From positions 52,390,001 through 52,454,000 of the forward strand of contig CM060731.1 of assembly GCA_030704615.1 (NCBI GenBank): a stretch of DNA of 64,000 nt, read 5' to 3'. The DNA comes from Takakia lepidozioides (Eukaryota > Plantae > Bryophyta). Made by a program: the position numbers and the translations under genes. How positions within the stretch are numbered: position 1 is the stretch's first letter; each line of letters starts with the position of its first letter. The notes beneath the pieces were generated by a model. That model worked only from the letters and a program-made list of their open reading frames with translations. It did not search any database and had not been told where the DNA came from. Positions 1 to 64,000 of the stretch are shown here, piece by piece.

Positions 1-293
1 TTTAAAAGTCCCTCCAATTCCCTAACTTATGTGAACCATCATGTAAGGCTTCCTGTCAAGAAGAAAAGATGATGACCTGCAGCAACAGATTGGAGTGTGA
101 CAATGAATGGTACAATAGAGGAGGATAAGAGGCGCTCATTCTACTCGGTTAGAGCCCATGGATCACACCTATACAAGGAATGGTAGTTTGTTGGGCACTA
201 AACTGAGTGGGGTGCACTCAAAAATAGACACCACCCCAGCTCATTGTACGTTTGTAGTCACTTGAGTGCCATATTTGGACAATCGTCATCCTA

Positions 294-370
294 GGAGAGA
301 TATGACTCAGACCAACCAACCTAACTAAGAGCCACTTCACTTTGCGGCTACACCCTGGGGGGGTGCGCTC
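294..370 (-). repeat. Diverged copy of ~90 bp structured short interspersed element
   Basis: The core ctaactaagagccacttcactttgcggcta is the near reverse complement of 1724-1752. The flanks aatcgtcatcctag and aatatcatccag resemble a decayed TSD. Confidence 0.65.
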
Positions 371-791
371 AAGGTAAACTAAATATCATCCAGTTGATCA
401 ACCTAGGTGTACATGATCTCTATCTTCATATTTCAACAATTTTGTGGAAAAAAGAAGAAGGTGTCATATACATTGACAGACAATACAATGAACATTGCTC
501 AAATCGTAAACCAAAAAATAAAGAAATTACTCTCCATATACATTTCTTGAGCATTCAAACTAAATTATACGCTAATAAAATAGTGCGAAGGGGCCGGGGC
601 CATTGGGCTCTGCATTTACTGGTGAGAGAGTACTTAGCCGTTTCTAAGTCCCTCTCAAGGTGGCTTGCATGTGTCTGTGTTTTTATGATGGGACAATCTT
701 CTCCCTGGTGTTTTTCGGCGCCTTAGTGACTTCAGCTTTGCTGTATCATTTCCATTCTCATAGTTGCCCCTGCACAAGCTCTTGTTCTGAC

Positions 792-1414
792 CAGTGTTGG
801 ACCGGTAAATAGGTCTAGGGCGGGTATCAACTAGGGTAAGGGTAATGGTATGAAGGATCACACCAGGCGGGTACGTGCAAGGGCAAGACCCGACAATACC
901 CTGGTGGGGCAGGATACATGGACTTCTAAAATCCTAGCGCAAACCAGACCAGTCTGGTCTTCTTCCTCGCGCTAACACTACATGCATGCGGCGGCTGAGA
1001 GAGAGGATGCAGGGGTAGGGTTTAGGGTAGTTTTCATTATGGATACTAATTTGTTAGGGATGCTAAATGTGTTTGAAGAGGAGTAGATGAAATGCAATGT
1101 GTTCTTTGAAGCACTAATTTCACTTTTTGGACTATCATAGCTACTAGTTAGAACAAACTGACAGAATGTAATTTTGATGTACCTGAAGCGCTGATACCAA
1201 ACCTTGGCACATACGAGGCTGGTATGACTTTTAAAATTTTGTTTTATACCATACCAGTCAGATTTTCAGTTTGATACCATACCATATACCTTACCAGGCT
1301 GTCAAATTTACACATCATTTGATACCAGTACCATATTGGCTTGAAATTCAACTGATCTACCCCAATACCATTACCCTAGTGGTATCAAAAAACCATGATA
1401 CCAGTCCAACACTG
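792..1414. mobile_element. Non-autonomous hAT-type DNA transposon (MITE), 623 bp
   Basis: TIRs CAGTGTTGGACCGGTA / TACCAGTCCAACACTG (1 mismatch). Perfect 8-bp TSD GTTCTGAC at 784-791 and 1415-1422. Subterminal ATACC/GGTAT repeats. Confidence 0.9.
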
Positions 1415-1695
1415 GTTCTGACGAGTCGGCTCTGTAGTAATGTATATTGTTGCAAGGTAAGTTGGACCAAAATTAGCGTCACCAACAAAGTTTTCGGTGA
1501 CTGTCGTGCATAATATCATGAATTGCTTTGAATATAATCAATAATGTTGAGAAACATTTTCCATGTTGATTCCTAACTTCAATATTTACCTATATCAATC
1601 ATCAAATTGTCAATAAAATAAAATATCCAAGAGGTATGGACTTTTGAATACGACAACTGTGGACTGTCACCGCTGCAAATGAAAATACATGGACT

Positions 1696-1786
1696 TAATA
1701 GGGCCCACCCCCGAAAGGGGCAGTAGCCGCAAGGCGAAGTGGCTCTTAGTTACGCCGACTACAAGCCGGAGTCATCTCTCCCTCCC
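1696..1786 (+). mobile_element. 91 bp structured short interspersed element with 10-bp TSD
   Basis: Flanked by TACATGGACT at 1686-1695 and 1787-1796. Contains hairpins CCCC-GAAA-GGGG and GCC-GCAA-GGC and a CT-rich 3' end. Homologous copies at 294-370 and 63641-63734. Confidence 0.75.
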
Positions 1787-2339
1787 TACATGGACTCAAA
1801 ATAAGCCCTTGTGCATTTGGTGTATTGTTTTGCTCTTTTGAGGTAAGAGGATCAATTTAGAGAACACTCTAGATTTCAATTTAAAATGACAATATCAGCT
1901 GTCATTTACTACTTATGGACTAATATGAGTGTTATATATAGGTGGATTTGTTCTAGTTTAGTACATCTTGTATTTTGGGCTTTTGAGGTGTTATATTTTA
2001 TTACAAATGATACAAAAATATAATCTTCAATGGCTTGGTTGTATATAGACAAATCGATGTAAAATCTAATTTAAAATATATTAAATATTATTCAAATTAA
2101 AAATTATAGTAAAAATAATCTTTGATATTTGGGATAAGACCCTTTATTAAAAATGTTAAATATATCATTGTCTATCATCATTTAAAATTATTTGAGAAAA
2201 TATCGTCAATTTAAATTTGGTCATACTTCTATAGAAGGGAACAGCCGTTTTTGGTCCACTTTACCCTACAACTACCCTGCGGCGATATTTACTTCTCATC
2301 TTCGCCTCTTCTGATGAGTCGTGGGTGTGGGTTATGTTT

Positions 2340-4830
2340 TCTCGACTTTGTAAGATCTATGTGCTTCTAGCGACTATGCGGTTGCCGCTCTTTTTCTTCT
2401 TTCATGCTTGTCTTCATCTTTTTTTCTCAGTTTCTCCTTTGCAGCTTCCTTGCTTCCTCAAAGATGGCATCCTTTGTCTCGGCTATTCCGCTTCATAGAA
2501 GAGACCACTCCTACAGAAGAGAGCACAAGAACCGGTCTGAGGGTTCGAACAGGAGATATAATTACCCAGGCCCGGGGGTTTTAGGCAATGGTCCATTGGA
2601 CCGCAATGACCCTTTCGGTCCGCTTGCCTTCCCCTGGAAGAGACGCTCAAAGCTGGAGTGAGGCAGCATGTCATATTCGCCTGTGCTTACCTGGATATGG
2701 ACATGATTAAAGAGTACTCAAACACTCTCAAAGAGCAGGGTATCCTTGTTCACTTCCCTGGACGAGCCAGGGACAGATATTGGGCAAGATGTGGGCCTTA
2801 GAGCACTTGGGGGCTGATGGAGGCCTCACTCTACATTTTTGCATCCCTCTCGGAAGAGGATTCTACTCCATCATGTTTAATTCTGTTGATCATGCAAGCA
2901 AGGTTGTAAAGTTCAACTCCTCCCTCTCGAAGTTCAAAGTGACAATCTTTCCATGGTCGTCAGAAGGGGGCCACATGGGAGGGGTTATTTATAAACCACA
3001 AGTGATCACGCTGTCTTTTTTGCCTGGAAACTATTTATGATCTCTTCCTGAGATTGGAGCTCATTTCGGTTCTTTTGTGGGGTCCATCATGGCAAACGAT
3101 CATGAAATAACGGATCCTAGGAGTGTGGACACTGATAATGCGGCCTTCGAGATACACAGAGACAGTGGAATTCCACGCAATTAAGCTCCCTAATTTGGAC
3201 AACTCTTTTGTTTTAGTGGTGATTCAAGATGAGTTCCTCTCTGTGGTTTGTCATTTCTGTCACAAGGAGGGACATGTTAAGGCTGACTGTCTTGACATGC
3301 AAGTTAGGAATCATGATGTAGCTCCCTCTCGCAGGCTTTCTAACGTTGATGTTGTCCCACGGACTGTGCATGAGTTCTCAAGACCTTTGGTAAGGAAGCG
3401 AGCATACTCCAATTCGAGAGACTAGCCATCGGCCAAAAGGTTTTAAGGACTCCCCTTCGTCGATAAGTCCGAGGGTTTTTCTACTTACGGTCTATGATGT
3501 TTCAGCGGGTTGCTCCAGCTCAAGTCCTTCACATCCCGATATCGCTACAGCTAATTGTTCATTGACGGATCTTTTTTTCCTGGGGCCCCCTGCTCAGTCA
3601 GCATGCTTGCTTTGTCAGGTCAGACCTTGGTTTCTATTCTCGATGATTTCAGGGAATTGGACGTATGTCACAGACACTTCAGTGATACCTGCTCAGCCTG
3701 GCGGTGACCATCTCCTCTCAGGAGCCAAACGGAATGACATCAGTTTCTTCTGGATTACTCCTTTGGTTATCTTCAAATGGACTTTCAAGCCATCATTTTG
3801 TGGTTATTCCATGGGCTTCACTCGGAAACCCCCATGTGAAGCCCTGGCAAGTGTAAACTAGTCTCTTAAGGGAGAAAAGATGACAAGATATTTCTTCCTT
3901 AAGGCCAAGCAAAGGAGAGCTGCTACCACGATTAGTGCCTTCTCTAACGGTAAGGGTGCTAGCATCACCTCTTCTAAGGAGATGGCTACTTTCGCTGCCT
4001 CGTACTTCGCCAACCTATTCAGTAAGAATACCCCTGGCTCTCTGCAAGCCTCGACCAAGCAAACGGTGATTGACATTTTCCCTTCTCTCATTTCCAACGA
4101 CGACTTGCTTGGCCTCTCTGCTCCCTTCACAGTCATAGAACTGGGAGATGCCCTGAATAAACTTAGTTCTTTCAAGTCTCCAGGCTTGGATGGGCTTCTT
4201 GTGGAATTTTTTAAAACCATCTGGATGGAGTTAAATGAGGAGTTTTTGCCAATGACAATGGATATTCTGGACAAAGCTGGCATTATGCCTTCACAGCTAA
4301 GCCAGGGCTCATCACTCTCATTTTAAAAAAAGGCAATAGAGATGAGATTCCTAACTACAGACCAATTACTCTCTTGAACTCAATCTACAAGATAATCGCC
4401 AAGGCATTGGCTGTTAGACTTCAAAACCTGCTGTACAAGCTGATTCGCCCTGAGCAGACTGGTTTTCTTATAAAAAGGGGGATGATCCTTGACAACGTCC
4501 TCCTAGTCAAAAAAGCCCTGCACCATACTCATGAGTCCAACCAACCTCTTGCTCTTCTTATGCTTGATTTCGAGAAAGCTTTGACAACATTGGGTGGGAG
4601 TACATGTTCCTGGCCAATGAGAAATGTGGCATATCGGGTAATTTCCTAGCATGGATCAGAATTCTGCTCTTGTCTGCCTCTAGGAAAGTTACGATCAACG
4701 GCACCCTTTCTAAACCTTTTCGTCTTTTTCGCTCTGTGAGACAGGGATCCCCTCTCTCTTGACCTTTCTTTTCCTATTTGCCGCTGATGGATTAGGCCAT
4801 CTGCACATCTCGGTTTGAGGGGCTTCACTT
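2340..4830 (+). mobile_element. Decayed L1-like LINE (ORF1 with CCHC knuckle; partial ORF2 reverse transcriptase)
   Basis: ORF1 fragments LGRGFYSIMF...IFPWS and CHFCHKEGHVKADC. RT-region motifs KSPGLDGLLVEFFKTIW, YRPITLLNSIYKIIAKALAVRL, EQTGF, LDFEKA and RQGSPLS. Many stops and frameshifts. Boundaries approximate. Confidence 0.9.
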
Positions 4831-5449
4831 AATGAGCGCCTTCGTCCCTCTTGAGTGCCTAAGTCACTCAAGGGTCGTTCAGCCCCCACTCCCACTACTA
4901 CCACTGCCTCGGCCAATGTCCTTCTTGAATGCCAGCTAAGCCCCTTAAGGCGCATGCTAGATCATGAGCCCAACAACGGTGAGCCTACCATATCCGAAAC
5001 CTATGGACCTATTACTGCGGAATGAACACCTATTACCGTGGGAACTAGCATTGAATGGTGTGGAGAACAACACGAGTACATATGTGAAAGTTCATCATCA
5101 TTTCAGCTGTGTGTACATCTAGAACTATATAAGGTTCCAATTCGTTCATCTACTGAGCTGAACTCCACACCTTGCCTATGGTGCTAGTCTTGAATCTAAC
5201 TTGAGTTAGTCTCAAATGTTTTCAAATAATTTGCAAGAACTTGACGACACTGTGTATAAATGGATTAGATGAGGACAAAAACCCTGACATTTGAAAAGGA
5301 TAAGTTACGAAAAAAAAATCCAATGCCAATATCTACCAATGTCTCCTGCAACATGACAGAGTTCAATAGAACGACAAGCAGTACAAAGCATATTAGAGAT
5401 TTAGGGTCGCTAGACAATGTATACGTTGACGAACACATGCAAGCATCAG

Positions 5450-6530
5450 ACGAGGGGAAGAGAGAGGAGTGAAAGGAGGAGGAACTTCATGAGCAGTAAG
5501 CTGAAGGGTAGCAGGAGGGTCAACAGGAGAGGGAGGAGCAGCAGGAGGAATGGGGGCAGAGGAGTCTGACAGAGAACTTAGCCACTTCTCATTTGCGTTT
5601 GATGATTGGACAATGCTTTGAAGTGGCTGCTGCCATTGCGACCATGGAAAACAATGCCAAAAGACTCTTCAACAACAGCAATTGTCACCCACTCGGCTCA
5701 AATTAGAGAGACATTCCCATCTGGTCACTTCAGCCACCATAGACGTGCTAGCCTGAGAATCACGCTGAGGCACGAAGGTAGTCCCCAAACTTGGTTCCTA
5801 CTCGTATAAAGAAGCAAGATATTGACAAGGGAGATATGGTAGAGAGAGTATCCTGGGCTCGCAAGTGACCCCATCTTTATGGCCCCAGCCTGCGACCAAG
5901 GAAAGATGTGAACTTTGTGCCTGGAGTGATGGGTGTTGAAGGACAACGCCTTATCAGCTGCATTTGGAGAGTCAAGCATGACAACAAAGAAGCCCCGACC
6001 CAAAGAGAGACAGAAGAACTGAGAGGGTTGGACTTTAGCCCCAAGGTGTTCAATAACCCATTCGTGGAACCCAGCTCCTGTCCTTAAGTTTGCCCCGAAA
6101 ATGGAGGAGAAACCTCAGGGCCTACTGACTCAGACAGATAAGGATGATCAGGAGGAGAAGCAATCCAATAAGGGGGGCCACGGCCGAGAAGGGAGGGGAG
6201 AGAAGCAGAAGGCAAAGAAGAAGGGTAGGAGGATGAGTGTTCATCCAAGGAAAGCTGGCTTCCCAGCTTCCCCAGCCACGGTCTCTGAAGTTGCCCCTGA
6301 ATGAGCCTCTCTTTCCCCATCTACCTGCACCATCACCTTCTAGCAGCCATGAAAGCAGTACCACCACAGAAGAAAGGAGGCACTGTAAAGCAAGAACTAC
6401 AGAGCTAAGACTTCAAGACGAACACAACACAAGCACAATAAACACTCACAGAAAGAACACCGACAGGAAGGGAGATTAGCAAAGGGTGAGAGGAGAGAAG
6501 TGAAGCAAAGCCAGCGACTATCCACTTGTT
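5450..6530 (-). mobile_element. 5' fragment of a related LINE (ORF1 only)
   Basis: Peptide LGRGFFVVMLDSPNAADKAL...HIFPWSQAGAIKMG (5725-6003) aligns with the ORF1 segment at 2780-3040. Pyrimidine-rich 5' leader on the minus strand. Confidence 0.7.
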
Positions 6531-6778
6531 CACTGACAACCGTCACGTCCTTTGATCACTAATAACTTAAAATATTGCTTTTGACTTGGTTAGATCATTT
6601 TAGCACTGCAACACAATTATTTGCTGAATGTGCAGATACATGTGTGAGTTCTTCGATTTAAACCTACAGCTCTCTTAAAGGTAGCTGTCACTGCAAATGG
6701 GAATACCAGCAGAAGGTAAGTGATCCAAAATCTTGATGGAAAATAATGTTTCTATTTAACAGAGACTGGACCAGAAAT

Positions 6779-9700
6779 TTATTTAGGAAGACTAATATAA
6801 AACTTGGTGTTGCTATAATCTTCCAGCAGAGGGTTGAAACCATCCTGTGTTTTGGTCTTTTTAGTGTCAGCACACTGCTCCATAAACTCAGCTGAGGAGA
6901 CCTGACACAGCCCACCCTGCATCTTCATTAGCCCCTGCTTTACCGGTGTTTAGCAACAACCACTTCCAACCTAATCCATCAAACCCTAGTCGTAAGAATG
7001 AAAAAAGAGTTCAGCCTGAAATAATTTCGGGTCTGCTTTCCTAAGAGATTGCAGTTACTGAGTACAACCCAGGATCACCCAGTGAGCTTGGTTATATGCT
7101 ATGTAATTTTCTTTATAGGAGAAAAAGCTCGAGGCTGAGCCAAAAGCCCAGGCCCTCCTGAGGCCTAGTTTTTGGGCAAATCACACACAGCAGATTGATG
7201 CTTGTGTGAAGGGATTTCTAGAGGATATCTGGAAAACCCGGATTAATTCTTTATATGGAGGTAAGTCTTACTACCAACGTCAGCCCCTGACAGAGGTAGG
7301 TTCTGTCCCTTTTGTTCCCGCTCAAACTGGGCGCGGGGTCAATGGCCACAAGGCTACGGCAAACAACGTCTTATGAGTACAATTTATAGGAGAAAATGAA
7401 CTTTCATCAGGAAATGAAGTGAAATGGTACTTTATAAAGTCCGCAGAAAGCTCAAAGAGCTTATGGGACAAAGGAAAACAAGAAACAAGAAAGAGAAAGA
7501 AAAACAAAAAGTAAAGAAGTAACCCTACAGGCCTACCACTGATGACATGCGATTGCTTGTGTGTTTCCTTCCTGGGGATCCACAGTGGCTGGCAGCATAC
7601 TGATCCAAGTGTTGCAGCAGCTGGAAATCGGTCGGGAAGAAAATGTCCACATCTCCCTGCAGACCAACCCATAGTGACCACTTGTGGTCGATTCAGGTTT
7701 GACAACTTGAGCAATCTACAGGCCTTGCCAACATGAAAAGGAATGAGGCAGAAACTTTCTGATGAATGACGTATCATGGGCGTGATTTTCCCTTAAAAAA
7801 TTGAGCGGGATATGCATGCATGCTGTGGGGTCATTACACATGCATAGGTTGGCTGACCAAAATTGTTCGAAGCCCAGGGTAATCTCACACAACCCACTGT
7901 GGACTACCCCACCACCTGACATGTGACTAGCAAAACCACAATTTGCTGGATGCAAGCAGTCTCTATCACAAGTGGTGCCCGACAACAAATAACAGGAGAG
8001 ATGCTCAAGTGTACCTTCGCTTCAAGGTAAGTAGAGTGGTCCCTTGTCTGTCCCTCTTCCTGCAAACATAGATGATCACAGAGCACTCACTTGGGCATGA
8101 GCTAGTAATGTAATAGTGTAACAGGCCTTTTGAAGAATGTATCTACTTGAGTGACATCTTGTTGGGAATGGTCCTTTCATGAATTGGCTCACACCTACTT
8201 TGGACTGAAGACCACTCAGCAATCCATACTCAAATCGCAACCATCGTTAAGCTTGGTCAACGTCCATGCAGGAGACATCACTTTGGGCTTCCACCACTTG
8301 CAAGCTGCACGTGTTTCTGTCTTGTGACTGACCTACTCGTGAGTGTAATAACTTGTCATTTGACATATGGCTCCTGAAGACCTGGGATGTAAACTCTTCT
8401 GACATCCACATATCTAACTGCCTGACTTGTGAGCAACAATGTCATTTCCTGAGCTTACTCTTGCTGGTTGCGAACAAACAAGACTGGGGGAGTTTATTAC
8501 CTTGCTAGCCACAAGGGGAGCCCGGGCTCCAGTAACTTTGACTCCGGGAAGGCAACTGAAGTCAGCTGCAATGAGGACCATATTGGGACGTGTCCTGTGT
8601 AAATTCTCTAGCAATTGCTGCATTTTTCACCACCCCACAAAAAGGTCCTTGCTTAAAACATAAGATGATGATTGGAAGGTACCCAAAGACAAGGTATAAG
8701 AGAGATTCATCTTGACATGTTAACTACACTTAGAAAAATAGAGTCTTTATATTCTGGACTTAATATTTTCTATGTCTCAAACCCCTGCTCACAAATCAAG
8801 ATACATACAACACACTCCATTTTTTAGCTTTCAAAAGCAGTCACTCAAGTGCAACCATAGTTGGTACCAGGCAACCCGTAGGTATCCAAGAAAGCTCTGA
8901 AAGGGAGATGAATCTAGAGAGAGTGGTCCGTGCTGCTGAGACCAGCCTTGCCAAAGAGCTGCTGCCATCTGAACTTTGTGCAATCACATCCAAGCAACGC
9001 TCGATCAGAGGGTCTTTGAGAATCCGCCGTTCTTCTGTAGTACGCAAATTAATCCTGGAACACCCACATTTGCCTCATGGACCACTCAATTGAGAAGCTG
9101 TCTGTATGGTTGCACATGAAAGAATTATTCAACCTCAAGGAAAAGTTTATTCTCTAATCCCCAACTGGCTTCAACCTACCGTAGGTACTACTCCAGCCAG
9201 TCTGCAACTACATAAGGCATCTCAATGATAGCTGTGGCTTCCCTGCTGTACGTTGCAGATGCAAGCTCTTTTTGGCGGCAATACATGCTGGAGGTCCTTC
9301 GAAAATTGCCAACAGCAATTGCTTGTACTGTTGCTGTGAAATGAAATGCTGAATGAAGGTCGTCAGGTCTTTCAGCCCACCCAACTTGGGGCTTTTCTTT
9401 GGGTGGGCTGGACGTGTCTCTATCTGTGGAGTCCCAAGTTGCAAAGGAGTCTCTGCATCAAGCAGATATATGTGCAAGTGACCATGCTTACCAACGGAGA
9501 AAGAGTCCACCACCATATGAATATCTAGAAACACACCATTGCTGTTCAATTAGAGCGGAGCGGTTCCTGAAGGACCGTACCCAGAATAGCTGTGAGAGAC
9601 CCAAGTTTCCATCCATGCTGATGTAGGCGTCTCTCTGTAAACTAGGTCATGTGGTAAATTGTCCAGCACCTGAAATGATAACAGGTGATATGAAGAAATT

Positions 9701-12700
9701 GTTAGAAAACTAGACCTGTCTCACCCTAGAGATATTGACATGAAGCTTCTATTCACAAGTAGCAGTACAAAAGCTTGACAGCTGAATAATACAGGAATTA
9801 GCTGGTACTAACAAGATGAGAGCCTTGAAGCTCGCTCGCTCCCTACTACAAAGGAAAGCTAATAGAGTTGATTGTAGATGCTGGACTTCTCCTCCTCCTC
9901 CTCTCTGCAATCTAATAGGATAGCACATCAAACTACATGCTAGAAGAAGTGCGGGGCATTGCCTCAGCCTCTCCCTATATCCTACTCAGGTTCTCTGGAA
10001 CCTTCTCGTAGGAACCATCCCTAGCCGTCAAAAAACCCTAACAGTCCCCATGGTTAACTAAGTCTGAGCTGACTTTCAACAGAAATAAACAGCCCACTCA
10101 AGGTGTATACCACAGCATTAAAGCTTGCAGGGACGGGATTCAATACATACACTGTTAGCCTGTGCTTAACAATTAGGCTGGAACAAAATTGGGGACTCCT
10201 TCCAACTCATATATCATTGGGTTACATGATACCACTCCTATGGCTGACCCTGACACAGCAACTATGCAAATAATCCTTGCCAAGAATGCAACCTCAAGTT
10301 CATAGATTCTGTCTTGGGATTTCAACTCCTCACCAGCCTATATACAGAGTCAAAGTGTTGAAATTTCAATCCATCCAACTATCCCCTTCCTTCTGGAACG
10401 AGCAATGCTGGATCCCATCAAGACGGGTAATTCAGTGCCATAGGAACAGGTGCATTTCCAGGACTGTAACATTGTAAGCCACTTCCAAACAGTACATGAG
10501 GTCCAACTTTAAGTGTGACAGTCAAGTAACCATAGAGGAGAAAGAACAGACCTCAAGCATGATTACAAAGCACGTCTGCCCATCAACAGCCCCTGCTCCC
10601 ACAAAATACAGTTTGGATGAGCAAGGTAATCCTCAGAAAAGTTAGCTTTTCAACTGTCGCATTGGCATACTTTCATCCCTTTAAGGCAGTCATGTCCTTG
10701 GTGCTTTGGCTACTAGACCTTGCATGATAGCCTACTTACATGCACTAAAGAAATGGCCAAGATGCATGACCTGTAATTGCACCTACTGTGGTTTCAGCTA
10801 ACATTAGTCGATTATTGGCTACACAGGTCATTGATGACTGCCTCAGCATGGACTTGATTTCATTTGGATCACAGTCGAGCGTGGTGTCTCACAGTATATT
10901 TAAGCTAGACATTTTTGTACTAACTACAGTTACTGCCCTAAACTGCAGTTGGCAGGCATTCCCCTTCTCATGTAAAGGGTGTATCAGGCAGTATTCAAGA
11001 CAAGGTTGCCCATTACAGCTTGGCTCATCTTGTATTTGAAGTCACCTTGAAGTGTGAAACCACCTCTCCCTTTCTGGATTCCTGACTGATCTAGTTGGAC
11101 TGACTTGTAGGAAAAATGTGTACCCCATGGACTTGGGTCACTGCCACTCCCACAATTGACATGAAAGCGACGGCAATGGCTCTTCACACGGCCCACTCTG
11201 TGCTGCTGTTTCAGTGCCAGCGCAGCACTAATTTCGACTGACCTGCCACAGACCAGTTAGAAATTTCAGCTCACCTGACAAAAGTTCAGTGCACAAGCAC
11301 TTTTGCTCTGGGGAAACACTCGTGACATCTTGGAACTCACAATTACTTACCCACGTTACATCTAGGCACCTGCACAGATTAGTGACATGATGAGTCACAA
11401 ATCATCAAACAGAGACTTTTGGATTAGCTAGTCTACCTCATGGCAGAGCCCCCTAAAGGAGCCTCTGTCATAGACACAGGAAAACATTGATGCATCACAG
11501 ACCCTCGATTGTATCATGAGGTTCCAGAAGTAAAACGCCAGCACCACTCACGTGTAGCTCATGCTTTTGTAGACTGGAGGTGCCTTTGCCCTGATGTAAT
11601 CAAGAATGCCGCTAGCGCATGTGCCTGTCCCTCCCCCTATTTCATAGATCTGTTTACAAATCTTATCAGCACATATTTTTTTTTTCAAATTAAGGTCAGC
11701 TGTGGACAATAGCAAGCTTCCAAGAGACAAGATGATAGGATGATAGATATTATAGCCCTTCACGCACCTTGAGGGGTATTGTTGGATCCAATGTGCGTAG
11801 TATATACTCAGCAATGGCGTACCCATACCAGGGCTGCATAAAACAACCACATAAATATAAAACACTTGCCACATAGGCCTCACATCCAAATGAAAACACA
11901 AACAAAAATAAACTCAGCCAGTTATATATCCTTTTACTTTAAAAAAGCAGCAAAGGACAAAAAGAGTGCACCTGAAACACCTCCACAGGGGTAAACCAAG
12001 CTACCCCATTTTGCTTGTACAAGTTGTCCAGGCATTGCAGATATGCCTTTCGCCCTATCCAACATGCAGTTGCAACTATACTCTCCGTCAAATGGGCTTC
12101 TTGGTATGCACAGATCAGACCTACCTCTCCCTTGTCCCTCCCCCAACCCTCACCTCTCTCTATATATTCGATAAAAGCTATCGCCTCCTGAGCCACATTC
12201 TGGATTTTATTGTTGCATCAACTTGATGCTATGAAGAGCAGTTCATACGCCATCATTTATCTGATTTTAGGATTTTTCTTATTCCGCAAAAACGTCTGTA
12301 CCAAACATCAGACGGTAAGAATGGACAGGAATCACAACTACACTCTAGCAGTAGGTCCACCATTACCTTGAAGGAGGTTGAAGCAAATGGGTTCCATCAA
12401 GGCGCCGACTGCCTCAGCTCTTGCAGCAAAATAGCCTGAGTCAGGGTCGTACAAAGCAGAATGAATGTAGTCCCGTACCTGTAAAGCAGCCTTTCAGTTC
12501 CAGTCCGCTCCATAATGCCAGGAGCAATTTAGCGCATGGATACAACTAAATGGCCTGGCCTCAGGGCCTTGATGTGGTTGACCCCCACAGATGGTTCCTT
12601 AGTAGAGCAGTCTTATTTCCCTCCTGCTGTTCGCCCAGGATATCTACTGCTATATAAGCTGTTGCAGGATGGATGTAAAAGATAATGTTTGAGCTGTAAG

Positions 12701-14010
12701 CAAAAGAAACAACAGGCTTATATAGCCAGTTAGCCATAATTCAAGAAGTATGAAAGATGGACCATCAAAACTTAAACAAGTACAGATACAGATTTTGTGG
12801 TTGGTTCTTCTTTCATCCCACAATGATATTGGTATAACACTAAATATGCAACCAGTACAGACTAGGGAAAGACAAATGACACTGTTATGGTCTGATGAAA
12901 TTGTAAAGAGCCGATTTCCATTTTACAAATGCACTCTGTAAGTGCTTCAGATCTATGGACCCATCTTGAGAATTCTGCAGTGATGCGTACTTGCCCCAGT
13001 GGCACTAAACGACTAAGAACTAGGGAAATTTGTTCCAAACAAATTTCAGTTGCAATGCTGAAGTCCAGCTTGGTACAAGAACCTAAAAATTGGTCTGGCT
13101 ACAGCTCATGTCTACTATAATCATTGCCACAGTTCCAAAATGGTCATTATTCCACATATGTCGGATGCTTGGTCTTCCTCGAAGCTGTTTCCTTGCAGGT
13201 TTGTTTAACAGGTCGTCGTAGATCCTTGGGCATTATTACACTGGTTAGCATACTCGTGTGAGATAGCATATTGACTTGACATTTCCTCAACGTAGCCGTA
13301 CTGTTCTTTGTTAGGGTTTAAGAACCAGCTTCAATGAGGAGGGGGGATAAAGCCAAGGCCTTACATTCTTAGTATCAATGCAACTGCCAAAACATGACAA
13401 CGAAAACATTCTTATGAGTTATATGATGCAAATGAAGCTCAAACGGTGCTACTATTGTACAACTTCCCCCAATCGGACATTCATGGGTCAGAAGCCACTC
13501 CTACGGGCACTTACGAGAACGGGCTTCATTTCCTTCAAGTCTGCTGCCATGGTCTGAGTGGATAGGTTGGCCAATGGGCAGCATACGCCATATCCAGTTT
13601 CCTGTGATCCAGTACGACGCTTTCTCAGGTCTGCAGAACCAAGGAAATCACCTCTATTATTATGAACACCACACCAAATTGAACAGCACAAAGCGACGTC
13701 CATTTACAAAAAAGAAAGAAAAAAAGCAGTGCTACCACCCCCTCAGCACTTGTACTTAACATGTCACTTCTGATAAAAATTGAAGAGTAGGCAATGGAAC
13801 TGTAAACCATGATTCATGTACACTGACAACTGTGCACGGGATGGACACATTGGTGCATTCTGCAGTTTCTGTTGGCAACTGCTCACGTACAAGCATTCTA
13901 GGTACAGCTTTCCTGTAGCTACTCACGCATCCACACACGAACGCAGGCCCAAGGGTAAACTGCATATGTAACTTACGAGAACTGAGAAGCCGCAAGACAG
14001 GTCGCTGCAT
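6779..14010 (-). CDS. NDUFAF7: NDUFAF7/MidA-like (DUF185) SAM-dependent protein arginine methyltransferase, probably mitochondrial; 14 coding exons, ~456 aa
   Basis: Manually spliced GT-AG exons with consistent phases: 13927-14010, 13515-13601, 12367-12478, 11972-12054, 11768-11833, 11552-11649, 11124-11242, 10552-10592, 9581-9669, 8868-9054, 8501-8617, 8015-8059, 7537-7656, 6779-6901 (1371 nt). Motifs VRDYIHSALYDP..GYF, WFTPVEVF, IYEIGGGTGT (SAM binding), SVEIS, EVLDNLPHD, WIPTGC, DIFFPTDF and FNPLLEDY. Basic transit-peptide-like N-terminus. Confidence 0.92.
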
Positions 14011-14174
14011 GGTCGATCCAAGTGATTTCCCAGAATGTTGATAAATTAGGCAGATGGCAGGCTAGACCAATGTACAGTCATTGATCCTTTCACCTCCACT
14101 GCGTATGACACATCTGCCACAGAGATCCATCCCGGCTTGCACGACTGATGCTTAACCCCTGAAGGCCTTAGCGA

Positions 14175-14573
14175 CATCGATGCGTGTTTTCTATCAACCC
14201 GCGAAATCTTACTGGATTCGATCCAATTGACGTTAAAAGCGGATTCTGCCACTTTTTCGGCCTAATTCTCAGGCCGAATCGGCCACCCGGGGCAGAATCG
14301 GCAGGGATGGACGCAGAGAGGACGGCAGATCTACCACTGAGGCCCATGTCACATCCTCTCGGGGCTCTGAATCTGGGCAATCGATATGGGATAATCGAAC
14401 CTCAATCATATTGCGCCACGTTACGGCGAGAATCCGCCACACCTGCTTTTAACGCCAGTGAACGGGCCGCGTTGGCCGACTCTGCCCGGTGCGCGGCCAT
14501 AGGGCTCACCCTGACGGGCTCGCCCAAAGGCCGCTTACAGGGCAGAATCGGCCAAACACGGCCCGTTCTCTAG
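14175..14573 (+). mobile_element. Possible non-autonomous Helitron-like insertion upstream of the NDUFAF7 ATG
   Basis: GC-rich island ending in a short palindrome GGCC-aaacac-GGCC, then CGTTCT-CTAG|T (14570-14574), which resembles a Helitron 3' end. The 5' boundary is uncertain. Confidence 0.4.
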
Positions 14574-14627
14574 TACATAACGTAAACAGCTCAAATGTAG
14601 CTCCCGACTAGGGCTTTACAATCCTAC

Positions 14628-14780
14628 CTGCCCGAGGCTTATTGATGCAGATGGCAGAAAGCTATGGCGATTTGCGCGGCGCTAATAATCGTGTCGAGCG
14701 GTAGATCGGCTCTGGATTTGCCTTGCCCGCTGCCCGAGACGGCACAGGCTAGCGCCCTGCCGCGCGGTCATCACCATACG
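14628..14780 (-). other. Probable 5' UTR exon / CpG-rich promoter-proximal region of the NDUFAF7-like gene
   Basis: CpG-rich stretch ending in a donor-like CAG|GTAGGA at 14627. The upstream ATG frame hits a stop. Confidence 0.35.
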
Positions 14781-15749
14781 TCGATGATTTTTAAACTCGA
14801 AGCAAAACATGACATGTATGACATAGCCATATGTGTCATCGTGTGGGGATCAGTCTGCATGACCATGTGGCGATCGCTCTCCATGCCTATCGCCATTCTC
14901 GCCCCCTACTCCTACTGCCTTTCACGATGATTTGGAAGACCTGCCCTATCGCTGCTCCACCTGCACAAACAGGTCCCTTTTTCTAAGTATCTCTCTCTCC
15001 TTCTCTCTCTTTCTAGAGATGGAAGTGAAATGCTCAAAGTCAGGGCTCCACGAGAGCCTCTGCAATATTTGAGGTCGTTGATGACCTCAATTGGAAGGGC
15101 TCTCAGGTACATGTTTATTCATGTGGAGGAACTCGATTCTGAACCCAGATGCATACAAAGACTTTGTACCTAGCGCCCCCTTTGGGGTTTCTGTTCTTCA
15201 AATACGATTTTCCATAGATGAGGTTATAAAGATGGGTGTTTAATGTAAAGAGATTGGGCTCCATGAGAGCTTTTGAGATTGAGGTCGTTGACGACATGAG
15301 CAGAGCTAAGTTATAAGAGTTATGCCTCTCTACATTCTTGGATTCTAAGGACACGTGTAGAGCTGTGAGGGAGGGTTGCAAACGCCTTGCGAAAGCATAG
15401 TCTAAGTGTGGAGGGGGCTCTACAAATGGGTGCGGTGACGCACCCATTTGCAAGGCTCCATCTGAGGTTGGGGTTGTGGTTTTTCATTGCTTCTTTCACA
15501 TATTCAAAATACTTCGCATTGTGTATTTTTGAGTTCAAACATACAAATCTCTTACACTTCTCATGTTGTTGGTAGAGGCATGCAGAGGAGGATGATTGCT
15601 TGGATAAAGTCTTAAATGTTGCTTTGTTGGCTCTGGCCCTTCTGGGCAGAGACTTTGCATCATGTTGAAGTCAATGGAGAAAATGTGGTCAACAGAACTT
15701 ACACCGTGTCAAGAGAGTGATTGGTCTAAAAAAGCTCTTAAGTATAAAC

Positions 15750-16316
15750 TAGTGTTGCACCGGTATAGAGGGTATTGCACAGGTATATGCACTGGTATCA
15801 AATTCAAATTTTCTCGCCTAAATTCAAATGTACCCCCTTAAATTGTGACGTCTGGGCATCGCACTTTGCGACCCCCGGGCGTGCTAATTCTGCATTGCAA
15901 AGTAGTTTTTTTTTTTTTTTGGCAAGCCGCGACGGTCGGGCGTCGCTAATCCCATTTACCGGCGGCAACGCCCGACACCTCCTGCGACGTGTTTTTTTGG
16001 TCCGGGGGTCGCAAGCCACGACGCCCTGGCGTCGCGTAGCCCGCCACCCTGCGTGCGCCACGTTTTTTTTTTTTGATTGAAAAAAAAAAAAAAAAAAAAA
16101 AAAAAACGAACCAGAGCGTCGCCAAAACCCACGCCCGGATGTGGCGGAGCCCGACTCTTGCTCCCGCTGTTTTTTTTTGCCACGCCCAATAGTCGCTTGC
16201 AGCGACGCACTGGCATCGCTTGGCGTACCACCCGGCTTACGCCACGTGTCTTTGGGTTTTAGGATGGGACTCCCAGGCAGGTTAGAAAAAAAAAAGGATG
16301 CAACGCCGCGCTGGCG
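15750..16316. mobile_element. GC-rich subterminal-repeat segment of a DNA transposon (CACTA-like) truncating the DNMT ORF
   Basis: Repeated GCGAC/GTCGC motifs with A/T homopolymers, in the same style as 60300-60900 and 28444-28800. Abrupt junction with DNMT coding sequence at 16316/16317. Confidence 0.55.
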
Positions 16317-19300
16317 TTGACCCAACACATATCGGCGTGATGCCTCTGACAGAGCTGGCACAGCTGTAGTGCCCGTGGCAAATCCTATTGCCCGCTCTCG
16401 CTCATCTGCATTGGGCTCCACCAATTGCTGTAGCACATTGTCCCAAATCAACCCAGGACCATTGTCTCAAAAAGCATGAGACGAGGGAAAGCTCATGAGC
16501 GTAGGCAAGGCCGCACGTGGCTGCCCCACTCGATTTACCACTGCTAGAGGTGGACGGTCATCATGTCGCACCTTCTGTGGTTGCCTCCCTTGGTCCAAAA
16601 TGCCCTCAACTGTGAGATTGGGTGGCCGTTGAATGGAATCGTATGCTCTCTTGAGCAGCTCTGGTGGTGCAAGATTGGTCCACCACAATCGAGGTCGATG
16701 CGCTCGTGATCCCACCGCTGCTGCATCCAATAGCACCGCCGATCCAATCCAAGACCGCACCTGATGCACACTGGCCATAACCCTGGCCCGAGAGTCCCTC
16801 ATAAGATAAACATTCTCCAAAATATAGGCTAGAGGTTGCACTTGCCTCGTCTGCAAGTCACGCAACACTCTTAACATCTCCCAAAACAAATGCGATCGTG
16901 CATCATGCAAGCCGTTCCCATGACCTGCGGGAGAGTGTCCTTGGCAAGGCCATCCAGCTATCACCAAGTCAATGGCACCATGCCGGTCCAAATAATCCGC
17001 CCCCAACAAGGTAATGTCTGCTGGCAAGGCCTTTTGATACCCTTGAATTGCTGAGAGAGGCAACAACTCAGGATATCGGTGTGTGAGCAAGGCGATGTGG
17101 CGCATAGAAATACGTCGAGCTATCTCATCCTTCTCCACATACAAGTACTTGCGTACTTTAATCCCAGCTTGCAACACTCCTGCAAGTCCAGTGCTCATGC
17201 CTCCAAACAGGTCTAGCAAACAAATCCCTGAGTCAGGTGGTTGCCAGGTAATGGGCACTGTATCCAAAAGAGCTAACTGAGGAGGTCCAGGTGATGTCAC
17301 TGAACTCCCCTCACTCACCAATGGATACGCCTCCTGCCATGCTTGGTGCACACACTCGCCTACTACTCGATGCAAATTCCTAACTGTACCCCACAGTGGA
17401 ATATGAACAGACACATGAGGAAGCAAATCAGCCTTGTATGCCAATTGTTTGTCCTCATCAGGTGGTGGCCTATCAGCTGCATGGCTATTGCCCTCCAAGA
17501 GCTCACCACCCCAAGCCACCACCCCTGAGAATGCAGCCAATGTGGGCATCATGTTCCTATGATCCACCGCTACATTCCCAATAAACCGCACTGGGAGCAG
17601 TGCACGCCGGCCATCCCCTGACTGCCATTCCGGCCTGTAGGATGTCGTTTCCTCCCAAAAGTCCAAAGTAAAGCCCATCGGGTATAACACAGCCCCACCA
17701 ACAAGTACATCATAAGACATCGCATCCGTAACAATGGCTTTAGCTCTCATGACAAAGCCATCTGTAGGATGATCTGGCTGCAATCGAATGAAGAGCTCAT
17801 GGCGTGTAATCCCTCGTGTCTTCTCTGAACTGCCCAAAGATGTTTGAATTTGGAAAGGGCAAGGCTCCAAATCCGCCTCTGTAAGACCCAAGCCTGCAAT
17901 TGCTGCTCTCCCCAACATCAATGGCTGTGCTCCCGAGTCCAACAAGACCCGTAGTGGCCTATACCTCCTCCCGGCCGGGCCACCCAATTGAAACACACCA
18001 TCCTGATTGTCCACCAGGACTACCCCAGGAGTCATCATATTACGTTCAATGGCTGGTCTAGCTGGCAACTCTTGCAACCTTGCAGCTGCCGCTTGCCATG
18101 GCGCAGCTGTGGTTGTCTTCACCCTTGAATCTAGGGCATCCATGCACTGCACCTGATCCGCTATCCCCGCAAATAGTGCCGATGCATCACCACTCTCACA
18201 GAGTCTAGCTGCCAGTCTAAACACTGCAGCTGGCCGTATCCCCGGCATTGCAATTGTCGTGGCAGAAAACAATGGAGCTTGGCAAATTTCCGTAGCCGCC
18301 CCCAACAATGTACTGGCTGCACCTTGCTTTGCTGCACCACCCACTGGCATTTCTTGAGCCACACCAATTCTCCCCAATGACACTCGTGGCTCTATTTCTG
18401 ACACACTTGGGCGAGCGGGTGCCATCGATGGCATAGTTGGCACTGTCTCAGCCAATGTGAAAGACTGTGGAAGCCTTGTTTGCCGACTTGCTTCCCCTCT
18501 TTGTGGATCAAAATCCACATTCGCTCCTCTTGGCTCAAGAGCACGCGTTGCTGCTCGAGTGACAGCAGCTGCAGAGTCCATATACAATGGTCCTGCAAGT
18601 GCGGCTCCACACATGAAGCATATACCAATCTGGTCTTCCCTAGGCATAGGAGGTTGTGCAGGTGGGGCTTGAACCTCAGGCCTTGGAGCTAGCGCAACAT
18701 GAGTAGTGGCCATGGTAGCAAGACGTTGTTCTAGCTGGGCAAGCCTATCTACCATGCATTGGTCAGGACCTTGACCGTGACCTTGTGCTCCTTGGTTTTG
18801 GTTACGACCTCCACCACGACCTCTACCTCCTCTACCTCTCTGGACTACATTGCCTCGTCCTCGGCCACCATTGTTCCCTTGGAATTGGCCTGGCCGTAGC
18901 TCAGGATGCAAGTCATAACAATGGGCCTCTTCATGCCCATACTTGCCACAATGCCCACATTGTAGTTGTGTAGGTTGTGCCTGTGCCTGTGTCTGTGCAC
19001 AACTGGGTTAAAGGCAGGCACAGGTGTTGGTGCTGCAGCAGGAGCTTGGGTGGACTTCCCAGCTCCTGTTCCAGTTGATGTCCCACTGCTGCTTGCAGAA
19101 GCTGCCGGTGTAGCTACCGGTGTCACCACTGCCCTTGTGCCTCTGGTGACGGAGACATAGTCAGGTGACCAATACACCCGCCATTCCTCAATCTCCACCT
19201 CATGTCCCCGCCTAAACGCATGGTAGTCATCCATGGGCGGCCCCTCAAGGTGCTGAGATAGTTCCACGCCATAAAAGGCGTAAACAGTTGTGGATTGCGC

Positions 19301-19600
19301 ATCTGCTGCAAATCACACCAACTATCAAACTCCTATATGAAATCATCAAGCTCGATGGTGCCCACAGCTCCAGAGTACCGACATGGCCCCTTGATAGCTC
19401 CATACATTTCCTCCATCGTATCCCACAACAATGGCACGGAAATGGCTTGCACCCTCGGCGAGAATCCTCCTAACTCCGAGTCTGAACCTTCCTCAGAAGA
19501 CACTGAAGGTGAAGGTGGCCTAAACCGCACACCTCGTCTTGTATACCCACTAGTATCGCTGGTGCTCGTACCGGCACTCTCCTCACCAACTGGTGGCACC
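16317..19600 (-). pseudogene. Retrotransposon polyprotein: Gag - CCHC knuckle - aspartic protease - C5 cytosine DNA methyltransferase (disrupted, 3' truncated)
   Basis: Gag N-terminus IELDDFI*EFDSWCDLQQ...LSQHLEGPPMDDY. Knuckle CGHCGKYGHEEAHC (18918-18959) is in frame with the 814-aa ORF. Protease VLLDSGAQ (17931-17939) and YDVLVGG. MTase motifs I LDLFGGMSTG, II YVEKD, IV IAGWPCQGHSPAG (PCQ 16941-16949), VI ILENV (16809-16817) and VIII AHRPRLWWTN. After one TGA come IX EPNADERERAIGF and the start of X, RRYVLGQ. Confidence 0.92.
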
Positions 19601-22600
19601 TCCGTGATGAAAACTCACAACCACACCCTGTTGTAAACCTGTCTCTAATCCCCCTTTCCACAAGGTAACCGGGTAGAGAACCTGTTGCGGCTTATGGCTT
19701 AGACTACTAGGTTCGTAACATAAACCTGCACCTGCATCCACCGCAAGCACCCATATGGTCTGTTGGTCATCAACCCAGCCTCACCATAAGATAAACAATG
19801 GTGGTCTGACTGGTCATCATCCCAGCCTCACCACCAACAACATGCTCTAGGATTGGCCGGTGCCCAACCTCCTATGAAAACAAGCACCCACACAAAAGTG
19901 ACATGGCGCACAGTCAAGCATGCAGGTGTGGGGGGGATCCAAACACAAGAAAATCAAGACAGTAACTCCCCCACACCAAAAAAAACACTCCACAGTGTTG
20001 CTCTTGCAAGGACACCCCAGCCCAAACCCAGACTGACTCTTGCCTCCACCTATGGAAAGGTTTTGGCCTACATAGAGGGTGGAAAACTACGAGGAAGAGA
20101 GACTAAAGCAATTCCTAATCCCAGAATGCTCTCATCCCACTAGTCTCCCCCTATCTCTAAACGCTCTTGCTCATGACCAACAGACATAACTACCTTCCAG
20201 GGTCTCTCAAATAACTCTCCAAGAGCCCTCAAGATGTCTCTCAAACAATCTCACTAAGGCCCCCAAAGCCTGCCAAATCTTGGCCCTCAAGGACCCAAAT
20301 AGTCCTTCAACCAGTCACCAAAGACTCCTCAAGCTCGCCAAATAGGCCTCCAAGGACACCAAACAGCCCTCCAAACAGCCTTCCAAAGGCTCCAAAAACT
20401 TACCAAATATTGGCCTTCAAAGACCCCAAATGGTCCTCCACATAGCCTTCCAAAGGCTCCAAAAACTTGCCAAAACTTGGTCTTCAAGGACCGCAAATAG
20501 TCCTCCAAACAGTCATCCAAATACCTCTTCAAGAGCTCTTCAAGTGTCTTACCAAAAGCTCCTCAAAAGACCCCCCAAATTTCCTTCAAAGGCAATACTC
20601 CTCCAGATACACCCTAGATGCCATACACTTTTAATGAATACGTATGGTAGGCAAAGTCTCTCCACTTGTATCCATACACTGTTCTCAAAAGGGTATGGTG
20701 GGACAGAGGGTTCCATACATTGTTTTCAAAAGTGTATGGTGGGGCAGAGGGAGCCCATACTCAGTTTCTTGAAGAGTATGGAGACTAGGGTTTGTAGAGT
20801 ATAGTAAGAAACACCTTCTTCATGGTATCTTCCCCCCCAACATGCAATCAAGATTGCATTATCTTACTTTGCAATGCATTCATCCCAAATTGACAAGTTC
20901 CTCTTGATCTCCTTGGAACTCATAGCAAGCTAATGTGCCCAATGACAAGCGTCAAGCCTTGCTTGAATTTGAATTTTGTATGTCATCTTCCATATGCTTT
21001 CCCTTGCATGGGCTAGTCACACACACTTCCACCTCTTAACCTAGGTGTTGTCTTCATTCATCATAATATTGTGTATCCACACCTCTATTCAAGAGCTCAT
21101 CTTCTCAAACTTGAAGTCACAAGCCCAAAGAGCATGCTCCACATAAGCATCACTTGCTGATCAACCATCCACCACAAAACTTAAGCAAAAAAGGAATGAA
21201 TACATGAGCTTCACCTTCCCCTTCCTTGTCTTGTCACATGCTAATGTATGGTTGAAGTTGCTATGCATGCCGTGAGCCACAATCTCCTTTCTTCATGAAG
21301 ACCACCTCCAATGATCTCCCACATGTGCTCCAAGCTCTTCAATACTCTAGGCTTGGTTTCACATCATCATGGATAGAATTCTCACCCACATGCTTCCCTT
21401 TGGAGTCATCTTAAGCTTGTTGATGCTCTCCAAATGGTTGCTTTTGTTGTCTTCAAGCCCTAGCCTATGTAGCTCCTTGGCTTTTCTTCCACAAAATGCA
21501 CCACCTCATATACAATGAATGAACTTGCTCACTTCACCTTCTGGCTCTCCTCAAGCTTGAATTGGAAGCCACACTTGGAAAACATGCTCCACACATGCGC
21601 CACTTGCTTCACCAAGAGCAATCCAAGAACTCATAGAACTAGCAAAAGCACTCCTTTCTAGCACCACCTTTACTTGCTTGTTTGTCAACCAAATGAAACC
21701 CCACTTGGCTTCATTTCACCACGGATAGAACAACCACTTCTTAGCTTTTCTTGAGCTACTTAATGCTCCTCAAGCTACCCTTGTTGTACTCCTCCTATGG
21801 TGTTTCCAACCCAAGCATGTGCTGCTCTTTGGCTTCTCTTTCACACCATGAACAAGTACTAGAGCTTGCTCTTGAAACCCTAGTGTCTATCTTCTCCACA
21901 CACAAGACGCTTATCTTATAATGCAAGAGCACTTTTCCAAGCTCTCCACCTCTATAGAGAAAAAGTAATGCTTCTCAAACCCTAACATCCATGTTCTTCA
22001 TGCCACAAGGATTTTTCTTTGCAACACCTGCAACACCTTGCAACACAAGAGCTCTCTACCAAGCTCTCTCCAACACACAAGTGCTAAACTAACCCTTACA
22101 CTCCGCATTCACAAGCTGTAGAATAAAACTAAGATCAATCCTAAAAGAGGATCAATTAGCTCTAAGGTTTGTTCGCTAGGGAAAGCACACAATTGAATTG
22201 CTATGTCGTGATTAGAACACTATATCTACTTCTAATTGTCTCCCAACAATAAATGTCTTAATATTCATCTCAATTAAATTCCTCTCGTATTGATCTGCAC
22301 GCTTCATCAAATAATCCTCATCTTTTTCTTTCACACAAAATTCTTCCCATTAAACTCCAACATCTCATCACATTAACATGAAGCTTACATAGTATTTCAT
22401 CAGATCTTTGTCTCATCACACTACTCATATTCTTCTTATCTCTTACTTAAGCTACTGAAAACGACAAACTAACATCTCTTGTGCTAGGGCCTCGGCACTC
22501 TCGCTCGAATGACCATGAATACATCGATTCAGCGGAACTCATAGTGTCCTACTCTAACTACCATAATTACCTAGCACTGATTCAATGGGCTAACATCTAT

Positions 22601-23118
22601 CCTAATAACCCCATTCCTACCAATTATCATCCCCATTATCTGAATTTACTTTCGTTCTAACATCCTACCCAATTCTATCAAATTATCGAACCCCATAGTA
22701 ATTTCACATCCAATTCTTGTTCATTTGCACTCCAATTCTAAATGCTACTCCACAAAGAATTTTCTATTATTCTACATAGCCCTACTCCTAGTTATGCAGC
22801 GCCCCCGCAAACACTATCTCTTAAGAAAAAAAAACTAAGTCATCATCTTCTTGGCATGTGGTTCCTTCACTTCATCGTCTTGACAATCACAAATTTCTCA
22901 GCCATGAACATGCCTTCTTCCTTCATCATAATGTCTCCACCATTTTCCTTAAGATTAAAAAAAAAATACTAATAATAACTTCAGAAGAAACTAATAAAGA
23001 GCCTCACTCCTATTTCAAACTATATACTCTTGTAGAATCACTCTATTTTTCTTATGAACTACATCACCTCCAAGCTTCTTCACCATTACATACATGAATA
23101 CATGACATACTCCCACAC

Positions 23119-24800
23119 TTATCTGTGTGCGTTCTCGCAAACATAATCTCTTGAAGGAATTAGCGATATAGTATCGAATGAATGTTTAGCACCAAGCTCC
23201 TTCTTAAATGTTGAGATGAACTCCAAGGCAATTTCATAATCTTGTAGACTAGAAATCCAATTGTTTTCAGAGAAGACCGCATCACCATTTGTTGATTGTA
23301 TCATCACAGCTAATCCAAAACTGTGAACCTTTTGTTGATCATTATTCGAAATTTGAAATGTACCGCATACATGAAACCATCTAAGCTCTTTCTTCAATTG
23401 TCCAATCGATGGATCGGGTTGCTTCACCAATTGTGCATCCAATAGACTCGGATAGTCCACCAAAATCTTGATTTCCCATTGAAACTTTATAATTGCCCAA
23501 ATTATCTTGGTTCTCAATTTCCCAAATTGAAATACCATCTGTAAAAAGAAATTAGAAACTCTTGGAAAAAGTCTCATAATGAAAGTTTGTTGGAAAAAAT
23601 CAGCTTCCAACTTTTTTGGCTGATTTATAACACATAGTCCTTCACAATCAATGATGCTCTTAGATATATCAATTGGTTGTAAATTATTCACTATCATCAC
23701 TTTGGCAATATTGGCCTTATATCCATCCAAAAGGTCCAATTGTTCTTCAATCATGGGATAATTATTAACCATTTTCTTGGTCTTCTTTGTGGTCATGACT
23801 TTCACAATTGTATCAATTTCAAAAGAAATGAAAATATCATCCCCTCCATGGTAACACACTTGCATTGTTGTTTGTAAGCACAATTGAAGCAATTTGTCAC
23901 AATCACCATTCCAACTTGAGTTTTCCTCAATGGCCTTCAATGTATCAAAATTTGAACACACATCCAAATTGATCTCCTCCAAAGAAATTTGCGATTTTTG
24001 ATAATTGCAAGAATGTAGCTTTGCCTCAAAAATTGTGTTTTCTTGCGAATTCCTCAATTGAGTGAATTAGTCCCTTATTTGCACGACCTCCAAAGCAATT
24101 TCTTTACATTGTTGAATAGTCATTGCATTATCTTGCTCAAAACTTACTTTCTCAGATAAGAGAGTGGCAACTTGATCATCAAGAAATTGCATCTTCATGT
24201 ATAAGAGTTGATTTTCTTCTTGCAAAATTTCATTATCCAGTAATGATTTCTCTTTCTTAATCTTCTATCAGAGTATCCTCCCCTGACAACAAATACATTG
24301 GGCACTGTACGCTAGATAATGTGTCCTGCTCACAGCAATGTCTCGAGGGGAATATCACCGACGTTAATATGAGATTATTTTCAAAATCTGCTGAGTAGAA
24401 TCGTCACAGGGCATATGAGAGCGTAGAATAAACAAACCATTGTATCTAACTTTGTCTTCAAGGTCGAAATCTCACTTTGAAAATGCTCCTCATTTCTTTG
24501 CAGCAAAGCTTCGGCTTCAAGATCTTTTGCCTTGATCTCTTCCAAATTTGTCGTTTGAGCCAAATTCAATTGAACAGTCAGATCATGATTCCTTCCCTCC
24601 AACTCTTTGAGTTTGGCCTCCAAATTCAAAATATCCATGCCTAAATTACCAATTCGAAGTACAAGATCTGTCTCAATAGGTGTCATCCAGGAATTTGCCT
24701 CTACAGACCGTGAAAGATTTAAGGTTTCCAACCTATTTACTTCACTATGAAGACCACAATTCTCTCTTTGAAGTTGCTGAATCACACTCTGAAAGTTCAC
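23119..24800 (-). pseudogene. Interrupted long coiled-coil ORF of unknown function (TE accessory ORF)
   Basis: 139-aa and 312-aa ORFs joined by E/Q/L/K heptad-rich coding-like sequence, broken by a ~170 bp insertion and a stop. No introns apparent. Confidence 0.5.
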
Positions 24801-24992
24801 ATAATAATTATAAAGATATGCTTCCCTAGGGGTTGTAGGGTTGATGTCTTAATGTAATATAAAACTAAGATCAATCCCAAAAGAAAAGATCAATTAGTTC
24901 TAAGGTTCGTTCGCTGGGGAAAGCACTATACGACTAATACATAATGATGCCAGACTATTCTATCTCTCTCTATCCCTTCTTCTAAACAACTT

Positions 24993-25295
24993 CTACCAAT
25001 AGTCATCTTCATCTAACACGATCATCATTCTTCCAGATTCATGAATATTCTCTCCATCTTCTATTAACTCTGCTCCATCGGCTGAAATCAAATACCATTG
25101 CTCCACTACATTCTTCCTCCAATAATCTCTCTGATACAAAGTCAACAGTTCTCGATACCATTCTTTATTAACTAACCATAGATTGATTATCTCTTTGTCG
25201 CTACATTGTAATCTTTTAAAGATATCTAGAGGCAAACTATTAGGCAGTCCAGTAATCAATTCTACATGATATACTAGCTGTTCTCCTTCATACAT
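24993..25295 (-). CDS. Small (100 aa) F-box-like protein
   Basis: ELITGLPNSLPLDIFKRL...LWLVNKEWYRELL fits the plant F-box pattern LIxGLP..l...I...L...l.lV.K.W. ATG to stop is intact. Confidence 0.55.
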   Translation of the reverse strand: MYEGEQLVYHVELITGLPNSLPLDIFKRLQCSDKEIINLWLVNKEWYRELLTLYQRDYWRKNVVEQWYLISADGAELIEDGENIHESGRMMIVLDEDDYW

Positions 25296-25311
25296 CGCCA
25301 GTGATCATTCT

Positions 25312-25618
25312 TCACCACCAATTCTGTTTCTCAAGTCGCTCCAGGGATTTTCCCTCACCAAAATTATGATTCCATTCTCTCATAAGTTCAGGATAGCCTT
25401 CAAATGGTCTACCACTTCTGCGACCAACTATGCTTCCAATAACAACTCCTGTATAGGATAGATATCTCCCTATACCATCCTTTATTGACCAATTGCAATA
25501 AGAATACTTCTTTATCACTACAACAAAGCTTCTGAAAGATTGTTATCGATAAATGATCTGGTAATCCAGAGATCAATTCTGACACTTCATTTATTCCTTC
25601 ATCATTGCTCTCTGCCAT
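25312..25618 (-). pseudogene. Tandem paralog F-box-like mini ORF with one frameshift
   Basis: ELISGLPDHLSITIFQKLCCSDKEVFLLQLVNKGWYREISILYRSCYW aligns ungapped to the downstream ORF. The C-terminus continues in another frame (…ELMREWNHNF…QNWW*). Confidence 0.55.
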
Positions 25619-28443
25619 GCAAATGATTTTGATTCACTGTTTCATTCCTATCATTAACCCAATTGGAAACTCTCTCTCTGTCTTCGTTTCCTTAATCTGC
25701 TCCTTCTTGAGCTTTGAATATCTCTCTATCGATATTTCTCTTGATAGACCAGAAACTAATTCTCACATCGAATTCTTATCTGTTTCATTTATGCGCATTC
25801 TCATCATCTCATATAGTCATGGTTCTTCAGTTTTTACACACGGAAACACATTCTCATTCCATCACTCCATTCTTCACACATACACAAAGTGAATTGCACT
25901 TCCTTTTTCTTCTTCTTCTCAGTCAGAAATCACAACACTGCAAGAACGCAGTACTAAATCTACCATTGTAGAATAACTCTATAGTTTATCTTCTACTCAC
26001 TCTACTCTCCCTACTCCCTACTCCCGGTCACGGCTCTCTGGCTCAATTGACACTTTCTGCTTCTCATTATCGCTTTATATAGCAGGGCACTTCAATAACT
26101 GTAATAACCGCTCAAACTCCTTCATCCATCCTTTACAATTATTCATCCATCTCTTCTATCATTCAGTCCAAGATAGACTATCGACTGTATACAAGATATC
26201 GAAGAACATTGCCTTATCGCAGCAATATCGAAGGTATCGCAGGCTATATCGATAAGAAAGATATTAAAAAGTTCTGAAAATTGTCATTCAGTCATAAATT
26301 CCTATTATTATACACAAACATAAGGAGATCTTCTTGTAGTGATAATGGAAGTGAACACACAATGGAAACACTCCACTCATGAATCCATTCAATCACATAA
26401 ACTAAGTCAAGCCAAGGGCACCTTTGCTAAAGGAATCCACCCTACAAAGCCCTCACCACACTCCCTCTCAATACCTAGAGCTATGGAGGTGGGAGAGGCT
26501 CATGGAGGCTCAACTACAAGAAGATGAGCCCTCCTCAACACTCACAAGGGGAAAACCCATCCCCATGTCCCAAGTGAGGTTTGACACCTCACTTGGCATG
26601 TGAGACCAAATGAAGTCCCAACACACAAAATACAAATATAAATATCCAAAATGTCCTAGTTAACTAGAAGTAGGTAATTCTAGTTAACCATGACAGATGC
26701 TAAAATCGACAAAATTTTATGCATCGGGTACGTTTTCGCGGAAAGGAATGAATCTGGGCAAGTGTGAAGCTTTATGGCGGGCAATGTTGATGCCAAAAGA
26801 AACCACCATGGAAATAGTGAAGGATATTTTTTCTCATGACGACCTGAAGCAGGGTCCACGGTATTTGGATGAAGCATCATGTATAGAAGAGCCCCTAGAT
26901 CTCAATACCGCATATGTTGATCGTTTTAGCGAAGCAATTATTAATCAGGAACCGTACATTCCTATGTATCACGGACCCGTGAACGCTGATGTTTGTATTG
27001 CCTAACCTATGCTATTGAATATTCTGTGTAAAATTACCTATCTATCGCAAGGTAGTCTCATGGCGTTTTATGTTGTCATCTCTGAATTTTAGAAGATAGT
27101 GTAGTGAATATGCACACAATTGCTTGTACAGTAAGCTACACAAGGATTTGAAAAAATAATCGTTGTAGAAGGGGGTAAGAAAAAAGATAGTAGGAAGACG
27201 ACAGCTATTAAATGGGAGATGGTCAGGCGGCGAATTGCGGTAAGCAAAGTATATGTGTCAAGTGGTGGTTGCTAAGGGTGACATGTGGGGGGGCAACCTC
27301 TAGAAGGGTCACCTACCGCTTGAGGGGGTCCGGCCCACCGCCTTGAGAGAGAGGTATATAAAGGAGAAGAAGTGTGCTCTCTTTCACTGCCTCTTACTAC
27401 TTCCTAAGCTAGTACTAATTACTTACTACTAAGTTAGTACTACTAATTAAGTTAGTACTTAGTACCTAGCTTAGTGGGCTCTGCACACACAGGGCCCCAA
27501 AAAACCTGCAAAACATAAACCATAGATGTACTAATTAATAGAATAGCTGGCTGAGATGAATCAAGCCCCTTAGGGATAAAACTTCAAGTTCGTGTTCAAA
27601 ATAGTTGATGGTTCTTATGCGCTAAAGGGTGAGCGGTGACTGAAGCATTGTAGATGATGAGAAAGAAGGGTAGTTAGAGACCAACCAAGGTGGCGCCGTT
27701 GAGATTGTTGTAGACCAAAACAAATTGTAGACCAAGAGAACGCAACGTGGAGATGTAGAGCACTAAATACCGTGGATTGTGTGTGAGAATTAGTAATGGG
27801 ATTGGTCATTTAGCCACCGAGTGAATCTGATCATGGGTTAATATGAACACCATATATTATGAAGCAACGAGAGAAGTGGAAACAATAGATTTGTACACGG
27901 TGTCACCTGTCTTTGCGTAGTCATTGCATAGCGTGAACGCTGTAAGTTGTGAGACAGATCTCAGAATACTGAATATGTAGAAATAGCTCAAAAATGACGG
28001 CCCTGAGAGTGCATGACAGACTAGTTTAGAACACGATTGAAAATCAACCATTAAGGTGAAATCTAGGGAAATCTAGGGAAGCTTGGATCATATTAATTTC
28101 GTTGAACATGTTGTATATGGTATAGCTCAATGAGGGATGGCAAAGCACAGGTGCTTGGACGCGTGGCCTACACGGGATGGTATCTCGCGCAATCATGCAC
28201 AAATGAACACGGAGTCACTTAGGGGATGAAGCATGTGTTGAGTGAAAGTCGGGTGTGTCGCCCATGTCGTTTTCTCTTCCGTTGCAGCGGCATGATGCGG
28301 TCGCATTGGACTGACGGGGTGAGTGACCTTGTTTAGTTCTCCTGGTGGGAAGAGTAGAGCCCCACAATTTTACCCTATAGATCAACGTCAAGAACTCTGG
28401 GGATTCTCAATTCATCAGTAGTCTGTCATGGTTTTAGTCAAGG

Positions 28444-28805
28444 CACTACTACAAAGGGGGGGGAGCGGGGGGGTTGTTGCGACGGCCCAGCCGTCGCAGA
28501 TCGGGTCCAGGGAAGCCCAACCACGGGTCCAAACTGCGACGGCAGGGGGGTCGCAGACTCCACAGGAGCATGGCTTGGTGTGGTCCCCTTCTACGACTCC
28601 CAACAGTCGGATTTTGCAACTGCTAGTCCGTCGTAGACCTGCACCAGCAAGGCCTCCACCTTCAATCCCATGCGACCCCTTTCCGACACGCTCAGCGACC
28701 CCTGAGCCGTCGCAGATGGGGTCGTTGCGTGGACCCTGCGTGCAACCATCAATGGCCATGGGGTCGTAGTGGGGTGTCCTTCTTTGCCATCTGCGACGCC
28801 TAGGC
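28444..28805 (+). mobile_element. CACTA/EnSpm left end with subterminal repeats (fragment)
   Basis: Begins CACTACTACAAAGGGGGGGG, followed by repeated GCGACGG/CCGTCGCAG motifs. Confidence 0.7.
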
Positions 28806-28809
28806 ACAC

Positions 28810-31527
28810 CCTAGAATTGTTCCAGCAAACACCCCAACCCTACTTATCACACTAGTTCTTATGCTGACTTGCGTCTGCTTCCAACAGGCATTAACCTTTT
28901 TGCCTGGATTGTTCCACCATTGACTGGGGTCAGAACCGTATTCATTCCAGAGCTTCTCCACATCTCTATTATCTGTTTTTCAATACTTTCCTGTCGACCA
29001 CATTGGCAGTAACATGTCAAAATCACTCCAACACCACCATAGTTCCACCAACGAGCTCACTTGTAGAATTCAACATGAAAATTTAGGGACGACTCTGATA
29101 GCAGGGGAATTCAGGGCGAAATATATTGAAGAAGGTACCTTCATTAGCAGTGGGCCTTGTTCTATCAATTGTGCTGCTGCCATTGCTGTTTCCAGTTGAC
29201 CATCTACCCACTCGTAGCCGTTGTGCTATTGAAGAAGGTTGCCCCCCTTCCCCCATCATTTGATCATAGGTCTCCAAAGCCTCTATACCATGTCCCTACT
29301 GTGCATACCCTGCAAGCATCGCGTTCCATGACACCACATTTGGTTCAGCCATAGTGTTGAAAACTCCCTTTGCATCCTTAATGCACCCATATTTGGCATA
29401 GACGTCCACCAGGGGAGTGTTCAGGATGACATCTGGTACAATTCCAACTTTGACGATGTCACCATGGACCTCTTTCCCCTTTTCCAGAGGTCCCAGGTTT
29501 GCACACGCATTGCAAACATGCGTAAGCGTGATGTGGTTGGGCTTCACCCCTTTGCGCAGCATTTGCTCATAGGTCGCCAAAGCATTCCTACCACACCCAT
29601 GCTTGGTAAATCCTGCCAACATTATATTCCACATGATCAAAGATCGCTAAGGCATTATGTAGAAATATTGGCGAGCATCCATGGTGCTTCCGCACTTAAC
29701 ATACATGTTGACAAGGGTGTTGAGTAGAAAAAACATTAGGCATGAATCCACTTTGGATAATGTGAGTGTGCACCTGATTCCAGCTTCCAGACCTAGAGCC
29801 TTTGTCAGTCTACCTGCCTCACAAAGCATCTTCACATGCCCCGCAGAAAAGGCATTGTGGGCTCTCTCTCTTGATCCTCTTTCAGAAGCTGCGGTCATGG
29901 TTGAGGACGTGCGTGATTTTATCAACTGTGTCGCTACAGCTGTTGCCTTTAGTTGACCATCTACCCATTTAGGTTTCTTGTAGCTATTGATCCATATGGA
30001 ATCACAGGTAATCTGGAGCTTGAAGTCCAGCCCTCTTGGATGAATCTGGACCCACACTCTATCCCTTCTTCTTGAGCTATCCATGCCTCTGCACAAATCA
30101 TGCATTCATCTTTGCCCTTGCTGCTAGCAGCTGACATTGACAACCTAGGAAACACCCAATCACACTAGTTTCTATGCTGAATTGCGTCTGCTACTCTTTG
30201 TCATCTAATAGGCATTCAACTTTTTGCCTCGGTTGTTCCACCATTCACTGGGGTCAACAAAGTATTCATTCCACACCTTCTCCTCATCTCTGTTATCTGT
30301 TTTGGATACTTTCCTGCTGCCACATCGGCAGTTACTTGTCATAGTCATTCCAAACCACCACAGATCCACCCAACGAGCTAACTTACAGAATTCAATATGC
30401 ATCTCAGGGCCGAGTCTGATGAGAGGGCAAAACAGGCTGAAATAGGTCAAAGAAGAAGGTGCCCTCACCACATTGTCCTTGACAACTCAATATGTAAATT
30501 CAGGGCCGAGTCTGATGAGAGGGAAAAACAGGCTGAAATAGGTCGAAGAAGAAGGTGCCCTCACCACATTCTCCAAGGCCTCCATACCACGCCCCTGCTG
30601 TGAACACCCTGCAAACATCGTGTTCCACGTGATGAAAGATCGTTGAGGCATTCTGTTGAACACTTGGTGAGCATCCATGATGCTCCCGCACATAACATAC
30701 ATGTTGACAAGGGTGTTGAGTAGAAAAATATTTGGCGTGCACTTTGGATAATATGAGTGTGCACCTGCTTTCTAGCTTCAAGGCCTTTCATCTTGATGCA
30801 CTTATGCAAGAGACAGACATACGTATCTGAATATGCTGAAATGCCTCCTTGGTTTAAAGTCAGTAGAGCCTCTTTCAGTCTGCCTGCCTCACAAAGCATC
30901 TTCACATGCCCATAAGTGCCAGAAGAGGCATTGTGGACTCCCTCTCTTGATTTTCTTCCAGAAGCTGTGGTCATGGTTGAGGTGCCCTGACTTTATCAAC
31001 TGTGCCGCTGCAGCTGCTGCCTTTGGCGATGCAACCATGCACCTCTTTGCATCTGGTAATCTGACAAGCATTCACCTTGGTACGATTTCAGCTCTGAGCC
31101 CTTTTCCAAAGCTGCCAGGGCAGTGTTCAGATTGACATTTGGTACAATTCCAGCTTTGATGATATCCCCATGCACCTTTTTGCCCTTCTCCAGGCCAGCT
31201 GCCAGGCATGCACAAGCTTTGCAAATGCACACAAACATGATGTGCTTCCCCCATCATTTGCTCATAGCTCTCCAAAGCCTCCATTCCACATCCCTGCTGT
31301 GCATACCCTGCAAGCACATCATATCGCACTCCACGACACCACATGTCATCCAGCCATAGTGTCGAACACTCCCTTTGCATCCTAGATGCACCCACATTTT
31401 GCAAACATGTCCACCAGGGTATTGTTCAGAATGTCATCTGGTACAATTCCAGCTCTGAAGATGTCGCCATGCACCTCTTTCCCCATTTCCAAAGCTGTCA
31501 GGGCAGTTGTCAAGTTATTTTACCACT
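28810..31527 (-). pseudogene. Scrambled tandem pseudogene cluster: PLS-class PPR repeats plus OSB-type PDF motifs
   Basis: PPR P-L-S text (LNTLVNMYVKCGS..DA, WNIMLAGFTKHGCGRNAL, LEKGKEVHGDI, VVSWNAMLAGYAQ) recurs 3 times. PDF motif halves WNEYFVDPSEWWNNRGKK (30221-30275) and HPRGLDFKLQIT..IWI...PKWV (29960-30045). Many stops, frameshifts and local duplications. Confidence 0.85.
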
Positions 31528-31529
31528 AG

Positions 31530-33787
31530 TGTGAAACTAGCTAGGAAATAGCTAGCTTTTACATATTGACATTTGGGATTGGCCCAAGTGTCAATCCAGG
31601 GGTCAAGGCAGATTTAGGCCCTGGAGTGGTTATTTTCACGGCAAGCGCGGGAGGCTCATCTTTCTCGAGTTGAGCCTCACCACGCCTAGCTATGGCGCCG
31701 TAGTGTGGATTCCCCATGGCGTGGGGTGCACTTGGCTTGACTTGTATTTGAGTGATGAGGTTATATATGCATGAGTTTATGCTTCAGCTTTGTGAGCTCG
31801 CATGAGCTTGTGCTTGTATTCTTCTTCTTTATCACTCGAGAAAGATGAGCTCGTATCTGTGAGTGCCAGATACGAGTTAGTTGTAGCACTTGTGGTTTTT
31901 GCTTGAGAATGAGAGAAACCAGGTTGTTATGCAAGGAGCACCGTGGAGCTCTTGGTTGTTAGAAGCGGAGGCGATGTGGGTTACGAGGTGGTAGACCTTG
32001 GCATTCGATCTTCAGCTTCAGAGATGAAAGCACCATGCTGCAGGTAATTCCAAAGCACCTTGATGGTTTCAGATTGTGTACATGCATGAGCAAGCACGAT
32101 TGGGAAGAGGACCAGTCAAGAGCAGGTTATAGTGGCTTTGGTGGCAAAGCTGAGAACTGGACTTGGGAATGCGAGCTTTCATTGTGTGAAGGATTGCAAG
32201 ACCAAACGAAAGTGCTGATTTGGCTTGGGGCAAATCAGTGCACTTTGTGGAGTATGGTGAGATTGGGTTTCAATCTCGAGCTTCAGCATTGAGAGGGCTC
32301 TTGTCATGGCGAGAGCAGGGCTGGAACAGGAGCTAAGAGGTGCGGCAAGGCCATGGAATATGCACCTAGGGTTTCAGAGCTTGGAAGAAGAGCTCTTGCA
32401 CCACAAGAGGAGTGTCTTGTGGCTGGAAATGTAAGCCTTAGGGTTTCAGGAGCTTGGCAAAGGTTGTGGAGTACTTAGTCTTGTCTTAGAGAGCATCAAT
32501 GAGCCAAGGAGCCAAGATAGGGGCTGATACCTCTTGTGTGAAGAGGTTACATGTGTGGAGTATATATTCAGCTCATTGAAGCTTCCATCTTCAAGCTTGG
32601 AGGGCAAGCAAGGAAGAGGGAAGGGGCTGGTTTCCCTGTAGGGCATGTGTGGAGCATGCTTCCAGCCCGCTGAAGCTTGTATTTTCAGGTTGGTGGGTGC
32701 AAGAAAGGAAGCAAAGGGGCTGATTCTCTTGTGGTGAGAGTGGGGCATGTGTGGAGCATGCCTTCAGTCCATTGGGCTTTTGTTTTCAAGCTTTAGAGAA
32801 TAGAAGGTAAGGGACTGATCTGCTCTTATGTGACAGTCCGACACTTGTAGAGCGTGTTCTTAGTTGGGGTTTTAACCTCAAGCCTAGATAGAACATGGCT
32901 CTTGAAGTGGCAGATGTAGGGGGCTGGAATAGGCTCTAAGACAGATGCTATGGCCAAGGAAAACGCTTGAATGAGTGCTCACAAGGGCTGGAAACCAGCA
33001 AGGCTTGGTTGTTTGCCATTGAGTTTAGTGGCGTGTTTAGGGAGTCTAAGTGAGAAATAAAGCTTGGTTTGTGGCAACCATCTTCCTCATGGCTTAGGGC
33101 TACTATTGGTGGTGTGTGGGAGCCGAAAGAGCAAGAATACCTTGCTGATTTCTTCACAGCCGCCATAGCTCAGTGCAAAGAAGCCTAGAGTCCAAGAGAC
33201 ACAAACCCTAGCTTGGCGTGGCTAAACCCCTTGGAGAAATGGTTAAACAATGAGTGGCCTGTGGGGCTGTGACGGGCTGTGACACGTTGTGATGGGCTGT
33301 GAGGGGCTGTGACAGGTTGTGGCAGGCTGTGATAGGCTGTGCCATGTGGCCTATGGGGCTATGACGGGCTGTGAGGGGCTGTGACAGGCTGTGGCGAGCT
33401 GTGACAGGCTGTGATGGGCTGTGACAGGCTGTGCCCTGTGGCCTATGGGGCTGTGACACGTTGTGATGGGCTGTGAGGGGCTGTGATAGGCTGTGGCCTT
33501 TGGGGATGTGACCCCTGTGACCTGTGTAGGGCTGTGACAGGCTGTGCCCTATGGCCTGTGGGGCTGTGATGGGCTGTGACCCTGTGACCTTTGTAGGGCT
33601 GTGATAGGCTGTGCCTGTGGCCTTTGGGGTTGTGATGGGCTGTGATAGGCTGTGACCTGTGGCCGTGGGGGCCGTGACAGGCTGTGACATGTGGCCTTTG
33701 GGGCTGTGATGGGCTGTGACAGGCCCTGGCCTATGGGGCTGTGACCCTGTGACCTGTGTAGGGCTGTGACATGTTGTGGCCTGTGTG
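31530..33787 (+). mobile_element. Second member of the DNMT-element family: left part of putative LTR
   Basis: Reverse-complement similarity to 26340-26690 and 20800-22100 (e.g. cttggcttgactt; gcatgtgtggagcatg). Interrupted at 33788 by the gypsy insertion. Confidence 0.55.
33255..33787. repeat. Degenerate GGCTGTGA minisatellite
   Basis: Dozens of ~8-10 bp units gggctgtga(c/t). Confidence 0.9.
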
Positions 33788-34770
33788 TGTTAGAGGACTG
33801 TCGGGGACTTAGACACTTATACGGGATCTGTAGGGTACCCTTAATTTTTGCACAGACTGAGACCAAGAGGAACCTTAGGGGTGACAGCAGCGCACTGTAG
33901 AGGGGGGTTACACAGCCCAACACAGTCGTCACAGTCGTCACAGCCAACACAGCCAACACAGCCCGTCACAGTCGTCACAGCTGACACAGCCAACACAGCC
34001 AACACAGCCCGTCACAGTCGTCACAGCCGACACAGCCCGGCACAGCCACACAGCCAGTCACAGCCCGACACAGCCAAACACAGTCGCACAGCCAGTCACA
34101 GCCCGTCACAGTTTCACACAGCCAGTCACAGCTTGACACAGCTGTCACGATCATAGGGAACGAAGAGTAGGACAGGGAACGACTGTGGGGAACAACACCT
34201 GCGAAGGGAACATGTTAGTTCACAGACGACGGTTAGTGAGGGAAACGGTTAGAACCGCGGATAGGAAAATAAAGGGAGAAACGGGGAATTGAGGGATCAT
34301 TCGGATGAGGACTTCTTGGTGATAGAGGAGAGGGGATCGGGTAGAGATGAGGAACGGAAGTGAAGATAGAGAGATGATGAGTAGATGCTTGATATAGGCA
34401 AGGCTGTAATGATATTGTAGAGCAGATTAGAGACACAATGGCTTCGGCCTGATACCTGATAAATCATAATCGGATACTTTTACGATACAATCACACTGTG
34501 TAGAGAGATCTGAGTGAAGCTGTGAAATGAATGGATGAGCTGATGGAATCCAATAGATTGATAAAGCAAAGTGATACTTAATTATCAATGGTAAGATAGC
34601 TAACATGAATACCAAAAGGAAAACAAATAGGAAACACCCCCATGATACACTAGCTGTAGGTCATGACTGATTGTTCTGCGCGGGCTGAGTACTTAGAGAT
34701 TTCCAACTCTTCTATCTTGGAGTTTCCGCCTCGAATAGCGAAGGGATGGGTGAGTAAAAGCCGCGCGACA
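33788..34770 (+). repeat. 5' LTR (contains CACAG-rich minisatellite)
   Basis: TG...CA ends; matches 46058-47102. Confidence 0.95.
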
Positions 34771-35358
34771 TTTGGCGACCATACTGGGGAACTGGGACAT
34801 GAACAACCAGATGTGACAGGCATCTGGTGGGATCATGGTGGATGGACCATTAAAGAATTTGAAGTGAATCAAATTCCCTATGGAACGAAGGAAGAAAGAT
34901 TGTCCAAACAATTCTTTCAAAGGTTCTTGGAATTGCCAGACGGTTGTAAAGAAAATATTCTTAAACGAGTGCATGATGCTGATCCAGAATGGGATCTGGA
35001 GAAAGGAGTGATAAAGATTTATCAGGTAGCCTGTAGAGGAAGAACACGTTGGTTACCAACATTGGTTTATGTGATAGCATTGCTATCCATTAAACGAGTA
35101 GAGTTTGAAGGCTGGGAAGAAAGAAAGGTGAATGTTTATACTCATATGCATGAAGAGCTGGTACTGGTAAAGAATTGGATTCCAAAGGATATTTTGTGGA
35201 TCAAACTCACACCAAGAACAGCTTTTCAGACTTGTTTGCCATATGGTTATATGGTAACGGAGACTTCAAGTATAGCCAAGGGTGCATTGAAGCTTGAAAG
35301 AAACCCAGGCATATACGAGAGATATTACAGAAGAGAGTTTTGGTTATTGCCACATTAA
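34663..35358 (+). CDS. Extra ORF upstream of gag, unknown function
   Basis: 231-codon open frame starting in U5 and stopping 21 nt before the gag ATG. The true start is uncertain. Confidence 0.5.
   Translation: MTDCSARAEYLEISNSSILEFPPRIAKGWVSKSRATFGDHTGELGHEQPDVTGIWWDHGGWTIKEFEVNQIPYGTKEERLSKQFFQRFLELPDGCKENILKRVHDADPEWDLEKGVIKIYQVACRGRTRWLPTLVYVIALLSIKRVEFEGWEERKVNVYTHMHEELVLVKNWIPKDILWIKLTPRTAFQTCLPYGYMVTETSSIAKGALKLERNPGIYERYYRREFWLLPH
34773..34790 (+). promoter_or_regulatory. Primer binding site
   Basis: TGGCGACCATACTGGGGA begins 2 nt after the LTR end and resembles Athila/Tat/Ogre-type PBSs. Confidence 0.8.
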
Positions 35359-35379
35359 AAGAAATGAAAGACATGGGAC

Positions 35380-38300
35380 ATGAGTGATGAAAGAGAAGCT
35401 AGACGACAGAGATATTCAGCAAAAAGAGAAAGCTATCTGAAAGCTAATTATCCATATCTTTGGGAGAGAGGAATAGACATAGGGGAATCATCTGGACCTC
35501 TCACACCATCAAGATCAAAGAGTGCATCACCTATACCGGAAGAACTAGAGTTGGATGCCACTCCTTCTATTTCTTTGCAAGAAAGATTAAGGGAATTGGT
35601 ACAGGAAGAAGATCAATCACGAGGTGAAAGATCTGAGGTACATCCTTGGATGACTTGACAGAAATCTTTGATAAGAGTTGGCATGGAACACCAAAAGCAG
35701 GAACTCCAGTTTCTGAAGCAGAAGATGAAGAAGGAGAAGAGGATGTGGCAGAGCCAACGGAGAGTTCAGACTCTCCAACACCATTACAGTTGAGTTACAT
35801 GAGTGAAGAAGAAACCCAAGGGCAGAACTTGGAGGATGAAAACAGAGAGAAGAAATTAGAAGAGGAAGAATATGAAGAAGTAGACCCAACAGCTGAGGTT
35901 GAGACTACAACCAGGACATCCCAACCCGTTGGACCTGGATCAAGTGGAGCACTTGGATCACAGGCCAACGAAGGTGTCGGCTCAGGGGGATCAGGCGGGC
36001 TGCCTGGATCTGGCTCTAGGGGGACAGGGAGTGTGGGAAGTAGTGCAACTGAAGCTGGGAATACTGTGAATATCGTGGGGCCAGAAGCAAGGAGTGCTCA
36101 AGGGCCACCACTTGGTGGAAGATCCACCACAAAAACAACAGGTCCAGAAGGACCAGCACCAGCAAGGGTGCCAGCACCTGTCAGTGGGCAGAAGGTAGGG
36201 CCACAGATGGCGTTACAACCAACACGGGCAAAACCACCCTTTCCAATATATTCAAGAAAAGGGGATCCCGATGTACACATTAGCCAATTTGAGCACATGT
36301 GTATAGTGAACAATGAGAATGGCGATGATGCCAAGATGAGACTGTTTCCTTGTTCACTTATCAAGAAAGCAAGTGAATGGTATGCAAGATTCCCTGATAA
36401 TCATTTCCTAACCTGGAATGGCTTGAATACAACATTTCGAAATAGGTTCAGGACAAGTAAAACTGAGGATGAAGTGTATGGAAGTTTACAACAGCTGAAG
36501 CAGAAGAAGCATGAAACTGTTGAAGAGTATATGGAGAAGATGGAATTGATGATGAAAAAGCTGGCTGCAGTACCAGCACCCGGTTACAGAAGACTTGGTT
36601 TGTGAGTGGACTAAGACCAGAGTTGCAAAAGAAAGTGGATATGTTACCCCATAATACAGTGGAGGAGGCATTTGAAACTGCGAACAGAATTGAGCAATTG
36701 GGAATGCTCAGGAGAGAGAAAAAAGAAGATGAGGACTCTGAGGATGAGTCAGATGAAGAAGAAGAGCAAGAACTAAAAAGAAAGAGTAAGAGAAAGGAGA
36801 AGTTGAAGAGGGATAACTATGAAAAAAAATTGGAAGAAATCTTGAAGAAGTATGCCACAGAGGCTGCAACACATTGGAGGAAGGGTGTATGGTGTGCAAA
36901 GTGCCAGAATGAAGGCCATACCACCACAGAATGCCACATGAAGGAGAAACACTGTACTATCTGTAAAATGGATAACCATTCTACTGAGAATTGTTACTAC
37001 AACAGAAGGACAGCTGCAAGAGAACCTAGGCAAGTAAGGGTGCATCAGGTGCAGCCCCAGCCAAGAAGAAACAATGATCAGGACCACTATGGTAGGTCTG
37101 GTGGTTATAACAATGGCATGGAAGGGAGAGGTAATTCAAGAGGGAATTACCAAGGAAATTCCAGAGGCAACTATCAGGGTAATCCAAGGGGGAATTACCA
37201 GCCCGGGAATCAGGATTATAGAAATAATCCAAGACCAGACCAAGGGCGAGGACCCAATGGTGAAGAGCTATGTTACTATTGTAATCAGCCAGGACATCGC
37301 AAGGCAGCCTGTTCATTCTGGATAAGACACCAGAATGAGATGAGAGCTCCTGTGAATGAGGGCCCAGTGGTGGCAGCTCACATGGTTAGGCCATGTGTTG
37401 TACCAGAAGTAAGTACAATGATAGTAACAAGAAGTAAAGCCAAACTAATACCTCCAGTAGAAGAGGAAGAAGATGAGACTGGAAGTGGCAATGATATGCC
37501 TGAAGATGAAGAGACTTGGAAAGATGAGAAGGAACTGCACAAAGAAGTGGCAGATACTATAAGGGAAATGCAAAAGAGTACTGATATTCCTGTGGCAGAT
37601 TCCTCTGATTCGGATGGAGAAAAAGAAAGGAGTGAGGAAGAAAGGAAAAAAGAAGATGCAGACATGCAAAGTAATGAAGAGACTTTGGCTGAAGTAATAT
37701 GTCAGACCAAAGCAGAAATTACCATTGGACAGCTATTAGCTGTGGCACCTTATTGTAGGCACAGGCTGTATCAAGCAATCAATCGAATTGCCCAAGAGAC
37801 AGGAAACACAGACCTGAACAGCAAGGTGACCAGTTATAATGTGAAGCCGGAAGGGCGAGAACCAGTCATGGACTTTGATGATTCTATGCCAGTAATCCAA
37901 TTGAGAATTGGAAGCACAGAACTAACTGATGTACTGATAGATGGTGGTTCTGGAGTAAATATCATGACAGACCAATTAAGGAAGAAGCTTGGTCTAAGTA
38001 ACATGAAACCAGCCCCATTTACAGTAACAATGGCAGATCAAAGAAGTGTACAGCCATTGGGATTAATAAGAGGAGTTAAGATACAGATACAGAAAATGAT
38101 CTTTATGATCACAGTAACTGTATTAAAAATGGATGAAGTCATGGAGGCTTACTCCTTATTATTGGGACGTCCGTGGCTGAAACAGGCCAGGGTATTCCAT
38201 GACTGGAATTCTCAGTTACTAACCGTGCATAATGGGATACACGAGATACAAATTACCACAAAGAAATCTAGTAGATTACCTGCTACAAGAAGACCTCGAG

Positions 38301-41300
38301 GAGTCAGAGAGTATGACTGGAGAGGAGGACTGGATGAGGAGCAGGAAGCTACCCTATTTGCTGCACACCCAGAGTGGGAGCAGGTTGCAGAGATGCGGCT
38401 GGAAAGCCTAAGTTGTTTGAGAGGTATCTGCTGTGGTGTAGTGACAGCAACACCAACTGAAGAAGAAACCAGCATTTACCCATCACATTTCTATGAAGAA
38501 AGAGAAGGAGAAATAGAAATCCTAGAAGAACCAGCCACTGTGAGCTTACAGGATGAAGTGGTGACTGGTTGGACAATCACAGCTGATGAGCAGGTGAGAG
38601 AAGTAAATGTGGGAACTAAGGAGAACCGAGGATGGTGAAAGTAGGAGCTGATTTGGAGCCGGAATTCTTCGAAGAAGCTAAAAGCTTGTTCATCAAATAC
38701 AGAGATGTATTTGCTTGGAGCTATGAGGATCTAAAAGGGATACCACCTGAAGTCTGTCAGCATAAGATTGAACTGGAACCAGGGTCAGTACCAATCAAGC
38801 AGGCGAGGTATAGAATGAATCCCAACTACGCACAGAAGGTTGGAGAAGAGATAAAGAAGTTGGCTGAGGCTAAGTTTATATACCCAATAGAGTATACAAC
38901 TTGGTTGTCACCCATTGTTATAGTTCCCAAGAAGAATGGCAAACTAAGAGTATGTGTGAACTATAAGAAGCTGAATGCTTGTACGAAGAAAGATCCTTTC
39001 CCTTTGCCATTCACAGAAGCAGTATTAGACACTGTGGCAGGCCATGAGATGTACTCATTCATGGATGGCTTCAGTGGTTATAATCAAGTGCAAGTGGCAG
39101 AAGAAGACCAAGGGAAAACAGCTTTCATCACAGACTGGGGGGCTTATGCATACAAAGTCATGCCCTTTGGACTTTGTAATGCACCAGCGACCTTTCAGAG
39201 AGTGATAAGTGAATCTTTTCATGAGTATCTGGATGATTTCATGCAGGTGTTCTTGGATGATTTCAGTGTGTACAGCTCTAAGAATGAGCACTTGCATAAA
39301 TTGGAGTTATGCTTGGCCAGATGCAGGATGAGAGGTCTGGGCCTGAATCCAGAGAAGTGTACTTTCTGTGTGAACTCAGGGGTGCTTCTGGGACACATTG
39401 TGTGTAAAAGGGACTCCTTGTGGATCCCAGAAAGACAGAGTCCATTAAAGCCTCTCCACCACCAGTGAATGTTAAAAGTCTACGAAGATTCCTTGGGCAA
39501 ACCAGTTATTACAGGAGATTTGTCAAAAGGTATGCACAAATAGCAGCACCATTGAGCAAACTACTGAAGAAAGATGCAGTGTTTGCCTGGACAGCTGAAT
39601 GTCAACAGGCATTTGAGGAACTTACACTGTCAGTAACAACTACACCTGTGCTGATTAACCCTCACTGGCATGTAGTATTCCATGTTCACTGCGATGCATC
39701 AGGAGAAGCGTTGGGAGCGGTGTTAGCCCAGAATGTTACAGGGAATATAGATTCACCTGTGTACTATGCTAGCCGGTTGATGAACAGTGCTGAGAGGAAC
39801 TATAGTACAACGGAAAGAGAAGCATTGGCAATGATCTATGCAGTGAAGAAATTCAGGCATTACCTGTTGGGCAAGAAGTTTATGTTCTATGTGGATCACC
39901 AGGCTCTGATATACCTGGTAAACAAACCTCTGATAAGCGGAAGAATAGCAAGATGGTTATAATCTTGCATGAGTTTGAGTTCGAGGTTATTTACAAGCCT
40001 GGCCGTTTGCATCTTGTGGCAGATCATTTGTCACGACTAACAACAGGAGAGGCCGCCACAGGAGTGGACGATCAGTTACCTGATGCGAGTTTATTTGTAA
40101 TGGAGGTGCAAGGAAGTGCAGATGAATGGTTAGATTGGCAGTGGCCAATCAGATACTACCTTGCTCATGGTCAGTGCCCACCTAGTTATGGTAAGGAGCA
40201 GAGGAAGAGAATCGCTATCAAAGCTTTACCTTATACTATGGTAGGAAGCAGAATGTATAAGTTAGGACCTGATGGAGTACTAAAACGATGCTTGTACCAC
40301 CATGAAGTAAATAAAGTTTTGGCGGAAGTTCATAAAGGAGTGGCTGGAGGTCATTTTGGAGAAGAGACTACCAGTAGAAAGATACTACTCGCAGGATACT
40401 GGTGGCCTACTTTGTTCAAAGATGTACACGAGTATTGTCAGAAGTGTGATGAATGTCAGAGGCTAGGACCTTTGCAGAGATCTGGAAGGATGGCCTTGCA
40501 TCCTACAATGCCTACGGAACCATTTCAGAAATGGGGACTAGACTTTGTTGGACCAATTAACCCACCATCCAAGAATACACGAAACAGGTACATAATTACA
40601 GCCACTGATTATACTACAAAGTGGGTGGAAGCTAAAGCTTTGAGGGACAACACAGCCAAGTCCACAGCAAGGTTCCTGTACGAGAACATACTTACACGAT
40701 TTGGCTGTCCCTTAGAATTTATCAGTGATCAAGGAAGTCACTTCATGAATGAGACCATTGAGTTATTGACTAAAGAGTTTATGATTGTGCATAGAAAGAG
40801 TACAACATATTACCCACAGGGTAATGGGCAAGCAGAGGCTACCAACAAAATACTATGTACTATCTTGGCTAAGATAGTCAATGCAAACAGAACGGATTGG
40901 GATACAAAGCTGCTGACAGCTTTGTGGTCATACAGGACTTCATATAAAGTCACCACTAAGTATACACCATTCCAATTAGTTTATGGTATGGAAGCCTTAC
41001 TTCCAGTGGAATTCCTGTTACCTACCATGAGAACGGAGTGGGGAAAAGAATGGAATTGCAAGACTCCATCAAGGTCAGGAAACATGAATTATACCATGTG
41101 GAAGAAGTACGTGCTGATGCAGCTGATAATATGACCAGAATTCAGATGAAGCGAAAGGAACAGTTTGATGAAGGCAAGTTAAAGACTTTTAAGACGGGGG
41201 ATTTGGTTCTATGGTTGCAGAAGAAAGGAAAGATTCAAGCTTCTAAGCTTAAATCACCGTGGAAAGGACCTTATGTCATACAAAAGATGTATGATAACAA

Positions 41301-41577
41301 CACCGCCATGTTACAAACCATTAACAAAGAAATGCTGGGAAGAGTCAATGCAAATAAGTTGAAGGGGTACAGTGGTATCCATGACAAACCCCTGCAGCAT
41401 GATTTGCATGTTGAACCGCAAGAGCAGTCACGGGCTGCACCAGTGTTACGAACGGAGTATGGAACACTTGTCGCTAGGCCCAGCATATATGACCAGGGTG
41501 GGCAAAACAAACGTGACACATCCTATCACAGCCCATCCAAGGCAAAGCACAGCCTATCACAGCCCATCACGACGTGA
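35380..41577 (+). pseudogene. gag-pol of gypsy element (single-base frameshifts, possibly assembly errors)
   Basis: Gag DPDVHISQF...LFPCSL...ASEWY. Knuckles CAKCQNEGHTTTEC, CTICKMDNHSTENC and CYYCNQPGHRKAAC. Protease LIDGGSGVNI. RT DGFSGYNQ, MPFGLCNAPATFQR and VFLDD. RNase H CDASGEALGAVL and YSTTEREALA. Integrase H..GHF..C..CQ, WGLDFVGP, SDQGSHF, YPQGNGQAE and WKGPY. Confidence 0.95.
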
Positions 41578-41795
41578 CACAGCCTATCACAGCCCATCAC
41601 GACGTGACACAGCCTATCACAGCCCAGCACGGCGCAAACAAGCCTATCACACACCATCACACCAGCACGGCGCAACACAGCCTATCACAACCTACCACAG
41701 CGTGTCACAGCCTATCACAGCTTACCACAGTGCATCACACCTATCACAGCGTAACACAGTATGACACAGCCTGTCACAGCTCAACACAGCCTACT
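41510..41795. repeat. CACAGCC(T/C)ATCAC tandem repeats after pol
   Basis: Units such as cacagcctatcacagcccatcacgacgtga. Mirrored at ~53375-53665 in copy 2. Confidence 0.85.
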
Positions 41796-42477
41796 AAAGT
41801 TACACGATCCATAGAATCAGTGACAAGTGGACACATAATAACTTCAGGAAAATGGCTGACGGAAGAGGAAACGGAAATTACTTTAAAAATAGACACGTGG
41901 AGGTCAGGGCGCGACACACAGCCGAGAAGGAAGTGCAAGAACAGGTGTCAAAAAGAAAGAGGACAAGAACGGCCGTCAAAAGGGATGAAAGGCGGGCCCA
42001 TTAATGAGTACGGAAAAAGGGAAACGGAACGAACGGCAAGTACAGAAAAGCCGAATTTTGTCACATGTGTGATCCTAGTGGACTATCCAACAGGGAAAGT
42101 CCACTAAAGAAGATAAATCTAAAATCCAGTCACAGCGGATACAGCCAATAGAAAACCAGAGAAAGGATCAAGAAAATGGAGGGAATTGAGCGCAAGAGGC
42201 GGCGTCGTTCTGAGTAACGGGCGTCTCGACAGGACAGACCATCAATGCTATACTTGGAAACTATGGAGGAACTAACAGACTATACGCTCGCAATATTACT
42301 TACGCAGTGGCATAGACACGAAAGGACAGAGCGGAGCTTTTCTCTTGAGCGATGCTTGCAAGCCCCGCAGGCTTACAAGAAATTACCCATAGCTTTCTGC
42401 GGCAACCATACGTTTATGCTTTGTGCACTACAGGCATTCCTGCAGTTGTTACAGCCAAAACAGTTCGTGAGTCTAAA

Positions 42478-45400
42478 ATGAAGAGAGTGAGAGGAATGGA
42501 GGAAATCAGGGTGAAGAGCACCACAATTCTGCAGAAACAAACGATTGCTACCCCACAGGCGATACAGATACTGGAGGAGCTGAGATTGCAAGGATTGCAA
42601 AGCCTAGATTGGACACTACACCATAGACAGTACATGTTACAATTTTTGCAGAACTTTGAGCCAAGGACAGGAACAACAACGGTGAAGGGAGTTGAATTAA
42701 TGATTACTCCCCTATACCTCCAGCAATTGTTTCGATTGCCAGCAGGTCAGGTGCATGTGGAGGACACAGGGCAAGACTGCAAATAGGGGACTTATTCCAA
42801 GAAGGGAGTTTCTTTAAAACTCAGGGTTATGCTTGTACCAAGGCTGTGTACCCAGGGTTAAAGAGGTAGGCCAGGTATTGAACGTTCTGATTGCCATGAA
42901 ACAGAACCAACAGTATTTTGAGCAGATCCTTCACGGAGGAAATACTCAAAGGCCTGAAGGGACAAGAGGTACAATGGGCGGACATAATGTACAACGCACT
43001 GGTAGAGGAGATGAAAAGATTACAAGGTACTACCGCAAAGTCTCCTATAATAGTGTCTGGCCCAATCATTGCTCAAATAATCCTTGATTCTGGCATACTT
43101 AATGCGCAAGAAAGAAAGGAAATGGGAGTGTTTGAGCCAGAAACAACTGCAATGGAAGAGCAAGGCTCTTCACACAGTGAGGGTGGACTAGCAGCACAAC
43201 CCGAGACTAAGAGGCAGAGACGGGGAAAGACTGTAGTGGCGGATCCACTGGCTTCACGGATTCCGCATGATAATGTTTCCCAAGCTCATGGCCAGGAAGG
43301 GGCACAGCAGCACAGAGAAATGCTATTACTGGAAGCAGGACCTTCAGAGAGGGAGGAGGAAGTTACTTCTGCATCACAACCATCACAGCCACTGAACGAC
43401 TTGTCACAAGGTCACAAGTTATCCATGCAGCTCAACCAGAAATAATTGATTTGGAAAGTGAAGGGTTAGATATTCCAACTACAGAACAGATAGTGGCAGA
43501 AATAGAGAAGGGGGACCTTCTCTATGAATTTCTGGTCTGGTCAAGGAGACAGAAATCCCAGAGGTGCAACAGTTGCCCAAGGGAAATCCTGAGGTGCATA
43601 TAATACACACACCTGTGTCGGAGGTACCACAGGCGGAAGGTCATGACACTGTAGCACCGGTGATAGATGAAGTAGTTCAGGAAGAAAATCCGGTGGGACA
43701 ATGGCCTGAATGGTTAGTGAGACATCACACTGTTGAAGATCAGGAGGAACAGCAGCAACCTCACCATGATGACCCTCAACAGGCAATGCTGATGAGTTCC
43801 ATAGGCAGGACACTTAATTTGTTGGGGACTTATGTCAAATCCCATGTTCCAATTACCCAATTGACAGCCTTGAAAGAGGAACTCAGGAAGGAGTTTGAGG
43901 CTCGACTTGCCACTGAGTGTGCAAACAAGGTCGATGAAGAGGTCACTCTCAAGATGAAGCAGGACTTGGGAAATACAGAAATGGCTTTGCAATTGGCCAA
44001 GCAACAATTGATTGAGGCAGGCCTCGCGCAAGACCAGTTGCACGAAGCACATAAGCAACAGCTATACCAAATGCAGGTGCAGCATGAAAGCAAGTTGCAA
44101 GAACTGAATGCACTACATACGGAGTTGCAGACAGTGCATAACAGAATGGCGATACAATGTGCTACATTTACAACTATGCTTGACCAATCAACAAAAGAAA
44201 TAAACAGTCAAGCGGAAAAATGTACGAAGGCAGAAGAAGAGAATGTTGAGCAAATGAAGCTCATTGTCGATATGAAGAATACAATCTGTCGCAATGAAGA
44301 TACTTTCAAGCAATACAGGCAGATTGAAGCTGATCAAGAGAAGCACATCGTGGAGTTGCAACAAACCATCATGGCCAATAGAAATGAAATCGCGGTCAAT
44401 AACAAGGCTTGGAAGGAAGCCAATAATCTACTTGCTGCTTATGCGCAATTGGTTGAACCTCAGGCGAAGCGCATGGAGGCTTTACAACAGCAGTTGGAAT
44501 TGTACAAGCTAAGAGAGGAGCAAACTCTCAGGGGAACCACAAGCAACTTGGTGGATAACAGCCTTATGCAGGTCTGGTTAGCACAAGGGCCAGTAGAGGG
44601 CAAAGCACCACGGAAGCTCACCCAAAGCGAGATGAATGAGCTCAGGCTGCAGGTGCAGAACATTGCCACAAACTACTATAGACAATGTCTATAGTAGGAT
44701 AGCAGAGTTACAAGAGGATGTAGACGGACTCCAGACTCAAGTGGAAGACCTCACTTCAAACATCGACCAAAGAGTCTATATCCCTCAGGAACAGCTAATG
44801 GCTTCTTATTTACAAGCCAGAACTTTGGCTTTTCAGTCTTCACAGGAGGTGCAGGAGATGCCAATGATACAAGAGCCAGTACCACCACCACCACAACAAG
44901 TCACTGTACCAGTAGCTGAACCTGTGGTTACTACAACCACACCACAGCCACCACAGCCGGAGGTATGGGGCAATGCCGCTTTTAACCCACCTAAAACTCC
45001 AGCTGCAGGGAGTACAGTAGGGCTATGATTATGCCCTTCAACCAAATTCCCATCATGTTGGATTTGGCTTGGAAAGAATTTAGTCCTCCGCAGTCATTCG
45101 CACATTACTACCAAATCATGCGTATTTGGCTGCCAGTGGCAACTAGGACTAAAGTTCTTCCGAACAATCGACATATTGAAGATCATCACTTTGCACAATA
45201 CTGGCACGAGGCAGGTACCATGTTGAGGGAATTGATTGCTTTCCAGGTTGTACATGGACTCATTTATACCAAGACCAAGGAGATAGCAAGTATTGTCATG
45301 GGGTGCGGGTTATACTACGCTGCTTGTTTTCTGGTACGTTACCACATTGAGCAACAAAAGATGCAAACACGCTTTCAAAGTTATCCAGTGGAGATCATTG

Positions 45401-46019
45401 GGTATTACCTTCGGTGCCACCTCATATGTACCTATATGACCCAAAAGTTATGATGCAAAAGGATTCTCAAATTCGTTCATGGTTTCAAGCGGCCTGCAAC
45501 CATTTGTCAACACAGAAATTCGGCATTGATGACATTTTCTATAAGGGACATGTGCATGAAATACTTGCACGCTGCACCAGTAATTGGTACCCACTCACCT
45601 GGACAGACAAGGAGCTCAGTGTCTACACCAATTTTGCTGTTCAGCGGTTACACCATGTTGTAAAATACAAACTTCCAGACATGGTAGGACAGCATTGTAT
45701 GCCCCAGATGATTCCACAAAAAGTTCGAAAATTAAAACACCTGAGAGGCGATGAGGATTCTGATACAACTGTTTCTTCACCGAATTCTTTTGACATGGGA
45801 GAAGACTATGCAATTCAGATGGCAGAGAAGAAGCGACGGGGGTCTCCTATGCCGGAAAGGTTACCTCGATATCAGCCTCCAGAGGGCCTCACTTATCCAG
45901 GTAGAATCAACCATCTCCGTCAACCAGAGACAGACCTCGGGCTCGTACACACAGTCCGCCACGAAACTCTCAACCAAGAAGGTGCTCACTCACAAAGGTT
46001 TGCTAGTCGAAATCAGTAA
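42478..46019 (+). pseudogene. Large sense-strand 3' accessory ORF (~1150 aa when frameshifts are bridged): plant-transposon-type N-terminal domain, long coiled coil, unknown C-terminal domain
   Basis: Chain of ORFs 42352-42786, 42918-43445, 43564-44694, 44636-45028, 45025-45453 and 45414-46019. The same peptides occur in copy 2 with breaks partly at different places. The motif QFLQNF...TVKGVELMITP..LQQLFRLP...VQWADIMY resembles LTR extra-ORF domains. Confidence 0.75.
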
Positions 46020-46040
46020 ACCGTGAGGACACGGCTTTTT

Positions 46041-46054
46041 GAGGGGGGAAGGGG
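46041..46054 (+). promoter_or_regulatory. Polypurine tract
   Basis: GAGGGGGGAAGGGG lies 3 nt before the 3' LTR. Confidence 0.9.
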
Positions 46055-46057
46055 TAA

Positions 46058-47102
46058 TGTTAGAGGACTGTCGGGGACTTAGACACTTATACGGGATCTG
46101 TAGGGTACCCTTAATTTTTGCACAGACTGAGACCAACAGAACCTTAGGGACAGCAGCGCACTGTAGAGGGGGTTACACAGCCCAACACGGTCGTCACAGC
46201 CAACACAGCCAACACAACCACACAGCCCGTCACAGTCGTCACACAACACAGCCGACACAGCCACACAGCCCGTCACAGTCGTCACAGCCGACACAGCCGC
46301 CAACACAGCCCGTCACAGTCGTCACACAGCCAACACAGCCACACAGCCCGTCACAGTCATCACAGCAGACACACAGCCCGACACAGCCACACACAGCCCG
46401 ACACAGCCACACACAGTCGCACACCAGTCCACACACCCGTCACAGTTTCACACAGTCAGTCACAGCTTGACACAGCTGTCACGATCATAGGAACGAAGAG
46501 TAGGACAGGGAACGACTGTGGGGAACAACACCTGCGAAGGGAACATGTTAGTTCACAGACGACGGGTTAGTGAGGGAAACGGTTAGAACCGCGGATAGGA
46601 AGATAAAGGGAGAAATGGGGAATTGAGGGATCATTCGGAGGAGGACTTCTTGGGTGATAGAGGAGAGGGGATCGGGCAGAATGAGGAACGGAAGTGAAGG
46701 AGAGAGATGATGAGTAGATGCTTGTTATATGCAAGGCTGTAATGATATTGTAGAGCAGATTAGAGACACAATGGCTTCGGCCTGATACCTGATAAATCAT
46801 AATCGGATACTTTTACGATACAATCACACTGTGTAGAGAGATCTGAGTGAAGCTGTGAATGAATGGATGAGTGATGGAATCCAATAGATTGATAAAGCAA
46901 ACTGATACTTAATTATCAATGGTAAGATAGCTAAACATGAATACCAAAAGGAAAACAAATAGGAAACACCCCCATGATACACTAGCTGTAGGTCATGACT
47001 GATTGTTCTGCGCGGGCTGAGTACTTAGAGATTTCCAACTCTTCTATCTTGGAGTTTCCGCCTCGAATAGCGAAGGGATGGGTGAGTAAAAGCCGCGCGA
47101 CA
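46058..47102 (+). repeat. 3' LTR
   Basis: Matches 33788-34770; the CACAG array is longer. Confidence 0.95.
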
Positions 47103-48027
47103 TGTGGGGCCTGGACGGCTGTGCCATGATCTGTGTGGGCCTGCTGGGCTGTGGTGGCCCATGTTGACCTTTGAGCCCTGTGCTGACTCTGAGGCAGTGG
47201 TGGACTGCCTAAGGACTGGCATGTGGTCTTGAAGGCCAATTTGAAGCTCTGGAGGGCGTTTTGAGGAGTATCTCATGATATTCCCATGGTCATGCACAGT
47301 GAGGGAAGAGATGAGAAAAAGAGTGTTGGATGAGGGCATGCTGGGGTTAGGCATTGCTTTAGAGCTTCTCTTCTTGTGTTTTGTCCACCCTCGCATTAGG
47401 CCAAGACCTTTCCGTAGTGGAGGCAAGAGTAAGTCCGGGTTGGACTGGGTGTCCTTGCAGGAGCCACACCGTGGAGTTGTTGGTGTGGGGGAGTTGTCGT
47501 TCTGATTTCTGTGTTTGGATCCCCTCCATACCTGCCGCTTGACTGTGCGCCATGTTAGTTTTGTGTGAGCGCTTGTTTTATAGTGATTGGTCCGGATTTG
47601 ATCACTGGCTAGTCCTAGAGCATGCTGTCGATGGTGAGGCTAGGATGATGACTAGTCAGACCATCATTGTTTCTCCTGTGGTGAGGTTGGAGAGGATGAC
47701 CAGCCAACCATAGAAGTGCTTGCGGTGGATGCAGGTACGTTGAGGCTATATTAGGAACCTAGTATTCCAAATCATAAGCCGCAACAGGTTCTCTGACAAC
47801 TATCTACCTGGTTACCTGTGGAGAGGGGATTAGGGACATGTCATGACCGGTTGAGTACAGTTTGGTTCACCACGGAGGTGCCACTAGTTTTTGGGACAGC
47901 ACTAGCGGTAACTAGTTGGTACCGAACGAGGTGTGCGGTTTAGGCCACCTTCACCTCCGTGTCTTCTACGGAAGGTTCTGATTCAGATTGTGAATCAGGA
48001 GACTCATATACCGGCTGTGCAAGTTGT
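47103..48027 (+). mobile_element. Second DNMT-family member: rest of putative LTR and first gag codons
   Basis: 47400-48020 is reverse-complement homologous to 19445-20060 and encodes RGVRFRPPSP as in ORF 19333-19599. Cut by the insertion at 48028. Confidence 0.85.
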
Positions 48028-51000
48028 TGTCGCGCGGCTTTTACTCACCCATCCCTTCGCTATCCGAGGCGGAAACTCCAAGATAGAAGAGTTGGAAATC
48101 TCTAAGTACTCAGCCCGCGCAGAACAATCAGTCATGACCTACAGCTAGTGTATCATGGGGGTGTTTCCTATTTGTTTCCCTTTTCCGCATTCATCTTAGC
48201 TACCTACCATTGATAATTAAGTATCAGTTTGCTTCATCAATTTATCGGTTTCCTTAACTCCTCCATTCAATCCACAGCTTCACTCAGATCTCTCTACACA
48301 GTGTGATTGTATCGTATAAGTATCAGATTATGATTTATCAGGTATCAGGCCGAAGCCATTATGTCTCTATCTTCTTTCCTACTATATCACTATAGCTTTG
48401 CATATAACAAGCATCTACTAATCCTCTTTTTCCTCCTCATCGTGCTCTCCGATCTCCGCTCCCGCCTGACTCCGAAGTCCTCCCCGAATAATGATCCCCT
48501 TCTTCATTCCCCGTTTTCCCTTTATCCTCCTATCCGCGGTTCTAACCGTTTCCCTCTCTAACCGTCGTATGTGAACTAACATGTTCCCTTCACAGGTGTT
48601 GTTCCCCACAGTCGCCCTGTCCTACTCTTCGTTCCCTATTATCGTGACAGCTGTGTCAAGCGGTGACTGGCTGTGTTTGGCTGTGTCGGGCTGTGACTGG
48701 CTGTGTGGGCTGTGCGGGCTGTGTCTGCTGTGACGACTGTGACGCTGTGTGGGCTGTGTGGCTGTGACGACTGTGACGGGCTGTGTGGGCTGTGACGGCT
48801 GTGTGGGCTGTGTGGGCTGTGACGACTGTGACGGGCTGTGTGGGCTGTGACGGCTTGTGTGTGGCTGTGTGGGCTGTGACGACTGTGACGGCTGTGTGGC
48901 GTGACGCTGTGTGGGCTGTGTGCTGTGACGACTGTGACGGGCTGTGTGGGCTGTGTGGGCTGTGACGGCTGTGTGGGCTATGTAACCCCCCTCTACAGTG
49001 CGCTGCTGTCACCCCTAAGGTTCCTGTTTGTCTCAGTCTGTGCAAAAATTAAGGGTACCCTACAGATCCCGTATAAGTGTCTAAGTCCCCTACAGTCCTC
49101 TAACATTACCCCTTCCTCCCTCAAAAAACCGTGTCCTCACGGTTTACTGTTTCTGAGTAGCAACCCTTTGTGAGTGAGCACCTTGTTGACGTTGAGAGTT
49201 TCGTGGCGGGCTGTGTGTACGAGCCCGAGGTCTGTCTCTGGTTGACGGAGATGGTTGATCTTACCTGGATAAGTGAGGCCTTCTGGAGGCTGATATCGAG
49301 GTAATCTTTCCGGCATAGGAGATCCCCTTTGTTTCTTCTCTTCCATCTGAATTGCATAGTCTTCTCCCATGTCAAAAGAATTCTGTGAAGAAACAGTTGT
49401 ATCAGAATCCTCATCGCCTCTCAGGTGTTTTAATTTTCGAACTTTTTGTGGAATCATCTTGGGCATACAATGCTGTCCTACCATGTCTGGAAGTTTGCAT
49501 TACACCTGGTGTAACCGTTGAACAGCAAAATTGGTGTAGACACTGAGCTCCTTGTCTGTCCAGATGAGTGGGGTACCAATTACTGGTGCAGCGTGCAAGT
49601 ATTCCATGCGATATGTCCCTTATAGAAATGTCATCAAGTCCGAATTTCTGTGTTGACAAATTGTTGCAGGCTGCTTGAAACCATGAACGAATTTGAGAAT
49701 CCTTCTGTATCATAACTTTTGGGTCATATAGGTACATATGAGGTGGCACCGAAGGTAATACCCAATGATCTCCACTGGAGTAACTTTGAAAGCGTGCTTG
49801 CATCTTTTGTTGCTCTATGTGGTAACGTATCAGAAAACAAGCAGCGTAGTATAGCCCGCACCCCATGACAATACTTGCTATCTCCTTGGTCTTGGTATAA
49901 ATGAGTCCATGTACAACCTGGAAAGCAACCAATTCCCTCAACATGGTACCTGCCTCGTGCCAGTATTGTGCAAAGTGATGATCTTCAATATGTCGATTGT
50001 TGGAAGAACTTTAGTCCTGGTTGCCACTGGCAGCCAAATACGCATGATTTGGTAGTAATGTGCGAATGACTGCGGAGGACTAAATTCTTTCCAAGCCAAA
50101 TCCAACATGATGGGAATTTGGTTGAAGGGCATAATCATAGCCCTACTGTACTCCCTGGCAGCTGGAGTTTTAGGTGGGTTAAAAGCTGCATTGCCCCATA
50201 CCTCCGGCTGTGGTGGCTGTGGTGTGGTTGTAGTAACCACAGGTTCAGCTACTGGTACACTGACCTGTTGTGGGTGGTGGTACTGGTTCCTGTACCATTG
50301 GCATCTCCTGCACCTCCTGTGAAGACTGAAAAGCCAGAGTTCTGGCTTGCAAATAAGAAGCCATTAGCTGTTCCTGAGGGATATAGACTCTTTGGTCGAT
50401 GTTTGAAGTGAGGTCTTCCACTTGAGTCTGGAGTCCGTCTACATCCTCTTGTAACTCTGCTATCCTACTATAGACATTGTCTATAGTAGTTGTGGCAATG
50501 TTCTGCACCTGCAGTCTGAGCTCATTCATCTCGCTTTGGGTGAGCTTCCGTGGGCTTTTGCCCTCTACTGGCCCTTGTGCTAACCAGACCTGCATAAGGC
50601 TGTTATCCACCAAGCTGCTTGTGGTTCCCCTGAGAGTTTGCTCTCTCTTAGCTTGTACAATTCCAACTGCTGTTGTAAAGCCTCCATGCGCTTCGCCTGT
50701 GGCTCAACCAATTGCGCATATGCAGCAAGTAGATTATTGGCTTCCTTCGAAGCCTTGTTACTGACCGCGATTTCATTTCTATTGGCCACGATGGTTTGTT
50801 GCAACTCCACGATGTATTTCTCTTGCTCAGCTTCCATCTGCCTGTATTGCTTGAAAGTATCTTCATTGCGACAGATTGTATTCTTCATATCGACAATGAG
50901 CTTCATGTGCTCCACATTCTCTTCTTCTGCCTTCGTACATTTTTCCGCTTGACTGTTTATTTCTTTTGTTGATTGGTCAAGCATAGTTGTAAATGTAGCG

Positions 51001-54000
51001 CATTGTATCGCCATCCTGTTATGCACTGTCTGCAACTCCGTATGTAGTGCATTCAGTTCTTGCAACTTGCTTTCATGCTGCACCTGCGTTTGATATAGCT
51101 GTTGCTTATGTGCTTCGTGCAACTGGTCTTGCGCGAGGCCTGCCTCAATCAATTGTTGCTTGGCCAATTGCAAAGCCATTTCTGTATTGGCCAAGTCCTG
51201 CTTCATCTTGAGAGTGACCTCTTCATCGACCTTGTTTGCACACTCAGTGGCAAGTCGAGCCTCAAACTCCTTCCTGAGTTCTTCTTTCAAGGCTGTCAAT
51301 TGGGTAATTGGAACATGGGTTTGACATAAGTCCCCAACAAATTAAGTGTCCTGCCTATGGAACTCATCAGCATTGCCTGTTGAGGGTCATCATGGTGAGG
51401 TTGCTGCTGTTCCTCCCGATCTTCAACAGTATGATGTCTCACTAACCATTCAGGCCATTGTCCCACCGGATTTTCTTCCTGAACTACTTCATCTATGACT
51501 GGTGTTACAGTGTCATGACCTTCCGCCTGTGGTACCTCCAACACAGGTGTGTGCATTATATGCACCTCAGGATTTCCCTTGGGCAACTGTTGCACCTCTG
51601 GGATTTTATGTCTCCTTGACCAGACCAGAATATTCATAGAGAAGGTCCCCTTTCTCTATTTCTCTGCCACTATCTGCTCTGTAGTTGGAATCTCTATCCC
51701 TTCACTTTCCAAATCAATTATTTCGGGTTGAGCTGCATGGATAACTTGTGACCTTGTGACAAGTCGTTCAAGTGGCTGTGTTGGCTGTGATGCAGAAGTA
51801 ACTTCTTCCTCCCTCTCTGAAGGTCCTGCTTCCAGTAATAACATTCTTTTGTGCTGCTGTGCCCCTTCCTGGTCATGAGCTTGGGAAACATTATCATGCG
51901 GAATCCGTGAAGCCAGTGGATCCGCCATTACAGTCTTTCCCCTTCTCTGCCTCTTAGTCTCGGGGTTGTGCTGCTAGTCCACCCTCACTGTGTGAAGAGC
52001 CTTGCTCTTCCATTGCAGTTGTTTCTGGCTCAACACTCCCATTTCCTTTCCTTTCTTGTGCATTAAGTATGCCAGAACTAAGGATTATTTGAGCAATGAT
52101 TGGGCCAGACACTATGATAGGAGATTTTGCGGTAGTACCTTGTAATCTTTTCATCTCCTCTACCAGTGCGTTGTACATTATGTCCGCCCATTGTACCTCT
52201 TGTCCCTTCAAGCCTTTGAGGATTTCCTCTGTGAAGGATCTGCTCAAATATTGTTGGTTCTGTTTCAGGGCAATCAGAACGTTCAATACTTGGCCTATGT
52301 CTTTTAACCCTGGGTACACAGCTTTGGTACAAGCATAACCCTGAGTTTTAAAGAAACTCCCTTCTTGGAATAAATCCCCTATTTGCAGTCTTTCCCTGTG
52401 TTCCTCCACATACACATGACCTGCTGGCAATCGAAACAATTGCTGGAGGTATAGGGGAGTAATCATTAATTCAACTCCCTTCACCGTTGTTGTTCCTGTC
52501 TTTGGCTCAAAGTTCTGCAAAAATTGTAACATGTACTGTCTATGGTGTAGTGTCCAATCCATGCTTTGCAATCCTTCCAATCTCAGCTCCTTCAGTATCT
52601 TTATCGCCTGTGGGGTAGCCATCGTTTGTTTCTGCAGAATTGTGGTGCTCTTCACCCTGATTTCCTCCATTCCTCTCACTCTCTTCATCTTAGACTCACA
52701 GAACTGCTTTGGTTGTAACAACTGCAGGAATGCCTGTAGTGCATAAAGCAGAAACGTATGGTTGCCGCAGAAAGCTATGGGTAATCTCTTGTAAGCCTGC
52801 GGGGCTTGCAAGCATTTTCAAGAGAAAAGCTCTGCTCTTTCGTTTCGTGTCTCTGCCATTGCGTAAGTAATATTGCGAGCGTATAGTCTTTTAGTTCCTC
52901 CATAGTTTCCAAGTTATAGCATTTATGGCCTGTCCTGTCGAGACGCCCGTTACTCAGAACGACGCCGCCTCTTGCGCTAATTTCCCTCCATTTTCTGATC
53001 ATTTCTCTGGTTTTCTATTGGCTGTATCCGATGTGACTGGATTTTAACTTTTATCTTCTTTAGTGGACTTTCCCTGTTGGATAGTCCACTAGGATCACAC
53101 ATGCGACATGAAATTCATTTTTCTGTACTTGCCGTTCGTTCTGTTTCCCTTTTTCCGTATTCATTAATGGGCCCGCCTTTCATCCCATTTGACGGCCGTT
53201 CTTTCCTCTTTCTTTTTGACACCTGTCCTTGCACTTCATTCTCTCTGTGTGTCGCACCCTGACCTCCACGTGTCTATTTTTAAAGTAATTTCCGTTTCCT
53301 CTTCCGTCATCCATTTTCCTGAAGTTATTATGTGTCCACTTGCCACTGATTCTATGGATGGTGTAACTTTAGTAGGCTGTGTTGAGCTGTGACAGGCTGT
53401 GTCATACTGTGTTACGTTGTGATAGGCTGTGTTGCACTGTGGTAAGCTGTGATAGGCTGTGACACGCTGCGGTAGGTTGTGATAGGCTGTGTTGCGCCTT
53501 GCTGGGTTGTGTTGGCTGTGTCACGTCGTGACGGCTGTGGTAGGCTGTGTTCGCCTTGCTGCTGTGGTTGCTGTGTCACTCGTGATGGCTGTGAAGGCTG
53601 TGTCATGCCGTGATGGGCTGTGATAGGCTGTGTCACGCCGTGATGGGCTGTGATAGGCTGTGTCACGTTGTTTTTGCCCACCCCGGTCATATATACTGGC
53701 TAGCGACAAGTGTTCCATACTCCGTTCGTAACACTGGTGCAGCCCGTGACTGCTCTTGCGGTTCAACATGCAAATCATGCTGCAGGGTTTGTCATGGATA
53801 CCACTGTACCCCTTCAACTTATTTGCATTGACTCTTCCCAGCATTTCTTTGTTAATGGTTTGTAACATGGCTGTGTTGTTATCATACATCTTTTGTATGA
53901 CATAAGGTCCTTTCCATGGTGATTTAAGCTTAGAAGCTTGAATCTTTCCTTTCTTCTGCAACCATAGAAGAACCAAATCCCCCGTCTTAAAAGTCTTTAA

Positions 54001-55326
54001 TTTGCCTTCATCAACTGTTTTTCGCTTCATCTGAATTCTGGTCATATTATCAGCTGCATCAGCACGTACTTCTTCCACATGGTATAATTCATGTTTCCTG
54101 ACCTTGATGGAGTCTTGCAATTCCATTCTTTTTCCCCACTCCTTCTCATGGTAGGTAACAGAATTTCTACTGGAAGTAAGGCTTCCATACCATAAACTAA
54201 TTGGAATGGTGTATACTTAGTGGTGACTTTATATGAAGTCCTGTATGACCACAAAGCTGTCAGCAGCTTTGTATCCCAATCCGTTCTGTTTGCATTGACT
54301 ATCTTAGCCAAGATAGTACATAGTATTTTGTTGGTAGCCTCTGCCTGCCCATTACCCTGTGGTAATATGTTGTACTCTTTCTATGCACAATCATAAACTC
54401 TTTAGTCAATAACTCAATGGTCTCATTCATGAAGTGACTTCCTTGATCACTGATAAATTCTAAGGGACATCCAAATCGTGTAAGTATGTTCTCGTACAGG
54501 AACCTTGCTGTGGACTTGGCTGTGTTGTCCCTCAAAGCTTTAGCTTCCACCCACTTTTGTATATAATCAGTGGCTGTAATTATGTACCTGTTTCGTGTAT
54601 TCTTGGATGGTGGATTAATTGGTCCAACAAAGTCTAGTCCCCATTTCTAAAATGGTTCCGTAGCATGTAGGATGCAAGGCCATTCTTCCAGATCTCTGCA
54701 AGGTCCTAGCCTCTGACATTCATCACACTTCTGACAAACTCATGTACATCTTTGAACAACTAGGCCACCAGTATCCTGCGAGTAGTATCTTTCTACTGGT
54801 AGTCTCTTCTCCAAAATGACCTCCAGCCACTCCTTTAGGAACTTCCGCCAAGACTTTATTTACTTCATGGTGGTACAGCATCGTTTTAGTACTCCATCAG
54901 TCCTAACTTATACATTCTGCTTCCTACCATAGTATAAGTAAAGCTCTGATAAGCAATTCTCTTCCTCTGCTCCTTACCATAACTAGGTGGGCACTGACTA
55001 TGAGCAAGGTTATCTGATTGGCACTGCCAATCTAACCATTCATCTGCACTTCCTTGCACCTCCATTACAAATAAACTCGCATCAGGTAACTGATCGTCCA
55101 TCTGTGGCGGCCTCTCCTGTTGTTAGTCGTGACAAATGATCTGCCACAAGATGCAAACGGCCAGGCTTGTGTCACTACCTCGAACTCAACTCATCAAGAT
55201 TTATTAAACCACCATCGCTATCCTCCACTTATCAAAGGTTTTGTTCACAGATATATCAAGAGCTGGTGATCCACATAAAACATAACTTTCTTCCCAATAG
55301 GTAATCCTATTTCTTCACTCATAATC
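48028..55326 (-). mobile_element. Second copy of the gypsy family, inverted; 3' LTR 48028-49105, PPT, accessory ORF, integrase; runs into gap
   Basis: Reverse complement of ~39860-47102. LTR ends tgtcgcgcgg...cctctaaca. Same accessory and integrase peptides. Confidence 0.95.
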
Positions 55327-55826
55327 NNNNNNNNNNNNNNNNNNNNNNNNNNNNNNNNNNNNNNNNNNNNNNNNNNNNNNNNNNNNNNNNNNNNNNNNNN
55401 NNNNNNNNNNNNNNNNNNNNNNNNNNNNNNNNNNNNNNNNNNNNNNNNNNNNNNNNNNNNNNNNNNNNNNNNNNNNNNNNNNNNNNNNNNNNNNNNNNNN
55501 NNNNNNNNNNNNNNNNNNNNNNNNNNNNNNNNNNNNNNNNNNNNNNNNNNNNNNNNNNNNNNNNNNNNNNNNNNNNNNNNNNNNNNNNNNNNNNNNNNNN
55601 NNNNNNNNNNNNNNNNNNNNNNNNNNNNNNNNNNNNNNNNNNNNNNNNNNNNNNNNNNNNNNNNNNNNNNNNNNNNNNNNNNNNNNNNNNNNNNNNNNNN
55701 NNNNNNNNNNNNNNNNNNNNNNNNNNNNNNNNNNNNNNNNNNNNNNNNNNNNNNNNNNNNNNNNNNNNNNNNNNNNNNNNNNNNNNNNNNNNNNNNNNNN
55801 NNNNNNNNNNNNNNNNNNNNNNNNNN
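55327..55826. other. Assembly gap (500 N)
   Basis: Run of N. The round size suggests a scaffolding placeholder. Confidence 0.99.
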
Positions 55827-58800
55827 GGTGCAATGGCATGAGAGGATTTTCTTTCACATTAATAAACAAAAATTGGTTGATAGGGTGAATGTGTCATTGG
55901 GGGGGCAAATGATTTTGTTTGGGTTTGAAACTTTGCATGCGTGTATGTTGCACACATACATGTAATTATTGAATGACATATTTGATGCACGCACACATTG
56001 AAGGTTGTTGTTTTGCATTTCGCTTATAATGAGTTGTATGTTTGCAATGACACATTATAATATATGTCCCTATGTTCATTTGTTTGTATCAGGACTTTGG
56101 TCCCTCCCTTCCCGGTTCTCTCTCTTGGCACCCCACCTCCGAAAACAACCCAAGTACATCAGGCGGGAGCCGTGGGCGAGACACCGCCCCCACGGTACCG
56201 CGACGACGATGATGACGATGACAGTGACAGTGACATTGATAACAACAATAAGCATGGAATTAACCAGGAGGATGTGCAAGCCATGGAGGATCTCTTAATG
56301 CATCATGTGGGCACTGATGCATCCCATGGAGAGGGAACCCGGCCAATCGATGATCCTGAAATGGCCCCCTCAAATGACATGGAGAGGGAGGCGAGAACTC
56401 CCTTGTACGAAGGGCGAAAGTGAGTCGACTTTCAACAATCTTACTTTTGCTCAATCTTCAAATTTCGATTTGGCATAAGTAATGTTGGGATGTCTGCCAT
56501 AATGCGAAACTATTGCAGACTATATCTTTGCTCCACACTTGAAACCCAAGATGCCACGGTCGCGGAAAGAGGCGCGCGAAGTCTTGGACTGTGTGGGGAT
56601 GGGCTATAAGATTTTTCATGCATGTCCATGTGATAAAACCCTATACTATGGAGAGGATTCGCGTCTCACCAAATGCCCAGAGTACAAGAAAGACCGATAT
56701 CGGGATGATGTCCAAGGGAAAAAAGTACCACGCAAGGTATAAGCGCCATTCCCCCTCACATGGAAATTACTTTATTTAATTTTCTCAATGCATGTAAAGT
56801 GTATTCCACCAGTTTAGGGTTTAGAGAGTAGTACTGATGCAAGATCTGATTGGTGTTTTGGAAGGAGTGAGTGAAGAGTGGAAGGAGCGACGTTTGGTTT
56901 TGACCATTCACGCCCAAATGAGGGAGATGTTGTATAAAGGGAAAGACATAAGGGTGTTGTATTATGTGTGCTAATGGGATGATTACATGTGGGGGGCGTG
57001 GGGTATTTCATCCTAGAAAATGCATTACTTTCCGATCATCCCGCGATTGAGGGCACAGTACCGAAGCCCCGAATTGGCCAGACTCATGAGATGACACGCC
57101 TCGCATCAGAGCCCCCCGGGAAAGGTGTGCGGGCCACAAGATTCACAAGCATGGAGACATATTGAAGAGATGTGGCCTTTTCCTTTGGAGGACCCACGAC
57201 ATGTCCACCTCGGCTTCTCCTCGGATGGGATCAACCCATTCTCTGTCCAGTCATGTAGTCATTTCACTTGGCCGGTGACCATGGTGAAGTACAACATCCC
57301 TCCGTATCTTTCAATTAAAAAAGGTCATATCAGGTTGGGTCTCGGCATTGGATGCTTCACTTGACCCTATGGCCGGACAATCTTTTCAGATGAGATGCAT
57401 CTTGCTTTGGACAATGCATGATTATTCAGGTATATTATGTTCCTCATGAACAACCCGCGCACATTTACTTGTCAATGCCGGATAATATCGATGAGGATTG
57501 GGATTGATTGAAGTAGATGCGACAGTTTTGTGCACCGTAGTGGGGTAGATGGCATTATGGGCCATGCACATGACAACTTTTTGTCTTTGCTAATGTGGCA
57601 GGATGTGTAGTACATGACTAATTGTTTGCTCGGGCTAAAGCACCAAAGGGTACCATGCATGCTTGCATTGTGGCGATGATCTTGATGCACATAGCTCCCG
57701 CCATCTTCACAAGATGGTGTATCCCAACTACCGCAAATTTCTTCCTATGAGCCATCGATGGAGAAGAAGAGAAAAACACTTGTTTGATGGCAAATAGGAA
57801 GTACGTCCCCCCCCTATGACACCGTCCGGGCAGTTTTGGGAGGACCGATGGAAGGAGGCCCATGCGGGCACAGACGGTGAAGTGGACGTGCCCGACATGA
57901 AACGACTTTCAATCTTCTACGAGTTGCCATATTGGGCGGTACATATTCCACAAAAACACCGTCAATATCCCTATGCATGCATGTGATATTGCACATTTGG
58001 TATGCGTTGCATTGTCACTTTCACGTAAAAAAATTTGTGTAAGTATTTGTGGGTAGGGATATATGTAGGTTGAAGATTCGCCATCTTCTAGATCCTATGC
58101 ATATTGAGAAGAATGTCTGCTTGTTCTTTTTTCGGGTTCTTCATGGCACGCCGGCAAAGAATGTCTCGATGTTAGAAAAGAGCTTGAGAAGCAGGGTCGC
58201 ATGCGCCATCTATGGGTTGAACAAAATGGTGTGGACCCAAAGGGTGTTGTACGGTGGAAGTATAGGCGCGCACCTTGGCAATGGACAAAGGAGGAATACA
58301 AGAAAGTGATAGCCACCATAAGTGTTGTCCGAACACCAACTGGTTATGGGTCATTCCTCCGTACGAAGAAGACGGGGTCCATGGTTTGAAGTCTCATGAC
58401 TACCACAATCTATTGCAAGACATCTTGCCCATTGCAGTACGTGGGACATTGACTCCCGAGGTTCGTGAGACAATCTATAGATTGGGAGGCTTGTTCCGGT
58501 GGATTTGCTCCAAAGAGTTGGATGAAGCGGATTTTCCACGCATGAAGAAGGAGGCGGCGGAGGTAATGTGTATGTTGGAGATGCACCTTCCTCCCTCCTT
58601 CTTTGATATGCAAGTGCACTTGGTAGTGCACTTAGTGGAAGAGGCTTCGATTGCCGGCCCCGTTCATTCTCGGTGGATGTACTTCCTTGAGCGTTATATA
58701 AAGACTTTGAAAGGATTTGTAAGACAAATGGCGCACCCGGAGGGTAGCATGGCGGAGGGGTATACGTTGCAAGAAGCTATGTTATATTGCACGGAGTACA

Positions 58801-60903
58801 TTGCAAGGGTGGATGAGGAAGCCTCTCGGATGTGGAAGGAAGAGGAGGATGCACAAACCAAAGACATCGTTTTGCCCAAAAAATTGAAGAAGCCCGGTAA
58901 AATTGCCGACCTTGGTGATTGAGCAAGCGCATGACTTCATACTGAAGAACACCCCATCCATACATGGGTGGGAGGCAAGATACAATAATCTTGTTCAGCA
59001 ACGAGAGGAGGAGACACTTGCATGGAGGCGGAACCATCCAAGGCCGGTTACTAGACACCCACGACGAGGAGCGGGCCGCCGGAATGTTCTTTCACAAAAT
59101 TTGCCCATGGAATTGCAGCCTCTAAGTTCATTCCAACAGTGGCTTTGGACTTCAGTTTATGATGTTGTTGCTCAAGGAGAGGTGGTTTCAGATTTGGTGC
59201 AAGACATTGCAAGGGCCCCCTCTCAATTCGTGACCTCATACACGGCGGTTTGGGTTTACGGTCGTCATTTCCGCATTCGTGCTCTTGACATGAAGCGCAA
59301 AACAACCTTTGATTCTGGCTTATGTGTCACATATTGGTAAGACTCCGTGTGAAGCAAGGGAGATACACGACTTGCTATGAGCAAACTTGAATACATTGGA
59401 GAGCTTGAGAGCATACTCCAACTTCAGTATACAAGGTACTGGCGTCTTCTCTTCAAGGGAAGGTGGTTCCAGCCACATCTTGTGGGGCCCTCCGCAACAC
59501 TAGTGCAAGATGATTGTGGTTTCATGCACGACAATGCAGATAGGCTCAACCCTACTCATTATCCCTCTGATGAACCTTTTTCATAGCCTTCAGACATGGA
59601 GCAAGTTTTCTTCTCCGATGACAAAACAAGAGGGGGGAATTGAAAAGTGGTTGTGCATGCTCAGTCAAGAGGGAGATGTATCTATCATGGTCTCGGATCT
59701 CCATGGGGTGAGGCAATTGTGGTGGACGGAGAGACTGATCATAATGATGCTGATGATGGAGGTTGGGTAGAGGGGGTAGAAGAGGATGATGATGCCCCGG
59801 ACAATGCATCCTATATGATGAAGCTCCAGAAGATACGGATGTTGGAGAAGGAGACGAAGACACGGCCATTGACAACGAGGTGGAGGATGATTCGGAGGTG
59901 CCTTTTGAGGGCCGGACCATTTATGATGATGACTCTGATGACCAAGAAGACTTGCAGCTTAATGAGGATGAAGAAGCACCGGATGATGATGTTCAAGTTG
60001 ATTAGACACAAAATCAAAGCTACATACCAATTCTCGCACCGAACTGTACCCATCCCTTCGATTGATTGTACATGCACATGCATATTGTAGCTTATTTCTA
60101 TGATTGATCAAATATGGCTGTGGCTGGTAGTCTTTCAAGAAAGAAGGCAGAGTCAATGAATATGTTGAAGCAACACATACAGATGTGGTATCAAGAGAAT
60201 TATCAAAATGAATGTCACAATCTACAAGAAGGTCGACAACAACAAGCTAAACCATAACGAAAAACAAACATCCTACCCCAATACTATATGAAAAAAAAAA
60301 AAAAAAAAAAAAAAACACCCCCAAAGTCCCCAAACCTAAACCTAGAAAGCCCTGCCATCGTTGCCTGCGACCCCCATGCGTCGCAAACTGCGACGCGTTT
60401 TCTTGGATTTATGAGGCCGGGGGTCGCAAACGGCGACGGCAAGCCGTCGCAAACTGTGACCAATTTTTTATTTTGAAAGAATGGGGCAGCTGGGCTGTTT
60501 GTGACACCCGGCCGTTGCAGGGGCCTTTTGCCCTTCATGCCACCATGCGACGGCCTGGCGTCGCAAGAAAAGGCTGCGATGAAAGAAATGGCAAGAAAGG
60601 GCTATTTTTTTCGGCTTGCGACGACCGGCCGTCGCCAGAAAGTCCGCTGCCTTCTGCGCTTTGCTGGGGGGCGACGCTTGGACGTCGCATGGAAGGGCTG
60701 CCTTCTGCCCTTCATCCGCCCCTGCGACGGCCAGGCATCGTCGCCTGGCCCCGACGCCAGGTGGCGACCCGCGGGGTTGGTTGCGACGGCCCGACGTCGC
60801 AAACAGGCTCCGCGGAGTTGGCGTCACACGCTCGGCGCCACGCGGGGCGTGGGGCGCGGCTAGCGTCGCAAACCCCCCCCCCTCCCCCCCATGTGCTGTA
60901 GTG
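55827..60903 (+). mobile_element. CACTA/EnSpm DNA transposon, right portion
   Basis: Tnp2 remnants, GCGACG subterminal repeats at 60350-60880, and terminus ...ATGTGCTGTAGTG (reverse complement CACTACAGCACAT). Confidence 0.9.
56090..59750 (+). pseudogene. CACTA Tnp2/TnpD transposase (Transposase_21, DUF4218, DUF4216-like), intron-containing, disrupted
   Basis: HACPCDKTLY, VPRKV, YFPIIPRL, DSQAWRHI, LGFSSDGINPF, LDPMHIEKNVC, GLKSHDYH, PPSFFDMQVHLVVHLVEE, GPVHSRWMYFLER, PEGSMAEGY, YIGELESILQL and DEPF. Confidence 0.92.
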
Positions 60904-61930
60904 TATTGATGATCCACAGGGATCAGAAGTGATCTTGTGCTTGAAATCCGACCCTCTTGGAGGAATTTGAACCTCTATTCCTGGTCCTTCAGCTATCCCT
61001 GCCTGTGTACAAATCATGAATACATCCTCAGGGCCTTGCTACTAGCAGCTTGACATTGACGGAGTGAAGTTCTTCCAGCAAACACCCCAACCCTACTTAT
61101 TACTGTAGTTCCAATTCTAAATTGCATCTGCTTCTCTCTGTAATCCAACATACATTCACATTTTTGTCTCCATTGTCCCGCCATTGACTGGGGTCGGAAA
61201 GTGTTCACTCCAAAGCTTCTCCTCATCTCTGTTATCTGTTTTTGGATGTTGATCCACACTACCACACTCCCTTCATACATACAGAGTGGAAGCACAAGAA
61301 AAGCTTTGTCATGAGTGCACCCGCAATCGCAGGTAAGAGTTGACCATTTAGCTCCACTGGCAGCAGCACAAATCTGATCAATAGCTCACATGGACATTAG
61401 CAAGGTAGGAAACCACACCTTTCCTGAAGATGTCCTACAATGTACTGCATTTTCAAAGCTAGTACTCATATATGTTGTAATGCCCTCAACCCAGTGGTAG
61501 CAAATGAGAGTTATTTGCAGATACAACTCAAAATCTACAATAACTTAGTAATCCAACTTTAAAGTTGCACTGGGTTGTTACAGATCTGGTGTTGGATTGT
61601 GATGGCTGCACGTTGCTTGAGCATATCTGGCAAACGGTGGCCAATGTATGCTTCGCAATTTACCTGCTTTCCCTCTCCACCTTCCAAATTTGTTGTTGGA
61701 CATGCTGATTTACCAGTTTACTATCTCATACTTAATCAGATCGATAGGTTTTTAAGACTTTAGGTTTCCTGCAAGTTCATTTTGTTGGCTCCTCGATGGA
61801 ATTTGTGTTACACTTTCTTTCCCTCCGTTGTTGCCTGAGCATGACAATGTCCAGAGCCTCTTCTTTCATTTGTTCTCATGTGTAAATCTGGCATGAGCGA
61901 TCCACAATGCTCCCGCACTTAACATACACG
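60904..61930 (-). pseudogene. PDF-motif/PPR family pseudogene fragment, cut by the CACTA end
   Basis: PPRGSDFKHKITSDP..WII (60905-60967) and acagataacagagatgaggagaag are shared with 30000-30300, along with the same intervening intron-like sequence. A short YVKCGSIVD remnant lies near 61900-61930. Confidence 0.75.
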
Positions 61931-61959
61931 GCGCTGCATGGCGCTCACATTTTCCGAAA

Positions 61960-62590
61960 TGGATTCAAGCCTAACATTTTGATGCACAACACCCTTGTGA
62001 TGTATGTAAATGCGGGGGCATCGTGGATGCTCATGACCAAGTGTTCAGTAGAATGCCTCAACGATCTTTGATCACGTGGAATATAATGTTGGCAGGATTT
62101 ACCAAGCATGGGTGTGGTAGGAATGCTTGGGAGACCTATGAGCAAATGTTGCGCGAAGGGGTGAAGCCCAACCACATCGCGTTTGTTTGTGTTTGCAATG
62201 TGTGTGCAAGCATGAGAGCCCTGGAAAAGGGGAAAGAGGTCCATGGTGACATCGTCAACGCTGGAATTGTACCAAATGACATTTTGAACACTGCCCTGGT
62301 CGACATGTATGCCAAATGTGGGTGCATTAAGGATGGGAAGGGAGTTTTCACACTATGGCTGAACGAGGTGTGGTGTCATGGAACGCAATGCTTGCAGGGT
62401 ATGCACAGCAGAGACATGGTATGGAGGCTTTGGAGACCTATAATCAAATGATGGGGGAAGGGGTGAATGTTTTTGTGTATTTGCAATGCGTATGCAAGCC
62501 TGGCAGCTTTGGAAAAGGGCAAAGAGGTCCATGGTGACATTGTCAGAGCTGCAATTGTACCAAATGTCATTCTGAACAATACCCTCGTGG
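61960..62590 (+). pseudogene. PLS-class PPR pseudogene fragment
   Basis: SLITWNIMLAGFTKHGCGRNAWETYEQMLREGVKPN...LNTALVDMYAKCGCIKD...VVSWNAMLAGYAQ. Close inverted paralog of 29230-29720, with frameshifts. Confidence 0.88.
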
Positions 62591-63640
62591 TCTGGAGTCT
62601 TATTGAAGGCGCCTCATACCCATCTAGGTATCCGTTGTAAACATTGGAGTTGCGCGTTTCAACAAGAGCGCCCTCTACACCCGTCTACTCCTGCCCCTTG
62701 CATAAACTAACAAATAGAAAAACAATCAGGCTCTACTATTGATATCCTTCCCGTGTGTGTGCTCTGTTGCAAGCTGCTCCAACGAGAGCAGGATCCCGTT
62801 GTGAAGCTTCGACTGAGCAGCCAACCCGCTGTCAAGCAATCTCGGCGGGTAAAACAAAGCAAAGAATGCCACGCTACATATGTGTATGAGGAGTGCACAT
62901 GTACATGACTGTATGATGGCAAAGTCAAGATGCGATGACTGTTTTCTTGCATTCGTGGGGCATGCATGATAGATGCTGCAATACACTAATGCTTAGTGAG
63001 AATGTATGATAGTGTTTTGGAGAGCAATGGACCCTGCGCGCGGGCAACGGGTAGTAGGGGGTGGGGGCGGCTGGCGCGACGGCTGCATGCGAGGGGGGGG
63101 GGGGGGGGGGGGGGGAGGTGGAGGGCGGGGCTGGGGCCACGCAGGTAGACCCGCTGAGGCAGCATTCAACTCCCGAGGCTCATATATCATTTGCCCTGGC
63201 TCGCCAATGCCCTAAACACTTGTGGGCCCGCCTTTCCCTTTCCCTACCCAACCCTCGCTCGTCTGACGCCCTTACTTCCCCACCCATACCTTAAGTAGTA
63301 CTTGTCTTCGTGATTATTCACATGTTCAAAACCGATTGTTCAAAGTTATTTTGGAAGGGGAGCTTTGGAGTTAGTATTTCATGGAAGATAAGTCGTAGTA
63401 TCAATCTAACATTGAGCTTTATACGAACAAACAAGGCATAAGATAGGTCTTATCCAATTTTAAATTATTCAATTCAAATATGTTAGAATACTTCCGGAAA
63501 GTTGTGCTTCTCGTTTTCAGATTGAATAGAATCCAAACAAGTATTTTTACCTTATAGGAGGTTGTTTTTATCATTGAGTCTTGTTTAATAGGTACTTGCA
63601 GCTAGAAGGTTGTTCCTACTCTTAGAATTCCTCAGTCCAA

Positions 63641-63734
63641 AGAGAGAGAGAGAAGACTGCGGTCGGTGGACCGGCGTAACTAAGAGCCACTTCGCCTTGC
63701 GGCTACTACCTCCTTTCGGGGGTGGGCCCTATTA
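63641..63734 (-). repeat. Third copy of ~90 bp structured element with (CT)n tail
   Basis: Reverse complement TAATAGGGCCCACCCCCGAAAGGAGGTAGTAGCCGCAAGGCGAAGTGGCTCTTAGTTACGCCG... is nearly identical to 1696-1757. Confidence 0.85.
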
Positions 63735-64000
63735 ACTCTATTTTAGCTAATTCTGGACTTTTGTTTGGTCCAAAAATAATACAAGATATATGAATAATTA
63801 TAATCTATAATAGAAATAAAGAGATATATCTATAATTATTTGACTATTTGTGCACTATATAACAACAAATTATGTAATCCTCCACACATTCTACGCAAAA
63901 ATACAAGTATGTATTGTGGTCTTAGATGAACATCCACTGCCAAGTTGACGTTCATTAAAAGGAATGGGAGGATGCAATGAATCAAACAATGATGAGAGCT

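Follow-up and report, generated by a model that had tools for sequence, protein, structure and literature searches.

The window analysed here is a 64,000-nt stretch of the genome of the moss Takakia lepidozioides. Its minus strand bears a reading frame of 846 amino acids plus stop (19007 to 16467 in the open reading frame list), and same-frame homology to related elements extends past the stop as far as 16317. The first-pass annotation had described a Gag knuckle, an RGG-rich tract, a protease and a C5 cytosine methyltransferase (DNMT) in one frame, and all four were recovered there, as were motifs I, II, IV (with PC), VI (ENV) and VIII and, past a TGA, IX and the start of X, in linear order (Table 1). 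Its description of a retrotransposon polyprotein carrying a DNMT after the protease holds in that the element is of the Ty3/gypsy type and lies in a land plant; however, the copy is a dead fragment, and the DNMT ends ORF1 in its closest relatives.

Table 1 Features of the element and its surroundings
Feature	Position	Strand	Evidence or remark
5' leader of element	19549..20185	-	very high summed contig depth to ~20100; 76% match to a second fragment, 47325-47987
gag 5' part, broken	19139..19548	-	one stop, one frameshift near 19261; tblastn with relatives, 57-76% identity, frames -2 and -1
Internal gag deletion site, ~160 codons, with a further change of frame	19008..19138	-	P0090 residues 148-365 lie opposite only ~58 window codons
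Gag nucleocapsid CCHC zinc knuckle	18959-18918	-	sequence; aligns with the knuckles of relatives
RGG-rich tract	~18869-18804	-	sequence, after the CCHC knuckle
Retropepsin-type aspartic protease	17583..18065	-	Asp_protease_2 E 0.041; LLDSGAQ 17945-17925; DVLVGG 17711-17694
DNMT3-type C5 cytosine methyltransferase, motifs I-IX and start of X	16317..17246	-	PF00145 E 3.8e-12; PDB; fold
Methyltransferase motif I	17219-17187	-
Methyltransferase motif II	17144-17127	-
Methyltransferase motif IV (AGWPCQG)	16961-16938	-
Methyltransferase motif VI (ENV)	16826-16809	-
Methyltransferase motif VIII	16703-16674	-
Premature TGA inside methyltransferase	16469-16467	-
Methyltransferase motif IX region	16418-16380	-
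Start of methyltransferase motif X	16328-16317	-	rest cut off at 16317
Different high-copy repeat	15600..16316	.	left boundary approximate (depth bins); no homology to relatives past 16317

The copy is a dead, 3'-truncated fragment of a Ty3/gypsy retrotransposon that retains Gag-protease (PR) and the DNMT only, with no reverse transcriptase (RT), RNase H (RH) or integrase (INT). Its gag is frameshifted and deleted, a premature stop interrupts the methyltransferase, and the element ends inside motif X; other copies from this organism do not have the small deletion at 19261. Tblastn with relatives found no RT, RNase H or integrase of the element's own in the window. An RT at 38.6–41 kb was rejected as part of the element, being 27–41% identical to the relatives' RT and belonging to another element. 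A PPR fragment near the element gave 12 land-plant-type matches of 26–47% identity, none of them close.

The different repeat lies where the element would otherwise have the rest of ORF1, its in-frame stop, RT-RH-INT-PHD and its 3' repeats. Contigs of either repeat continue with other letters at 16311–16318, and none of the contigs listed spans 16316/16317, as is expected between two repeats. Summed contig depth over the element was 1e5–5e5, compared with 52.5 in the unique flank; this is not a copy number and supports only the description of the element as high-copy. The leader contains a 13-nt inverted pair (20185–20173 with 19770–19758), a candidate self-priming signal only, and no exact 5' end, A-type terminus or own self-priming site was found in the window copy.

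The methyltransferase domain and its family

Profile searches of the window copy recognised the enzyme (DNA_methylase, PF00145; E 3.8e-12, 46.7 bits, cut-off 22) but not its Gag-PR partners, Asp_protease_2 (E 0.041) falling under its cut-off and zf-CCHC being unmatched. Both partner profiles were matched in relatives, with Asp_protease_2 over its cut-off in P0033, P0145 and P0257, and the signature D[ST]G[ACS] was present in 117 of the 128 protease domains covering the site. The first-pass annotation saw no BAH, chromo or UBA domain, and the window copy has no Pfam match to any of these; nor does it match DUF3444, which is absent from complete relatives too.

Motifs I, IV (PC), VI (ENV), VIII (RxR), IX and X follow one another in linear order, motif X being complete in relatives. 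The closest solved structures by sequence are DNMT3A, DNMT3B and DNMT3C (E 5e-11, versus 1e-4 for DRM2 and 4e-4 for M.HhaI), and profile comparison gave E 5e-19 for DNMT3A versus 1e-9 to 1e-7 for DRM-type chains and 1e-7 for M.HaeIII. A structure model of the domain, for which L066 and L067 were omitted from the underlying alignment, had a pLDDT of 92 and a pTM of 0.90. This predicted model matched DNMT3A with a Foldseek TM of 0.70, and in VIA comparison aligned best with DNMT3B (Z 25.2, rmsd 2.6, 255 aligned), followed by DNMT3A (Z 24.2), M.MpeI (21.4), M.HhaI (19.3), DNMT2 (17–19), DNMT1 (15.9), DNMT5 (14.9) and DRM2 (10.2). These sequence scores and fold comparisons, rather than a tree, place the domain nearer to DNMT3 than to DNMT1/CMT, DNMT2, DNMT5, DRM or the bacterial enzymes, in keeping with the initial view that it is of DNMT3 type and not a permuted DRM. 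A DRM identity was rejected given the linear, unpermuted motifs, the lack of a UBA domain and the alignment of DRM2 to model residues 1–136 only. The catalytic Cys, motif VI Glu and motif VIII RxR are kept in 168, 174 and 166, respectively, of 188 near-full domains (near-duplicates included), and all three are retained in each of the three architectures described below.

The fusion extends far beyond the locus. There are 55 homologues near the length of the window frame, the best full-coverage matches being 55–60% identical, and those named come from Marchantia, Calypogeia fissa and three Sphagnum species. PR-DNMT fusions also occur in Closterium, Klebsormidium nitens and Mesostigma, and many annotated family copies are present in Marchantia polymorpha; altogether, dozens of proteins and loci in independent genomes carry the fusion. 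By sequence, the PR-DNMT junction is therefore a family trait in liverworts, mosses and green algae and not a peculiarity of this locus, and other family members retain the methyltransferase.

Nor does the enzyme appear to evolve neutrally. In the unsaturated between-subfamily pair L044/L045 (dS 0.25) the DNMT had a dN/dS of 0.13 and the protease one of 0.11. DNMT values were 0.10–0.12 against L048 and, with saturated dS, 0.11–0.27 between families, most between-family comparisons being saturated. The window copy differed from eight relatives with pN 0.21–0.38 and pS 0.69–0.80, and sister copies within the large decayed family gave dN/dS of 0.5–0.75. These estimates indicate purifying selection on the DNMT between families.

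Trees of 55 elements, obtained by a quick search for RT and by FastTree for DNMT, recovered the same main groups, which indicates that the DNMT has been co-inherited with RT. Distances were correlated (Mantel r 0.68, 0 of 2000 permutations) and 25 of the 55 elements shared their nearest neighbour, figures that are inflated by kinship. Rooted with five viral enzymes and without host DNMT3s, the DNMT tree placed the window copy and K. nitens P0239 in one 35-row group (only 81% local support), within which the window clade is a distinct group with liverwort and peat-locus sequences (99% local support). With K. nitens GAQ93235.1 among the matches, in the same CCHC-PR-DNMT order, the window element probably shares its lineage with the Klebsormidium element rather than stemming from a separate capture in land plants. 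The viral contigs searched yielded nothing but distant methyltransferases (25–50% identity over short segments) and hence no viral donor; the protein atlas gave generic phage methylase clusters.

Architecture and termini of related elements

The window copy contains neither the ORF1/pol junction nor either terminus; what is said of them below is taken from relatives with 47–67% identity in the DNMT. The relatives keep the Gag-PR-RT-RH-INT order, with a PHD finger on the integrase in both main architectures. Of 71 metagenome loci, 44 have RT downstream of the DNMT, 34 of them without a change of frame. In the elements closest to the window copy, ORF1 (Gag-PR-DNMT) finishes with the DNMT, and a single in-frame stop comes between it and RT-RH-INT-PHD. 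Placed before the stop and apart from those domains, the enzyme is not an ordinary Pol domain. L045 is wholly open, with 1369 codons, one TAG and 1047 codons, the two ORFs filling the coding region.

The stop is at the identical place in all 43 scorable loci (27 of 70 were not scorable), and CAR-YY follows it in 42, versus 15 of 1771 background stop triplets. CAR-YYA is described as the readthrough signal of TMV in the available text of PMC2754532 and PMC2194720. The full CAR-YYA is found in five of the 43 (L001, L044, L045, L048 and L070); 36 scored junctions come from one family with CAA-CCC and one more has CAA-CCT, neither being the full consensus, and the independent lineages behind the count number approximately five. 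An ATG lies two codons after the stop in the large CAA-CCC family, while across lineages the first Met is at codon 3, 5, 14 or 48, or none occurs among the first 50 codons. Downstream of the stop, RNA folding gave a weak signal (z -1.4 to -2.7 in five lineages, mononucleotide shuffles). Two proteins (P0002 and P0152) hold DNMT and RT in a single open frame, and in a sister clade that includes Scenedesmus this enzyme sits between RNase H and integrase, with EC in place of PC in many copies of motif IV. Given these two arrangements, capsid-level amounts of the enzyme are not required in the wider group.

The first-pass annotation proposed a search for intact copies with PR-DNMT-RT-RH-INT order and paired LTRs; the order exists in relatives, with the stop between, but the ends are A...B-A-B repeats and not two full LTRs. 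These split repeats, with TG/CA ends, are complete in three independent insertions. Target duplications of 4 bp and a G-rich tract before B1 occur in L025, L038 and L039/L047, one copy among these having an altered left end, and the B|A junction is present in 9 of 71 loci from three lineages. Neither two full direct LTRs nor a TGG-type tRNA primer site after A1 was found in the relatives. A segment of 11–16 nt is complementary to sequence ~30 nt past the TATA box; the pair matches at 9–11 of 11 positions in 10 of 16 A1 copies, and L045 has a 16-nt pair of different sequence, so that a tRNA-independent complementary pair is present in two lineages. A DIRS/PAT retrotransposon was rejected, as the relatives have an rve integrase, H2C2 and a protease.

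Proposed expression and role of the element-borne enzyme

We consider it probable that the window holds a dead copy of a high-copy element in whose relatives the DNMT ends ORF1, the stop is likely read through at low frequency, and the enzyme likely methylates cDNA of the element itself within the particle. Readthrough of the ORF1 stop is likely, at ~5–10% if TMV and MuLV are a guide, and from its position on the Gag side of a likely leaky stop the DNMT would be made at capsid levels. The protease would, somewhat more tentatively, free the methyltransferase, which is likely to be active on DNA. Its main target may be nascent cDNA, such that new copies would arrive pre-marked or protected, a step for which we see about an even chance. 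The RNA may well prime itself, with A...B-A-B arising when a two-LTR circle integrates at an internal B|A attachment site, which we hold to be reasonably probable. CpG depletion beyond that of the host, as a sign of self-methylation, was seen neither in the window element (observed/expected 0.47, versus 0.23 in a neighbouring gypsy element without DNMT) nor in relatives (0.27–0.99).

The same element, with the DNMT still ending ORF1, could instead express pol from a spliced RNA whose acceptor lies at the TAG, or through re-initiation from the nearby ATG. We judge this unlikely, since the frame is held across the stop in 34 of 44 loci and CAR-YY is kept in lineages with otherwise unlike flanks; moreover, the position of the Met varies and the upstream pyrimidine share is just 0.43–0.60. 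In its favour are a T-rich run before the TAG in the large family, the ATG two codons past it, several Marchantia gene models that, as annotated, join DNMT to RT across the stop (P0008, P0009, P0013 and P0020), and Tca2, where according to the available text of PMC2194720 a similar stop failed to direct readthrough. TAA stands at the stop in 7 of 26 copies and would destroy a splice acceptor, but the rates at other TAG sites (mean 0.14, 95th percentile 0.35) span this value, which does not discriminate a stop from an acceptor. Most remote is a chance fusion, a captured host gene or a misassembly at the locus: although the copy is broken and no listed contig crosses 16316/16317, recurrence of the fusion in independent genomes refutes a chance origin and speaks against misassembly, and the intronless domain lacks the DUF3444 that plant host DNMT3s carry in the available text of PMC6453930.

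Methylation of cDNA in the particle has also to be weighed against action after integration or on host DNA, in which the enzyme, together with the PHD-bearing integrase, would methylate the insertion site or other copies, dampening the element and limiting harm to the host. The PHD finger in both main architectures, the DNMT directly before the integrase in the Scenedesmus-type clade, the joining of chromatin reader and catalytic domain in host DNMT3s (PMC12344493, available text) and the self-limitation raised by de Mendoza 2018 (PMC5890265) all suit this reading. We nevertheless regard it as rather doubtful, as the stop in the window's clade parts the DNMT, together with Gag, from the integrase, and the C>T/G>A excess in decayed copies at CG and CHG (0.16–0.20, versus 0.06 at CHH) is what host silencing normally leaves and shows no particular footprint. 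It is less probable still that the domain is kept for a non-catalytic task, such as binding or closing cDNA or particle structure, or methylates RNA. Predicted capsid-level amounts would fit a binding role, no CpG footprint was seen, and the K. nitens domain was inactive in yeast, a test its authors deem inconclusive (de Mendoza 2018, PMC5890265); against this, the catalytic Cys, Glu and RxR are conserved throughout, and the fold is nearer to DNMT3 (Z 25) than to DNMT2 (Z 17–19).

Related systems and implications

The kind of element is already known from KnitGypsy-Dnmt3 of K. nitens (de Mendoza 2018, PMC5890265), which shares the gypsy domains, an intronless, unpermuted DNMT3-like domain, purifying selection (Ka/Ks <0.2) and DIRS-like A-coding-B-A-B repeats, the last with the window's relatives. 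K. nitens GAQ93235.1 has the CCHC-PR-DNMT order, is 35% identical over 257 aa and ends just past the DNMT; the paper, in contrast to the ORF1-terminal position in the window's relatives, puts the DNMT in the Pol ORF and its acquisition in the K. nitens lineage. The available text of that paper on KnitGypsy-Dnmt3 does not describe land-plant copies, a readthrough stop, self-priming, target duplication or an RH-DNMT-INT form. What is added here is the land-plant range and the DNMT at the end of ORF1 before a likely leaky stop. The same study reported retrotransposon-borne C5 methyltransferases in Symbiodinium, of which SymbioDIRS-Dnmt3 has A-coding-B-A-B repeats and performs de novo CG methylation in yeast; SymbioDIRS-Dnmt3 and SymbioLINE-Dnmt have a tyrosine recombinase or LINE backbone, whereas the window's relatives have a protease, an rve integrase and 4-bp duplications. 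EpiLTRs of Cymbomonas and Euglena, as far as described in the available text (bioRxiv 10.64898/2026.05.21.726589), likewise combine an LTR element, a cytosine methyltransferase and a chromatin reader, but their DNMT is the sister group of DNMT4, is accompanied by DAM and a chromodomain, and is set apart by the authors from streptophyte Gypsy-DNMT3. That text and the part of PMC12344493 available refer to 'streptophytes' with land plants unnamed.

Host PpDNMT3a/b and MpDNMT3b (PMC6453930, bioRxiv 2021.02.12.428880; available text) share the DNMT3-type catalytic domain and its linear motif order. A host plant DNMT3 gene was rejected as the identity of the window domain, which is without DUF3444, intronless and fused to Gag-PR; the K. 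nitens host DNMT3 gene is multi-exonic (de Mendoza 2018, PMC5890265). The in-frame UAG with CAR-YY(A) that separates an abundant from a rare product is common to TMV type I, SIRE1, MuLV and Tca2 (PMC2754532, PMC2194720; available text), but in the window's relatives it divides Gag-PR-DNMT from RT-RH-INT-PHD, with readthrough predicted from sequence. Self-primed Tf1/Sushi and plant Tcn1, as presented in the accessible part of PMC6317226, also have a complementary segment and no tRNA-type site after the left repeat, and differ in that the window's relatives have a PHD finger, not a chromodomain, after the integrase, and split, permuted terminal repeats.

In a literature search outside which lay subscription papers, Repbase and supplements, no paper was found on DNMT-bearing gypsy elements in land plants or on readthrough at a DNMT/RT junction, and split-repeat gypsy elements were found only in PMC5890265. 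The role of retrotransposon-borne DNMTs has been open since 2018, the published hosts being difficult to work with. Marchantia polymorpha is a genetic model whose methylation mutants show de-repression of transposons (bioRxiv 10.1101/363937, available text), and the presence of the family there makes the question of the enzyme's role testable. The position of the stop predicts an enzyme about as frequent as the capsid protein, which no paper found mentions, and the combination of DIRS-like split ends with an integrase raises the question of the route of cDNA integration. Counts of bryophyte methyltransferase genes, such as the five listed for Marchantia in the available text of PMC5784723, omit these element-borne copies.

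A joint reading, which we offer as speculative and on the unlikely side, is that an ancient gypsy lineage spanning the green plants (chlorophytes, Mesostigma, Klebsormidium, Zygnematophyceae, liverworts and mosses) captured one DNMT3, has retained it from a time before land plants arose and has moved it within the polyprotein. Its land-plant branch would combine amber readthrough at capsid stoichiometry, a self-primed RNA and a DDE integrase inserting circular cDNA at an internal attachment site, new copies being pre-methylated by their own enzyme. If true, non-seed plants would have, in thousands of copies, a second and so far overlooked origin of de novo methylation.

The methyltransferase-bearing element in the window

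The feature in the window is real, being a minus-strand fragment of a Ty3/gypsy element that encodes Gag, a protease (PR) and a C5 methyltransferase (DNMT). Inspection of the frame recovered every motif listed in the first-pass annotation, in the order stated there (motifs are numbered according to the C5-MTase convention), and the proposed continuation of the enzyme past a single TGA (16469-16467) is borne out, since the same frame stays homologous to relatives beyond this premature stop, down to 16317. Among the domains read from the frame, Pfam recovered DNA_methylase (E 3.8e-12), while the aspartyl protease match was sub-threshold. The DNMT3-type assignment agrees with both sequence and fold. 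The nearest solved proteins by sequence are DNMT3A, 3C and 3B (E 5e-11 to 3e-7), with M.HaeIII, DRM2 and M.HhaI ranking behind them (sequence search of solved proteins; a profile search was also run). DNMT3A/B/C are likewise the best matches of the predicted structure of the domain (pLDDT 92, pTM 0.90; X placed at the premature stop in the input), with a Foldseek TM of 0.70 and, in VIA, a Z of 25.2 (255 residues superposed at rmsd 2.6 A).

The family is conserved, and the copy in the window is dead. Approximately 160 gag codons are absent, and homology to relatives stops within motif X at 16317, where another repeat starts. No RT, RNase H (RH) or integrase (INT) of its family was present within the 64-kb window, and the gypsy pol at 38.6-41 kb was excluded as the missing part, being just 27-41% identical to the family. 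Of the copy's own termini, the 3' end is lost and the 5' end was not found by a terminus and inverted-pair search. Other copies of the family are carried by contigs of organism A, in which the family is high-copy as judged by summed contig depth, which is not a copy number. Most of these copies are unlike the window at the premature stop (~85% of depth in run X1), the contigs continue past 16317 with different letters, and the small deletion at 19261 is not present in them, indicating that these lesions are the window copy's own or a minority's. PPR fragments, presumably of PLS type, and an intron-rich gene close by point to a land plant as the host, and the closest relatives of the element suggest a bryophyte.

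Features of the window and their positions
Feature	Position	Strand	Remarks
5' part of gag	19548-19139	minus	two frames other than main ORF; stop and frameshift
Main ORF, 846 codons	19007-16467	minus	translation
GC-rich repeat	15600-16316; ~60250-60970		CpG observed/expected 1.18, long A/T runs; rest of window CpG-poor; first copy occupies place expected for element's 3' part
Second fragment of family's 5' leader and gag start	47325-47987	plus	76% identical; flanked by inverted arms 46946-47102 and 48028-48184; centre of large inverted duplication
Inverted duplication, ~6 kb	~40290-46140; 49020-54880		3' half of other gypsy element, 94-99% identical in pieces; adjoins N gap (55.3-55.8 kb); possibly genuine fold-back DNA, possibly an artefact of assembly
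Other gypsy element	~33800-47100	plus	gag 35.6-38.6 kb, pol 38.6-41.6 kb; long extra ORFs 3' of integrase (42.3-46.0 kb); 9-10 bp CACAGCC repeats abundant at termini; CpG observed/expected 0.23; no DNMT seen
Intron-rich host gene	~7500-12500	minus	presumably NDUFAF7/MidA-type methyltransferase, by resemblance
Degenerate PPR gene fragments	29200-31500; 61975-62590	minus; plus	duplicated at 82-90% identity; presumably PLS type
Lower-copy repeat	starts 22202-22204		opens with 7-base motif shared with family's B end
72-bp segment	22117-22188; 24853-24926		recurs 2.7 kb off
Two ORFs between 72-bp copies	23119-24066; 24381-24848	minus	
Two fragments	58266-59340; 3862-4326	plus	taken by us to resemble CACTA transposase and LINE ORF2

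Distribution of the family and selection on its enzyme

The protease and DNMT region used as query matched 55 proteins of about its own length and 3 that are longer, with named sources including Marchantia polymorpha (many genes), Calypogeia fissa and three Sphagnum species. The fusion is thus not peculiar to this locus, a possibility that the first-pass annotation had raised, and the homologues identify it as a family trait. Among 50%-identity representatives there were 197 matches with E <1e-30, and Closterium, Klebsormidium nitens, Mesostigma viride and Scenedesmus were named sources among the 20 checked of 150 listed; judged by these relatives, the family spans green plants. Across 287 proteins, near-duplicates included, the domain orders (read with the help of Pfam) were PR-DNMT without RT in 87 and RT after DNMT in 13, some of the latter being gene models from Marchantia or Sphagnum. 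In 74 the DNMT follows RNase H and/or precedes the integrase, usually with a C-terminal PHD, and 65 are fragments with DNMT alone.

A large and diverse clade has the DNMT between RNase H and integrase (proteins P0003, P0158, P0160, P0170 and others; metagenome loci L061, L063, L066 and L067). In the trees it takes up 43 rows, with Scenedesmus as its sole named host; its proteins also carry a PHD finger and, in some cases, a G-patch. Motif IV is EC, not PC, in many members, where the Pfam match is weakened or lost.

For 55 elements the RT tree agrees with the DNMT tree in its main groups and in many pairs, so the enzyme has moved together with its RT. In the DNMT tree the window sequence groups with Marchantia, Calypogeia and metagenome-locus sequences (support 99%). 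The catalytic Cys is kept in 168 of 188 near-full DNMT domains, the Glu in 174 and RxR in 166. Neutral evolution of the enzyme, also raised earlier, does not describe divergence between subfamilies, where DNMT dN/dS is 0.13 in the sole clearly unsaturated pair, near the protease value of 0.11; in decayed sister copies it reaches 0.5-0.75, with RT likewise up (0.33-0.56).

The ORF1-pol junction and terminal repeats in relatives

Whole-element anatomy was drawn from 71 metagenome loci, giving the order Gag-CCHC-PR-DNMT followed by RT-RH-INT-PHD. RT lies downstream of DNMT in 44 of these loci, sharing its frame in 34. A stop occupies one and the same place in all 43 scorable loci (33 TAG, 10 TAA); the junction was unscorable in 27 of 70, with the DNMT end missing in 10 and the anchor peptide in 17. 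CAR-YY follows directly 3' of the stop in 42 of the 43 (background 15 of 1771 stop triplets) and full CAR-YYA in 5 (background 7 of 1771), these junctions representing about five independent lineages, not 43. Locus L045 is wholly open, with 1369 codons, a single TAG and 1047 codons. UAG with a 3' CAR-YYA is established as the signal for readthrough in TMV, where its efficiency is ~10% (PMC2754532), and retroelements require ~20 Gag per Pol (PMC2194720). The stop with CAR-YY between DNMT and RT would place the methyltransferase on the abundant side of a likely recoding site, and we predict a readthrough switch that sets the enzyme at capsid levels. Many proteins of Marchantia, the Calypogeia cluster and K. 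nitens terminate soon after the DNMT, as seen in protein records. Bulk production is not universal, as is shown by P0002 and P0152, which are single-frame elements, and by the clade with the order RH-DNMT-INT.

Three independent insertions of 9.1-9.2 kb (L025, L038 and L039/L047) have split termini composed of repeat segments A and B, in the order A1, internal region, G-rich tract, B1, A2, B2 (A1 337 bp, B1 115 bp); their ends are TG...CA and their target duplications 4 bp long. At the B1|A2 junction, seen in 9 loci from three lineages, the two terminal motifs stand head to tail, two bases apart. Possible self-priming was tested by looking for complementary segments. In 10 of 16 A1 copies the 11 bases 3' of A1 are complementary to a segment lying ~31 nt downstream of the TATA box (9-11 of 11 paired), and the other 6 are deleted or altered at this place; L045 has a 16-nt complementary pair of quite different sequence in a like arrangement. 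We infer that reverse transcription would produce ordinary B-A LTRs, that the cDNA ends would then be closed into a circle, and that integrase would insert the circle into the target by way of the B|A site in one LTR, yielding A...B-A-B. DIRS-like template switching could alternatively generate such ends. The K. nitens element was described as having DIRS-type repeats plus gypsy domains (PMC5890265).

Proposed role and relation to known elements

The comparisons above show the layout, and they show that the enzyme is under selection. In the proposed mechanism, element RNA would be translated into Gag-PR-DNMT, passage of the stop by a few per cent of ribosomes would give RT, RNase H and integrase-PHD, and the protease would probably release the domains; the abundant DNMT would then most likely methylate cDNA inside the particle, the new copy thereby being marked or protected on arrival. 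CpG depletion as a sign of CG self-methylation was not seen: observed/expected is 0.47 in the element and 0.23 in the neighbouring element that lacks a DNMT. The element is the less CpG-poor of the two, and this counts against self-methylation at CG; the ratio varies widely among relatives. Also against self-methylation, the K. nitens enzyme gave no activity in yeast, a result that its authors do not take as decisive (PMC5890265).

This kind of element is already known from KnitGypsy-Dnmt3, the published DNMT3-bearing gypsy element of K. nitens (PMC5890265), and later papers cite it as streptophyte Gypsy-DNMT3. Being related to the Klebsormidium element, the window feature is less surprising than was first held. 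Land-plant copies, the stop with its readthrough context and the RH-DNMT-INT-PHD form were not found described in the literature searched; subscription papers, Repbase and further supplements may hold a description. The interest of the family rests on its green-plant-wide spread, the predicted readthrough switch at capsid levels and the unusual ends, and as it is resident in a genetic model plant, its function is testable there.
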